From Octopus sinensis (Eukaryota), in contig NC_042999.1 of NCBI RefSeq assembly GCF_006345805.1, positions 160,084,001 to 160,148,000 on the forward strand: a stretch of DNA of 64,000 nucleotides, written 5' to 3'. Made by a program: the position numbers and the translations under genes. The notes beneath the pieces were generated by a model. That model was not told the origin of the DNA, did no database searches, and saw only the letters and a list, made by a program, of their open reading frames with translations. How positions within the stretch are numbered: position 1 is the first letter of the stretch; each line of letters starts with the position of its first letter. Positions 1-64,000 of the stretch are shown here, piece after piece.

Positions 1-793
1 TCTGGAGAATTTATCACCAGAGGGGAAAAAAAAATCACCCCCTCCCCTACGAAGACGCAAAGAGTTCTTTTAAGATCGAAGTTAAATGGGGGGGGGGGAA
101 TATGAATCATAGTCTGTCCTTAATTTTAATCATTCCATAAATAAATTTCACATCCAAAACCCCCAATCTAGGCTACAGTGTGACTCGTGCGATTAAATGT
201 ATTAAACGTCAAATGTCAATTGCATGCATTTATAAAAATCTAAATAAACTCGTCGTGTGCTTTGTGGTTGCGTGGTATACACCACGCCGGTTTGCTTCCT
301 CATATTTTTGTCTCCTTACTCCTAATTTATAGGATTAAAAAGAAAAAAGAAGTACATTTGTTATATAGCAGCATATAATATGACAAAAATTGTTGAAGCT
401 GGCAGTCACTCACTCTAGTTTGCATCATTTCCAGAAGTGAGGAGAGAGAAAAGAGAGAGAAGTGAAACAGTAGTATTGGACTGATTCATTCGTCTCTGCT
501 CCGTCAACAGCCCACGCATATATACACACACACACTCTATCTCTCTTTAGATTGTTGCCATTTAGTAGTCTGAAAGTTACTGATCACCAACCAGGAACAC
601 AAGACATAGTAGCATCTCCTCTCCACTTGCAACCGCTCTCACATTCCGACATATTAGTCACCTTCGGTCCATTCCCGATTTCATTTCATCCTTATTTCTT
701 TTGTCCTAAACGTCTAAAAAAAATAATATTCCAATTTCAATACATTTTTACCTGCATTGTTTACTTTGCTTCAATCTCTCTCTTTGTGTGAGT

Positions 794-1055
794 GTATATG
801 TATGTATGTGTATGTATGTATATATATGTATATATGTATATATATATTATATATATATATACTATATATATACATACATATATACATATATATATATACA
901 TATATATATACATACATATATACATATATATATATATACAACCAGATATAATATATATATATATATAACAACCAGATATATATATATAATATATATACAA
1001 CCAGATATATATATATATACAACCAGATATATATATATAATACAACCAGATATAT

Positions 1056-1087
<32 letters not shown>

Positions 1088-1260
1088 CAACCAGTATATA
1101 TATATATATATATTATACAACCAGATATATATATATATATTATACACCAGATATATATATATATATTATATATATACAACCAGATATATATATATATATT
1201 ATATATATATATATATTATATATATATATATACAATATATATATATATATATATACAACC
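794..1260. repeat. (TA)n microsatellite with recurring ACAACCAG spacers
   Basis: TA runs interrupted about ten times by CAACCAG or CACCAG. Confidence 0.95.
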
Positions 1261-1764
1261 AGAGATGAAAAGGGTAAATGTTTTATTTCTCTTTCAATTT
1301 CAGAATTACAACTATTTAGCGGTTTGAGTTTGGCTGCTCTTTCTAGTGAGTCGAATGGCCTATTAGGGCCATTCCTTATATTGTTGAATGTATATTATAT
1401 AGTCTTTGACTATCTTTCCCTTCTCACTAGACCGCTGGTAGCGGAGAATTTTTTTGCTACCCTTATATTTATTAATATATATATATATATATACACCAGA
1501 CACATAATGTCACGAGAAATAAAACTTTATTTAATCTAGACTCTCCTTGCATTGGCGTGAAGTATTCACACTTTTCCAACATAAATTCTTCACATTTGCA
1601 GGCTTCATCACTGATGTTCTTTTGTGTGGCTGTCGCAGTGTGTTGTTTCTTTTTTTTTTTTTTGTTAATAGGAAGGGGCACATACCATTCAAGTAAAAAT
1701 GTTGTGAGATTAAAGGATAGTGAATAGATTTTGTAAAGAAGTTGTGAAAACACCTCCGGGGTAC

Positions 1765-2000
1765 ATAAAGGTAACAAGTGCACACTCTCTCTCTCTGTTC
1801 CTTGTGTGAGAGAGAGAGAGAGATAGAAAGAAAGAAAGAGAGAGAGATACAGAAAGAAAGAGATAGAAGGAAAGAAAGAAAGAGAGAGATAGAAGGAAAG
1901 AAAGAGAGAGAGAGAGAGATAGAAGGAAAGAAAGAGAGAGAGAATGAGAAAGAAAGAAAGAGAGAGAGAATGAGAAAGAAAGAAGGAAAGAAAGAGATAA
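1765..2000. repeat. (AG)n/(AGAA)n compound microsatellite
   Basis: Purine-only GA/GAAA repeats. Confidence 0.9.
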
Positions 2001-2328
2001 GAACTTTCCGAAGTAATGTCAGATGCATTTCAGAATTTCGAGGGGGGGGGGAAAGTGGGGCTGGAATAAAGGTAATAACAAAACCAAGAGGACTGATCGG
2101 CTATTGTAAGATTTGCTATATGAAAAACTGAAAGTGCCGCAAGAAAACCCAGAATTATTGATAAAATATCTCTCATTAGTAATAATATAATTAACATTCA
2201 TCAGAGCAGAAATTGTACATGTTGAATTAAGCTAGAATCATAAGAGTAGCACCATAAGAACAGAGAGAAACAGTTTTTTAAAGATTTTTTCTTCTTTTCT
2301 GTTGAGACAAAAGCAAAATTCTTAGATC

Positions 2329-3591
2329 ATGTATATATATATACATACATATATATATATACGTATATATTATATACATACATATATATATATACGTATA
2401 TATATATATACAATACATACTATAATATATACGTATATATATATATACATACAATCTATATATATATACGTATATATATATATATATACGTATATATATA
2501 TATATATATACGTATATATATATATATACGTATATATATAATATATCGTACATATATATATATATACATACAATTATATATATACATACATATATATATA
2601 TCATACATATATATATATACATACATAATATATATATTACATACATATATATATACATACATACATATATACATACTATAATATATACATACTACATATA
2701 TATATACATACATATATATATACATACAATATATACATACATATATAACATACATATATTATACATACATACATTATACATATATATATACATACATACA
2801 TTATAGATACATATATACATATATACATACATATATAATACATACATATATATATACATACATATATACATACATATATAATATATACATATATACATAC
2901 ATATATATATATACATAATACATACATATAATATATACATATATACAACATATATATATATACATACATACATACATATAATATAATACATACATACATA
3001 CATATCTATATATACAATACATAATATATAATATATTATACATACATATATATATTACATACTATATATATACATACATACAATATATATATATATATAC
3101 ATACATATTATATATAATACACACATATATATATATTATACATACCTAATATATAAGATATATATACATACATATATATATATATACTTACATATATATA
3201 TATATATACATACATATTGATATATATACATACATATATAATATTATACATACATATATATATATACATACATATATATATACATACATATATATATATA
3301 TATACATACTATATATATATATACATACATATATATATATATACATACATATATATATATACTACATAATATATATTACATACATATATATATATACATA
3401 TATATATATATACATACATATATATAATATATACATATATATATATACATACATATATATATATACATATATATATATATACTATACTACATATATATAT
3501 ATATACATACATATATATATATATACATACAATATTATATACATACATACATATATATATATAACATACATATATATATATATCATACATA

Positions 3592-3624
<33 letters not shown>

Positions 3625-3789
3625 TATATATACATACATATATATATATATACATACATATATATATATATACATACATATATATATATACATACATATA
3701 TATATATAACATACATATATATATATATACATACTATATATATCTACATACATATATATATACATACATACTATATATATACATACATA

Positions 3790-3830
<41 letters not shown>

Positions 3831-4168
3831 ATATATATACATACAATATATATATATATATATACATACATATACATACATATAATATACATACATATAT
3901 ATATAATACATATATATATATATACATAATATATATATATATATACATCATATAATATATATATAATACATATATATATATACACACATATATATATATA
4001 TACATACATATATATATATATACATACATATATATATTATACATACATATATATATATATATACATACATATTATATATATATATATATACATACATATA
4101 TATATATATATATACATACATATAATATAATATATTACATATATATTATATATATACATACATATTAT

Positions 4169-4202
<34 letters not shown>

Positions 4203-4308
4203 CATACATATATATATATACATACATATATATATTATATATATATACATACATACATATATATATATATACATACAATATATATATATACATATATATA
4301 TATATAAC

Positions 4309-4339
<31 letters not shown>

Positions 4340-4703
4340 CATACATATATATATATATACATACATATATATATAGATATATACATATATATATAATACA
4401 TATATACACATATATATATATATACATAATATACACATATATATATATACATATATACACATATATATATATATATACATATATACACCATATATATATA
4501 TATACATATACACATATATATATACATATATACACATATATATATATACATATATACACACATATATATATATACATATAACACACATATATATATATAC
4601 ATATATACACACATATATATATATACATATATACACACATATTATATACATATATACACATATAATATATACATATATACACATATATATATATATACAC
4701 ATA

Positions 4704-4736
<33 letters not shown>

Positions 4737-5104
4737 CATATATTATACATACATATATATATACATATATACATATATATACATATATATCATATATACA
4801 TATATATACATATATACATATCATCATCATCATCATCCATCATTTAAACGTCCGTTTTCCGCGCTAGCACGGTTGGACGGTTCGACCGGGGTCTGGGAGC
4901 TCGGACTGCCCCAGGCTCCAGTCTAGTCTGGCAGTGTTTCACAGCTGGATCCCTTCCTAACGCCAACCACCCGCGAGTGTAGTGGGTGTTTTTTACATAC
5001 ATAATACATATATACATATATATTACATATATACATATATACATATATATACAATATACATATATATACATATATACCTATATATACACATACATATATA
5101 ATAC

Positions 5105-5138
<34 letters not shown>

Positions 5139-5146
5139 ATACATAC

Positions 5147-5179
<33 letters not shown>

Positions 5180-5220
5180 CATACATATATATATATAATC
5201 ATACATATATATATATATAC

Positions 5221-5254
<34 letters not shown>

Positions 5255-5430
5255 TATATACAAATATGCATACATATATATTATATACAAATATGCATAC
5301 ATATATATTATATACATATATGCATACATATATATACATATATGCATACATATATGCATACATATATATATATATACATATATGCATACATATATACATA
5401 CATATATATATATATAAATATATATATATT
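2329..5430. repeat. About 3.1 kb compound (TA)/(TACA) microsatellite
   Basis: Continuous TA/CA low-complexity sequence, interrupted only by the retro-element tail at 4821-4997. Confidence 0.97.
4821..4997 (-). mobile_element. RTE-type LINE 3' end / RTE-mobilised element, (GAT)n tail (family C)
   Basis: (CAT)n then aaacgtccgttttcc...cccttcctaacgccaaccac, the reverse complement of the family C 3' end. Confidence 0.75.
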
Positions 5431-5909
5431 TAAAAATTAAAAGATGGAATGCTGAATTAATATACGATTAGAAATGTATTTTCTTTCGATTATGCTGCAT
5501 ATTTATAGATAAACAAACAAACTTCTCAATCAGGCAATTTTTGGGGAAAATATTAAATGCTTCATGTTTTGTTTACATAGAATTGTTTGATAATTTCACT
5601 TGGAGCAGCGACTTATATTATTCTTTCTTTTCGGGGTTTTTGACTGAAATACCTGAGAAACGATGTACATTTTTGCCATCATAAATTTCGTTGGTTAAAG
5701 AATAAAGAATAAAGAGACCGAAGAGATGGGTTTGCGAGGAAAAAGGGGGAAAAAAAACAAATGACAAGGACCTGAGTCAGAGAGAAAAAGGCGTGAGAAG
5801 ACGAAAAAAACGGTAGAGACGGAGCGGATTACCGGTCGACTGATGGGGAATTTCTCTTTATAGGAACAACAGAGGATGAAAAAAAATGTTTGGATTTGTA
5901 TTTACTTAC

Positions 5910-6150
5910 CTATGTCTACAGCTTCTAAAGAAATTCCATCGATAACGATACACAACAAAGAATATATCCGGGAAAATATAAATCGTCTGTTAACCGTCGC
6001 ACCTTCCACACAACATGGCGGTGCTCCATTGCCTCAGTTGCTGGAAGAGTACAATACAAAGGGACACAACTTCGGCTGCGGCGGGGGGGGGGAGGATCAT
6101 CCTTTGAAGCAAATTCTTCTTCTTCTTCGGATTCATTCTTAGCCGAATGT
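5910..6150 (-). promoter_or_regulatory. Candidate non-coding first exon / promoter of a minus-strand neighbouring gene
   Basis: CpG-containing unique sequence, YY1-like CAACATGGCG at 6011-6020, and minus-strand donor ATAG|GTAAGTA at 5910/5909. No convincing ORF. Confidence 0.35.
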
Positions 6151-6373
6151 ACCATTCTAACACAAAATCTCTAAGTGTTTATTTAGCAATTCGAACCCTG
6201 CAACTCTTCATTTGAAGCCACTCAATTTTATTTTACTTCTGTAACTTTTTTTTCTTTATGTTACAGAAGAATATATATATTAAAGACTGTCGCCTTTGTT
6301 TCTTTAATTAACTCTGCTGCTATCAACACCAGGTCAAGATTTTAAACAAATTGATTATGGTAATATTTATGTT

Positions 6374-6603
6374 GGCGGCGAGCTGGCAGAACCATTATCA
6401 CACCGGGCGAAATGCTTTGTGGTATTTCGTATGCCGTTACGTTCTGAGTTCAAATTCCGCCGAGGTCTACTTTGCCTTTCATCCTTTCGGGGGTCGATAA
6501 ATTAAGTACCAGTTACGCACTGGGGTCGATGTAATCGACTTAATCAGTTTGTCGGTCCTTGTTTGTCCTCTGTGTTTAGCCCCTTGTGGGTAGTAAAGAA
6601 ATA
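6374..6603 (+). mobile_element. tRNA-derived SINE family B (Nin/Deu-domain-like), full length
   Basis: B-box-like GAGTTCAAATTCC, core CTTTGCCTTTCATCCTTTCGGGGGTCGATAAATTAAGTACCAG, TSD GGTAATATTTATGTT (6359-6373 / 6604-6618). Confidence 0.85.
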
Positions 6604-6742
6604 GGTAATATTTATGTTGGTTGTGATAAAATATTATTTCTAGTTAAGGAATAGTAAAGCTCATAGTGTAGTAATTTACTGTTAATAGACAAAGAGGAAT
6701 GCTTGTTTTCAGCCAGCTTCGGATGGTTTGATTCAGAATATA

Positions 6743-6978
6743 TATTTCTTTACTACCCACAAGGGGCTAAACATAGAGGGGACAAACAAGGACAGACAAA
6801 GGAATTAAGTCGATTACATAGACCCCCCCCCCCCAGTGCGAAACTGGTACTTTATTTATTGACCCAGAAAGGATGAAAGGCAAAGTCGACCTCGGCGGAA
6901 TTTGAACTCAGAACGTAACGGCAGACGAAATACGGCTACGCATTTCGCCCGGCGTGCTAACGTTTCTGCCAGCTCGCC
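6743..6978 (-). mobile_element. SINE family B, full length
   Basis: Reverse complement of the 6374 copy; TSD TGATTCAGAATATA. Confidence 0.85.
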
Positions 6979-7508
6979 TATAATTGATTCAGAATATACT
7001 TCAGATAAAAATGCGAGAACGTTACTTCTCAATTTCTAAAACACCGATATAATCCTATCAGTCATATTGATTTCAAATTTTGGCACGAGGCCAGAAAGTT
7101 AGGGAGTAGGAGCTAGTCGATTACATCGATATAAGTGGTCAACTGGTGCTTATTTTATCGACCCCCCGAAAGGGTGAAAGTCAACGTCAGCGAAATTTGA
7201 ACTCAGAACGTGAACATGGACGAAATGCCGCTAACTATTTTGCCCAGCATGCTAACGATTTTGCCAGCTCATCACGTTAATCCATAAATCATATTGACCA
7301 AGCTTGTAATTCAACTTTTCACAAAATATACTGTGGCGATATGGCCAGTTACAGTTGCTCTGGACAGTTTAAGGACCCAAACAAAGGGTCATGAGACTTA
7401 ACCTTATTTGTAACTGCATATACTTGTAGCAATCTCAATGCATTAATTAATGATTTCAAATTTTGGCACAAGACCACAAATTTCAGTGGAGCTGCTAAAT
7501 CGATTACA

Positions 7509-7931
7509 GGATCTTTTCGGTTTGAACGGCAGTTTTTAACATAATTTCTAGGTAACTAAAAAATTTTAAACTTCGTATACTGGTAGAATGTGTTTATAAA
7601 ACATCTTTTTCTCTTGGCTTTATTGAGAAAATTCTATAGTTTGTAAGATATTTGTTGTTTTTTTCTTCAATTTCTGCAATTTCAACCAATCACTGACGTC
7701 CATTGAGGTAAAAAAAAGCATTCTGTGCCATATGAATATGTCCTTCGTTTAAGAAACAGATTGGGTTTATTTACATTTGTGAAGAAAAAAATATACTCTT
7801 CCCTCTAACCCTAACTAACCCTAACCCTAAAACAGATTGAAATGCAATAGATCGATACTAGGGTCATAATTATGGGTGACAATTTCATATGACACCGCTA
7901 GAAAAAACTGCCGTTCAAACCGAAAAGATCC
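7509..7931. mobile_element. MITE family M1 (GGATCTTTTCGGTTTGAACGGCAG TIR), inserted in a family B-like SINE
   Basis: About 28 bp TIRs, internal CCCTAA repeats, degraded 8-bp TSD (cgattaca/caaataca). Confidence 0.88.
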
Positions 7932-8275
7932 CAAATACATTGACTCCAGTGTTTAGCTAGTACTTATTTTATCGACTCCCTAAAGATGAAAGGCAAAGTT
8001 GACCCCTGCGGAATTTGAACTCGGAACGGAAAGACAGACGAAAGGCAGCTAACGATTCTGTCTGCTCGCCACCTTTAATTGATTAATAAAATACATTGTT
8101 TAACCCCTTTTTACTTCTGATCCAGCGGACATATAACCAACGGCTTTCCACCATGATCATCCTGTCTTTTCTCATCTCATTTGTCCTTTCTTTTTTTAGG
8201 CAGTAACTATAATTCAAGGAAGATTTAATTGCTGTTCTCACATTGGGGCTACCATCTCGTGATATTACACAAAAA

Positions 8276-8694
8276 GGATCTTTTCAGTTTGAACGGCAGT
8301 TTTTAACATAATTTCTAGGTAACTAAAAAATTTTAAACTTCGTCTACTGGTAGAATGTGTTTATAAAACATCTTTTTCTCTTGGCTTTATTGAGAAAATT
8401 CTATAGTTTGTAAGATATTTGTTGTTTTTTTTCTTCAATTTCTGCAATTTCAACCAATCACTGACGTCCATTGAGGTAAAAAACATTCTGTGCTGTATGA
8501 ATATGTCCCTCGTTTAGGAAACATATTGGGTTTATTTACATTTGTGAATTAAAAAACATACCCTTCCCCCCACCCCTAACTCTAACCCTAACCTTAAAAC
8601 AGATTGAAATGCAATAGATCGATACTAGGGTCATAATTATGGGTGACAATTTCATATGACACAGAAAAAACTGCCGTTCAAACCGAAAAGATAC
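8276..8694. mobile_element. MITE family M1
   Basis: Same TIRs and body; perfect 8-bp TSD CACAAAAA. Confidence 0.9.
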
Positions 8695-10548
8695 CACAAA
8701 AACATAAGACACTTTTCTGTTAGTTTTAGTGAATAGATTACTATGTTTGGGTGAAATAAATTTTATCACTGCAATCATCAAAGCTAGATTATTTACATTG
8801 CCTTGAATTATACAATGCACAAACCTACTCTTGCTTAGATAAAGTAAAGTCATTTCATTTGGAAATCAGAAATGTTCACAGACATCAAGTTACTTGAGCA
8901 GTTGGAGAACAGAAACTATACAAAAGTAGGAACGAAGATAAAAATGAAATACTTATCTGTTTTACATTGCAATTTGTGATCAATTGCATTGTTTGTTATA
9001 GATTATCAATGGGCCAACCACTGGTTCACTATATTCCTGATAATGAAAATGAAATGCCAATAGCTTGAGGTACATCAGTGATTTTTGTAAGTAAAGCATT
9101 GATTTTTTTTCTGTTAACGTTTTTGTTTTTTGCCAATATACAATAGTGAAAGTATGCGCATACACACACACACAATAGGCTTCCATACAGTTTCTGTTTA
9201 TCAAATTCCATTCAAAAGGTATTTGTCAGCCCAAGTCACAGTAGAAGACATTTGCATAGGTACTGTGCAGGGGGATCAAATGCAAAACCGTGTAATTCTG
9301 AAGTAAACTTCTTAAGTCACAGCCATGATTTGTGTGCAGAGCCTTGATTGGCCTATCACATCACCTTACTATTATTGAGAATATAAATCAATTTATCCCA
9401 TCTGTTTCAGCCAAAATTCCAACATTGTATCGAAAGCAATTGTATGATTTGTTTCTAGCTCATTGGCTTTCCTCTGAAATATAAAGAGCACCAAGTAAAA
9501 GTTAACGAGAAGGTTTATTGTTCAAATGGAATTTCTGCAAAAATAAAGTAAATTTGCCTGTGAAATAGGTGTTCTCTTAACTAATAAGCCAATTAGATAT
9601 GAAACCCCACATGTTTAAATTAACGCTGCAACAGAACTGTTCCCCTGGTGGAACAATGGTTTTTCTCTGACAGCAATTTTACATTTTTCTGATGCCTTTA
9701 GCTAGGCCCGAAATAATGTTTTCACCACTTGATCCTTTCTAACCTCTTCTACTTCACCAAAAGAATACAGATAACAAGACCACCAACTAAATCTATTGTT
9801 CTCAATGATATATCTATCCTTCTGGATTTTTATATAAGCAAGCACACCCCAAACAAAAGTCAGTTCGTCACAGTCGTGACGACTCAATGGAGTTAGTCAC
9901 CTTCGTGACAAACTCGTGAGTTGAGAGAGAGCTAACATCAGTTGGTGAACCGACCACTAGAATTATGGAAGCAGGCAGATAACACGGCCAGAGGGAAAAG
10001 GAAGACAACGCCCCACACTCTCTCACTCTCACTAGCTCCAATTCTGTTCTCTTACAACATCATTCTATCTCTATCTGTAATTACTACTAAACAATGAAGA
10101 GAACACAAACTGTACTTTGCATGCTTTTGGATGTATCAAAACCTGCCCAGCGAGGCAATGTATTTGTAACGTAATGGTAAATAAATATTTCCTTAAAACT
10201 TCATGCATTGTTAATCTTTTATCGTCACAACTGCTGATTATGACAAATCATAATAATATTGTGTACCAAATCAATTAAATCTGTTACATGTGCAAGAAAT
10301 CAAACTAGATCAGGGGTAACCTCTACTTTATGGTTCTCACTATCATTTCTTTTTCCATGTTAGTTCCATCAATGAAAGACAGCAGAAGTAATTCTTGTTA
10401 ATAAAATTCATGATAAAATTCATTTACCTAAAAATTATTCTAAATCAATATTTTTCAACCTTTTGATCCTATTCCCCACTTTGATTTTCCCCAAGAAAAC
10501 ATGAACCTCATCATGAATGAAGTTGATATATAACACACACATATACAA

Positions 10549-11432
10549 ACAGTCTTCAGCTAAATATGATGATTTATATATTTTAAGGAACAGCATAATG
10601 CATTGGTGAACAGCTAGTGCTGTTGATGAGCCTAGAGATTAAAGCTGTAGTTGAGAAAAAGTTAGCTGATATGGAGGACTGGAAGCCATCTGAATATTGG
10701 AAAACAGTTACTTGTAATCATTCACACCAGGTATCAAATTACTAATGTCATGACTGCTATTCAATGCTTTGTGAACACTATGAAGGCTGTAAAACATGAC
10801 ATGGACAGCTGCAATAGAGACTACAAAGTCATGACCAGCAGGAAAGGACACAGCTGGCATTCTCTGACTGTGTCTGTCTGCCAGAATTCATCTCCACGTC
10901 TTTGAACTGGGTCTTGGGCTCAATATAGACATTTATGTGAAACAGCTGGAGATTGTAGTCAACCCCTGGATGGAGAAGGTTACTACTAGAAAGCCAGGTG
11001 TGTGACAGCAGGATTTGGCTCCTTGCATACCTCCAGAAAGGGAAGTATTTGTCAGAGAATTTCTACAATTTCACTGCCCCAATTTCTGGCCTTCTAATTC
11101 CTTTCATTGTAATCCCATTGAATACTATGTGTGAAATACGGTTGAAAAAGACACCAACCACTCTGCCTGCAACACCAAGGCTGAGCTGGTGACCAAAATG
11201 AAGTAGGTGTTTGAATATCTTCCCAGGGACACAGTGACGAATGCATGTTCCTTGTTCCAGAACTGTCTTGGGGTTATGGTTGGAGCTGAGAGTAGCTACT
11301 TCGTGTAAAATGCTATCTCCCAGCCATAATCTAGTTGATAGTTTTTGATTTTTTAAAAATAATTTTAGTTTTGGATGGAATATTGAGTTTTCTTTCTCTT
11401 TTATACAAACTGTCAAATTTAGCTTGAACAGT
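10549..11432 (+). mobile_element. Degenerate Tc1/mariner (maT-like) transposon
   Basis: Frameshifted remnants QQDLAP, FWPSNS..CNPIEYYV and NTKAELV typical of the Tc1-like catalytic C-terminus; weak TIR similarity at the ends. Confidence 0.65.
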
Positions 11433-12424
11433 ATTCAAAATAAGTGTTAATTAAACCTTTATTGCAAGTCTTATTCACTTGTTGCTTGCTTTTTGCCCCA
11501 TTCTGAAGTAATCCATGCTTCACTAAAATATTGCCATGACCTACTAGTGGAGTGTGTTTCCCTTCAGAAACACTATTCTAAATTAATTTTTGCATTTTCA
11601 TCTAGTGCTGTTGAACTTGAATGACTATTAATAGACATGCTGAAGAAATCTCACAACCTCAAATTCTCTTCTAATAAATGCAATTTGAGGCAAAGGTGTT
11701 GCTGTGTGGTTTTTGATTCCATTCATTGTATAGAGCTTTGGGAAAGTGTTTTCTATTTCCTCAGTGCTTTGCAAATAAAATTTGATGGACATAAACTGTA
11801 CAGAAGTCCATTATGTGTGTGTATGCGCGCGCATGTGCAAGTATTTCCGTATCTTTTCATACTGACTTCATTTAATCAACATGTCCTATTCAGCAAGTTC
11901 ATTAGTTTTTGTGCAAAGACCAGTGAAATAAAGTACCTTACCTAGAAAACAAGTAAGAGCTGGTGACAGGAAGGGCATCTAGCTGTAGAATACTACCTCA
12001 ATGGGTCTCATCCAACCCATGCCAGCATGAAAAATGTGGACATAAAACTGAAATGATAATGATCTCAATATAGACCATTAATAGTATGTGTAGGATCAGG
12101 TGAACCATTCATATACAGGTAGGATAAGGTAGCATGCTGGGCAAAATGCTCAACAGTTTTCACATTCTGAGTTCAAATTCCACTGAGATCAACTTTACCT
12201 TTCATCTTTCAGGGTTGATATAAAATAAGCACCGGTTGAGCATTGGGGTCAATGTAACTGACATAGCCCTCCCCTGAAATTGCTGGCCTTGTGCCAAAAT
12301 TTGAAAGCAATATAGGATGCTATATTAGTTCTTCCTTTAAAGAATGGATGAAGTCTCACCAGAAGTGAGACTTTGGTCATTGATTTTTGTGGCATGCATG
12401 AACATTGTGCTTAGATTCTTTTGT

Positions 12425-12817
12425 TTTTTATTTGTTTCGGTCATTAGACTGTGGCCATGCTGGAGCACTGCCTTGAAGAATTTTAGTTGAACTAATTGAC
12501 CCCAGTACATGTTTCCTTTTAAACCTTGGTACTTATTCTGTTGGTCTCTTTTGCCAAACCACTAAGTTACAGGAATCTAAACACACCAACACTGGTTGTC
12601 AAGCAGTGGTGTGAGACAAACAAAGACACACACTCATACACACACACACACACACATATACAACAGACTTCTTTCAGTTTCCCTCTACCAAATCCACTCA
12701 CAAGGCTTTGGTCGGCCTGAGGCTAAAGTAAAAGAGACTTGCCCTAGGTGCCATATAGTGGGAGTGAACCCAAGACCATGTGGTTGGGAAGCAAACTTCT
12801 TACCATACAACCATGAC
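12425..12817 (-). mobile_element. tRNA-derived SINE family A, diverged copy
   Basis: Same layout as the younger family A copies, with many CpG-to-TpG-type changes. Confidence 0.75.
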
Positions 12818-13019
12818 CATTGTTAAAACTTCATAGCTTACTCAAAAATAAATAGGTTGTGGTGCTGACAAATGTTATTAAAAGAAGGTCTATTCTAAGA
12901 ATGACACTCCAATATTTCACTTGATAGTGGAGAACACAGTGTTTCTGGAAGCTTTGGAAAAAATGTGGGGAGAAAGGAACAATATTGGTCAATAAGAAGA
13001 GAAGTTAGACATCAGGTGT

Positions 13020-13561
13020 ATATGGCATGGGGAGAAGCTAAAAGCAATGGAAGATCAGAGATGTGAGGTGTTCTGGATTGCAAGACATCATCAAGGAAAT
13101 GAGAAAAAGTGGCACTTAAAGGGCACTATTCGAGCGTGATCGTTACCAGCATCGCCTTACTGGCACTTGTGCCCATGCTAGTAGGGTGCCAAGAGCACCA
13201 TCCAAGCGTGATCGTTGCCAGAGCAGCCAACTAGCTTCCGTGCCGATGGCACGTAAAAGGGCACCATTCGAGCGTGATCGTTACCAGCATCACCTTACTG
13301 GCACCTGTGCTGGTGGCATATGTAAAAGGATTCAAGCGAGGTCGTTGCCAATACCGCCTGACTGGCCTCCATGCCAGTGGCACGTAAAAAGCACCCACTA
13401 CACTCTTGGAGTGGTTGGCGTTAGGAAGGGCATCCAGCTGTAGAAACTCTGCCAGATCGAGACTGGAGCCTGGTGCAGCCATCTGGTTTGCCAGCCCTCA
13501 GTCAAAATCGTCCAACCCATGCTAGCATGGAAAGTGGATGTTAAACGATGATGATGATGAT
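13020..13561 (+). mobile_element. RTE-type 3' end with internal tandem repeats (family C)
   Basis: Repeated cgagcgtgatcgttaccagc units, ggagtggttggcgttaggaagggcatccagctg core, (GAT)n tail. Confidence 0.8.
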
Positions 13562-13579
13562 CTGAACTGTTGATTCAAG

Positions 13580-14480
13580 TTATGAAAGTAATAGAAAGAA
13601 TTCTAGCACAATTAGTTAGGAAGAGAATCAGCTTAGAAGAACAACAAGGTAAGTACTTAGTAAAGAGCAAACCTCTACACCTGAGACATTGAGCTGAAGA
13701 AGGCTATTGACAGGGTATCTCTCTCTTTGTAAGCCAGGTTGGTAAAATAACTTAGATGCATCTGAATGGCTTGTGAGAACTATACAAGTCATATACAAAG
13801 GTACCGTCAACAAGATGAAAGACAGCAAAGATTTCATTGAGGCATTTAGCTTGCAGGTAGGTGTTCATCAGACCTCACTTCTCAGCCCCCTCCTCTAACA
13901 GGTATTTTATACTAACTATGGAAACGTTTTGTATGCTGATGGCCTACTTCTCTTCAGTGAATCTGTTGAATTAGAGAAGCTATTCCAAACATACAGCAGT
14001 GCCTAGCATCAAAATGGCTCAAAGTAAACCTAACAAAAAATTTTAGTTAGCAAAAAAAGATTGGATTCTACTACCATCTATCAGGTGGCCATATTCCATA
14101 TGTATATGAAAGAAGTAGGGAAAGAGAACTGTACCGTGTTACAAATATAAACTACGGATGTGCAAAATATGTAATGTGATCACAGAGAGTCTGACGACGA
14201 AGAAAGATTTCCTGTGTGGCAGATGCACAAGAGTAGTTAGCAATAAGAGCACCCATGAAATAAATTCTTTCAAATACCCAAGAGACTTCCTAGTAGTAGC
14301 TTCTGTTACCTAGGTGGCCTAATTTGCTGTAGAAGGTAGTGTTCCAAGAGACTTCCTAGAAGTAGCTTCTGTTACCTAGGTGGCCTAATTTGCTGTAGAA
14401 GGTAGTGTTCTGAAAGCCAAATTCAATATAGAGTGCAATGCATTCAGAGAGCTATTACTTCTGGTATCGAAAAAAGAAAG
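13580..14480 (+). mobile_element. Degenerate RTE-clade LINE RT fragment
   Basis: Remnants VGVHQ..LSP and LYADGLL; includes a 66-bp tandem duplication at 14278-14409. Confidence 0.55.
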
Positions 14481-14519
14481 AGTCACTCCCTTCAAATGAA
14501 GGTGTAATTGTAAAAGCAG

Positions 14520-14745
14520 AATGCCCTCTTGAGATTAGATGAACTTGTAAGGTGGTCGAGGATGCGATTTAGAGCAAAAAAGTCGCGTAGTCTGACATTT
14601 GTTAAGGGAGTGCAGAAAGAATTTAAGTTTCGAATATCTGAAGAAAGCATTCCAACAGTCAAGGAAGAGCCCGTCAAGAGTTTGGGACGGGTATACGCTG
14701 GAACATTGTCAGACAGAAGTCGTGGGATTGAAATTATGATCTAGC
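14520..14745 (+). mobile_element. HERO/NeSL-like non-LTR retrotransposon RT fragment
   Basis: ORF 14529-14744, WSRMRFRAKKSRSL..IPTVKEEPVKSLGR, resembles the recalled HERO motif WARMSFKPxKSRSL..IPxxxExPVKSLGK. Confidence 0.6.
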
Positions 14746-15459
14746 AAGTGGGGCCTCATATCAGTGAGTGGGGCCGGTGCGCATTGATGCTGTCGAGAGG
14801 TAGGCCCCGAAACGGCGCGCATTCTCTGCTGATGACCCCATACACTTGCTAGCTTCCGGTATACGGAGCTTTTAACTGGTAGCACTTGCATGTGCAAGTT
14901 GTTTGCAAGACATCTTGTACAAAATGTGATATATGGTGTGAAACATGGAGAGTGAATGTGAAAGCTTTTAGAAAAAATACCTATTCTGCTGGATGTCTTA
15001 TGTTAGGGAGCATGAATGACAGCACAAATAAAAAAAAGGAAGAATGAGTATCTGAAAAACCAGATGTACTATGCAACAATGAAAACTGTGCTGATACAGA
15101 CTTTATGTTACATCTGGAGGATGACTGTTTGGTAAAGAAATGTCAAGCAATCCAAGTGGAAAGGAGCTTATGAAGAAGAAGAAGTAGTGGAATCTGATCT
15201 CAGAAGCATGCATTTCAGTTGGAAAATGACAAAGGACTTCGGCAGTACAGACTCCTCCAACCCATTCAAGCATGGAAAAATAAACAAAATGATATCTGGT
15301 AAGATTTGGATTGTCAAATAAATTCATTAGTTTCTTGCCAATGTTATTTGAATTAACACAAAAAATATCAGTGATTTTTTTATAGTTCTTTCTTCATCTA
15401 CAAGTTTTGTCTATCATTTTTAAAAATTTGAATAAATTTTACTTCTTTACAGACATATA

Positions 15460-16290
15460 ACAATGGAGTGCCAAGTAGAAAAACTTGAAGGTTTTCAACA
15501 CCTTGTAGTGATGCTGCTGTGTAAGGTTCAGCACACATGCGCAGAATGGGATTACTTCCGGTTGGCCACTGGAAGTCTTCCCCATGTGCATGTGCAGGAA
15601 ACTGACCCCTAAAACGCGGATCGCTCATTCTGCCTTTCTGGCCCTAGCAGCACTCGAGAACAGACATGTACTGGCAGTCTCTGAGGACTTCATACCAACC
15701 AAGCAGCGAACCACGACGAATCATTCTGACTAACAAACAAGAATCAGTACTACAGATTCGGCTGTCGGTTTCCCTCCAGAGAACATGTACACCAGTTCTA
15801 CATTACGACGAGAAATAAACAACATTTTTGCTGTGTTCGTAGATTGCCTGATTTGTCTGTTATTTTAACTAAAGTTGAATGTGACGGGATCAGATCGGAC
15901 ACCCCCTCCAGTGATACCGAATCTAGATCCTGTTACAACCTACTTCTCTTCACTTTCAATCAAGGTTTTGTGCTGTGTACAGAGAGGGCGCTATTACTGA
16001 AAGAACTGCACAGAAATGGTTTCTATGCTTCTAAGTGGGGAAATTTGACCTCACAGATTTTTTGTGTTTCAGCCAAGCTGTTCAGTTCAATGAAGGTCAT
16101 TTGAATGAGGTCATCCATAAGGATTTCCATCAACCCTCAACAAAATTCTTGAAAGTAACTTCACAGTCAATGCAGAGCTTTACATACAGCAAATGCACCT
16201 GTTCAGTGAGGTAATCCAGCTGAAATAACCCAAATAGTGACATGGCATGTTTTTTCAATACAACAATGCTTGTTAGAAAATTACTATTTT
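15460..16290 (+). mobile_element. Degenerate mariner fragment interrupted by a solo LTR
   Basis: Removing 15504-15937 and one TSD restores MECQVEKLEGFQHLLLFTFNQG, a mariner-type N-terminus. Confidence 0.6.
15504..15937. mobile_element. Solo LTR (Gypsy-like)
   Basis: TGTA...TACA ends, 4-bp TSD ACCT (15500-15503 / 15938-15941), 434 bp, AATAAA inside. Confidence 0.75.
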
Positions 16291-16437
16291 TATATCTCAC
16301 AACGTGAGATATTCAGCAAGAGTATTTTATAGTAAAGATTGTTTGCCAACATAATATGGCAATCCTGGTTTAGGACTAATGTTGCTGTAATTTAGCTCCA
16401 GAAGACATCGTCTCCAGCTGGCTATACAACATGATCT

Positions 16438-16830
16438 ATCATCATCGTTTAGCGTCTGCTTTCCATGCTAGCATGGGTTGGACGGTTCAACTGGGGTTTG
16501 GGAAACCAGAAGGCTGCACCAGGCCCAGTCTAATCTGACAATGTCTCTACAGCTGGATGCCCTTCCTAACGCCAACCACTCAGTGAATGTAGTGGGTGCT
16601 TTTTATGTGCCACCGGCACATGCCAGACAAGGCTGGCAAACGACCATGATCGGATGTTGCTTTTTACGTGCCACCACCACGGAGGCGAGGCTGGCAACGG
16701 CTACAATCGGATGGTGCTTTTTACGTGCCACCGGCACAGGTGCCAGATGAGGCTGGCAAATAGCCATGATCGGATGGTGCTTTTTACGTGCCACTGGCAC
16801 GGAGGCCAGGCCAGGCTTGCAACGGCCACG
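16438..16830 (-). mobile_element. Family C RTE-type 3' end with tandem repeats
   Basis: (CAT)n start on the + strand, repeated ggatggtgctttttacgtgccac units. Confidence 0.8.
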
Positions 16831-17099
16831 ATCTATGTCCTTACATTTTCAAACAAGGGAATCTAGCACCCCAACTCAGCTCAAAACAATATCTGTGTAT
16901 CGCGATTTCTGGGCTGATGAAGAGAAATAACCCAGAAATCACGATACACTGATATTTTGAGCTGAGTGAGGGTGAACAATGAAAGAGAATATATTACTGA
17001 CTGATTTATTAAAATTATTGGATTAAAATAAATGGGAGAAAATGAATGAATTTATCTGAGAACCTAATACATTAAAATAAGGCAAGCTAAGTATACATA

Positions 17100-17885
17100 G
17101 GTGCAGGTGTGGCTGTGTGGTAAGTTTGTTTCCCATCCACATGGTTCTGGGTTCAATCCCACTGTGTGGAACCTTGGGCAAGTGTCTTCTACTATCGCCT
17201 CAGGCAAAGCAAAGCCCTGTGAGTGGATTTGGTAGACAGAAACTGAAAGAAGCTTGTTGTATATATATCTATCAATGTGTGTGTCTGTGTTTGTCCCCCA
17301 CTACTGCTTGATAACTTATGTTGGTGTGTTTATGTCCCCATAATTTTACAAAAAAAATAAGTCCTGGAGAGATCTTTTCGTTTTGAATGGCAGTTTTTTC
17401 TAGCGGTGTCATATGAAATTGTCACCCATAATTATGACCCTAGTATCGATCTATTGCATTTCAATCTGTTTTAGGGTTAGGGTTAGGGTTAGAGGTGGGG
17501 GGAAGTGTATCTTTTTTTCTTCAGAAATGTAAATAAACCCAATCTGTTTCTTAAACGAGGGACATATTCATACAGCACAGAATGTTTTTACCTCCATAGA
17601 CGTCAGTGATTGGTTGAAATTGCAGAAATTGAAGAAACAAAGCAACAAATATCTTAGAAACTATAGAATTTTCTCAATAAAGTCAAGAGAAAAAGATGTT
17701 TTATAAACACATTCTACCAGTATACGAAGTTTAAAATTTTTTAGTTACCTAGAAATTATGTTAAAAACTGCCGTTCAAACCGAAAAGATCCGTACTGGAG
17801 TCAATTCATTCAACTGAAATTCTTCAAAGCAGTGCTCCAGCATGGCCACAGTCTAATGGCTGAATCTTTTTAAAGATAAAAGATA
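17100..17885 (+). mobile_element. SINE family A-like copy interrupted by an M1 MITE
   Basis: tRNA-like head at 17100 and 3' tail resuming at 17792. Confidence 0.7.
17370..17791. mobile_element. MITE family M1 (inverted orientation)
   Basis: TIRs, internal TTAGGG repeats, 9-bp TSD gtcctggag/gtactggag. Confidence 0.88.
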
Positions 17886-18191
17886 CTGTTTTGATTTTTA
17901 TGAATAAAAAATATAAAATGTATTTTTGTTTACTTCCTTTGCACTATTTTTGAAATATTAACATTCTTCTGTTAAGACTGAATATTTTGTTTTTTCAGTC
18001 ACTAAACTACAACCATGCTGGAGCATAGCTTGGAAAGGTTTAATCAATCAGAACCCCAGTACTTATTTTAAGTACTCAGCTTATTCTATCAGTCTCTTTT
18101 TCCTAAACCACTAAATGATAGGAAAAAAAAAAAAAACTATTCATCAAACATGCCTACACACATACATACATATATACATACTTAATCATAT

Positions 18192-18790
18192 GTTAGTTAG
18201 TTAGTTAATTAGTTAGTTAATTTGGCTCAAAAGCAAATAGCAAGGCCATGTAGGGGTACATGGAGTTAAGTACAGGGTGGTGTTCATGTAAAGAGTTCAG
18301 GCCACTTGAGGTCCAGGGAGGCTTTGAACAAAGCGGTCGTCGGCATCTTCACCATCTCGTCTGGCAGCTTGTTCCACGGATCCGCAACCCAGACGGAGAA
18401 AGCTCCTCTCCTTCAATTGAGATGAAATCGTCGCAGGTAGAGCTTTTCGGAATGACCCCGCAGCCGACGCTCCGGAGCAGGAGTGAAGAACAGCTCTTTC
18501 GAGAGGTTACACTTTCCGCTTATGATGTTGTGGGCGAGAATGAGATCACCACAGCGGCAGCGTTTTTCAAGAGAATAAAGGTCGAGCGTCCTCAGCCTTT
18601 CTTTGTAGGACAAATTTTTGAGACCATGAACCATGCGGGTAGCCAGCTTCTGGACTCTTTCGAGATGCTGTATGTCTTTGAGGAGATAAGGAGAAGAGGC
18701 TTGAATCCCATACTCCAATATGGGTCTCACCAGCGTGACATAGAGTGGTAGGAATATGGCTGCTGTGAGCATTCCGAATGACCATCGAAT
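18192..18790 (-). mobile_element. CR1-clade LINE 3' end
   Basis: LYVTLVRPILEYG..LERVQKLATRMV..LRGHSEKL..WNKLP, with a (CTAA)n-like tail. Confidence 0.88.
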
Positions 18791-18807
18791 GTATATATAC
18801 ATACATA

Positions 18808-19036
18808 GGGTGGCGAGCTGGCATAAACGTTAGCACGCCAGGCGAAATGCTTAGCGGTATTTCGTCTGCGTTACGTTGTGAGTTCAAATTCCGCCGAGGT
18901 CAACTTTGCCTTTCATCCTCTCGGGGTCGATAAATAAAGTACCAGTTTCGCACTGGGTCAATGTAATCAACTTAATCCCTTTGTCTGTCCTTGTTTGTCC
19001 CCTCTATGTTTAGCCCCTTGTGGGTAGTAAAGAAAT
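18808..19036 (+). mobile_element. SINE family B
   Basis: Near-identical to the 6374 copy. Confidence 0.85.
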
Positions 19037-21788
19037 ACATATATATGTGTGTGTTTGTGATGAGCATTACACAGTTTTTGTCTACTAAACTCTAACACAT
19101 TGGTTAGCCTTATGTTATAGTAGACAATGGTTGCCCAGTGTGCTGAACAGAGAGATTGAACCTGAAACCATATAGTTACAAAGTTAACTTCTTAACCACA
19201 CAGCCACACTTGCTTCTATATAATAATTTTTTTTTTTTAATGAATGTGGCTTTTATTTACTGAAGCCATAGTAAACTGTATGTTAAGACCTTTCCAGTTT
19301 GTGGTCATTAGGTAAACATTTAGTTTCTTTATTAACTGATTTTTAACCTTTTTTTTATGAATTTAAAATGGGGAATAAAGTAGATATTTATCTTGTCATT
19401 GTTTATTAGCAACTATAAAGAACTTTCATGTAGGAGAGTGTTTTGAAACAGAAACTGCTTTATGGAGGAGATTTTTTATTCTCATGACATTTGTTATGAA
19501 ACTTTGTGGGAGAAACTGATTGCAGCATTGAATAGCAGATCATGAATGGTCAAATACAAATTTTTCATCAATCGTAGTATCCATGGGAATCAGGTGAGCT
19601 TCAGTCATAATAACAAAGATTTTCATGGACATTTTCCTTTGGTTTTGTTGACTTACAACTTTACGTTTTGATGGGAGATAAGACTTAATTTTGATTTCAT
19701 TAGCAACCATTTTCACTTCAATTAAAAATCTTCAACCATTTTCCCCACAGCTCTTCAAGATCATTCAAAAGTACCTCTAGATTCTAGGCCTGCACATCCA
19801 CTGTAGCATCTCTTGCCTAGATTATTTGATTTCTTCTGCTAATCAGTACAGCAATCTTCAGCTACATTGAGAACATAAGAATGTAATGAAGAATGATCCT
19901 TATTTCATCACACCATTGATTTCATTAATGAATGAGAGAAAGGATTTTTTTTAGCAGAAGTTATACTCCAACAGGATGAACTGCAAAAGTCTGTCCATTG
20001 AGAACAGGATAAAGTATAAATGGATTCATCCATGTGTTTCTTTAGAGTACCAGTCTCTGAGGACTGGAAGAAAGCAAATTGTAAACTGTTTTCCCTACTT
20101 TAAAAACTGTATGCCTCTCTGCAACATACTGCAAAATCGACACATAAGTTTAATGACTGGTAAGTATATAGAGAAAACTAATGCAGTGAACTAATAGCAA
20201 GCATGTACTGTTCAGTACCTCTCTACTTGCCATAACAACCTCTAAAAAGTTTCCTAAAATGTTCAAGTACCTCCATAGTCGGGTTTGCTAATTCAGCCCA
20301 TTTCCTTAAAGCATTTGAAAAGATTGATGCAGCACGAAGCTTTGTTAGTGAACAGGTCGTGGTCTCAAAGCGACGAAAATATTTTGACAAATTAAATTTA
20401 AATTTTGAAGTGAATCTAACGGTGTTGTGTGTTTCTTCAATGGCTTACAAACACCTTCCACGCTGCAATTGTTTTCATTCCAGCACACGATCTCAGATCA
20501 AGTCACTTGCTATGAAAATCTCTTTTATACTATAAATATCATAACACCCTTGGCAAAAAGCAGATGGTAAATGTTTTCTGTCCCACATTGTTTGAATCCT
20601 GTGTTATTTCAACGATGATTGGATAACATTTTGCAGCTCTTATTTCTTCCAAAATATGATTCCAAACAATCTGTGCTGTTACTGATTAATTTGATATTAA
20701 GAGATAGTAAGCTTGTTGTCATTCTCCTTTGCTTTTGTAGCAAGTCAGGAAAGATCTATTTTGTTTTTGTGGCATAGTTGTTGTTGTGGCAGACTCCAGC
20801 CAATCAGGGATGGATGTGAGTGAATACAAACAGCAGATCACTGCCTTAGCAGTGAAGTGGCAGTTTCAAGTCAGTTGGTGAAAAGACAGCCTTGAAGTAG
20901 CATCTCTTCCTTTGACATGCCACAATTTTTGTGTTTATCACCAACTTTGCACAACTCATTTGAATGATATCAGCTACAACTCTGCCTCAAAATGAATGGT
21001 ACATTCTTGTTCCTATTAGCTTACATCTTCCACATAATTCTTATGTGTAAAAAAGTAAGTTATGAGATTTTTCCTGTATCACATACAGATGTAGAATGAT
21101 TCACAGATGAATCATTGTTACTACTTTCATTTTATTGAAATAAAGTTTGCAATGTTTCATTCTTTATACATGCTTATCAAAAGCACACTGGAATGGACTC
21201 TCTCACGAATACTCTTCATACATTAAATCACAGAACACTCACACTAAATTAGTGACCACCCACACTAAACCAGAACTAGATCATAATGGACTAAAAACTT
21301 AATGATTTTCAAGAAGTTCCCATTTTGAATCTTGCCGATTTACAAAGATAATCCACAACCAGTAAGTCCTCTTTCCCCACAAAGAATTACAACATCCATT
21401 ATCAGTGTAAGCATACTTTACCATTTCTCAGTTTTGCTTATGATTCCTTTGAGAGACATCACATCAATCCCAGTATCACTTTCTAATCTCCTTTCCAACA
21501 CACACAATGTGAGATACAGGTCTTATGTAAATGTAAACCCCTTTCTGCAAACAGAACTGTTTTCTAGGACTGAATGCAAGTAATTTTCTGCTGATTTTGT
21601 TCTGACTTTAAGAACAGCCATTAAAAGTTTTCATCTGGTAAAATACTTACACTTAACACATTGAATATTTAACAACAGAGAAATATGTGAAGCCTGGGCA
21701 CTGGAACATGTTGTCCTGGATCAGTTGAATGTTATTATCTTATGGACAGTTGTATTCACACCATTACTGAGTCTCATGAACACACACA

Positions 21789-22153
21789 TCTCTATATATA
21801 TAAACAGCAAAATGTCTGCATGTGTGCCCTTTATACAAATCCACAACTTTTCAGTTAGAGGGCTCGCACTTTTTATGGTCATTCAAAACCATCAAAGGGT
21901 GGTCGTGCACATCTTTGCATTTCCCCAGTAACCCCGCAAAGCCATTAAAAAATCAATAGAAGTGACTTTTTTTGTGAATTTTCTATCCAAAACCCAATCA
22001 AAATGCCCGAAACTTGATATGTCAATTGAATGCCAGCTAGCTGTATGTGATTGGTCGGAGATTTGGACAGTACTCGCATGTATGTGTGCACGCACACAGC
22101 TGTATATGCATGCACTAGCATTATGACCCAGCAACGCCGGGTCGCAGTGCTAG
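21789..22153 (+). mobile_element. Non-autonomous Helitron (family H2)
   Basis: A|TC start, 3' hairpin GACCCAGC-AAC-GCCGGGTC, CTAG|T end, no TSD. Confidence 0.8.
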
Positions 22154-23769
22154 TATATACATATATATATTATCATCACTTTTGTTCTAATGTCGACTTT
22201 TCCAAGCTTGCATGGGCCAGATAGAGTTTATTGAGATAGACTTTCTGTGGCTGGTTCCCCATCCTGTCAACAACTTTACCTGTTTCCAAGCCAGGTAATA
22301 TTTTCCCTAGGTCAGACATGGCTTTGCAGAATATTGAAAATTAATGACATTCATATATGAGAGCCACACAAGAGAAGGAGACACACACACACACACACAC
22401 ACAAACGCACTCATATACATCTTTAAAATCCATTCACAAGTCTTTGGTTAACCTGAAACTAAAGCAGAAGACATTTTCCCAAAGTACCATGCAGTGAATC
22501 TGATTGAAACTGAACCAGAAACCATGTGGTTTGGAAGCTAACTTAAGCACATAGTTGGGCATGGATAGCAGTGTGCTCAAAGAAGTTCACAGCACCTTAG
22601 GCAAGTGTCTTTTACTATAGGTCCTGGCTGATCAATGCCTTCTGAGTGAATAATGGTAAACAGGAACTGAAAAAAGCCTCTATATTTGTATGTGTATTCA
22701 CACACTAAGAAAGTCACAAGCTACAAATGATGGCAGTTTCTGCTATCAACAAATCAGCCACTCTGCATCTTTGAGGAGATGTGAAATAAAAGATCCCTTA
22801 CTTGAAAAATAGGTTAGGGCAAGCAACCAGAAGGGTACCCAGTTGTAAAACTATACCTAAATTTATCTAACAGAAGAAGAAATGACAACTCCCATATTTG
22901 CATGAATTTGTGCTCCTCTGAAAATTGCTTTGGTGTAACAGAAATTTTTGAAGAAGTACAAATGTAAAAACAAACACTAACACACATGCATGTGCAATGT
23001 CACACCAAGTAAAACATTAAAGCAAAGGAAACAACTCCAGTATTAGCTGCCCAGCTATTTATGCAGCTCCCTAGCAGAGAAAAGGTATCAAAGCTCCTTT
23101 AAACTGATAGTAAGAGTCATCTTGAAGCAAAACTAAGGAGGAACAAAAACTGCATTGAAGCTCCAGTATGTAGCCCTTGCATTTGAGCAGCCAGATTGGA
23201 GCAATCTCGAGTATAACCAACTGAAATTGCAAAGATAGTCTGGAACTCGACTGAGGATAGAAAACTCTGAATGATCCGTCCTTGTTTTTCTTGTATCGTC
23301 TGTCTGGATATTTTGTTGTCCCTTTTTTGTTTCACCTAACTGTCTGGATGTTTTGGGTTCTTGTCCCATTTTTGTATTTTTTTATACATAAAATATAGCA
23401 GTGTACATACACTTTGGTCTCTTATATGTAAGTATATATATATATATAAATTTTGTACAACTCTATTATTCTTTGTATTCTTTCCTTCTTTCTATCAGCC
23501 CTTTCACACTTCATTCATTCCACTCTTCGTTCTTTCGTTCCCCATCTCTCACATTTCCTGGCCTTCTTTTCATGCTCACTTTCCCTCTTTCACTTCACTG
23601 TGTCTCATTTTTCTCTTGCCCCCTCCTTAATTCTTCTATCCCTTTGCCTCTTCCCCTCTCTCTTCTGTCCCCACGTGACCAGTGTTCGGCCAGGCCTGAC
23701 TTTTTTTTCTTGGTCGTTGGTGCAAAATCTGTATTCCCTCCTGTGCCTATTCGAGTGTGGCCAATGCCA

Positions 23770-23987
23770 GTACATGCTGACAGGCTCCCATGCCGGTAGC
23801 ACGTAAAAAAGCACTCAGTACACTCTCGGAGTGGTTGGCGTTAGACTGGGCAACCAGCTGTAGAAACCTTGCCAAATTAGATTGGAGCTTGGTGCAGCCT
23901 CCCGGCCTGCCAGTTCTCATTCAAACAGTCTAACCCATGCCAGCATGGAAAGCGGACGTTAAACGACGATTACAACGATGATGATGA
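23770..23987 (+). mobile_element. Family C RTE-type 3' end
   Basis: Family C core and a degenerate (GAT)n tail. Confidence 0.75.
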
Positions 23988-24036
23988 TAAAAATACCATC
24001 ACGTGTGGCACGCGGGTTATCAGCCGTACAGACAAC

Positions 24037-24084
<48 letters not shown>

Positions 24085-24299
24085 CACACACACATAAACA
24101 TTAAATTGCACGAAATAACTCATTCGAAATAAATTACTATTAAGGTTTTAAAAATATTTTTTCTTTTCTTTTCTTTATAATTTCTAATTCCGACTGTCAG
24201 ATCATAGAAGCTGGGATGGTTTTCGAATAAAAATCTGATATACGTATATAGCGTAATGAAATTTTGCCTTCTTTTTTCGGAATAACATAGCCAAGTTTT

Positions 24300-24567
24300 T
24301 TATGCAACTCTCAGGGTTGTTACAAAATTTGAAATCTTAGGTTTGCCCCGGAAGTGGTTCGTAATTTTTTGTTTCTATAACAACAACCTTCTTCTCATCA
24401 GACGACATTTTTGATTTATATTACATTAAAATGATTTAACAATTAACCAAAATCCCTTGCAATCAGTCTTCTGACTTTTATTCTGCGTTATCAAGACTGT
24501 ACGTTGTTTGTCTCACAGGTAACCGGCCACGTCTCAAGTCGATAAAAAGTGAATTATTAAGGTAAGA
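24300..24567 (+). promoter_or_regulatory. Candidate promoter / non-coding first exon, possibly of GPAA1
   Basis: CpG-containing unique sequence with an ETS-like CCGGAAGT near 24348 and a strong donor AAG|GTAAGA at 24561/24562. The GPAA1 ATG exon starts with an acceptor, so an upstream exon is required. Confidence 0.4.
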
Positions 24568-24629
24568 ATATTGTATGTTGCAAAACATCTTGTTAATTTC
24601 ACGTATATGTATACATTTTATTGTACATC

Positions 24630-24676
24630 TATCTATCTATCTCTAATATATATATATATACATCTATCTATCTATA

Positions 24677-24709
<33 letters not shown>

Positions 24710-24868
24710 ATATATGTGTGTATATATATATATGTGTATATATATATATTATATATATATATGTATATAATATATATATATATATATATGTACACCTATC
24801 TATCTATCTATAATATATATATATATATATATGTGTATATATATATTATATGTATATATATATATATG

Positions 24869-24900
<32 letters not shown>

Positions 24901-24970
24901 TAATATATATATATGTACACCTATCTATCTATCTATAATATATATATATATATGTACACCTATCTATCTA

Positions 24971-25011
<41 letters not shown>

Positions 25012-25032
25012 TATATACATCTATCTATCTAT

Positions 25033-25109
<77 letters not shown>

Positions 25110-25135
25110 ATATATGTACATCTATCTATCTATCT
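24630..25135. repeat. (TA)n/(TCTA)n compound microsatellite
   Basis: Seen directly in the sequence. Confidence 0.95.
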
Positions 25136-25395
25136 ACTGAAGGCTTATTTTCATAAATATTTTGATTTTGTTCTACTGTAATGTTTATCACAATTTCTGA
25201 TAAAATACGAATTTTACCCTAGCAAAAGCTTATAAGTGAATATTTTCTTTTGCGTTGATGTGAGAACACTCCGAACTTTCCACGAATCCGAAATAGTTTA
25301 TTTAATGTTTATCCGCTGCCTCATGTTACCATTCCTTTTCGAGTTCAAATATGCAAACATATTCTTTGCTTCCTGTGAAATCACCAAAAAAAATA

Positions 25396-25769
25396 CTAAC
25401 AGTATCGCCCGGTGTTGCTCGGGTTTGTAAGGGAAATAACTATACAGCATTTTTAGAGAGTTATAGCCAAAAAATAGCAAAAAATGCATTAAAAATGGGA
25501 AAAAAATGATGGTAATTTTTTTTTAAATCGTTGACTCATCGTAGACATTTTTAGAGAGTTACTTCCCTTTAAAAAATGCATTAAAATGGAAAAAAATGAT
25601 GGTAAATTATTTTTAAAATCGTAGACTCATCGTAGACGTGCGCTAATACCCAGAAGGGCTCGATATGAATCACGACTATAAGATACCCGGTTTTGGTTAA
25701 ACTGCACCGCAAAATGTGGGAGTAGTTAGGAATCTAAATCGAAGGGGACAGACACTCACACAACTAAGA
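25396..25769 (-). mobile_element. Non-autonomous Helitron (family H1)
   Basis: Minus-strand TC start, CCCGAGCAACACCGGG hairpin, TTAG|T end (variant of CTAG). Confidence 0.78.
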
Positions 25770-26022
25770 TATTAATAATAGTTATGTGTATTTATGAACC
25801 CAAGCATACAAGATGATTATGGTAGCTTATATCATTGCCAGCCCTTGATCCCGTCTTACTCGGGCTCTGTATAGTTTTGTAAATAAGAATTGTAAAAATA
25901 AAATTCCGTTTTAAAAAAAAACAACTTCATAGTGTTTTATTATCTAAAATGTGTTTAATTTTGGGGTTAGGGCCTCACAAAAGCGAGAGTGAACATATTA
26001 CACTGAAGTTTTAAGTTCAATT

Positions 26023-26425
26023 ACTCTTTACTCTTTTACTTGTTTCAGTCATTTGACTGCGGCCATGCTGGAGCACCGCCTTTAGTCGAGCAAATCGACC
26101 CCAGGACTTATTCTTTGTAAGCCCAGTACTTATTCTATCGGTCTCTTTTGCCGAACCGCTAAGTGACGGGGACGTAAACACACCAGCATCGGTTGTCAAG
26201 CAATACTAGGGGAACAAACACAGACACACAAACATATACACACACACTTATATATATATATACATATATACGACAGGCTTCTTTCAGTTTCCTTCTACCA
26301 AATCCACTCACAAGGCATTGGTCGGCCCGGGGCTATAGCAGAAGACACTTGCCCAAGATGCCACGCAGTGGGACTGAACCCGGAACTCTGTGGTTGGTTA
26401 GCAAGCTACTTACCACACAGCCACT
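26023..26425 (-). mobile_element. SINE family A
   Basis: A-box TGGCTGTGTGG, B-box-like GGTTCAGTCCC, internal (TA)n, (AAAAGAGT)n tail. Confidence 0.85.
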
Positions 26426-26637
26426 ATCGAATTAAAAAAAAAAAAGCGCATCTATAATTGGATTCGTAAATCGATGGATAAAAGTGTTTTGTGATAGTTA
26501 TGTCGCTTTATGGTCCGAGTTCAAATCCGGCGGGCGTCCACTTGGCAAGAAGTTGTGAACAATAAAGAAGAATATGTTATGGACTAAGCTGTTGGAGAAT
26601 TTTATAAACTTTCGAGAGAACACTGGGGCGATCTTAC

Positions 26638-26898
26638 GGTATATGTACCGGTGTACTTACGGAAGTACCAGATACATTTAAAAAAAGTGGGGTTTTTTAT
26701 ATATATGGGGGGGGGTTAGGGTTAGGGGTGGAAGAAAAGGGTTTCTGTTATCTTCAGAAATGTAAACAAAGTCACGTGTGTACATATACCGAAGCATCGC
26801 CACGTAACCTAACCCTAACACTAACCCCCCATATATAAAAAAAAAACACTTTTTTGAAATGTATCCGACACTTCCGGAAGTATACCGGTACATATACC
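26638..26898. mobile_element. Foldback MITE family M2 with GGTATATGTACCGG TIR
   Basis: About 60-nt imperfect inverted arms with inward-facing TTAGGG/CCTAAC repeats; no clear TSD. Confidence 0.75.
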
Positions 26899-27115
26899 TA
26901 TTTCTTTATTACCCACAAAGGGCTATACATAGAGGGGACAAACAAGGACAGACATAGGTATTAAGGGTACTAGTATCGGTATTAAGTCGATTATATCGAC
27001 CCCAGTGCGTAACTGGTACTTAATTTATCGACCCCCGAAAGGATGAAAGGCAAAGTCGACCTCGGCGGAATTTGAACTCACAACGTAACGGCAGACGAAA
27101 TACCGCTAAGCGTTT
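26899..27115 (-). mobile_element. SINE family B, 5'-truncated
   Basis: Family B core and tail. Confidence 0.8.
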
Positions 27116-27618
27116 CAACACTGACTCTCGAAGTACATCACATAAAGCTAAAAATAATAGAATGTAAATATTTGGTTGAAAATCCCTTTTGGATAGACAA
27201 GTTCGAAGGCTGTTGTCTCTACAGATTTGAGTTTGTGTTCCACTGGCAGCCTTCGTACATTTTCTATACAAAAGGGCCTGTGAACCCAAGTTTCGCATGC
27301 TATTATTTATAGCTTTATGAGAGCTGTCTCGAGAGCCAATGTACCAAGAAAGAATATCTATCTGTGTGTATGTGTGTGTTTGAGATCATCATCATTTACA
27401 TGTCAGCTTTTTCATACTTGCATATGGGCCTGTCAGAATTTGTTGAGGCTGATTTATCTATGGCTGGATGCCCTTCCTGTTGCCAACCCTCACTTGCTTC
27501 AAAGCTAGGTAATATTTTCCCCTGGCCAGACATGTTTTCACAGAAAACTGGAAATGAACAGCATTGCTTGTATGATGGTTATGATGCTACAACTTGTTTA
27601 CAACTGTTGAGATAAAGG

Positions 27619-27662
<44 letters not shown>

Positions 27663-28329
27663 CAGAACCACATGTATACACATATACAGATATATACATT
27701 TACAAGAGCCTAGACAACCTGTCTGTGGTGTCCAGCTATAACCTATATTCATATTTTGCTCTTCTTGCCATTTACCTCACCTCAATATCAGTAACAAGGA
27801 TTTGATGGGAACTCAAAGGCTCTCTTTCCTAGATCCTCTAAATGCATCCTTTTCCTCTACTGATCTCTGAATTCCTTGAAACACCACCTACTCCTTCTGC
27901 ATCAAAAGCATATATCTCTCATTCCCCTCTTTAACAGCATCAGCCTCAATGATTTTGCAACATTTTTGGGCTCTTGTACTCTTGTACTGCAAGATGCTGC
28001 TGATGCAGAAAAATATCTTTTATAAGCCTAAAGTCATTACAGCAATTACTTTTAGCTCTTAATTGTAGCCTTGACAAACATCCACATCCTGAATCTAGCC
28101 TCTAACAAGTGACCACAACCTCTGCACTTATTGTTGGGTTGTCTGACCGGAGTCTTGCCACAACTATTTTCACATACCAATATATTATGTAATGCATCCC
28201 ACTACTTCCTTGACACTATGGCACTTCATGTCAGCTGATTGGTCAGAGCTTGTCAGTTTAACACTAAATCTTCATGTAGCACATATGCTTCATCCTTGAC
28301 CCATCAGATTATAGTTACAGGTATGAGGG

Positions 28330-29180
28330 TATGGGTAGACTGACCTATCCTCTCAGAAATCTCCCATACATAGCACACACTTCAAATTCTACCAAGTACT
28401 TTGTTGGGAGCTGTGTTACAGTAGGACTACCAATGAAATAAATTCTTTCAAATGTTCAGGATAAGTTCTGTTAGCCAGGTGACCTAATTTGCATTGAAAG
28501 TGGGGTTTCTGAAAGCATAGTAGTCAGAGTTCCTCTCCAGGCGAAGAAAAGATTGTATGATTTTTATGTACAGCGTGTAATGTTGTACAATAGGGAAAAA
28601 CATAGGCATAAAATTCAGAAGATGTGTGAAGGCTGGGCAGAAATGATGAAGCACTAATGTACAAGGAAAAATGTTGGATATAAGAGAAATAAAATGTAGT
28701 ATGGAAAAGAGAAGACTGAGCTGGTATAGGGGGATGATACTTGGGTGAGAAAGTGCCAAGTAATTCAAGTGAAAGAAATCTCTGGAAGCAAAAGACAAGG
28801 AAAGAAGTGAAACATGATCTCAGGAGTCTCATATCTGGTGAGGTAGGATGCCATATAGATAGTTAATCAAGTTATACTAGAGAGTGTCATACCCAGTGAC
28901 TAGCATAGCAGTATCATAGTAAATTGTTACTAGGGCAAAGGAGATGCTTTTGAGAGGAGAAATTATATAAGAAGAATCATACAAGTGGAACAAACATAAT
29001 TGATCTATGAGAAAGTAGATTGAGATGAAATGCAGTTTGGTTTTGTGTCTGAAAGAGGTACATATGGATGCAAACTTCCTTGTGAAGCACAACATATAAT
29101 GTGACAGCTTGTGGGAGAGAGAGAGAGCTCACTAGTTCTTGTTTGGTAATAATTAATTCAGCTATGAGTTTTCCAGAAGT
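28330..29180 (+). mobile_element. Highly degenerate RTE-like LINE fragments
   Basis: 28430-28520 resembles 14250-14340; other RT-like remnants are present but no intact ORF. Confidence 0.4.
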
Positions 29181-29284
29181 TCTAAAGTAGAAGTTACTGT
29201 ATGAATGCATTTACACGAGAGACATGAGAAAACTAAACACATACAATCCTTCTACTTACCTTTTATAGTTTATAATTGATTATA

Positions 29285-29951
29285 TGAGGGGTACCCAAGA
29301 GAAACCGGAATTTTGCAGAATATTATTTTATTCACTTAGTTTTACATGTTTACACTTTTGTTGCCTTCAAAGTATTTTCCACTTGAAGCAATGCATCAGT
29401 CCAGACATGTTTTCCACTGTTTGAAGCAGTCCTGGAACTCTTGCAAAGTGATGTCTTTGATGTCTCCATCGATTCTTTTCTTTACTCCTTCCACATTTGC
29501 AAATTCTATAGCACCAGCTTTCATCACCAGTGATGACCTTCGAAAAATGGTTCAGATCAACTTCCAACTGTTTTTTCAGTTCAAGACATGCATTCAATCG
29601 TGACAGCTTTTGATCTTTTATGAGCAAGGGAGGTACAAATTTTGCTGTAGCTCATTTCATTCACTATTCCTCACTCCAAATTCATTGGCAGGAGCCCCAG
29701 CACACACTAGTCATATCAACAAGTTTATCAATTGTTTGGTGACAATCCTCCAAGATCATTTCATGAATTTTCATAATGTTTTCATTTGTTTGGGAGGTCA
29801 ATGGTTGCCCTGAATGAGGTTGGTCTTGAAGCAACTGGTCAGCAGATTGATGCCTGAGGGTTGCATCTAGTGGCTTCTAGCTGCAGAAGCTTGAACTACA
29901 ACAAGCTCGTCCCACAGAGAATGTTTCCAGATACTTTTGGATATCCTCTCT
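29285..29951 (-). mobile_element. Internally deleted mariner
   Basis: ORF remnant with VITGDESWCY; degenerate TIRs (gaggggtacccaagagaaaccggaa-like) at both ends. Confidence 0.7.
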
Positions 29952-30721
29952 TATATGTCTTAAAGCTTACATTACATTAACCATTTTGTGTAATGTCACT
30001 TTTGATATTAATTTAAAGTATCATTTTAAACCTATTTAACCCTTTTGTAATCATATTTGTGTTGAAATACATTACATTGCTTTTGTCTCAATTAATTCTT
30101 AAAATGATGAAGAATTTAGTAAAATAAGTTTGTCATTATTAAGCTGCTGTAAGGCTGTAAACTGGCAGAGTTGTTACCATTCCAGGCAAAATGCTTAGCA
30201 GCGTTTCGTTTGATTTTGCATTCTGAGTTCAAATACTGCTGAGGTCAACTTTGCCTTTCATCCTTTCAGGTCAATAAAATAGGTACCAGGTGTGCTCTGG
30301 GGTTGATGTAATCGACTTATCCCCTCCCATGAAATTGCTGACCTTGTGCCAATTTTTGAAACCATTATTAAGCTGGTGTATAGAACACAAATTAACATAT
30401 ATTGTTGGAAGGTTTTCATTTAGATCATTTTAAAACAGGATATTTGTATCATGCAACTAAGGGGTGGTTTCATGCACCACAATGTTATTCACCATAATAA
30501 TAATAATTATTTATGATCAATTAGAAGAAACAGGAATAAATTTTGTAAATGTTAAAACTTCTTGAAACAGAACATACAATACTTATGAAACAAGTATCAT
30601 GAGTAATTGCTAAGATTCCATTGCATCATCCTTTTCTTTGCTTACCTAGATAATTTGTCACATCTATTTAATAGGTTTTTCTCCCACTTTGAAAATCTAA
30701 ACTGCTTCCCTGTTCTGAATG

Positions 30722-30761
<40 letters not shown>

Positions 30762-30762
30762 T

Positions 30763-30926
30763 GCGCAGGAGTGGCTGTGTGGTAAGTAGCTTGCTAACCA
30801 ACCACATGGTTCTGGGTTCAGTCCCACTGCGTGGCATCTTGGGCAAGTGTCTTCTGCTATAGCCCCGGGCCGACCAATGCCTTGTGAGTGGATTTGGTAG
30901 ACGGAAATTGAAAGAAGCCTGTCGTA

Positions 30927-30991
<65 letters not shown>

Positions 30992-31200
30992 ATATGTGTG
31001 TTTGTGTTTGTCCCCCTAGCATTGCTTGACAACCGATGCTGTGTGTTTACGTCCCCGTCACTTAGCGATTCGGCAAAAGAGACCGATAGAATAAGTACTG
31101 GGCTTAAAAAGAATAAGTCCCGGGGTCGATTTGCTCGACTAAAGGCGGTGCTCCAGCATGGCCGCAGTCAAATGACTGAAACAAGTAAAAGAGTAAAGAG
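30763..31200 (+). mobile_element. SINE family A
   Basis: Full-length family A layout. Confidence 0.87.
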
Positions 31201-31836
31201 TATATATATAAGAATGACTAACAGTACTTCTTTGAAGCTTGAAGAACTCTCATAGGAGAGAAACAGGTGTACATATGTAACATTTAACTGTTTAAATTCT
31301 ATTCACTCTCCTTGTCTGCTTTGAGTTTTATCACTCTTTGTTCTCTCTGACTCTTTTATCACCCTTTTGACCTGGCTCTCTTCCTCTCCAGTCATGAATA
31401 AAAGAAAACAATGCAAACAATGCAAAAAGACAATGTAAGATAGAGAGGACTCTTCGTTCTTGCCTGGGTCATGACAATCTCTGGGGCATTATCATGTTAA
31501 AATCCTTTCTGTACATTGTAAAGGGCATCCAGATAGAAACTGTACCAAAAATAGAATGTTTGAATGAGATGGGGTCTTTAGTCAATCCAGGAGGGCAGTA
31601 AACACAGGAAAGAGCATCACTTGGAACATAATGACCCATCTAACCCATGCCAACGTGGAAAAGGGATGATGAGGATTTTACATATATGTGTGTTTGTGTG
31701 TGTGTGTTTGGGTTTATTAGCTGCAAAGTGACATAAGTAACTCAAGGTTCTACACTTCATTACATGGAATAGTATGTACTAATTTCTAGTCTTTTGAATC
31801 CCTTATCTAGCGGTATAGCTTGTAAATACAAAAATA

Positions 31837-33128
31837 CAAGGAGTGTTCATTAAAGACTTCCTCTGACCCACTTCTCATTATTGCAGGAAGTGAAACTTGT
31901 ACAAGTATAATCATTCATGTCTCTACATGTCACATTGTGAATTGCAGCTTTCCACTAGTATTCGTTTGTCTTTTACGGCTGCTGAAGTGGACTAAGGTGT
32001 TATAATGGAGGCAGTTGAATGCAGATCAGTGATTAGGTTCTTATACTTGAAAGGTCAAACACCAAACGAGACTTTTGATGATATGAAAGAAGTCTATGGT
32101 GATAATGCACCATCATACGACATAGTGAAGCACTGGCATCGCCAGTTCAAATGTGGTCGGACATTGGTGGAAACTGCTCCTATTCCTGGACAATCACTTT
32201 TCGCCATTGTTGATGGCGCCATCATCCATAAAGTGGAAGCTGCCGTTTTGGACGTTCACCGCATAACTATTCAGCAACTAGCCCAAGAAGTGAAGATCAG
32301 TGCAGGGTCTGTAGAAAAAAAATCGTTGATGATCATTTGCACATGTGCAAGTTGTCTGTATAGTGGATTCCCTGGATGCTCACACCTTTTCAGAAGCAGG
32401 GATGAGCCAATTGCTCCCAGGCTCTTTTGGCAATGTGCCAAGAAAATGGGGTGGACTTTTTCAGCAGACTTATCACAGAGGATGAAACATGGGTCCATCA
32501 CTATGATCCTGAGACTAAAGTCCAGTCACAGCAATGGAAGCATAACTCACCACCTCTAAAGAAGGCTTGTGTCCAACCCTCAGCAGGCAAGGTGATGCTC
32601 ACAGTCTTTTGGGACTAATGTGGAGTAGTGATGATGGATTTTCTGGCAAAGGGCACCACAATTAATGGGGCATATTATTCCCTGCAGCAGAAATTGAGGG
32701 ATGCTATCAAAGCAGAGAGGCATGGCATGCTGACCAAAAGAGTTTGCCTCCTCCAAGAGAACGCCTCAGTTAACAATGCACATGTTGCCCAGATGAAAGC
32801 ACACTCCTGTGGCTATAAAATCCTTCCTCATCCCACTTACTCTCCCAACTTCGCACAATCTGACTTCCATCTCTATCCAACCATGAAGTCTCTGTTGAAG
32901 GAGAAGCACTTTTTGGATGACGATGAACTTATTTCTAAGGTAAAGTCTTGGCTCCATATGCAGCCTACTGATTTCTACTGATGAGATCTTCACAGCTGCA
33001 TAAAGCGATGGTAGAAGTGTATCACCATTGGTGATGGCTATGTAGAGAAGGACTAATAATTATGCCAAGTTTTGTTTATTCCAATCCTTGGGAAAAGGGT
33101 CAGGGAAATCATTTATGAATACCCCTTG
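31837..33128 (+). mobile_element. Full-length (1292 bp) but inactivated mariner transposon
   Basis: TA TSDs and imperfect TIRs of about 33 bp. Frameshifted transposase MEAVECRSVIRFL..., ITEDETWVHHYDPE, QENAS, YSPNFAQSDFHL (DD34D motifs mutated). Confidence 0.9.
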
Positions 33129-33158
33129 TATATGTGTGTGTGTATATATGTATGTATG

Positions 33159-33253
<95 letters not shown>

Positions 33254-33264
33254 GTATATATATG

Positions 33265-33311
<47 letters not shown>

Positions 33312-33605
33312 CATACATACATATATATATATATACACATATATATATACACATATATATACATATATACCATCATCATCATAGTTTTGGAAATGGACGT
33401 TGAATGATGATGATGATGATATATATGTGTATATATATATGTATATATGTATGTATATTTACATATATGTATATATATGTATATATGTATATCTATATAT
33501 ATATATATGCGCACTATTTTGCATATTGAATTCCTTATCACTTATTTATATTCTTAAACCTATATGTGTGTGTGTGTGTGTATGTATATGTATATATATA
33601 TATAT
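33129..33605. repeat. (TA)n/(CAT)n/(TG)n compound microsatellite
   Basis: Seen directly; begins at the mariner TA TSD. Confidence 0.92.
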
Positions 33606-34269
33606 AGCTGTCTAAGAAGCTGTAAGTCTGGAAAAAATGTATACAACTCGTATATCTGTCAGTAGAGTGGGTATATTAATTAAAGTGAACTGTGTTATAT
33701 ATCCATTATGGCCAATCGTACCAATCAGTTTTGCACTAGTGGTTCAATGGAGTGTTAGGTAACAGTCCAATTATGTAACTTTGTGCTCTTCAGAGATGGC
33801 AATTATGAAATGAAATATGGTGACTGCCACTTCCAGTTTCTACTCCCTGACTCTGTAGCTACTTCACTCTTTCTCACATCATCTATTCTCACTTGCTTCA
33901 CCTGTTTGTGTACTATATGGAAACTGCCACATTTCATTACATATCTGCTATCTTTAAAGAGAGTAGGGTTACATAATTGGATTGTTACCCAATATTCCAT
34001 TGAACCCTTAATGCAAAACCGATTAGTAAGATCAGCCTTAATGGGTATATAATACTGTACATTTATAATATATATATATAATAAGTAAAAGGGATTTTAA
34101 AATCCAGACATATCTATAAAGCACTCAGCATTAGATGAATTTGGTTAACTATATCCAACAATCGTATGCCTATAAATACAAGTAGAATAAACATCCAAGT
34201 TAATTCTTCATGTATAACAAGTAAATCCAAATATCGTTTAGAAGAATTTCAAGAAATTCGTAGTTTATA

Positions 34270-34308
<39 letters not shown>

Positions 34309-35047
34309 TATATATGTATAAAAAATATATATAAAAATACAAAATGGGACAAGAACGCAAAACATTCAAATAGATGACACAAAAAAACGGACGGGTCATT
34401 CGAAGTCTAATCTTCAGTCAAGAACCAGATCATCCTCGCAATTTCGGCTGATATATATATATAAATATATATATATCAACCCATCTCACCACCCTGCAAC
34501 AAAAATGCTCACTTCTCCTTAATTTCCAGTTTCTATTTCCTGACTCTGTAGCTACTTTACTCTTTCTCACATCATCTTGCTTCACTTGTTTGAGTACAAA
34601 ATTCTGTACATCACTCTTTAACTTCATTTATTTATCTGGTGAAGTATATTTCAGCATTCCTACTACTTTAACTGATTACTTGGAATATTTGTCCTTTTGT
34701 AACACTGGCATCTGTTTCAGTCAGACTTCAAAATGTGTTTCTAATTTCAGTAATTAATAATCTTGTAGCTTATGAAAGCGTCATTTCTTCTGCTATGTTC
34801 TGACATGTTTGACGGTGCTAATCTTTTCATAAAGTTGATTATTGAGTTGGTTGTATTATTTTAGAGATGAATAATTAGTCAACCAGTAGTGTATTGTTTA
34901 TAATTTCCTTCTTAGTTTAGAGTTTCCTTACATATATATATATATATATATACAGTGTGTGTGTATTGAAAATATATTTGTAAATATCATGATTTCTCAT
35001 GTTGATATTTGGCTGCACATTTAAAGAGATGTAATAAATTGAAATGT

Positions 35048-35099
<52 letters not shown>

Positions 35100-37054
35100 C
35101 AGATTGATCAGACAACTAAATTTTATTATCTATCACAATTTGCATTGTTATCACTGATTTTGTCATTTTGGACATGATAATAATCTTTTCACCAGATGGT
35201 CATTATCAAGAAAAAGGTTTTTTTAGTGTATGATCCATAAATATTTTATAGATTAAATTATTGTGGTTTTGTTTGAAATGCAAATGGCAAATGTAAGATT
35301 AGCTAAGAATTCATTTCACAAATTGCTTTCATCTTAATTTTAATCACAAGTCCTTGGATACCATTTGCATATCATTGATGATCGTATGTCAGTGTTACAG
35401 AACATTCTGGACAATCTGTTGTTGTTTTATCATCTGTGGTGATAAAATAAGGATGTGAATGACATGTTTGCATTAAAACAATCTCTTACAATGATTTATG
35501 GTTGGACTTTGGGTTTAGTAGTGTTGAATAATGGCATATAACTCAAAAATAACTACATTATTATATAGTCTTTGCAACAACCTCTAACAAGTATATGAGT
35601 TAGTTGTGACTTAGTTGTTAGTGTATCAAGCTCATAACCACGAGGCCACAGCTTCATTTCTTGGGCTCGGCAGTGCATTGGGTTCTTGGGCAAGATTTGA
35701 TGGCACAGTTGATGTTGTTCCAGTCGACTCTGCTAAAATGAGTCTCATCTCTCTCTCTCCTTCCAGCTGTTACATCATGGATATTTTGGTGGTTCAAGGG
35801 CCGGAGGATTTCTTTGTTCATGAGCACCGAGGCACATTAAACAATTAACGAAAGCATGTTTCATTCTGCAAGTCATACTAGTGATGCTAGTGATAGCTAT
35901 TGTATTTTAAGATAGTAAGGATACAGGAATATTTACTACAAAAACAGGAATATTAAACAAATGATTGCTCCAAAACAAAAAAAAAAGCTGATTCTATTTT
36001 CAAACTGATACACAGATTCTAATAAGTTAATGACTCTCAGCTCAGTATTAGTATCCATGGTATGGAATTAGAATAAATTGAAGTCTGAACTTAATTCTCA
36101 AAGTAATTGTTTAATCATTGTTATTGATACTTCTTTATATTGTCACTAAATTGTCTCTTTATGGGCTTCAATTTTAAATGTTTTCCATAGTAGTCTTTCT
36201 TAGTGTTAACGATATTATATTTTTACACTTTGAATACATCTTGTTTAACAATGCAAAATAAGGAGTTTAATAATTGTTGTTGAAGTCGTATTTTCATCTT
36301 GTGTTTTTGGTGTACTTTTGAATATTTTCTTTCCAGAAAGTGTCAGTAGCTCTGAGAGAGAAGGTTTCTGAAGTATCATTCAGCGCGATGACTGAAAGAA
36401 AGGTTTTGTAAGATGCAAAATACTTGCCCAACTCACTGAAAAAAAAAAAACACATCAACAAAAAAAAAGAAAAAAAAAAAACAAAAGAAGAAAGATAATT
36501 TATTTAAATTTCAATGTTGTAACACTTAAAACCATCCAACCTCTCCTTCTTATCATTGTATTATTTGCATTGAACTGTCCTCCTTCCCTCCAAACTTAAC
36601 TCTGCGGTAATGCAGGTAGGGTTTTTCTCATTTGTTGTTAGTTTCTATGTTGTCAGTCCTCACTTTGGTGAACAGATGGTTATTGTTTGCTCGTCTTCTC
36701 TGCTTTCATTGTGTGTCATACACTTCTTTCATCTTTGATGTACCTCATGTTTTTATTTATTTATCTATTTATTTCTCTATTTATTTTGCTTCTGTCTCCA
36801 GCCATTTAGTCCAATTCTTTACAGTTTTCTCTTTGCTTTGATTATTGAGTAATTAGAACATGTTTGCATCATTTCCGAGTGTCCTGTCATTTTGTGTAGC
36901 ATTTAGAGTTTTGTTTTATGTGTTGTTTTGCTAATTTATCTACAACACTTATAGATATTGTTCTTCAGAGTCTCTATGTTGTATGTATTTTTGTTGTGTA
37001 AACAGTTTTACATATATTTTAGATCTTAAACTATAAATATTGATTCAATTTTGT

Positions 37055-37070
37055 AATATATATATGTATG

Positions 37071-37132
<62 letters not shown>

Positions 37133-37209
37133 GCATATATATCTTTGTATATATATGTATATATATATGAATATATATATATGAATGTATATATATGAAT
37201 GTATATATA

Positions 37210-37260
<51 letters not shown>

Positions 37261-37380
37261 GTATATATATATATATATATCTGTATATATATATATATAT
37301 ATCTGTATGTATATATATATATGTATGTATCTAAATATGTATGTGTATATATGTGTGTGTGTATATATACATATATGCAT
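37055..37380. repeat. (TA)n compound microsatellite
   Basis: Seen directly in the sequence. Confidence 0.93.
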
Positions 37381-37387
37381 ATTTATA

Positions 37388-38350
37388 CCGTAAATCCTTG
37401 AGTATAATTCGCATTTTTTTCCCCAGATTTAAAGGCCAAAATCCCTAGTGCGTACTATATATGAAGTTAAAAATGAAAAATATTTTCTAAGCAATGTCCG
37501 AGTCTCTATGTTTATTCAGATGCATTTTGTGATATCAGGCATGAAAATACCTTAAGCTAAGTCTGAAAGCAATGAAGTCATAAAAGAATCATCCATAACT
37601 TGCAGTAAGCAACATTTATTAAAATAAAAGTATTCAGAACACAGAATAATATGCAACAAAAACAGTTTGCAAACATATTTACATTCCCATATAACAGTTA
37701 AGAACACCACCATAATTGTATTACGCATGCGCAGAAGTGTTTGTTCGACTAGGTACTGCTGGCTTAATTTTTCCCAAATTGTGCTTAATAGTTAAGTGCT
37801 AAATAGTTCATCCTGCTGTTTGTATTGGCAGTTTGCATCATTACCATGGCAAACAATAGATACTTAATTAAATACCAGTATTAAATGTTTGAACTACTGT
37901 GGGTCTTTACTAGGGTTTTTTATAAGTGGGACTTAAACCTGTACATTAATCTCCAGTAAAACGTTTTATACATTACATGCCCATAAAATGCCTCGTAGAT
38001 CTTATTCAGCTATGTTTAAACTTGAAGTTATATCATATGCTGAAGAGCATGGTAATAGGGCCACCGGAAGAAAATGTGATGTTGACGAAAGCAATGTCAG
38101 TTTGTGGAGAAAAAATAAAGATGAAATGAAACAGATGCCAAAGATAACGAAGGCAAGAAGGCAAGAAAGCAATAAAAAAGCACGTTACTGCATACATTTT
38201 TACAAACCAAGGACGTTATATAGACCTCCTTGACTCAAATTAGGGAAAGGGTGTGTATCATACACAAGGTTTAGGTTTTTCAGAGGTACAGCCCCCTAAA
38301 AATCACCTGTGTATTATACTCAAGGGCAGACTATACTCGAGGATTTACAG
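37388..38350 (+). mobile_element. pogo/Tigger-like deletion derivative with Brinker-type DNA-binding domain remnant
   Basis: TIRs CCGTAAATCCTTGAGTATA / TATACTCGAGGATTTACAG, TA TSD, ORF 37988-38233 RRSYSAMFKLEVISYAEEHGNRA. Confidence 0.8.
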
Positions 38351-38429
38351 TATGTATATATATATATATATAATAATATAAATAATATATATATATATAT
38401 ACACACACACACATATATATATACATGTG

Positions 38430-38584
<155 letters not shown>

Positions 38585-38657
38585 TATATATATAAACTTG
38601 CTTGGAACTGGATGTGTGGCGTTCAATTAAATAATAATATAAATTATATATATATTT

Positions 38658-39066
38658 AGGCGTAGGAGTGGCTGTGTGGTAAGTAGCTTGCTTACGAACC
38701 ACATGGTTCCAGGTTCAGTCCACTGCGTGGCACCTTGGGCAAGTGTCTTCTACTATAGCCTTAGGCCGACCAAAGCCTTGTGAGTGGATTTGGTAGACGG
38801 AAACTGAAAGAAGCGTGTCGTATATATGTATATATATGTATGTGTGTATGTATGTTTGTGTGTCTGTGTTTGTCCCCCCCAACATCGCTTGACAACCGAT
38901 GCTGGTGTGTTTACGTCCCCGCAAATTAGCAGTTTGGCAAAAGAGACTAATAGAATAAGTACTAGGCTTACAAAGAATAAGTCCTGGGGTCGATTTGTTT
39001 GACTAAAGGCAGTGCTCCAGCATGGCCACAGTCAAATGACTGAAACAAGTAAAAGAGTAAAAGAGT
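38658..39066 (+). mobile_element. SINE family A
   Basis: Full-length family A layout. Confidence 0.85.
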
Positions 39067-39079
39067 AATATGTATATAT

Positions 39080-39140
<61 letters not shown>

Positions 39141-39194
39141 TATGTATATATATATGCATATGTAGATATATATGCATATATATATGTATACATA

Positions 39195-39991
39195 TCAGGT
39201 CATCCCATAAGTTCTGTCCAAATTTTGAATAAAGAAAACAAGTGATTAAATGTTATATTTAATTGAAAATTAATCATTAATGTACTTTCCCTGATTATGT
39301 AGGACTTCTTACCATATATTTACAAGCTTTTTAATCCAATCAATGTAAAACTCTTTTGGTTTCAAAGCAAAGAACTCTGAAATGTCAGATTCGACCTTCT
39401 CTTGGCTTGCGAAATCCCAATGTCAACTCAGGATTTGAGATTGCTTTCAGACTATTCATGAGGCACCCATTTTCCAAGTTTAGGAACCTTTCCAAGTTGT
39501 TGAAGATGACGATGAATAGTAGTATGGTTTGAACTAAGCTTTATTGCTAATTCTTCAATTGATAATGCAGGATTTTCTTTAAGTAATGCCTCAAGGAGCT
39601 TATCATCAAACTCAACTGGACGTCCTGTTCTATCTTCATCTTCATGGCTGAAATCTCCACTTCTGAATTTTGCAAACCATCTTCTGCAAGTTCTTTCATT
39701 CGAGCATTCTTTCCCATAAACTGAGTGTATGTTTTTTGATGTCACTTTGGCTGCAGAGTTTCCATTTTTGTACTCATAAATTATTATGTGCCTCAAATAC
39801 TCTTCAGACGCTTCCATGTTAGAAAGGGTTTTAATCAAAGAAATTTTACTTCTATTATTCTGTAAAATATTATTTAATTAGTTTCAATGTACACAAATGC
39901 ATAAAAATAATTTTTAATTCCATTAGACATTCTAAAATTTCATTCAATTTTAAAAAAGGTAAAATCAGACAGAACTTATGGGATGACCTGA
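39195..39991 (-). mobile_element. Internally deleted mariner with perfect TIRs
   Basis: Perfect 24-bp TIR TCAGGTCATCCCATAAGTTCTGTC, TA TSD, ORF 39452-39838 encoding the HTH region ending in the WVPHE motif. Confidence 0.92.
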
Positions 39992-40869
39992 TATATAAGT
40001 TTGGTTTCACTGATTTTGACTGTAAGGTCAAGATATTTAGTTGTAATTCTGTGCTCATGAATTTATACTTTGCTTTTGTCATTTTTCGATGGTTCTAACC
40101 AAGACACATTATCCTGAGTTCCTTTATATACCTGGCTGGCAACTGGTTCCCTAATTCCACTACGATTCAGTAGTGTTAGTAGCAGGATGTGGGTTGGGTT
40201 TCAACAGTAAAAGTAATTTTCAAAAACCTTTACATTCATGCTACTTTGGAAAACCATATTAGTGTAACAAATTGTTAATACTGTGAATATAAATATATTG
40301 ATAATCTGTACATAAATATATAAATAATCTTTCTCCAGTTTCTTTTTATTTGCTATTGTGCCCCGCTCTCTCTCTCTCTCTCACGTACACAACACACATA
40401 TAATGATTATTGTACTAGTTCTTGAATTCGTGACTTAATAGCTGGAATAGTTTGTGTGTCATAATGATGGACATAATACCAAATAGTAGCAGATTTGGTA
40501 CTTTATACATCTGATGTTGTATCTTGCCATTTACCCTAATGGAATGATGAAGTAGATATCAGTAACATTACTCAAAATTTAACAGTGGTTGAGAGGTGGA
40601 GGATATTGGTCAATCTCAAATCCAAATTAAATTCACCTGAGAGATAAACCTTTGATATTAAATCCTCAAAAGAAGGGATTGATAATTATCGATGTTTTTG
40701 ATTGTAAAGGACCAACTGCCATTCTTGATCTAGTGGTAAACACAACAAAAGTAAACTGGCATCAATTTCATAATAATGTTGTTGTAATAATATTGCACTT
40801 ATTTAAGAATTTTTAGTTTTTATTTATTTGTTTCTTATTCATTTTTTTCTTTCTTTCTTTCAGACCAAC

Positions 40870-41041
40870 ATGGGATTATTGACTGATCCACGGCAGAGAC
40901 GACGGTTTGTTCGTATAATTTCACACTACAATAACCGTCTCTGTGCCTTGTTTTATATCTCTGGACTAATCTGGTTTTTCGGATTAGCTTACATCCATCT
41001 TAATGCAGGAACATACTTTTCTGAAAATGCTTTATTACCTG
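40870..41041 (+). CDS. GPAA1: GPI transamidase component GPAA1, coding exon 1
   Basis: Acceptor ttctttcag ends 40863, ATG at 40870. Encodes MGLLTDPRQRRRFVRIISHYNNRLCALFYISGLIWFFGLAYIHLNAGTYFSENALLP, which matches the recalled GPAA1 N-terminus (MGLLSDP..., TYxSENA). Donor G|gtaag, phase 1. Confidence 0.95.
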
Positions 41042-41189
41042 GTAAGCTTTCCAATTGCTGATCATCATCATCATCGTTATCATTTTCGTTCAGTGTCTAT
41101 TTGTGTCTGTGTTTTTCCCACCACTTGACAACTGGTGCTGGTGTGTTTATAACTTAGTGGTTTGGCAAAAGTGACTGATAGGATATATA

Positions 41190-41417
41190 TATTTCTTTAC
41201 TACCCACAAGGGGCTAAACACAGAGGGGACAAACAAGGACAGACAAAGGGATTAAGTCGATTACATCGACCCCAGTGCGTAACTGGTACTTAATTTATCG
41301 ACCCCGAAAGGATGAAAGGCAAAGTCGACCTCGGCGGAATTTGAACTCGGAACGTAATGACAGATGAAATACGGCTACGAATTTCGCCCAGCGTGCTAAC
41401 GTTTCTGCCAGCTCGCC
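41190..41417 (-). mobile_element. SINE family B nested in a family A-like SINE (GPAA1 intron 1)
   Basis: Family B sequence splits an A-like 3' half that spans about 41090-41550. Confidence 0.82.
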
Positions 41418-41615
41418 ATACCAGGCTTAAAAGAAAATAAGTACTGGGGGGGGGGGGGGGAATCAATGCATTCAACTAAAAATTCCTCAAGGCGGTGCCC
41501 CAGCATGGCTGCAGTCTAATGACTGAAACAAGTAAAAGATAAAAGATAAAACATTTCAAATATTATACTTGAAATAGATTGTAATTATAATTTGCATTTT
41601 TCTATTCTTTTACAG

Positions 41616-41700
41616 GTTTAGTAGAAGGCAACTTTTATTCTGATGCTGATGTCAAGTTTTACAAGAATGAAATAAAAAAAGCTATGGACAAAGACAAAAG
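41616..41700 (+). CDS. GPAA1: GPAA1 coding exon 2
   Basis: tttacag| (G)LVEGNFYSDADVKFYKNEIKKAMDKDK(S) |gtgggt; 85 nt, phase 1 to 2, in frame with both neighbours. Confidence 0.88.
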
Positions 41701-41837
41701 GTGGGTTTAAAAATGCCTTTTTTTTAATAATATACTTACAATATTCTGGTTATCATACCTGCTGAATAAAAGTGATAATTCTTAGAAAATAGCACACCAC
41801 ATGATGTTTCTTTTAAAGTTGTAGTGTTGTTTAGATT

Positions 41838-42250
41838 ACTCTTTACTCTTTTACTTGTTTCAGTCATTTTGACTGCAGCCATGCTGGAGCACCGCCTTTA
41901 GTCGAGCAAATCAACCCCGGGACTTATTCTTTGTAAGCCCAGTACTTATTGTATCGGTCTCTTTTGCCGAACCGCTAAGTGACGGGAAAGTAAACATACC
42001 AGCATCGGTTGTCAAGCAATGCTAGGGGGACAAACACAGACACACAAACATATACACACACATACATACATATATATACATATATACGACAGGCTTCTTT
42101 CAGTTTCTGTCTACCAAATCCACTCACAAGGCTTTGGTCAGCCCGAGGCTATAGCAGAAGACACTTGCCCAAGATGCCACACAGTGGGACTGAACCCGGA
42201 ACCATGTGGTTGGTAAGCAAGCTACTTACCACACAGCCACTCCTACGCCT
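41838..42250 (-). mobile_element. SINE family A
   Basis: Full-length family A layout. Confidence 0.87.
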
Positions 42251-42274
42251 ATAGATTGAAGAGGATTACACTAT

Positions 42275-42835
42275 ATCATCATCATCATCATCATCATCGT
42301 TTAACGTCCGCTTTCCATGCTAGCATGGGTTGGACGGTGCAACTGGGGTCTGGGAAGCCAGAAGGCTGCACCAAGCCCAGTCTGATCTGGCAATGTTTCT
42401 ACGGCTGGATGCCCTTCCTAACACCAACCACTCCGTGAGTGTAGTGGGTGCTTTTTACGTGCCACCGGTACAGGTGCCAGACGGAGCTGGCAAACGGCCA
42501 CGATAGGATGATGCTTTTTACATGCCACCGGCACGGAGGCGAGGCGAGGCTGGCAACGGCCACGATCGGATGGTGCTTTTTACGTGCCACCGGCACGGAA
42601 GCCAGTCGGGGCGGAACTGGCAACGGTCACGTTCGGATGGTTCTCTTATGTGCCACCGGCACTGGTATCACAGCTGCTATTTCCATTGATGTTGATCGAT
42701 TTTGATTTTGATTTTCACTTGCCTCAACAGGTCTTCACAAGTAGAGTTTTGTGTCCCAAGAAGAAAAGGTATGCATAAGTGGACTGAGGCCATGGGTTAT
42801 GGACTCACTTGTCCTGCCGGGTCTTCTCACATCTT
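42275..42835 (-). mobile_element. Family C RTE-type 3' end with tandem repeats and further unique upstream sequence
   Basis: (CAT)n tail, family C core and three repeat units. Confidence 0.8.
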
Positions 42836-42854
42836 CAATGAATATGATACTGAA

Positions 42855-43175
42855 GGTGTGTGGCTTAGTGGTTAGGGTATTTGGCTCTCAATCATAAGGT
42901 TTTGAGTTCGACTCCGAACAACGTGTTGTCCTTGAGCAAGACACTTTATTTCACGTTGCTCCTGTCCACTCAGCTGGCGAAAATGAGTAGTACCTGTATC
43001 TTAAAAGGGCCCACCTTGTTACACTCTGTGTCATGCTGAATCTTCCTGGGAGCTTCGTTAAGGGTACATGTGTCTGTGGAGTGGTCAGCCACTTACTTGT
43101 TAATTTCATGAGTAAGCTGTTCCATTGATCAGATTAACTGGAACCCTCATCATCCTAACTGATGGAGTGCCAGTT
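42855..43175 (+). mobile_element. tRNA-derived SINE family D
   Basis: A-box TGGCTTAGTGG, B-box GAGTTCGACTCC, CCTTGAGCAAGACACTT core; related copy at about 58405-58745. Confidence 0.7.
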
Positions 43176-43345
43176 ACTGCTAGGTGCAGGCGTGGCTATA
43201 TGGTAAGAAGTTTGTCTCCCAATCTCAAGGTCTTGGATTCAGTGTCTCCTACTATAGCTTTGAGCCAATGAAACCCTTGTGAGTGGATTTGGTAAATGGA
43301 AACTGAAAGGAGCCCATCACATATATATATATATATGTGTGTGTG

Positions 43346-43389
<44 letters not shown>

Positions 43390-43393
<4 letters not shown>

Positions 43394-43795
43394 CCAGCCT
43401 CGCCTGGCCCCGTGTTGGTGACACGTAAAAGCACCATCCGTTTCGTGGCCGTTTGCCAGCTCTGTCTGGCCCCCGTGTTGGTGGCACGTAAAAGCACCAT
43501 CCGTTCGTGTCCGTTGCCAGCCTTGCCTGGCCCCCGTGCCGGTGACACATAAAAACACCATCCGTTCATGGCCGTTTGCCAGCTCTGTCTGGCATCTGTG
43601 CGAGTGGCACGTAAAAAGCACCCACTACACTCACGGAGTGGTTGGCGTTAGGAAGGGGCATCCAGCCGTAGAAACACTGCCAGATCTGACTGGGCCTGAT
43701 GAAGCCTTCCAGCTTCACAGACCCCAGTTGAACCGTCCAACACATGCTAGCATGGAGAACGGACGCTAAATGATGATGATGATGATGATGATGAT
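43390..43795 (+). mobile_element. Family C RTE-type 3' end with tandem repeats
   Basis: About four ggcacgtaaaagcaccatccg-type units and a (GAT)n tail. Confidence 0.8.
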
Positions 43796-44867
43796 ATATA
43801 TATATGTGTGTGTGTGTGTGTGTATATATTATTGAACACACATATACAGTGTACAGGCTCTGCTTGTTTGCTGGTAGGCTGTAATTCGACACAGTGGAGA
43901 TGACTGTCAAAGTGCCGGATGTTAAATCATCTGAAATCATAGACAGACAAAACAACTCACCCCAAGTCCCGTTTAGGAGCAATGGGCATCGATGTTTTGC
44001 CATTTTTGTGGCTTATCAACATCATGTACCTGAACCGAACTGGAGATGAAGTGAATCGCCTGTCCATGTCCATATCTACAATGGTGTAAAAACCATCTGC
44101 TGGTATGCCCAGATGATGCCTACATAGTAATAAACCTAAATATGATTCAGAAGCAGTGCTAGTGTTGTTCAGTAAAATTGTATTATATACATATTAGAGG
44201 GAAACCACTATGTGGAACATGGTTTACGGAATATGGTAATAGTGAAACATGTATGCGAATAATCCATATTTTTATTGCTTTTTCTTTTGTCTTGCTCAAT
44301 TACGTTTTGGTTGTTTTGCTAAATTTTTGTTGAGAACATTTCTTAGTAGTAAGATCATAGCGGATCTATATCTAGCATAAGAGTGTCTCTAATATATATA
44401 TATAATATACATAATGTATATTATTTGTATGTGTGTTACTGTCTGGTTATTGGAAATATTACTTTATTTGGAAATAGGTGAGGGTTGGCAACAAGAAGGG
44501 TGTAACAGAAACAGCTACGTATCAAGACATTAGTATATGTATGCAAGAGAAACTGTTCCACTTGCTTTAATATAAGATTCAAATTGAGGATGAACACTAA
44601 GCTTTAAAAAAGCTGTTTATGAGGAGGTGGGAAGTACTTGAAAAAATGTATGAATGATATTAGTTAAGTTAATGTATTCAATGCTTGGAGAATCAAGAAA
44701 CTCATTTGTTGAAGAGAAAATTGTAATAGAATAGAAGACTAATAGAAATCTCATGAGAGACAACTCTGGATGTGTTTTGGACTATATTGACTCCTTCACT
44801 GAACCATTATTTACTATAGTTGTTCAAGTAGTGATAAAAAAATCTACCAAGTATCTATAGAAGTTTG

Positions 44868-45272
44868 GGATCTTTTCGGTTTGAATGGCAGTTTTTAACA
44901 TAATTTCTAGGTAATTAAAAGATTTTAAACTTCGTATACTGGTAGAATGTGTTTATAAAACATCTTTTTCTCTTGGCTTTATTGAGAAAATTCTATAGTT
45001 TGTAAGATATTAGTTGTTTTTTTTTCTTCAATTTCTGCAATTTTAACCAATCAATTGCGTCTATTGAGGTAAAAAACATTCTGTGCCATATGAATAAGTC
45101 CCTTGTTTAAGAAACAGATTGGGTTTATTTATATTTGTGAAGAAAAAAAAATACCCTAACCCTAACCCTAAAACAGATTGAAATGCAATAGATCGATACT
45201 AGGGTCATAATTATGGGTGACAATTTCATATGACACCGCTAGAAAAAACTGCCGTTCAAACCGAAAAGATCC
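44868..45272. mobile_element. MITE family M1
   Basis: TIRs; 8-bp TSD gaagtttg/gaagattg. Confidence 0.88.
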
Positions 45273-46298
45273 GAAGATTGTACATGGTGGACATAGGAAA
45301 ATAGAATTTCACTCATCATTTTAAATCTGAATTTTGAATGTATTGAAGATGCAGATATGACTTTGTAGTTAAGAAATTTGCTTCTCAATCACATTGTTTC
45401 AGGTTCAGTCCTACTGCATGACACCTTAGGCAAGTGTCTTCTACTATAGCTCTGTGCCAATCAAAGTCTTAGAATGAATTTGATATAAGAAATCAAAAAA
45501 GCCTCTGTGTGTGTGTGTGTGTATTTACATTTGCACTCCATAGAAGACATTACTTAAGGTGTTACACCGTGGGACTGAACCTAGAATTATGTATTTGGGG
45601 AAGCAAACTTCTTACAACACAACCCCACCTGCGCTTCTTTGCCCTACCTGGGCCTATTGATTCATGTTCTAAATTAATATATACCTAAACATGTTGCAAT
45701 ACTTTAGAATTGGGGTAAAGTGAATCCTAAGGTTTTGTTGTTTAGCTCCAGGTTGGCATTTGATAAACAGATCCTTGTTCAAAAGTATTCCATCCATGAG
45801 TATCCCATTACTTTTGTATTTCTTTCCTTTTAACCCTTTAGTGTTTGCATTATTCTGCCAAAGTTTATCCTTTTTTATCAACATTACCTTGAACTAATCA
45901 GGCATTATCTTGGAGCTATGAGATTTTGATGAGGTAGCTGATAATTTTTAAAACAATATTGTAGGGTTGGTGTGAGAGACTAGATCTGGCCAGTTTGAAC
46001 ATAAAACAGGCAGAATACTTTTGGCCAGATATGGCCGGTTTAAATGCTAAAGGGTTAAAGATGGTAGGATGTAATTCAAGGGTGATTTGGCAGCTATTTT
46101 TTGCAGATTGAAAGACCATGTAAAAACTTCATGGAAATGGGATTTGAAAACAAGAACTTTCTTGATACATTTTGCTTAATTTAGCATGTTCCTTTTCTCA
46201 TAACTAAAAAAAAAATTATCAGATGGTTAAGGCTCTCAGTAATGTACCATTCTTTTCTTCACTCACCATCTTACTCTTTTTTTAAAAATATTTTTTAG

Positions 46299-46404
46299 TC
46301 TGCTGTTACGTGACTGGCTATTTTCAAAGTTTGAAGAACTTGGCTTAGAAGTTTATTTCCAGAATTATTCTGTTCAGTATCCTTTACAGTTGCTTGGTGA
46401 CCAG
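46299..46404 (+). CDS. GPAA1: GPAA1 coding exon 3
   Basis: ttttttag| LLLRDWLFSKFEELGLEVYFQNYSVQYPLQLLGDQ |gtaatt; contains the W..LGLEVYxQ motif; 106 nt, phase 2 to 0. Confidence 0.93.
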
Positions 46405-46454
46405 GTAATTATAAGATTTATATTTATTTATTGACTTTTTCACTATTTATTTCC

Positions 46455-46703
46455 TTGGCTGGCTTCTGTACCGGTGGCACGTTAAAAGCTTCAACCGATC
46501 ATGGCCGATGCCGGACCCCCCCTGGCACCTGTGCAGGTGGCACGTAAAAAGCACCCACTACACTCACGGAGTGGTTGGCGTTAGGAAGGGTATCCAGCTG
46601 TAGAAACTCTGCCAGATCAGACTGGAGCCTGGTGCAGCCCCTGGCTTCCCAGACCCCGGTCGAACCGTCCAACCCGTGCTAGCGCGGAAAACGGACGTTA
46701 AAC

Positions 46704-46737
<34 letters not shown>
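46455..46737 (+). mobile_element. Family C RTE-type 3' end, about 50 nt downstream of exon 3
   Basis: CpG-intact core and a long (GAT)n tail. Confidence 0.82.
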
Positions 46738-47231
46738 TTTATGTTGTCTGAAATGAATTCATTCAAGTCTTACTACACAGTTGAGTTGTAAATCTTATAT
46801 TGTAAAAGAGAAGATGATCTCCAACTGACTGTCTGTAGTAACATCTGTGTAGTGAGAAGGAAGAGGAGGAGAAAAAGTTGTTATTGAACAAAAAATACAG
46901 TGAGAGAGAGCAAGAGAGAGAGAATGTGTGAAAGAGAGACAGAATGCTTGGAACGAAGTGGATTGTACTAAAATATACTTAATGGCTAGGTGGTAGTATT
47001 TAACTAAGCAACAGATGGAGTTTGTAACCCAAGAACAGGAATGGCTTCATTGAAAGGCTTCCATACAGTTTCCTTCTACCAAAAAGTATCTTGGTAATGA
47101 AGTAGAGAGTACATCAATCTCATAATTAAAACTTACTGAATAAACTGAAAATAGCTCGTTACTTATGTATAATAATGAGTTTTGTGCAAATATCCTTCTT
47201 ATATTTTCTATATAAATGTGTTTAATTTCAG

Positions 47232-47400
47232 AAAGTCCCTGGTCAAAATGTTTATGCTATTTTAAGGGCTCCTCGTGCTTCAAGTACAGAAGCAGTGGTT
47301 CTTTCTGTCCCTATACGATCTAAGAATATGATCTCTAAAACACTGACTGATACCAGTGGGGGAATCGCTCTCATGCTCGCTTTAACCAAGTTCTTCAAAA
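47232..47400 (+). CDS. GPAA1: GPAA1 coding exon 4
   Basis: atttcag| KVPGQNVYAILRAPRASSTEAVVLSVP...GGIALMLALTKFFK |gtaagt; contains the NVYxILRAPRAxSTE motif; 169 nt, phase 0 to 1. Confidence 0.96.
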
Positions 47401-47520
47401 GTAAGTTAACCTTTGAGTAAATCAGTTGATATCAAAATATGTATATTTGCTAATAAACTTATTGTTCAAGTTTTGAATTTGCTATTTCCACTTGCATAAC
47501 TTGCAAATGGAACACTCTGT

Positions 47521-47826
47521 GGAGGCACATGGCCTAGTGGTTAGAGCAGCGGACTCATGGTCGAGGGATCGTGAGTTCGAATCTCAGATCGGGTGATGTG
47601 TGTGTTTATGAGCGAAAACACCTAAGCTCCACGCGGCTCTGGCATAAGGTAATGGCGAACTTCTGCTGACTCTTTCGCCACAACTTTCTCTCACTCTTTC
47701 CTCCTGCATCTTGCAGCTTACCTGCGACGGACCGGCGTCCCGTCCAGGTGGGGAACCTATATGCCAAGAAACTAAGAAACTAGCCCTTATGAGCCAGGCA
47801 TGGCTCAAGAAGGAACAAACAAAAAA
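47521..47826 (+). mobile_element. Full-length tRNA-derived SINE with Meta/V-SINE-like domain
   Basis: A-box TGGCCTAGTGG, B-box GAGTTCGAATCT, CTGCGACGGACCGGCGTCCCGTCCAGG domain, A-rich tail, 16-bp TSD AAATGGAACACTCTGT. Confidence 0.85.
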
Positions 47827-47984
47827 AAATGGAACACTCTGTAATTAGAAGTGAATGTCAGTGTTTATGAGATTAATCAGTAATTTATTCATCTTCAAAG
47901 GATCTCTTATTACCAAATGTCTGTTCTCTGAAGAAAACACTTTTTCTCTCATAAACACTACAGCTCCACCGCCTCCTCATCATT

Positions 47985-48345
47985 TAGTGTCCATTTTCCA
48001 TGCTAGCATGGGTTAGATGGTCTGACGGGAACTGGTAAGCTGGAGAGCTTCTACCTGGCTCCAGTCTGGTTTGGCTTGGTTGCTATGGCTGGATGCCCTT
48101 CATAACACCAACTACTCCACAGAGTGTACTGGGTGCCTTTTACATAATCACCAACACAAGTGTCTTTTATGTGTCACCAGCACTGGCCACAACTAATGAT
48201 TTCATTTAGCTTGACGTGTCTTCTCATGCTGAACAAATTATCAAGTCTCAGTCACTTGTCATCACCTCCATGAGACTCAACATCTGAAGATCATATTTCA
48301 CTACCTTATCCCTCATCTTCCTGGGTCTACCTCTTCCACAGGTTC
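47985..48345 (-). mobile_element. Diverged RTE LINE 3' end (family C-like)
   Basis: The minus strand encodes a GRGRPRK-type RTE C-terminal remnant adjoining the family C 3' UTR. Confidence 0.7.
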
Positions 48346-48423
48346 CAAAAATGGTCGAATGGATATTAGGGTTCCAGCTCATACGATTTGAGTTTTAGTG
48401 CATTGCAAGTATTTTATTATGGA

Positions 48424-49411
48424 CTAGGAGTATCGCCCGGCATTGCTCGGGTTTGTAAGGGAAATAACTATATAAGCATTTTTAGAGAGTTATAGCCAAA
48501 AAATAGCAAAAACATGCATTAAAAATGGAAAAAAAATTATGGTAAATTTTTTTAAAAATCGTTGACTCATCGTAGACATTTTTAGAGAGTTACTTCCCTT
48601 ATATAATAGTGAAAAAAATGCATTAAAATGGAAAAAATGATGGTAAATTTTTTTAAAATCATTGACTCATCCTAGACATTTTTAGAGAGTTACTTCCCTT
48701 ATATAATAGCGAAAAAATGCATTAAAATGGAAAAAAATGATGGTAAATTTTTTTAAAAATCGTTGACTCATCGTAGACATTTTTAGAGAGTTACTTCCCT
48801 TATATAATAGCGAAAAAATGCATTAAAATGGAAAAAATGATGGTAAATTTTTTTTTAAATCGTAGACTCATCGTAGACGCGCGCTAATACCCAGAAGGGC
48901 TCGATATGAATCATGACTATAAGATACCCGGTTTTGGTTAAACTGCACCACAAAATGTGGGAGTAGTTAGGAATCTAAATCGTAGGAGACAGAAACACAA
49001 CTTCACTTTTATATATAAAGACTAGCAGTATCGCCCGGCGTTGCTCGGGTTTGTAAGGGAAATAACTATAGAAGCATTTTTAGAGAGTTATAGCAAAAAA
49101 AATGCATTCAAAATGGAAAAAATATGATGGTAAATTTTTTTTTAAATTGTTGACTCATCGTAGACATTTTTAGAGAGTTACTTCCCTTATATAATAGTGA
49201 AAAAATGCATTAAAATGGAAAAAATGATGGTAAATTTTTTTAAAAATCGTTGACTCATTGTAGACGCATGCTAATACCCAGAAGGGCTCGATATGAATCA
49301 CGACTATAAGATACCCAGTTTTGGTTAAACTGCACCGCAAAATGTGGGAGTAGTTAGGAATCTAAATCGTAGGAGACAGACAGCACACAACCTCACTTTT
49401 ATATATAAAGA
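48424..49411 (-). mobile_element. Head-to-tail Helitron H1 dimer
   Basis: Copies 49022-49411 and 48424-49021 abut as CTAG|TC, with internal tandem units of about 99 bp. Confidence 0.88.
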
Positions 49412-49919
49412 TATGGACTGTACACTTAAACTGTCTGTGCTTCAGTTTACCAAAGTGTAGAATGATTGTCTAAGATAGACTTACATCTCTGATAGGGGAA
49501 GATTTATCTCTTGTTAATCTGTACCACAAGATTCAAAATACTTGCCAATACAATCCCTCTTGGATTATATTCTCTTTGAAGTATTAATTTTCTCAAAGAT
49601 TTAATCTCTTGCTTAGACTAACAACAGTACTGGCTTTTTAGTGGAATTTACTTTAGTGCAAGTATTCAGACTAGGTTTCCCTTTTTACTTCCAGTGATGT
49701 CGGAGGTCACTGGCTCTGACAGATGTTTTCTTTCCTGACTAACCCATAAAAGAAAAAAACAAAAAGCAAAACAAAATAAAAATTGTTTTTAAATCTTTTA
49801 ATTACTTTTTACTTATATACTTGTTTCGGTTATTTGACTGCAGTCATGATGGGTCACTGCCTCGAAAGATTTAAGTCATTTGTATCAACATCTGTACCTA
49901 ATTTTTAGTTTAGTACTTT

Positions 49920-50165
49920 TTACATGCCGCGTAAAAAGCAGCTGTGTTGGCACCATGAAATCGCCCATGCTGGCACCACATAAAAGCACCTGTGTTGAGG
50001 CCACATAAAAAGCACCCAGCACACCCTGCAAAGTGGATGGTGTTAGGAAGGGCATCCAGCTGTAGAGATGAAGCTGAAACAGACTGAAACCTGGTGCAGC
50101 TCTCCTGCTTATTTTCCATGCAAACATGGGAAATGAACATTAAACAATGATGATGATGATGATGA
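49920..50165 (+). mobile_element. Diverged family C 3' end
   Basis: aggaagggcatccagctgtag core and (GAT)n tail. Confidence 0.7.
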
Positions 50166-50231
50166 TTTATATTTATCACACAGCTAAATTACTGAACATA
50201 AATACAGATACATACAAACATACAAGTACAT

Positions 50232-50403
50232 AGACGCAGGAGTGGCTGTGTGGCAAGTAGCTTGCTAACCAACCACATGGTTCCGGGTTCAGTCCCACTG
50301 CGTGGCATCTTGGGCAAGTGTCTTCTGCTATAGCCCCGGGCCGACCAATGCCTTGTGAGTGGATTTGGTAGACGGAAACTGAAAGAAGCCCGTCGTATAT
50401 ATG

Positions 50404-50464
<61 letters not shown>

Positions 50465-50682
50465 ATGCGTGTGTGTGTTTGTCCCCCTAGCATTGCTTGA
50501 CAACCGATGCTGGTGTGTGTTTACGTCCCCGTCACTTAGCGGTTCGGCAAAAGAGACCGATAGAATAAGTACTGGGCTTACAAAATAATAAGTCCCGGGG
50601 TCGATTTGCTCGACTAAAGGCGGTGCTCCAGCATGGCCGCAGTCAAATGACTGAAACAAGTAAAAGAGTAAAAGAGTAAGAG
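50232..50682 (+). mobile_element. SINE family A
   Basis: Full length, CpG-intact. Confidence 0.88.
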
Positions 50683-50982
50683 TAGACACATGTACTGTTT
50701 CCATCTACCACTTTCACTCACAAGACATTGGGGCAGGTAGAGGCTATATTAGGAAACATTTCTCCAAAGTGCAGTATAGTGGAACTGAACTCAGGACCAC
50801 ATGATTGCAAGTGATCGTAACACACAGCCGAGCTTAAGCTTAATTAAAAACATTTTTTAACATAACTTTTTTTTCTCCCCCTCTTGATTTGTAAAATGAT
50901 TTTTGTTCAAAAGGCGGTACTCCAGCATGGCCACAGTCATTGGACTGAAGCATATAAGAGAATAAGTTCAACGAAGCATATA

Positions 50983-51150
50983 TATATTTCTTTACTACCC
51001 ACAAGGGGCTAAACACAGAGAGGACAAACAAGGACAGACAAACGGATTAAGTCGACTATATCGACCCAGTACGTAACTGGTACTTTATTTATTGACCCTG
51101 AAAGGATGAAAGACAAAGTCGACCGGCGGAATTTGAACTCGGAACGTAAT
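50983..51150 (-). mobile_element. SINE family B, 5'-truncated
   Basis: Family B core and tail. Confidence 0.8.
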
Positions 51151-51415
51151 TGAACTGATAGGAATGGTAGGCGTTTAGTTTGGTTCTGTAGCATTTATGT
51201 CCACAATTCTTTCCTGGCATCATACACTTATTACTTAACTTCATTATAATAATGATTGTTGTCATGAATTGTTGTTACAACAAACTCAATGACACTTTGT
51301 CATCAAATCTGTTTATACCATACATTTCAGTATATATTTATTTATTTATTTATTTATTTATTTTATATTGAACACCTGTTGATGAGTTCTTAAGATTGAT
51401 CTTTAACTGTTTCAG

Positions 51416-51520
51416 AACACACCTTTTGGGCCAAGGATATCATTTTCTTGCTGACGCAGCATGAACACATAGGCATTGAAGCATGGCTTGATGGTTATCA
51501 CCAAGTACAGTCTTCAAAAT
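51416..51520 (+). CDS. GPAA1: GPAA1 coding exon 5
   Basis: gtttcag| [34 protein letters not shown] |gtaagt; contains the WAKDIxFL and EAWLxxYH motifs; 105 nt, phase 1 to 1. Confidence 0.96.
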
Positions 51521-51697
51521 GTAAGTGCACAACTTGTATTTGATTATAAATTTGTTCTATATTCAAGATTATGTGGAGTGAATGAAACCAGTGTTCATTA
51601 TTATTAAGTGAATGATAATGATATGTTGTTCCTTTTGATGGAATACATTTTCATTGAAATGAAAGATTCAGTAAATATAATCAGTAAATATAATCAT

Positions 51698-52099
51698 AGG
51701 CGCAGGAGTGGTTGTGTGATAAGTAGCTTGCTAACCAACCTCATGGTTCCGGGTTCAGTCCCACTGCGTGGCACCTTGGGCAAGTGTCTTCTGCTATAGC
51801 CTCAGGCTGACCAAAGCCTTGTGAATGGTTATGGTAGACGGAAACTGAAAGAAGCCTGTCGTATATATGTATATATATATATGTGTGTATGTGTGTTTGT
51901 GTTTGTACCCCTAGCATTGCTTGACAACCAATACTGGTGTGTTTACGTCCCCATCACTTAGCGGTTCGGCAAAAGAGACTGATAGAATAAGTACTGGGCT
52001 TACAAAGAATAAGTCCCGGGGTCGATTTGCTCGACTAAAAGGTGGTGCTCCAGCATGGCCGCAGTCAAATGACTGAAACAAGTAAAAGAGTAAAAGAGT
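51698..52099 (+). mobile_element. SINE family A
   Basis: Full length; convergent with the next copy. Confidence 0.88.
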
Positions 52100-52135
52100 C
52101 CATTTAGCTGATAATGATAACAAGTCCTAGACTTA

Positions 52136-52518
52136 TACTCTTTTACTCGTTTCAGTCATTTGACTGCGGCCATGCTGGAGCACCGCCTTTAATCGAGCAA
52201 CTCGACCCCGGGACTTATTCTTTGTAAGCCCAGTACTTATTCTATCGGTCTCTTTTTGCCAAACCGCTAGGTGACGGGGACATAAACACACCAGCATCGG
52301 TTGTCAAGCAATGCTAGGGGGACAAACACAGATACACAAACATATACATATATACGACGGGCTTCTTTCAGTTTCCGTCTACCAAATCCATTCACAAGGC
52401 TTTGGTTGGCCCGAGGCTATAGTAGGAGACACTTGCCCAAGGTGCCACGCAGTGGGACTGAACCCGGAGCCATGTGGTTGGTAAACAAGCTACTTACCAC
52501 ACAGCCACTCCTGCGCCT
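52136..52518 (-). mobile_element. SINE family A
   Basis: Full length; inverted relative to the 51698 copy. Confidence 0.88.
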
Positions 52519-52559
52519 AATGGGTCAAGTCCATTACTATTTTACTTGTTTATTTGTGA

Positions 52560-53098
52560 CTAGCTGAGGTATCACTTATAAGGCAATTGCATCAGCCCCA
52601 GTTCTTACTTCTAAGTTTGGTATTTATTTTCATCATCTCTATCGAACTGCTTAGTTTCAGGACATAAATAATACAAGTACAGCCTCTCACACACACATGT
52701 ATGACAGGTTTCTGACTGTTTCTACCTGCAAAATTTAAAATAATAATGAAATTATTGTATACAGTGCTCAGGTGCACCACAACTTGTCAGAGTACATGCA
52801 GTAATGTACAAATGTCTGGAAAGCGAACAGTGCATGAGTCAGATACATGCTTGTGTGTTTATGGAGGGGAGAAAATCAGGTGTAGTGTTGGCGAATCTCA
52901 GAAAGCATGGAAGTTTTGAAGGATGCAGTGCTCCGACAACTAACAACTGATGCCGGCAGTTTGTTCCATGCTTCAGCAACTCAGCATGAAAATATGTTTC
53001 CTGAAGTCATGGGAGCTGTGCTGTTTTCTGACTTTGTAAATATGTCCACGGGTGTTAGATGGGTGGAGTTTGAAAAGGTGCTCAGAGTTTGGCATTGA
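52560..53098 (-). mobile_element. CR1-clade LINE 3' end
   Basis: Minus-strand remnant VAEAWNKLPASVVSCRSTASFKTSM plus 3' UTR. Confidence 0.72.
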
Positions 53099-53192
53099 TC
53101 AACCCAAGGCTGTAATAGAAGACACTTGCCCAAGATGTTGCATAGGGGAAACTATGTAATTATTAAGCAAATTCTTAATCAAATGTTTGCCT

Positions 53193-53587
53193 CTATTCTT
53201 TTATTCTTTTACATGTTTCAGTCATTTGACTGCGGCCATGCTGGAGCACCACCTTTAGTCAAGCAACTCGACCCCGGGACTTATTCTTTTGTAAGCCCAG
53301 TACTTATTCTATCGGTCTCTTTTGCCGAACCGCTAAGTGACGGGGACATAAACACCCCAGCATCAGTTGTCAAGCAATGCTAGGGAGACAAACACACACA
53401 CGCATATACATATATACATATATACGACAAGCTTCTTTCAGTTTCTGTCTACCAAATCCACTCACAAGGCTTTGGTCGGCCCCAGGCTATAGTAGAAGAC
53501 ACTTGCCCAAGATGCCACGCAGTGGACTGAACCCGGAACCATGTGGTTGGTAAACAAGCTACTTACCACACAGCCACTCCTGCGCCT
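53193..53587 (-). mobile_element. SINE family A
   Basis: Full length. Confidence 0.87.
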
Positions 53588-53862
53588 ATGTTTAAGAAAA
53601 TTGTATTACTGGGTTGGGAATTTTTTCATACAATAATGTGAACTCAAAATATTTATTGAAATGTAATTCTGAATATGTGTTCAAATATCTAAATCTATGT
53701 TTGGGTTTACATACATAAGTGTGTGTATATAGCTGGCAGGTTGACTTCTAATAGACATTGTGCAACAATATATTTTATAGATTCATAATAATGAACAATA
53801 TTCATTTACCCCTGACACTCATTAATTTTTCAATCTGTAATAAAATTTGTATTTTTTTTTAG

Positions 53863-54059
53863 ATGTTTTTCCAGGAACTTTGTGGGGTCGAAGTGGGTCA
53901 ATTCAAGCTGCTCTTAATTTAGAGATCCCTCTTGAGAAAGTAGCTTATTATAACATCAAGATGGAAGGCCTCAATGGTCAATTGCCAAACCTTGATCTGG
54001 TCAATCTAGTTGTGCGTCTTTGCCGGCGTGAAGGGGACTCTGTGAGGCTGCACAACCAG
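53863..54059 (+). CDS. GPAA1: GPAA1 coding exon 6
   Basis: ttttttag| VFPGTLWGRSGSIQAALNLE...EGLNGQLPNLDLVN...RLHNQ |gtatct; contains the hallmark EGLNGQLPNLDL motif; 197 nt, phase 1 to 0. Confidence 0.97.
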
Positions 54060-54248
54060 GTATCTTGAAATTCTTCATTCATATTTTGTTCAGTTTCTAT
54101 TTAAAATAAATTTTATTAAAATTATTATTATCTACCCCTTTAGTACTTCAGCAATTAATCTCATCATTGTGTTTCTATTTTCACTGATCTTCTGCTGATA
54201 TATAAATCCATTGATGAATATAAACTCCAGGCCTTTTTTCCCAATATA

Positions 54249-54475
54249 TATATTTCCTTACTACTCACAAGCCCCATACAGTGGGGACAAACAAGGACAG
54301 ACAAAGCGATTAAGTCGATTCCATCGACCCCAGTGCGTAACTGGTACTTAATTTATCGACCCTGAAAGGATGAAAGACAAAGTCAACCTTGGCGGAATTT
54401 GAACTCAAAACCTAACGGCAGACGAATTACGACTTCGCATTTCGCCCGGCGTGCTACCGTTTCTGCCAGCTCGCC
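54249..54475 (-). mobile_element. SINE family B with 18-bp TSD
   Basis: TSD GCCTTTTTTCCCAATATA (54231-54248 / 54476-54493); the empty site is present in the duplicate at about 59042. Confidence 0.9.
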
Positions 54476-54860
54476 GCCTTTTTTCCCAATATAGTTTCAA
54501 TGCTGTTATTGACCATACCACAACCTTATGGGATAAAAATAACAAACATTAGAAACTTACTTATAGACACAAAACTTCTTAATCTGAAACCTATGCAAAA
54601 TATCTGTCTTTCTGTCTGTCTTTAATTAATTTATTAATTAATTAGAAAATAGCCTAGTGTAAATAGAAATACAAAAGATAAAGTTAATGCTGTGGAAGAC
54701 CCACATTTTGTAGCTCATCCTAAAAACTAAGCATGTCACATGTGTTATCTTGAAGAAGCCTGTACATGAATCTTTTTAATGTCTGGAAACTAGAGAATAA
54801 AATTTGTTGCACAGTTTTTGACAGGGGGAGATTTCAATCCACTGGTCACCCCGAAACATA

Positions 54861-55261
54861 TCTTTATATATAAAAGTGAGGTTGTGTGCTGTCTGTCTCC
54901 TACGATTTAGATTCCTAACTACTCCCACATTTTGCGGTGCAGTTTAACCAAAACCGGGTATCTTATAGTCGTTATTCATATCGAGCCCTTCTGGGTATTA
55001 GCGCGCGTCTACGATGAGTCTATGATTTAAAAAAAAATTTACCTTCAATTTTTCCCATTTTTAATGCATTTTTGGCATATATAAGGGAAGTAACTCTCTA
55101 AAAATTTATTATTAAATCTCAGAACGTAAAAAGCTACAGTAACACCGCCCCCCCCCCTTGTGGTTAGCCATATTAAGATGGCTATTATACTTTACATCTC
55201 TAAAAATGCTTATATAGTTATTTCCCTTACAAACCCGAGCAACGCTGGGCGATACTGCTAG
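54861..55261 (+). mobile_element. Non-autonomous Helitron H1
   Basis: A|TCTTTATATATAAAA start, CCCGAGCAACGCTGGG hairpin, CTAG|T end. Confidence 0.85.
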
Positions 55262-55612
55262 TTGAATATAATATTTCTTTTTATGGTAAACTGAATTCAA
55301 TCATATGATTAATTCATTAATCTATTTAATCATATATTACACCATACACCATATAATATAATCTAGTCTTGCTATGAAAATTGCTTTGGCTTAACGCCCA
55401 AATTATGAGAGGGTTTTATCAGGAAGTAGATTATCAAAATTTCAAATCTTCTTAGATCCTCCTGTTGTACTCAAGCCAGGTATCTATAAATTGTCTAAAC
55501 CTTAATAAAAAGAGCATATGAAACAGTATATTGAACCTGACAGCATAGGAAGACAAAGTATGTTTACATAGACTAAGTATATTAATGATTATGTTCAGAC
55601 GCAGATTATGTT

Positions 55613-56103
<491 letters not shown>

Positions 56104-56439
56104 ACTAAATATATTAATGGCACTGTACAAATGACTATAGAATTTCTATATTCTTTGTCAAGATTTCAAGTGCTACAAACTTTACTAATCTGTTCTTCGG
56201 AATAGTCAAAAAAAAAAAAATAGTTAAAAAGGAAAAAAATGACCCTGTTATCTCTGGAATAGTCCGTGCTGGCTAAAAAGGAAGTTAATATCATTTGTGA
56301 GATATGCTTATTTTTCAGGTAAGTTTAGAAATAAATATGGAGGGGGAATAAAAGCAGTGTTAGTTAATGACTGACATTATTTTAATGGTTTGGCCATTAA
56401 AAAGTTGACTAGAAATATTTAGTGAGAGTTTTTTTTGAT

Positions 56440-56810
56440 GATGGCAATCCCTCAAGGCTGAGGATGATGGTCTTCGCGCAAATTTACTGGTGACTCCGTA
56501 GGTGACCGATAAGACCAATTCTTGCTTGAAAAGATCAGTCGCAGTGCGGACATCTAGTGCCGGAAGGGAGAGTCGCATGTGGTTGTTGTTGGTGCTCCTT
56601 CCGTCGTCGTCTTTTAGCCTCCAGCTCTGCCGACCTTTTCGACTCGAAAGTCGCCGTTCCCTCATGGATGGTGGTTTTCCAGAGTGGTCTGTTTTTTGCC
56701 GTTTCCTCCCAGTTGGTGACGTTGATGTCACACTTTTTGAGGTTCGTTTTCAGGGAGTCCTTGTAGCGTTTCTTCTGGCCTCCTTTTGTACACTTGCCGT
56801 CTTTGAGTGA
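56440..56810 (-). mobile_element. RTE (BovB-like) LINE 3' end
   Basis: GGQKKRYKDSLKTNLK..WEETAKNRPLWK..CPHC zinc-finger-like C-terminus. Confidence 0.85.
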
Positions 56811-56896
56811 GAGTAATACATTAGTCAATAACTATTTTTAATTTGTTTGGCAAATATTCTTTCTTTGTTGAATCTCCATAGATTTAATCTTGTAAT

Positions 56897-57308
56897 GGAT
56901 TTTTCGGTTTGAACGGCAGTTTTTTCTAGCGGTGTCATATGAAATTGTCACCCACAATTATGACCCTAGTATCGATCTATTGCATTTCAATCTATTTTAG
57001 GGTTAGGGGTGGGGGGAAGGGTATCCTTTTTTCTTCACAAATGTAAATAAACCCAATCTGTTTCTTAAATGAGGGACATATTCATACGGCACAGAATGTT
57101 TTTTTTACCTCAATAGATGTCATTGATTGGTTGAAATTGCAGAAATTGAAGAAAAAAAACAACAAATATCTTACAAACTATAGAATTTTCTCAATAAATC
57201 CAAGAGAAAAAGATGTTTTATAAACACATTCTACCAGTATACGAAGTTTAAAACTTTTTAGTTACCTAGAAATTATGTTAAAAACTGCTGTTCAAACCGA
57301 AAAGGTCC
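56897..57308. mobile_element. MITE family M1 just upstream of GPAA1 exon 7
   Basis: TIRs, perfect 8-bp TSD CTTGTAAT; ends 26 nt before the exon. Confidence 0.9.
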
Positions 57309-57334
57309 CTTGTAATTTTCTTTACTGTTCACAG

Positions 57335-57534
57335 TATGACTATTATGATCCGGATTCACTAAATGGATTCAAACATTCGTTACTGACGATGCTGCGTATG
57401 ATGAAAACTCAAGCATCTGGATCTCCTTCTGGCAACCATGGCCTGTTTCATCGCTACCATATCGAAGCTGTCACTCTTCAAGGTGTCTCACGAGCATTTG
57501 GGCAGAAAACATCAGATTTAATGGTAACTGGTCG
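57335..57534 (+). CDS. GPAA1: GPAA1 coding exon 7
   Basis: ttcacag| YDYYDPDSLNGFKHSLLTML...QASGSPSGNHGLFHRYHIEAVTLQG...DLMVTG(R) |gtaagt; 200 nt, phase 0 to 2. Confidence 0.96.
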
Positions 57535-57984
57535 GTAAGTATTTTTATTAAATCATCAGCCTCATTCATTTTTTTTCCATGGTTGAATTTTTATGTTGAG
57601 AGGCCTGCAATGTTGATCTATTCGAATTGTCTCTATTCTTTGCCAATGTTATTTCAATTTCAATTTCAAAATAGATTTAACAGCCTTATTCATAATTTTC
57701 TTTCACCCACCTGCTTCTAGTTCATTATTCTCATGTCTACTTTTCCATTGTGACACAAGTTACATAAGACTTAGTGAGATGGTGTTTTTGATCAGGTGCT
57801 CCTTCCTGATGCCAACCTTTTTAGGCGATACTTGTTCAAAAACCTGGATTCAAACAGTTGCATGAAATCATGTCACTTTTTACCACACTTTAGTTGCGTA
57901 ACAACAATTCTCAACATTTGGGTCGGTGGGGACAAACACTCTTTTGGCCCTCACATTCTAAATATCAGGCATGCATCCGAACGT

Positions 57985-58325
57985 GGCTGTAGCCAGTACC
58001 GCATCGACTGGCCTCCGTGCTGTGAGCACGTAACAAACACCATCCGATCGTGGCCGTTCGCCAGCCTCATCTGGCACCTGTGTCGGTGGCACATAAAAAA
58101 CACCATCCGTTTGCCAGCTCCGTCTGGCACCTGTGTCGGTGGCACATAAAATCACCCACTACACTCTCGGAGTGGTTGGCGTTAGGAAGGGCATCCAGCT
58201 GTAGAAACACTGCCAGATCTGACTGGCCTGGTGCAGCCTTCGGGCTCCCCAGACCCCAGTTGAACCGTCCAACCCATGCTAGCATGGAAAGCGGACGTTA
58301 AATGATGATGATGATGATGATGATG
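57985..58325 (+). mobile_element. Family C RTE-type 3' end with tandem repeats
   Basis: Core, repeat units and (GAT)n tail. Confidence 0.8.
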
Positions 58326-58988
58326 AAACAGGAGCAACTATCTCCCTCTTGCTATGCCTCTGCCTTGCTTTTGTATATTCTCATCATGTTTGTCTTGTAT
58401 GCATTTGAAGGTGCATGGCTGTGGTTAGAGCATCGGGCTTATAATCATGAGGTTGTGAGTTTGATTCCTGGTCCAGGCTGCGTGTTGTGTTCTTGAGCAA
58501 GACACTTTATTTCACATTGCTCCAGTTCACTCAGCTATAGAAATGAAAGGCAACGTCATTGGTGTCATGCTGTGTTGGCCTTTCCTTTTCCCTTGGATAA
58601 CATCGGTGGTGTGGAGAGGCGAGGCTGGTATGCATGGGCAACTGTTGGTCTTCGATAAAAACAACCTTGCCTAGACTCGTGCCTTGGAGGGGTACTTTCT
58701 AGGTGCAATCTCATGGTCATTCATGACCAAAGACAGTCTCTACCCTTACTCTTTACTCTTTATTTGATGAGAGTACATATATTTGATAGATGCAAGTGTG
58801 GCTGTGTAGTTAAGAAGCTTGTTTTCCTAACCATATGGTTCCAGGTTCAGTCCCACTGCATGGCATCTTGGGCAAGTGTCTTCTACTACAACTCTGATTA
58901 GGCCAACAGAAACTGAGAAAAGCCCATTGTGTGTGTATGTGTGTATGACTTTCTTTGTTTTAATCCAAAATGGAGATAAACACCGATG

Positions 58989-59304
58989 TTTTCACTGATC
59001 TTCTGCTGATATATAAATCCATTGATGAATATAAACCCCAGGCCTTTTTTCCCAATATAGTTTCAATGCTGTTATTGACTATACCACAACCTTATGGGAT
59101 AAAAATAACAAACATTAGAAACTTACTTATAGACACAAAACTTCTTAATCTGAAACCTATGCAAAATATCTGTCTTTCTGTCTGTCTTTAATTAATTTAT
59201 TAATTAATTAGAAAATAGCCTAATACAAAAGATAAAGTTAATGCTGTGGAAGACCCACATTTTGTAGCTCATCCTAAAAACTAAGCATGTCACATGTGTT
59301 ATCT
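58989..59304 (+). repeat. Dispersed duplicate of intronic segment 54178-54750
   Basis: Near-identical over about 316 nt, lacking the SINE and a 12-nt segment. Confidence 0.92.
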
Positions 59305-59431
59305 AGAAGATAATTTCTGAGGTATTCCTTAACATGAAACCAAGCCTTAATACACAATTAAAGAATCGTTATCCACCAATATGGTGTTGAGTGCTCATTC
59401 TCATCATTGGATGTTTACATATATATATATA

Positions 59432-59662
59432 TATTTCTTTACTACCCACAAGGGGCTAAACGCAGAGGGGACAAACGAGGACAGACAAACGGATTAAGTC
59501 GATTATATCGACCCCAGTGCGTAACTGGTACTTAATTTATCGACCCTGAAAGGATGAAAGGCAAAGTCGACCACGGCGGAATTTGAACCCAGAATGTAAC
59601 GGCAGACGAAATACGGCTACGCATTTCGCCCGGCGTGCTAACGTTTCTGCCAGCTTGCCGCC
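59432..59662 (-). mobile_element. SINE family B
   Basis: Full length. Confidence 0.85.
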
Positions 59663-60080
59663 TTCCTTACATATATATATATGTATGTGTACATACATGT
59701 TTGCGTGTATGCTTGTTCTAACCTTATGCAATGGTTGTAAATGAACACCATGAAAAGAATGTTCTCTTTTAGTCTTACATGAAATAACATGCCATGGGGA
59801 AATGTTGTTTTGCATGGAAACAGATGAAGGTTGGCAACAGAAAGGGTATCTCGCTTTGAAAATGTACTTCAATGAATTCTATCTGAGACATGCAAACATG
59901 GAAAATCATCATCATCATCATCGTTTAACGTCCGCTTTCCATGCTAGCATGGGTTGGCAGCTGTTAAAATGAATAAGATGTATTTGAGGAAAATAACTAT
60001 ATTTGTAGGGTGAAAACCCCTCCTGAATGTTGAAACCTTTACTGCCATGAGTTGCTATTGTTTTTTGTTTATTTTTACAG

Positions 60081-60234
60081 GATTGTGGAAGGCATATTCC
60101 GTAGTCTCAACAACCTTCTTGAGAGATTCCATCAATCCTTCTTCTTTTACTTAATGCCTGCTACCAACCGGTATATCTCCATCGGATTGTATATGCCACC
60201 TTTCAGTTTAATGACAGCTGCTGGTTTGATCAAA
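60081..60234 (+). CDS. GPAA1: GPAA1 coding exon 8
   Basis: tttacag| [26 protein letters not shown]...[10 protein letters not shown]...GLIK, followed directly by the U12 5' splice site ATATCCTTT at 60235; 154 nt, phase 2 to 0. Confidence 0.95.
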
Positions 60235-62436
60235 ATATCCTTTTCACCACCCTTTATTCAAAAGTGACAAAAAACTTAGATAAAACATAAGTTTTTAATA
60301 TCAGGTTAATTATCATCACTAACAGTTTTGTCTGTTTTTCTACTGTTTTTCTACACAGAATGGATTTGATTCTTCTTTTAAATTTTTTCTGTTAACCTCT
60401 TCATTACTTTTAACAATATGTTTTCAAGCTTTCCACAATGCTCCTCCAAATTCTATTATCATCCCTTTAGAGACAAAGCTTACTTAATGCTTCTGTACAA
60501 GCTACAAAAACGAAAATACTTCTTTAAAATTTGAATCTTAGTTGACATATAAAAGTACATATATTTGTGAAGAGAATGATCTTGTATACCTCTTTTTCTA
60601 ATATGTTAGGCCAATTTATTTTTCATATATTTTTGGCTCTCACAACATATCTTGTTATTTAACATTTTTATGTTTTATTGACATTAGTCTGAAGAATAGG
60701 TACTCTTTCTACTTGAGTTCTTTGTGACCGAGTTAAGGGGATTGTAGCTAAGATTTGTATTAAGATGTAAAATTTTCAATTGAAAAGTAAACATCATCAT
60801 CCATCATTTCGAATCTGGGTTTTGTCCTCGTCAACAGAGGTGACTGGATCTACCTCAATGCCATAGCAACTGCCCTCACACCATCTTGCTCCCTTCTCAA
60901 GCCAACCCTCCCAATCTCCTCCTCCACCTGTCCCCTCCACATTTTCCTCAGTCTATCTCGTTTTCGCTGTCCATTTACCTCAAAGTCTAGCACCCTCTTC
61001 AGAACATGCTCCTTGCCCCTCCTCAACACATGCCCATATCACTGCACTCCATTCACCCTTGTCAGCTGTTACACTGATTCCTCCAACCCCAGCATCCCCA
61101 TCAAGTCTTCAGTCCCCTTATCAAACAGCCTCACACCAAACATTTCTCTCACCATTGCTCTCTCAGTCCTTCTCAAAGTTGCCATCTCTCTCTCTCTCTC
61201 TCCCTCCCTCAAACACCATGTCTCACTCCCATACAGCATTGCAGCTCTCACACAACTCCTGTAGACTTTTCCTTTCGTCTTCAATGAGAACCTTTTCCCC
61301 TATAACAATGCTCCACATTCCCTGAACTTCACCCAGCCAAGTCTCTCTCTTGCTGTCACAGCTGCTTCACACCCACCACTTACATCCACCCTATCTCCCA
61401 AATAACAAAACCCTCTCACCATCTCCACCTCATCACATAGTATTCCCACTGATTTCGCCAGACCTCCACCTCCTTTCTCACATCTACAAACAAACTCTCT
61501 CACCAGTCTTGGGATCACCTTCTTCATTTTTGTACATCTACCATGAATCCATTTCTCACATCTCGTACATTTGCCATTACCCTCCTCCCACATACACCAC
61601 ATGGATCCACCTTACTCACTAACACTTCTCCTCCCACCCCACTCACCATCACCTTTGTCTTCCCGAGGTTTACCTTCAAGCCCTTGCTTTCAAATGCCTT
61701 CTTCCATTTCCAAAACTTTTCCCTCAATCCCTACATCGTCTCACTCATCAGAACAATATCATCTGTATACAGTATCTCCATTATCAATCCCTCTCTTGCA
61801 CTCTCCGTCAACACATCAACCACTTTTGCAAACAACATTGGAGACAACTCAGATCCCTGATGCACACCAACTTTAACTACAAACTCCTCTGACAGCTCTG
61901 ATACAATTCTCACTTTTGTCTCTACCCCCTCATACAAACTGGTCACTGCTCTCACCATTACTTCTAGTACACCTCTCTTCCTCAATGCCCATTCAATCAT
62001 ATTTCTTGGAACCCTATCAAATCCCTTCTCCAGATCAATGAAGCATATGTACAACTCCTTCCCATTATCTCGGTATTCCTCCTGTAATCTTCTTACAATG
62101 AACACTGCATCTATTGTCCCCGTTCCTGGCATAAAAGCAAATTGCATCTCATCCACATCTCCTTTGGCAGGATTCAAGTAGGCACAGGTTACAAGGAAGA
62201 AGCTAAGAGTTTTCTTTTTTTGTATGTTGAAGAGAGTTATTTGTACTTTCTTCTCCACTTGATTATGGTAAACATGATCACTGGAAGGCCATTTTTATTC
62301 AGATGAACATCATCATCATGATCATGATAATCCTACTCATCATTGATGTGATTTTTTTTTTTTTGTCTTCTATCATAATTTGCTCAAGTATACATAAGAA
62401 TGATTTAAAAGATACGTCCACCTTAACACATTTCAT
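60235..62436 (+). other. GPAA1: U12-type (minor spliceosome) intron of GPAA1, apparent AT-AT termini
   Basis: 5' site ATATCCTTT (60235-60243). Branch site CCACCTTAAC ends 62427, and the in-frame exon start follows ...TTTCAT at 62436. Vertebrate GPAA1 is known to carry an AT-AC minor intron at the equivalent K|A junction. Confidence 0.85.
60792..62190 (-). mobile_element. 5'-truncated RTE LINE inside the U12 intron
   Basis: QFAFMPGTGTIDAVF, FIDLEKGFDRVPR, GVHQGSELSP, LYTDD and AMLYGSETW motifs with frameshifts; (GAT)n tail at 60792. Confidence 0.9.
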
Positions 62437-62709
62437 GCCATTTCTTTGTGGATTGGTTCTGAAAAGCCAAAAGACAAAAATGAAAAGAAGCCACAAAAAA
62501 GTGATTTAAATTCTTCCAAGCTAGAAAAAGATGAAAAAGAACCTGAAACAGAGAAACAAGAGAAAGAAGTAGAGAAAGAAGACAATGAAGTGAGTCAGTC
62601 AAAGAAAGAGATTTCTTGTGAGAAGAAAGAAGAAGATCCACTGGAAAAATTGTCTAAAGATGTAAATGATATTGAAGATGATGACAGTTTGAAAAACGAC
62701 CCAGATGAG
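62437..62709 (+). CDS. GPAA1: GPAA1 coding exon 9 (gene continues beyond window)
   Basis: AISLWIGSEKPKDKNEKK...KNDPDE |gtaagt; AISLW aligns with recalled vertebrate ALELW after the minor intron; 273 nt, phase 0 to 0. Confidence 0.85.
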
Positions 62710-62897
62710 GTAAGTAGCAGGAACCATTTTGGGTAATAACTGTAATAGCTGGTTTAGCACAGTGACTTGATATCAGAGATCAAATCCACTCTACATCGGT
62801 TGGAGTGGAAGCAAAAGACTTCCGTTGCAAGTCTTTTTGCATTATTGGTGCGGTTGTGTGGTAAGAAGCTTGCTTCCCAACCATATGTGTGTGTCTT

Positions 62898-63626
62898 GCC
62901 TGGAATCGAACTCGGGCATATGGCGTAGTGGTTAAGAGCGCGGGCTACAAACCCCAAGATTCCGAGTTCGATTCCAGGCAGTGACTTGAATAATAATAAT
63001 AATAATAATAATAATAGCAATATCGAAAAATAACTTACGAATGAGAACCCAGGTTCGAAATTTCCTCAAGACGCCTGATGAAGGCTGGAGGGTATATCAG
63101 CCGAAACGTGTTAACAAACGAGATGAGGACATATATCCGTCAAATGTAAATAATGTAAATAATATCTCATCTCCTAAATAGAGAACTGTATTTTATCAGG
63201 AGTCCTAACCATCCTGTATATTGACAGGAAACCTGGACGTTATCAAAGAAGCTTGAGAGGCGGTTGGATGGAACCTACACTCGCCTCCTTATGAGAGCTC
63301 AAAATCTCTCGTGGAAGCGTCATCCAACCAAAATGCAAATATATGGGAAACTACCACCTGTGTCATCTCTTGTGAAAGGTAGGAGAGTCCAGTTTGCTGG
63401 ACATTGTTGTAGAGCTGAAAACAAGGCAATTTCTACTCTTCTCCTCTGGAAGCCATCTACTCGTGATACCAGAGGGCACACACTCTCCTACCCTGATGTA
63501 ATCTCCAGGGATACAGGCATCCAGCAACAGAACCTCCGTTATGCCATGATGGACCGTGAAGTCTGGCGTAGCATGGTAAATTCCATTGTCTCGATCACGG
63601 TCGAACAATGATGATGATGATGATGA
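62898..63626 (+). mobile_element. Composite retrocopy: inverted tag + tRNA-like head + hammerhead-like motif + RTE 3' end
   Basis: Flanked by TGTGTGTCTT (62888-62897 / 63627-63636). A-box TGGCGTAGTGG, B-box GAGTTCGATTCC, RTE C-terminal ORF 63264-63611, (GAT)n tail. Confidence 0.7.
63070..63112 (+). ncRNA. Degenerate minimal type I hammerhead ribozyme motif (Penelope-like-element type)
   Basis: GACGC-CTGATGA-A-GGCTG(loop)CAGCC-GAAAC-GTGTT. The core and stems I and II are present but the cleavage triplet appears to be missing. Confidence 0.6.
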
Positions 63627-64000
63627 TGTGTGTCTTATGTCTGTGTTTGTCCTGCTTGATAACAGGTGTTGGTGTGTTTATGTCTCCCATAACTTAGCGG
63701 TTCAGTAGAAGAGACTAATAGAATAAGTACCAGGCTTATAAAAAAACAAGTACTGAGGTCAATTCATTCAACTAAAAATTCTTCAAAGTGGTGCCCCAGC
63801 ATGGCCGCAGTCTAATCACTGAAACAGATAAAAGATAAAAGATATAAAGATAGTATTTACATACAAATATATAATTTGGTTGATTTGAATATAAAAACTG
63901 AAACCAAATGTACATAGGGCCACATCTCAGAAGGTTGGCTCTTCTCTTTGGAGCCAAAAAATACTTTAGCCTCTCACAATTACTGACACTCAAAGTTAAC

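Follow-up and report, generated by a model that had tools for sequence, protein, structure and literature searches.

One of the subunits of the GPI transamidase is GPAA1 (Gaa1), whose gene in mammals carries a minor intron whose ends differ between species. Sheth et al. (2006; PMC1557818) listed six AT-AT U12 introns in human and six in mouse, and in Table 3 of their study, which covers subtype switches, Gpaa1 is AT-AC in human and AT-AT in mouse. The minor intron of mouse Gpaa1 is 176 nt long (PMC8848931). The CENATAC study gives the human GPAA1 intron as chr8:144084876-144085042, AT_AC, with the sequence ...CTCAAG/ATATCCTCTG...GTCCTTGATTGGGCTAC/GCTCTG, and retention of the human intron rose significantly on depletion of CENATAC, a minor-spliceosome factor.

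Introns with AT-AN ends ("A-type") are an established class of minor introns (PMC8280824). Among the conserved minor introns of animals, Larue et al. (2023; PMC10639083) counted 1.12% AT-AA (823), 0.95% AT-AT (701) and 0.43% GT-AT (319), AT-AT being the second commonest non-canonical type in animals. The species in which this pan-eukaryotic survey finds conserved minor introns include Octopus sinensis.

Here, we analysed a 64-kb stretch of O. sinensis DNA (hereafter the window), in which intron 8 of GPAA1 (60235-62436) is, with high confidence, a U12-type, A-type minor intron with AT-AT ends. An earlier note on this DNA had proposed such an ancient intron, and the splice signals, the orthologous introns and the RefSeq junction all bear it out.

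The GPAA1 gene and its surroundings

The 5′ two-thirds of O. sinensis GPAA1 occupy the plus strand of the window from 40870 to the window end, and the gene continues past the 3′ end. The features of the model are as follows.

40870..62709, plus strand: 5′ part of GPAA1, nine coding exons, model built from the window
40870-41041, 41616-41700, 46299-46404, 47232-47400 and 51416-51520, plus strand: exons 1-5
53863-54059, 57335-57534, 60081-60234 and 62437-62709, plus strand: exons 6-9
60081..60234, plus strand: exon 8, ending in phase 0 after K396, conserved in all homologues
62437..62709, plus strand: exon 9 (AISLWIGSEKPKDKNEKK...DPDE), with a lysine-/glutamate-rich loop, then a GT donor (gtaagt) at 62710
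61734..62258, minus strand: non-LTR retroelement reverse-transcriptase fragment in intron 8 (Pfam RVT_1, E = 7e-18, motif YTDD)

The 487-aa product of the nine exons was 100% identical, over its full length, to RefSeq XP_029633709.1 (O. sinensis GPAA1 isoform X2). The next-best matches were from O. vulgaris (96%), O. bimaculoides (95%) and Argonauta hians (84%). The product contains the Gaa1 domain (Pfam PF04114, E = 1e-121), and this domain together with the orthology to annotated GPAA1 identifies the gene. Introns 1-7 are GT...AG and intron 9 begins with gtaagt; intron 8 is the sole exception among the introns in the window.

RefSeq isoforms X1 and X2 start with MTERKTN... and MQTN..., ahead of the MGLLTDP start of the nine-exon model (window 40858-40872), which implies one or more extra upstream 5′ exons. 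In the numbering of these isoforms, the AT-AT intron would become intron 9 and K396 would become K400 or K403. At the other end, the RefSeq isoforms of O. bimaculoides (3/3, 497-504 aa) terminate in ...DPDEVSSKNCFG, with the intron 9 donor read through to a stop. The equivalent at window 62710-62736 is gtaagtagcaggaaccattttgggtaa (VSSRNHFG and a stop). These C-termini represent either a retained-intron isoform or a truncated model.

Much of intron 8 is made up of the C-rich stretch of the retroelement, from about 60790 to 62160/62260, with a GC skew of −0.49. The reverse-transcriptase fragment is also found in the O. vulgaris intron. The retroelement is carried along as cargo, outside the splicing signals.

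Other repeats were observed in the window. Long imperfect (TA)n microsatellites lie at 795-1255, 2332-4821, 5004-5429, 24646-25133, 33143-33508 and 37056-37387; the largest is about 2.5 kb, and they account for GC dips to 15-26%. Just upstream of GPAA1 are Mos1/mariner-type transposase remnants at 32005-32981 (plus strand) and 39455-39838 (minus strand), with HTH_48 matches (E = 8e-11 and 8e-18) and a weak partial DDE match; the first copy is frameshifted. GPAA1 intron 4 holds a 100-bp tandem repeat at 48477-48878 (four copies, 90% match) and, about 500 bp downstream, a second similar block near 49050-49260. In intron 9, an ORF of 128 aa at 63225-63608 (plus strand) has no Pfam match and looks like the terminal part of a retroelement reading frame. 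Intron 9 also contains, at 63600-63840, a repeat with many further copies in the window (translations like "...NRISTRL.K...PSMAAV") that is presumably similar to an abundant SINE of octopus. No tRNA was detected when the 64-kb window was scanned, and Pfam queries on two other ORFs of the window gave no match.

Splice signals and junction of intron 8

A U12-type 5′ splice site is the binding site for U11 and U6atac. The signals of intron 8 are listed below.

60235..62436, plus strand: intron 8, 2202 nt, AT-AT termini, very probably U12-type (from signals, frame, RefSeq proteins and orthology)
60235..60243, plus strand: U12-type 5′ splice site ATATCCTTT, directly after the K396 codon, once in the window
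62421..62427, plus strand: branch-point sequence CCTTAAC, presumed branch A at 62426, 10 nt from branch A to exon
62435..62436, plus strand: 3′ terminal dinucleotide AT, non-canonical, identical in O. vulgaris, AT also in Argonauta

The K396 codon (AAA) is at 60232-60234, and the nine-exon model reproduces this numbering. The sequence ATATCCTTT that follows at the exon end agrees with /RTATCCTT. Near the 3′ end, CCTTAAC agrees with TCCTTAAC, while the upstream TT of the full branch consensus is CA here (CACCTTAAC versus TTCCTTAAC). The earlier note had reported both the donor and the branch site, and we recovered them at exactly the same positions. In U12 introns the optimum distance from the branch site to the 3′ splice site is 11-13 nt and a pyrimidine tract is absent (PMC3584512). 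The 10 nt in O. sinensis are one below this optimum, and the orthologues have 9-15 nt. No polypyrimidine tract precedes the 3′ splice site of intron 8; positions 62392-62420 read acataagaatgatttaaaagatacgtcca, which is purine-rich.

Motif counts were compared with expectation. ATATCCTTT occurs once on the two strands of the 64 kb, where 1.6 occurrences are expected, and for CCTTAAC the tally is seven against an expectation of 7.4. Numbers by themselves carry no significance here; the signal is the placement of the motifs. The donor sits exactly at the exon end that bears a U12 intron in other animals, and by our own rough estimate the chance of finding CCTTAAC 8-20 nt before the required in-frame acceptor is <1e-3.

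Two look-alikes of U12 donors were seen elsewhere in the gene. One, GTATCCTTT at 46377-46385, lies within coding exon 3 (SVQYPLQ), and the other, ATATCCTT at 47190-47197, lies in intron 3, 42 nt upstream of exon 4. Both look like chance occurrences without a matching branch site.

The reading frame restricts the acceptor. Splicing after 62436 (CAT/GCC) yields ...GLIK/AISLWIGSEK and keeps the frame open through the rest of exon 9. If the intron instead ended with the AC at 62428-62429, only 3 nt past the branch A, the frame would shift and run through ISCHFFVDWF into a stop. The CA at 62430 is in frame, yet it is merely 4 nt past the branch A. When every junction 3-25 nt past the branch A is considered, 62436 is the only one that is in frame, at a workable distance and with a penultimate A. 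The earlier note had thus been right to call the AC unusable and to place the acceptor after 62436, 10 nt from the branch A, where AISLW is restored in frame.

These observations bear on the idea that removal of intron 8 is inefficient or uses multiple 3′ sites, so that AT-AT would be just one product among several and some of the output would be unproductive. In human cells, basal retention is comparatively high for A-type (AT-AN) introns (PMC8280824), and selection of the 3′ site in U12 introns has been described as error-prone (PMC3584512). However, the region holds no other in-frame junction with a penultimate A at a workable distance. Moreover, GPAA1 is an essential, single-copy gene, and the 3′ AT is common to Octopus and Argonauta, which argues for adequate function. 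We consider this idea very unlikely.

Annotated proteins agree with the junction after 62436. GLIK/AISLW is present in all three RefSeq isoforms of O. sinensis (XP_029633708/09/10) and in all three of O. bimaculoides (XP_052822436 to XP_052822439). Homologues without extra residues read K/A(I/V/L)(A/S)(L/M)W; they include the cuttlefish protein P0120, the transcript-derived P0121 and most mollusc, annelid, brachiopod and arthropod proteins. On many invertebrate genomic contigs, prokaryote-style ORFs run from the exon into "...K ISF...", which is ATATCCTTT translated. This readthrough indicates that a U12 donor is widely found at exactly that junction. Taken at face value, the six RefSeq proteins and the homologues would fix the junction at 60234/62437, with genomic ends AT...AT that are the same in O. 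vulgaris.

A U2-type alternative was also considered, in which the real intron is GT-AG at 60264-62411 and 18 residues (10 + YVHLNTFH) are added between K396 and AISLW. This intron is in frame (donor tcaaaa/GTGACA, acceptor tttaaaag/atacgt), and the older O. bimaculoides protein P0118, with its 18-residue insert of 10 + Y(I/V)HLNTFH, corresponds exactly to it. However, the extra residues are missing in every other homologue, including cuttlefish and assembled transcripts, and the O. bimaculoides model was later superseded in RefSeq. In Argonauta the counterpart of the extra stretch is unrelated sequence save for the branch motif, although the flanking exons are nearly identical. At three positions, −1, +5 and +6, the GT-AG donor departs from the U1 consensus, and the acceptor is preceded by the purine-rich ACATAAGAATGATTTAAAAG without a pyrimidine tract. 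Such a model would also leave a perfect U12 donor and a branch site unexplained. It is therefore very improbable, and the U12-type reading is retained.

The terminal T could in principle be an assembly or sequencing error at 62436 in a canonical AT-AC intron, which is the commonest A-type form; one C-to-T difference would be enough. In the O. vulgaris assembly GCA_951406725.2, the donor is that of the window, and so is the acceptor, ...ccaccttaacacatttcat/GCCATTTCTTTGTGG. Its intron 8 is 98.6% identical to that of O. sinensis, with 17 base differences and 15 gap columns, whereas the last 85 nt, including CAT/GCC, are identical. Because this independent assembly has the same acceptor, the terminal T is not an assembly slip. 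In addition, the intron of Argonauta hians, a distant octopod, ends in ...TTTTAT/GCC, and AC was found in none of the examined molluscs. The probability of such an error is thus very small, and the T is taken as genuine.

The orthologous intron across animals

We read the orthologous locus at both intron ends in nine other genomes. The intron is in phase 0 in all of them, and in all ten the junction falls after K (or an equivalent residue) and before A-x-x-L-W. Outside the RefSeq-annotated species, the termini were derived from the reading frame and protein homology. The short Logan/ENA contigs L003-L005 end before the acceptor and were left out of the acceptor comparison. This comparison is without a decapodiform, as the cuttlefish (Acanthosepion pharaonis) protein P0120 has no contig on record. 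Termini, intron length, branch motif and distance from the branch A are given below.

O. sinensis (window): AT-AT, 2202 nt, CCTTAAC, 10 nt after branch A
O. vulgaris: AT-AT, 2217 nt, CCTTAAC, 10 nt after branch A
Argonauta hians: GT-AT (putative), 1544 nt, CCTTAAT, 10 nt after branch A
Lottia gigantea: AT-AA, 297 nt, CCTTAAC, 10 nt after branch A
Mizuhopecten yessoensis: AT-AA, 1920 nt, CCCTAAC, 11 nt after branch A
ENA contig ERZ25072724 (L001): AT-AA, 369 nt, CCTTAAC, 11 nt after branch A
ENA contig ERZ25070786 (L002): AT-AA, 273 nt, CCTTAAC, 11 nt after branch A
Nymphon striatum (sea spider): AT-AA, 1168 nt, CCTTAAC, 15 nt after branch A
Rattus rattus: AT-AA, 169 nt, CCTTGAC, 10 nt after branch A
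Macaca fascicularis: AT-AC, 167 nt, CCTTGAT, 9 nt after branch A

The AA end of L001 has an in-frame AG 3 nt upstream of it. The U12 5′ motif is present at this codon boundary in O. vulgaris, Lottia, Mizuhopecten, Nymphon, rat, macaque and the two ENA contigs. The macaque junction is LGLK/ATATCCTC...CCTTGATTGGGCTAC/ALELW, and the ends of the macaque intron match those of the human GPAA1 intron. The octopus intron lies at the same codon boundary as the human U12 intron, and also as those of macaque and rat, which establishes the orthology. The AT-AC minor intron that the earlier note placed at the equivalent vertebrate junction is indeed there in human and macaque.

It had also been suggested that the octopus acceptor drifted from AC to AT. 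This is probably wrong. In the molluscan comparison, AT was found in O. vulgaris and Argonauta, AA in Lottia and Mizuhopecten, and AC in none. Judging from the sequences compared, the octopod terminal T more likely arose from AA than from AC. A change from AA to AT is simpler because AA is found in Lottia, Mizuhopecten, Nymphon, the two ENA contigs and rat, and AC only in primates. The GPAA1 U12 intron is ancient (bilaterian), with a fixed 5′ site, branch site and position and a free last nucleotide (AC/AA/AT). For evolution, it adds a molluscan case to the known readiness of A-type introns to change their last base, and it points to AA rather than AC as the state of this intron in protostomes.

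Some genomic ORFs depart from this pattern. P0013, P0021, P0022, P0023, P0028, P0039, P0043 and P0048 start at the equivalent of exon 8 and run uninterrupted across K/A; the U12 intron seems to have been lost in their lineages. P0026 reads K/VSS, which is consistent with a GTATCC donor. In P0077 and P0082 there is instead an intron after ...YISIG.

The intron of Argonauta hians (GCA_054771915.1, L008 18151-19694) starts with GTATCCTTT at the equivalent codon boundary and ends in ...TTCCTTAATGATTTTTAT, with the acceptor ...ttccttaatgatttttat/GCC. On this reading it is a putative minor intron with GT-AT ends; annotators placed the acceptor at an in-frame AG, 27 nt upstream of the AT end. Natural changes of the terminal bases at one position might then form a series (gastropod, bivalve and chelicerate AT-AA; Octopus AT-AT; Argonauta GT-AT), a proposal that we regard as doubtful. 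Were GT-AT splicing in Argonauta real, cephalopods would illustrate how A-type introns can move towards G-type via 3′-T intermediates, a route that would bypass the poorly spliced AT-AG or GT-AC intermediates that are usually assumed. The introns would then also offer matched natural substrates for the pairing of the first and last intron bases in the minor spliceosome.

The same junction is garbled in several gene models. We rejected an AT-AC pair at 60175-62415, which removes 20 residues conserved in nearly all other homologues examined. The O. vulgaris protein P0117 (L007) corresponds to this false pair, in which the donor falls 60 nt and the acceptor 21 nt before the true site; it loses the 20 residues and gains VHLNTFH. 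Argonauta P0119, annotated with the AG 27 nt upstream, gains IFFFLNDFY. Models from Lottia, Mya, Pomacea, Nucella, Patella, one from Mizuhopecten and one from macaque read into the intron, and those from Pinctada, Mactra, Batillaria, Elysia marginata and Plakobranchus have deleted residues. The earlier note expected gene predictors to miss the junction, and this is true of several annotations, but the O. sinensis RefSeq proteins XP_029633708/09/10 already have it right. For annotation, this is a clean case of a non-canonical minor intron corrupting gene models, with RefSeq correct, and a check for a U12 donor at this position would mend many GPAA1 annotations.

Proposed splicing and comparison with known systems

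The steps proposed here follow the established minor-spliceosome pathway, and both the acting spliceosome and its efficiency in octopus are taken from that pathway. The U11/U12 di-snRNP would bind the 5′ site ATATCCTTT and the branch sequence CCTTAAC jointly. U4atac/U6atac.U5 would then enter, and at the 5′ site U11 would give way to U6atac. Position 60235 would next be attacked by the branch A (about 62426). The 3′ site may be picked mainly via the short distance from the branch point (10 nt), and not via an AG or a pyrimidine tract, after which exons 8 and 9 would be joined as ...GLIK/AISLW.... Because distance would mainly determine the choice, a terminal T instead of C could be tolerated, and the last base could be C, A or T at the same intron across lineages. 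Some natural introns have non-canonical termini, and in experiments such termini sustain U12 splicing, though often at lower efficiency (PMC3584512).

GPAA1 output is probably dependent on the minor spliceosome in octopus, as in human cells. The earlier note had linked the AT-AT ends to a sensitivity of GPI anchoring to minor-spliceosome activity. In view of the human CENATAC data this sensitivity is plausible, but it would hold for any A-type intron and not for AT-AT specifically; the dependence would follow because the intron is U12-type, not because it ends in AT. The note had likewise spoken of a rare class. AT-AT introns do make up about 1% of the conserved animal minor introns, but they are well documented, and mouse Gpaa1 was already listed as AT-AT.

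The closest known systems are the mammalian introns of the same gene. Like the octopus intron, the mouse and the human (NM_003801.3) GPAA1 introns are in phase 0 after the K of G-L-(I)-K and before A-x-x-L-W, and mammalian and octopus introns share ATATCC at the 5′ site and, 9-10 nt before the exon, the branch motif CCTTRAY. According to Sheth et al. (2006), mouse Gpaa1 is AT-AT like octopus; the rat sequence is AT-AA. However, the mammalian introns are about 167-176 nt long, with ATATCCTC and CCTTGAY, whereas the octopus intron has 2202 nt, a retroelement fragment, ATATCCTTT and CCTTAAC. The introns of Lottia, Mizuhopecten, Nymphon and the two ENA contigs agree with those of the octopods in position, phase, 5′ motif and branch motif, and differ in ending with AA instead of AT.

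The A-type U12 class has been described by Levine and Durbin (2001), Dietrich et al. (2005), Sheth et al. (2006), de Wolf et al. (2021) and Larue et al. (2023). The octopus intron has the traits of this class, namely an AT start, a U12 branch site, a short distance from the branch to the 3′ end, no pyrimidine tract and a non-C end. There is no categorical difference between them, and the octopus intron is one more instance of the class. It adds to a known kind, in a gene already known for this variation and with a junction already in RefSeq.

What the first reader, a model, noticed from the sequence alone, without database searches (positions are those of the whole stretch)
62898..63626. Chimeric retrocopy: tRNA-headed, hammerhead-bearing RNA fused to an RTE 3' end under one TSD
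Seen, in order: a perfect 18-nt inverted copy (62898-62915) of the element's own T-arm (62962-62979); a tRNA-like Pol III head; (TAA)n; a hammerhead-like motif; then an RTE ORF C-terminus with a (GAT)n tail. The whole unit is bracketed by TGTGTGTCTT and sits inside a split family A SINE. Inference: a single RTE-driven event with template switching onto a SINE/retrozyme-like RNA, pointing to a family of Pol III-transcribed, ribozyme-carrying non-autonomous retroelements analogous to schistosome Sm-alpha or Penelope-linked motifs.
Basis: partly seen in the sequence, partly recalled or inferred. Interest (0 to 1): 0.75.

Follow-up and report, generated by a model that had tools for sequence, protein, structure and literature searches.

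The report
RTE-fused copy of a cephalopod SINE-like repeat
An apparently complete copy of a small tRNA-headed repeat is joined head-to-tail to the cut-off 3' end of an RTE-type LINE inside one target-site duplication, most likely because the reverse transcriptase switched templates; its "hammerhead" is only a conserved sequence box, not a foldable ribozyme.

Summary
The sequence features are real. There is a 10-nt direct repeat at both ends, a perfect 19-nt inverted copy of the T-arm, a tRNA-like A/B-box head and (AAT)9. There is also a CTGATGA...GAAAC box and a 5'-truncated RTE-type ORF end with a (GAT)n tail. All of this sits in an old SINE.

The chimera reading is supported. The 5' part (62914 to about 63203) belongs to an independent repeat family. 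I recovered seven other loci, mostly from read sets that share this window's SINE. None of them is followed by RTE sequence. The window copy starts at the family's own 5' terminus (GGGCATATGGCG, shared with L006), and family homology runs to within a few bases of where RTE homology starts.

The ribozyme reading is not supported. Rfam gives no hammerhead hit in any copy. No copy has helix I or a U-H cleavage site, and the helix-II-like stem shows no covariation above control.

New here: other family loci carry an inverted, 5'-truncated copy or tandem units at their 5' side. That is the insertion style described for Penelope-like elements.

Verdict: a new example of a known kind, a LINE-mediated chimeric retrocopy. 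It may be a snapshot of a SINE acquiring a LINE tail. Interest is moderate.

The parts
62847..62887 (+). 5' part of the host SINE ('family A') copy: the head, then a jump over about 130 bp of missing internal sequence into the TG-rich region.
   Evidence: BLAST and MAFFT against 10 other copies in the window. 62852-62887 matches 12812-12777, and 63623-63842 matches 12637-12417. That leaves 139 nt in between in the intact copy.
62888..62897 (.). Left copy of the target-site duplication, TGTGTGTCTT.
   Evidence: Exact 10-mer, repeated at 63627-63636.
62897..62915 (+). Inverted copy of the T-arm (62962-62980). It overlaps the duplication by 1 nt and the element's first GG by 2 nt.
   Evidence: the repeat finder I1: 19 nt, 100% complementary, 46 nt between the arms.
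62914..62988 (+). tRNA-like head of the non-autonomous element. 5' terminus GGGCATATGGCG; A box 62921-62931; B box 62964-62975.
   Evidence: The 12-nt terminus is shared with L006 867-878. The T-arm region is shared with L011. The A+B pattern gives 0 hits in 300 shuffles. 33 nt are 85% identical to the head of the SINE at 47520. It is not a foldable tRNA.
62989..63015 (+). (AAT)9 linker between head and core.
   Evidence: Direct reading. L009 and L010 also have (TAA)n directly 5' of the core. L006 has an AT-rich stretch and L012 a (GAT)n-like stretch.
63032..63167 (+). Conserved core domain of the family. It contains the hammerhead-like box CTGATGA-A-GGCTGG..TCAGCC-GAAAC at 63075-63107.
   Evidence: The ORF through the core found 21 related short ORFs. 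A DNA profile from 9 copies scores the window at E=4e-38, and this is the only copy in the window.
63168..63203 (+). 3' tail of the family element. It includes the only T4 run (63191-63194) after the head.
   Evidence: Local alignments with the inverted copy in L006, L012 and L010 reach 63197-63203.
63204..63611 (+). 5'-truncated RTE-type LINE 3' end. The C-terminal 127 codons are intact (63228-63608) and the stop TGA is at 63609-63611. The first ~20 nt carry indels.
   Evidence: 210 protein relatives. 88% gapless nucleotide identity to L001 from 63217. A relative's ORF has Exo_endo_phos and RVT_1 domains.
63608..63628 (+). (ATG)7 = (GAT)n tail of the RTE-type element.
   Evidence: Direct reading. 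The same tail is present in L001 and L002.
63627..63636 (.). Right copy of the target-site duplication, TGTGTGTCTT.
63637..63845 (+). 3' part of the host SINE ('family A') copy.
   Evidence: 72-80% identity to 10 other copies.

Best explanation
One retrotransposition event made a chimeric retrocopy.

Proposed sequence of steps:
1. An RTE-type LINE reverse transcriptase nicked a TG-rich site inside an old SINE.
2. It primed on the (GAU)n tail of its own RNA and copied about 420 nt.
3. It then switched template onto the 3' end of an unrelated small RNA. That RNA is a tRNA-promoter-headed, roughly 290-nt non-autonomous element with an (AAU)n linker and a conserved core.
4. It copied that RNA to its 5' end.
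5. The new strand then made one more short jump. Either it folded back on itself, or the other target strand primed internally. This added a 17-19 nt inverted copy of the T-arm.
6. The product was joined to the upstream target, leaving an 8-10 nt target-site duplication.

Shown: the anatomy, the independence of the two parts, and the shared termini.
Inferred: the order of steps, which enzyme acted, and that the template was a Pol III transcript.

The CTGATGA...GAAAC box is a conserved sequence block of the family's core, not a working hammerhead.
For: 1. A single direct repeat TGTGTGTCTT brackets both parts, and no internal duplication flanks either part.
2. The 3' part is a 5'-truncated RTE-type ORF end with its own (GAT)n tail. 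The closest relatives continue upstream of the break.
3. The 5' part belongs to a separate family. 21 related ORFs were found. Seven other DNA loci match the core at nhmmer E of 1e-36 to 1e-11, and none is followed by RTE sequence. Two of them (L006, L011) also carry pieces of the window's SINE A, so they come from related genomes.
4. The window copy begins with GGGCATATGGCG, the same terminus as L006. This is 7 nt before the A box, where a tRNA-type Pol III transcript would start.
5. Family homology reaches 63197-63203. RTE homology starts at about 63204-63207, so the joint is tight.
6. The middle region is not RTE-derived (shuffle test).
7. The duplication, the inverted-repeat arms, (AAT)9 and (GAT)n are all perfect, and the RTE frame is open for 127 codons. 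This points to one young event.
8. RTE families are reported as recently active in Octopus vulgaris (PMC13282606). LINE-driven chimeras by template switching are documented for L1/U6 (PMC4476161).
Against: - The duplication lies in TG-rich low-complexity SINE sequence, where a short repeat is less improbable.
- The empty site could not be examined.
- Only one window plus a few kb of related contigs were searchable by DNA. A rare subfamily that already carries this RTE tail cannot be excluded.
- About 130 bp of the host SINE is missing 14 nt from the insertion point and is unexplained.
- The T4 run is 9 nt before the joint rather than at it, and it is not conserved in other copies. Pol III termination at the joint is therefore not shown.
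- RTE clade membership was not tested by phylogeny.
Confidence: 0.68

Rival explanations
1. This is an ordinary member of an existing composite SINE subfamily: tRNA head, core, and a long RTE-derived 3' tail. It inserted here by normal RTE-mediated retroposition. The chimera would then have formed earlier, at another locus.
For: - The architecture is the textbook one for a SINE: head, body, LINE-derived tail.
- This genome holds abundant (GAT)n-tailed SINEs, with at least 9 copies of family G in the window. An RTE-type machinery therefore does mobilise SINEs here.
- Internal T4 runs are tolerated in mollusc SINEs (PMC4758252).
Against: - None of 7 other family loci has RTE sequence after the element.
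- The 420-nt 'tail' still has an intact 127-codon frame and is 88% identical to an autonomous copy.
- No second copy exists in the 64-kb window.
- The 19-nt inverted piece sits outside the family's 5' terminus.
Confidence: 0.17
2. There were two independent insertions. An RTE fragment inserted into the SINE. Later the SINE-like element landed exactly at the RTE fragment's 5' boundary, or the order was the reverse.
For: - Nested insertions are very common in this repeat-rich window.
- L002 shows RTE copies inserting next to each other's tails.
Against: - The inner element has no duplication of its own and no tail or microsatellite at its 3' end.
- The only direct repeat pairs the outer ends.
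- An independent hit within a few bases of the earlier junction is very improbable.
Confidence: 0.07
3. The core is a working hammerhead ribozyme that acts alone or as a dimer. The family would then be a retrozyme or Sm-alpha-type self-cleaving element.
For: - CUGANGA and GAAAC are kept in several diverged copies, with the free position N7 varying among U, A and C.
- A stem lies between them, 80% paired over 9 copies.
- L005 holds 129-nt tandem units.
- Other loci show an inverted 5'-truncated copy, as described for Penelope-like elements, which carry hammerheads (PMC8557442).
Against: - No Rfam hammerhead model matches any copy, at E<=10 in the window and in L006 and L008-L012, or at E<=1 in L005.
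- The base after the hairpin that follows GAAA is A or C, not U, so no U-H cleavage site is there. Helix I is under 3 bp in the window and absent in the other copies.
- RNAalifold predicts no consensus pairs.
- Covariation in the stem is not above shuffles (150-250 of 500).
- Several copies have core mutations (CCGAUGA, CUAAUGA, AAAAC).
- The N7 variation is also a third-codon position of the ORFs through which the copies were found.
Confidence: 0.06

Closest known systems
U6/L1-type chimeric retrocopies: LINE reverse transcriptase switches template from LINE RNA to another cellular RNA (e.g. PMC4476161; bioRxiv 10.1101/2025.02.02.635956)
   Same: - The 3' part is a 5'-truncated LINE with its tail.
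- The 5' part is an apparently complete copy of a small Pol III-type RNA in the same orientation.
- One duplication surrounds both parts.
   Different: - The LINE here is RTE-type with a (GAT)n tail, not L1 with poly(A).
- The partner is itself a mobile SINE-like element, not a snRNA.
- There is an extra 19-nt inverted piece at the 5' end.
- The host is a cephalopod-type genome.
tRNA-derived SINEs with RTE-derived tails (the SINE/tRNA-RTE class; named from my own knowledge, not tested here)
   Same: A Pol III A/B-box head, an unrelated body, and an RTE 3' end with a simple-repeat tail. This is the structure thought to arise by exactly such a fusion.
   Different: - The RTE part is 420 nt of still-open coding sequence.
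- No other copy with this junction was found.
- It looks like a one-off or nascent fusion rather than an amplified family.
Schistosome Sm-alpha and animal (non-LTR) retrozymes / Penelope-like element pLTRs
   Same: - A small non-autonomous element with a Pol III-type head and a CUGAUGA...GAAAC box.
- Family members occur as tandem units (L005).
- Family members occur with an inverted 5'-truncated copy at the 5' side (L005, L006, L011), next to microsatellites. These traits are listed for PLE insertions in PMC8557442.
   Different: - No canonical hammerhead can be folded in any copy, and Rfam hammerhead models do not match.
- No similarity to a PLE pLTR was tested.
- The window copy itself was evidently moved by an RTE-type tail.
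SINE superfamilies defined by a conserved central domain (CORE, V, Deu, Ceph, Nin-DC, Meta/MESC; PMC4824008, PMC4758252)
   Same: A roughly 135-nt core kept at 72-80% identity between copies whose heads, linkers and tails differ. It is also found in a more distant genome (L005).
   Different: I could not compare the core with the published domain consensus sequences, which these tools do not hold. Identity with Ceph, Deu or another domain is therefore open.

Membership tests
LINE-mediated chimeric retrocopy (U6/L1 type) | One target-site duplication flanks the whole two-part unit, with none around either part. | tested here: met
   TGTGTGTCTT at 62888-62897 and 63627-63636, and no inner direct repeats. 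Caveat: the context is TG-rich, and 1-2 nt are shared with the tail.
LINE-mediated chimeric retrocopy (U6/L1 type) | The 3' part is a 5'-truncated LINE ending in its normal tail. | tested here: met
   RTE-type ORF end plus (GAT)n. Relatives P0001-P0008, L001 and L002 extend upstream of the break.
LINE-mediated chimeric retrocopy (U6/L1 type) | The 5' part is a copy of a different RNA that exists independently and is not normally fused to the LINE. | tested here: met
   Seven other loci carry the family core without RTE sequence. The 5' terminus is shared with L006.
LINE-mediated chimeric retrocopy (U6/L1 type) | An empty site exists in a relative or haplotype and lacks both parts together. | not testable with these tools
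   No eukaryotic genome collection can be searched by DNA. The metagenome and viral pattern scans found nothing.
Hammerhead ribozyme | Conserved core boxes CUGANGA and GAAA separated by helix II. | tested here: inconclusive
   The boxes are present in the window and in L005, L008, L009 and L012, and mutated in L006, L010 and L011. The stem is 80% paired, but its covariation is not above shuffles.
Hammerhead ribozyme | Helix III closed by A15.1-U16.1, followed by cleavage site H17, with helix I pairing the flanks. | tested here: not met
   An exhaustive scan of type I and type III geometries found no site with helix III >=2 bp and helix I >=3 bp in any of 6 loci. The single helix I of 3 bp in the window pairs with a site about 145 nt away in the tRNA head, which is not a plausible hammerhead geometry.
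Hammerhead ribozyme | A match to the curated covariance models (Rfam Hammerhead_1, _II, _3, HH9, HH10). | tested here: not met
   No hit at E<=10 in the window region or in L006 and L008-L012, and none at E<=1 in L005.
tRNA-derived SINE | An internal Pol III promoter (A and B boxes at tRNA spacing) at the 5' end. | tested here: met
   TGGCGTAGTGG, then 32 nt, then GAGTTCGATTCC. The pattern gives 0 hits in 300 shuffles.
tRNA-derived SINE | A recognisable tRNA cloverleaf or an assignable parent tRNA. | tested here: not met
   ARAGORN at default and relaxed settings, and the Rfam tRNA model, find none on the + strand.
tRNA-derived SINE | A 3' tail shared with a partner LINE in the family as a whole. 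| tested here: not met
   The tails of L006 and L008-L012 differ from one another, and none matches the RTE.
RTE-clade LINE | A single ORF with an AP-type endonuclease and a reverse transcriptase, an almost absent 3' UTR, and a simple-repeat tail. | tested here: met
   The L002 ORF has Exo_endo_phos and RVT_1. The window's stop codon lies inside the (GAT)n tail.
RTE-clade LINE | Phylogenetic placement of the RT within the RTE clade. | not tested
No reference RT set was at hand.
Penelope-like non-autonomous element / animal retrozyme | Complex insertions: partial tandems and an inverted 5'-truncated copy at the 5' end, plus microsatellite bias (PMC8557442). | tested here: inconclusive
   Seen in L005 (inverted plus tandem units), L006 and L011 (inverted 5'-truncated copy). 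The window copy has only a 19-nt inverted internal piece and an RTE tail.
Penelope-like non-autonomous element / animal retrozyme | Sequence relation to a PLE pLTR, or circular RNA products. | not testable with these tools
   No cephalopod PLE sequences or RNA reads were available.

The most novel reading that the evidence does not exclude
The 5' partner may represent a cephalopod family of Pol III-headed, non-autonomous elements that normally move in a Penelope-like manner. The evidence for that manner is inverted 5'-truncated copies, tandem units and microsatellite-adjacent insertion. The family would keep a degenerate hammerhead-derived core, making it a lophotrochozoan counterpart of schistosome Sm-alpha. 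This locus would then catch such an element being handed an RTE tail, that is, a switch of autonomous partner between two retroelement classes.
Probability: 0.2. Interest if true: 0.65.

Novelty: new member of a known kind. Interest (0 to 1): 0.4.

Why it matters
Fusion of a small Pol III RNA to a LINE 3' end by template switching is the accepted route by which SINEs are born and change LINE partners. Clean single-event examples outside mammals are few. This locus gives one for an RTE-type LINE. Both termini of the donor element look intact, the joint is tight, and an extra fold-back piece records the enzyme's behaviour at the RNA 5' end.

The work also brings to light a conserved core domain shared by diverged repeat copies. 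The insertion architecture of those copies resembles that of Penelope-like elements. If confirmed on a full genome, that would be worth a proper family description.

Tried and rejected
1. Six-frame peptide searches of the middle and head regions with the word-index protein search found nothing. The exhaustive HMMER search with the single ORF then found the family, so the earlier negatives were false.
2. DNA pattern scans of JGI metagenomes (two) and viral contigs (one) found nothing.
3. Full-text searches for sequence strings of SINE A and of the core returned only unrelated primers. The supplements of the SINE-superfamily papers are not held.
4. I tested whether the middle region is RTE-derived, from the 5' UTR or a rearranged ORF. 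This was rejected by BLAST and a shuffle test.
5. I considered the T4 run as the exact Pol III stop at the joint. I weakened this idea, because family homology runs 3-9 nt past it and the run is not conserved.
6. I tried to use (GAT)n-tailed family G copies to calibrate duplication length. No duplications were detectable in those old copies.
7. L003 and L004 (35 kb) turned out to come from an organism without SINE A and without the core.
8. Apparent covariation in the helix-II-like stem (U-A versus C-G in L005) did not survive the shuffle control.

Full report
**What is in the sequence.**

- TGTGTGTCTT occurs at 62888-62897 and again at 63627-63636.
- Directly after the left copy lies TGCCTGGAATCGAACTCGG (62897-62915). 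It is the perfect reverse complement of 62962-62980 (19 nt, 46 nt apart).
- From 62914 the sequence has a tRNA-type A box (TGGCGTAGTGG, 62921-62931) and B box (GAGTTCGATTCC, 62964-62975). This combined pattern occurs twice in the window and never in 300 dinucleotide shuffles.
- The head is not a tRNA. ARAGORN and Rfam find none. With relaxed settings ARAGORN only builds an artefact on the opposite strand out of the inverted repeat.
- Then come (AAT)9 (62989-63015), about 190 nt that are unique within the window, and a reading frame ending in TGA inside an (ATG)7/(GAT)n run (63608-63628).

**The host.**

The flanks belong to the window's commonest SINE, 'family A', which has about 11 copies. 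With the insert and one repeat copy removed, the right flank continues the SINE in register. The left flank has the SINE head and then jumps over about 130 bp that all other copies possess. It resumes 14 nt before the insertion point. I take this as a separate deletion, but it is unexplained. The duplication lies in the SINE's TG-rich region, and its first 1-2 bases cannot be told apart from the tail. It is therefore an 8-10 nt duplication of reduced statistical weight. Its left end coincides with an independent landmark, the start of the inverted-repeat arm.

**The 3' part.**

The 127 codons at 63228-63608 found 210 relatives at E<=1e-5.
- The closest (P0001, 89%) and many others continue upstream through ...KIWSSNLSRDFKL.IF.A.VEPILLYGSETW. 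The window copy is therefore 5'-truncated.
- At the DNA level L001 matches without gaps at 88% from 63217 to the tail. With small indels, the homology can be followed back to about 63204-63207.
- A relative on L002 has AP-endonuclease and RVT_1 domains and the same (GAT)n tail.
- That tail is followed at once by a second truncated copy, so this LINE inserts next to its own tail repeat.
- I call it RTE-type on architecture: a single EN+RT ORF, the stop codon in the tail repeat, and a microsatellite tail. The clade was not tested by phylogeny.
- RTE families are reported as recently active in Octopus vulgaris (PMC13282606).

**The 5' part is a member of its own family.**

BLAST within the window finds no second copy. 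Two six-frame peptide searches with the word-index tool were negative. The exhaustive HMMER search with the ORF through 63017-63181 then returned 21 short ORFs at 45-74% identity. Most of them start at the same methionine.

Their contigs gave seven further DNA loci.
- L005 comes from an ENA long-read assembly.
- L006/L007 (one locus seen in two runs) and L008-L012 come from Logan assemblies of runs SRR11869384-91.
- L006 and L011 also contain pieces of SINE A, so these runs come from relatives of the window's organism.

A DNA profile built from nine copies scores the window at E=4e-38 over 63032-63167. It finds no other copy in the window, nor in L001-L004.

The copies share a core of about 135 nt at 72-80% identity. 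Their flanks differ.
- L009 and L010 have (TAA)n directly 5' of the core, as the window does.
- L006 has an AT-rich stretch there, and L012 a (GAT)n-like stretch.
- L011 has the T-arm, the linker and the core in the window's order.
- L006 begins with GGGCATATGGCG, the same 12 nt as window 62914-62925, but lacks the A/B-box body.

At the 3' side, homology with L006 (inverted copy), L012 and L010 reaches 63197-63203. The window thus holds the family element from its own 5' terminus to about its 3' terminus. The joint to RTE sequence is tight, within about 0-6 nt. None of the other loci has RTE sequence after the element. A shuffle test shows the middle region is not itself RTE-derived.

**Mechanism.**

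These facts fit the pattern known from L1/U6 chimeras (PMC4476161): target-primed reverse transcription that starts on the LINE's own RNA and switches to the 3' end of another RNA.

Shown:
- one duplication around both parts;
- a truncated LINE with its tail;
- a donor element that looks complete at both ends and exists independently;
- a tight joint.

Inferred:
- the RTE enzyme did it;
- the donor was a Pol III transcript. The 5' end lies 7 nt before the A box, where such a transcript would start. The only T4 run (63191-63194) is 9 nt before the joint and is not conserved, so termination there is not established;
- the 19-nt inverted T-arm copy arose when the nascent cDNA, having reached the RNA 5' end, primed on itself. 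The arms share GG/CC at 62914-62915. Alternatively the other target strand primed internally, as in twin priming.

Three further details agree with one recent event of this kind. The first ~20 nt of the RTE part carry indels. The duplication, both repeat arms and both microsatellites are perfect. The RTE frame is open.

**The hammerhead question.**

The box at 63075-63107 reads CUGAUGA-A-GGCUGG-loop-UCAGCC-GAAAC.
- As a bare pattern (CUGANGA, a stem of 4 bp or more, GAAA) it occurs three times in the window against 0.26 expected. On its own it is weak evidence.
- Rfam finds no hammerhead in the 1-kb region at E<=10, none in L005 at E<=1, and none in L006 or L008-L012 at E<=10.
- An exhaustive scan for type I and type III geometries finds no U-H site with a usable helix III and helix I in the window or in any other copy. 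The hairpin after GAAA is followed by A or C, not U.
- RNAalifold predicts no consensus pair on the nine-copy alignment.
- The helix-II-like stem is 80% paired, but its covariation is matched by 150-250 of 500 shuffles.

The box is conserved, and its free position varies (U, A, C). However, that position is also a third-codon position in the ORFs through which the copies were found, and several copies carry core mutations. I conclude that the box is a conserved block of the family's core and not a demonstrable ribozyme. The core does contain three similar modules (GAAUGAG-stem-CGAAAU, CUGAUGA-stem-GAAAC, GAUGAG-stem-AAAU), so descent from a hammerhead-like unit cannot be ruled out.

**An unexpected family trait.**
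- In L006 the forward copy is preceded, head to head, by an inverted copy of the element's 3' part (about 75-95 nt), truncated at its 5' side. A possible 8-nt duplication, GATAAATA, flanks the pair.
- In L011 an inverted, nearly complete core precedes a forward copy that starts in the T-arm.
- In L005 an inverted unit precedes two and a half 129-nt tandem units.

Every locus where a 5' side could be seen shows an inverted piece. This trait, the tandem units, the variable 30-40 nt tails and the microsatellite neighbours are what Craig et al. describe for Penelope-like element insertions (PMC8557442). Such elements usually carry hammerheads in their pLTRs, and Penelope families are recently active in octopus (PMC13282606). 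This is a lead from four loci, not a test. I could not compare the core with any pLTR, or with the published SINE central domains (Ceph, Deu, Nin-DC, V, Meta). Their sequences are not held here.

**Verdict.**
- The chimera interpretation is the best supported, at confidence about 0.68.
- Its main rival is that the fusion pre-existed as a rare RTE-tailed subfamily (about 0.17).
- Independent nested insertions are unlikely (about 0.07), and so is a working ribozyme (about 0.06).
- This is a new example of a known kind of event, in an RTE/cephalopod setting. Its further interest depends on whether the donor family proves to be Penelope-mobilised.

Noticed in passing
window 4820, 13547, 42275, 43772, 46704, 50149, 58304, 59905 (tail positions): A second abundant SINE, 'family G', ends in ...GGAAGGGCATCCAGCTGTAGAAAC...GGACGTTAAAC(GAT)n. 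It has internal ~55-nt tandem units and at least 9 copies. It has the same tail repeat as the RTE-type LINE, so that machinery probably moves it. From memory its GGAAGGGCATCC block resembles the V-SINE domain; this was not tested.
   Followed up: partly
window 47520-47830: A tRNA-headed SINE with a poly(A) tail and a 13-nt duplication, TGGAACACTCTGT. Its head is 85% identical over 33 nt to the head studied here.
   Followed up: partly
window 42855-43180: A further tRNA-headed SINE with a perfect A/B-box pattern. It is unrelated in body to the element studied here.
   Followed up: no
window 62847-62897 with 63627-63845: The host SINE A copy lacks about 130 bp of internal sequence found in the other 10 copies. 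The deletion ends 14 nt from the insertion point, between CCAACCA and TATGTG.
   Followed up: partly
L002 19-2908: An RTE 3' end with a (GAT)n tail is followed at once by a second, 5'-truncated RTE ORF (EN+RT). The called start of that ORF lies in the (ATG)n tail. This is tandem insertion into the element's own tail repeat.
   Followed up: partly
L005 3064-3490: 129-nt tandem units of the core are preceded by an inverted unit. The resulting 122-nt hairpin scores as mir-4504-like, below Rfam's threshold, on both strands.
   Followed up: partly
L006 769-1165 and L011 570-917: Head-to-head pairs: an inverted 5'-truncated copy sits next to a forward copy of the family element. L006 has a possible 8-nt duplication, GATAAATA. 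This is the insertion style described for Penelope-like elements.
   Followed up: partly
window 62440-62710: An exon-like open frame, rich in Lys and Glu, ends in GAG|GTAAGT. It lies about 190 nt upstream of the insertion on the same strand, so the chimera probably sits in an intron.
   Followed up: no
window 63039-63146: The core contains three similar hammerhead-core-like modules in a row: GAATGAG-AACC..GGTT-CGAAAT, CTGATGA-A-GGCTGG..TCAGCC-GAAAC, and GATGAG-GAC..GTC-AAAT. This hints at an old internal triplication.
   Followed up: partly
window 62760-62770 and 62979-62989: An identical 11-mer, CAGTGACTTGA, lies upstream of the host SINE and at the 3' edge of the tRNA-like head. It is probably chance, given the size of the region searched.
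   Followed up: no
L008 86-260: Upstream of a 5'-truncated family copy, the ORF reads ...KWKFLRLDQIHNFWLNRLTEVQEIL.... From memory this resembles the start of a LINE RT domain, so this may be another fusion or a nested insertion.
   Followed up: no
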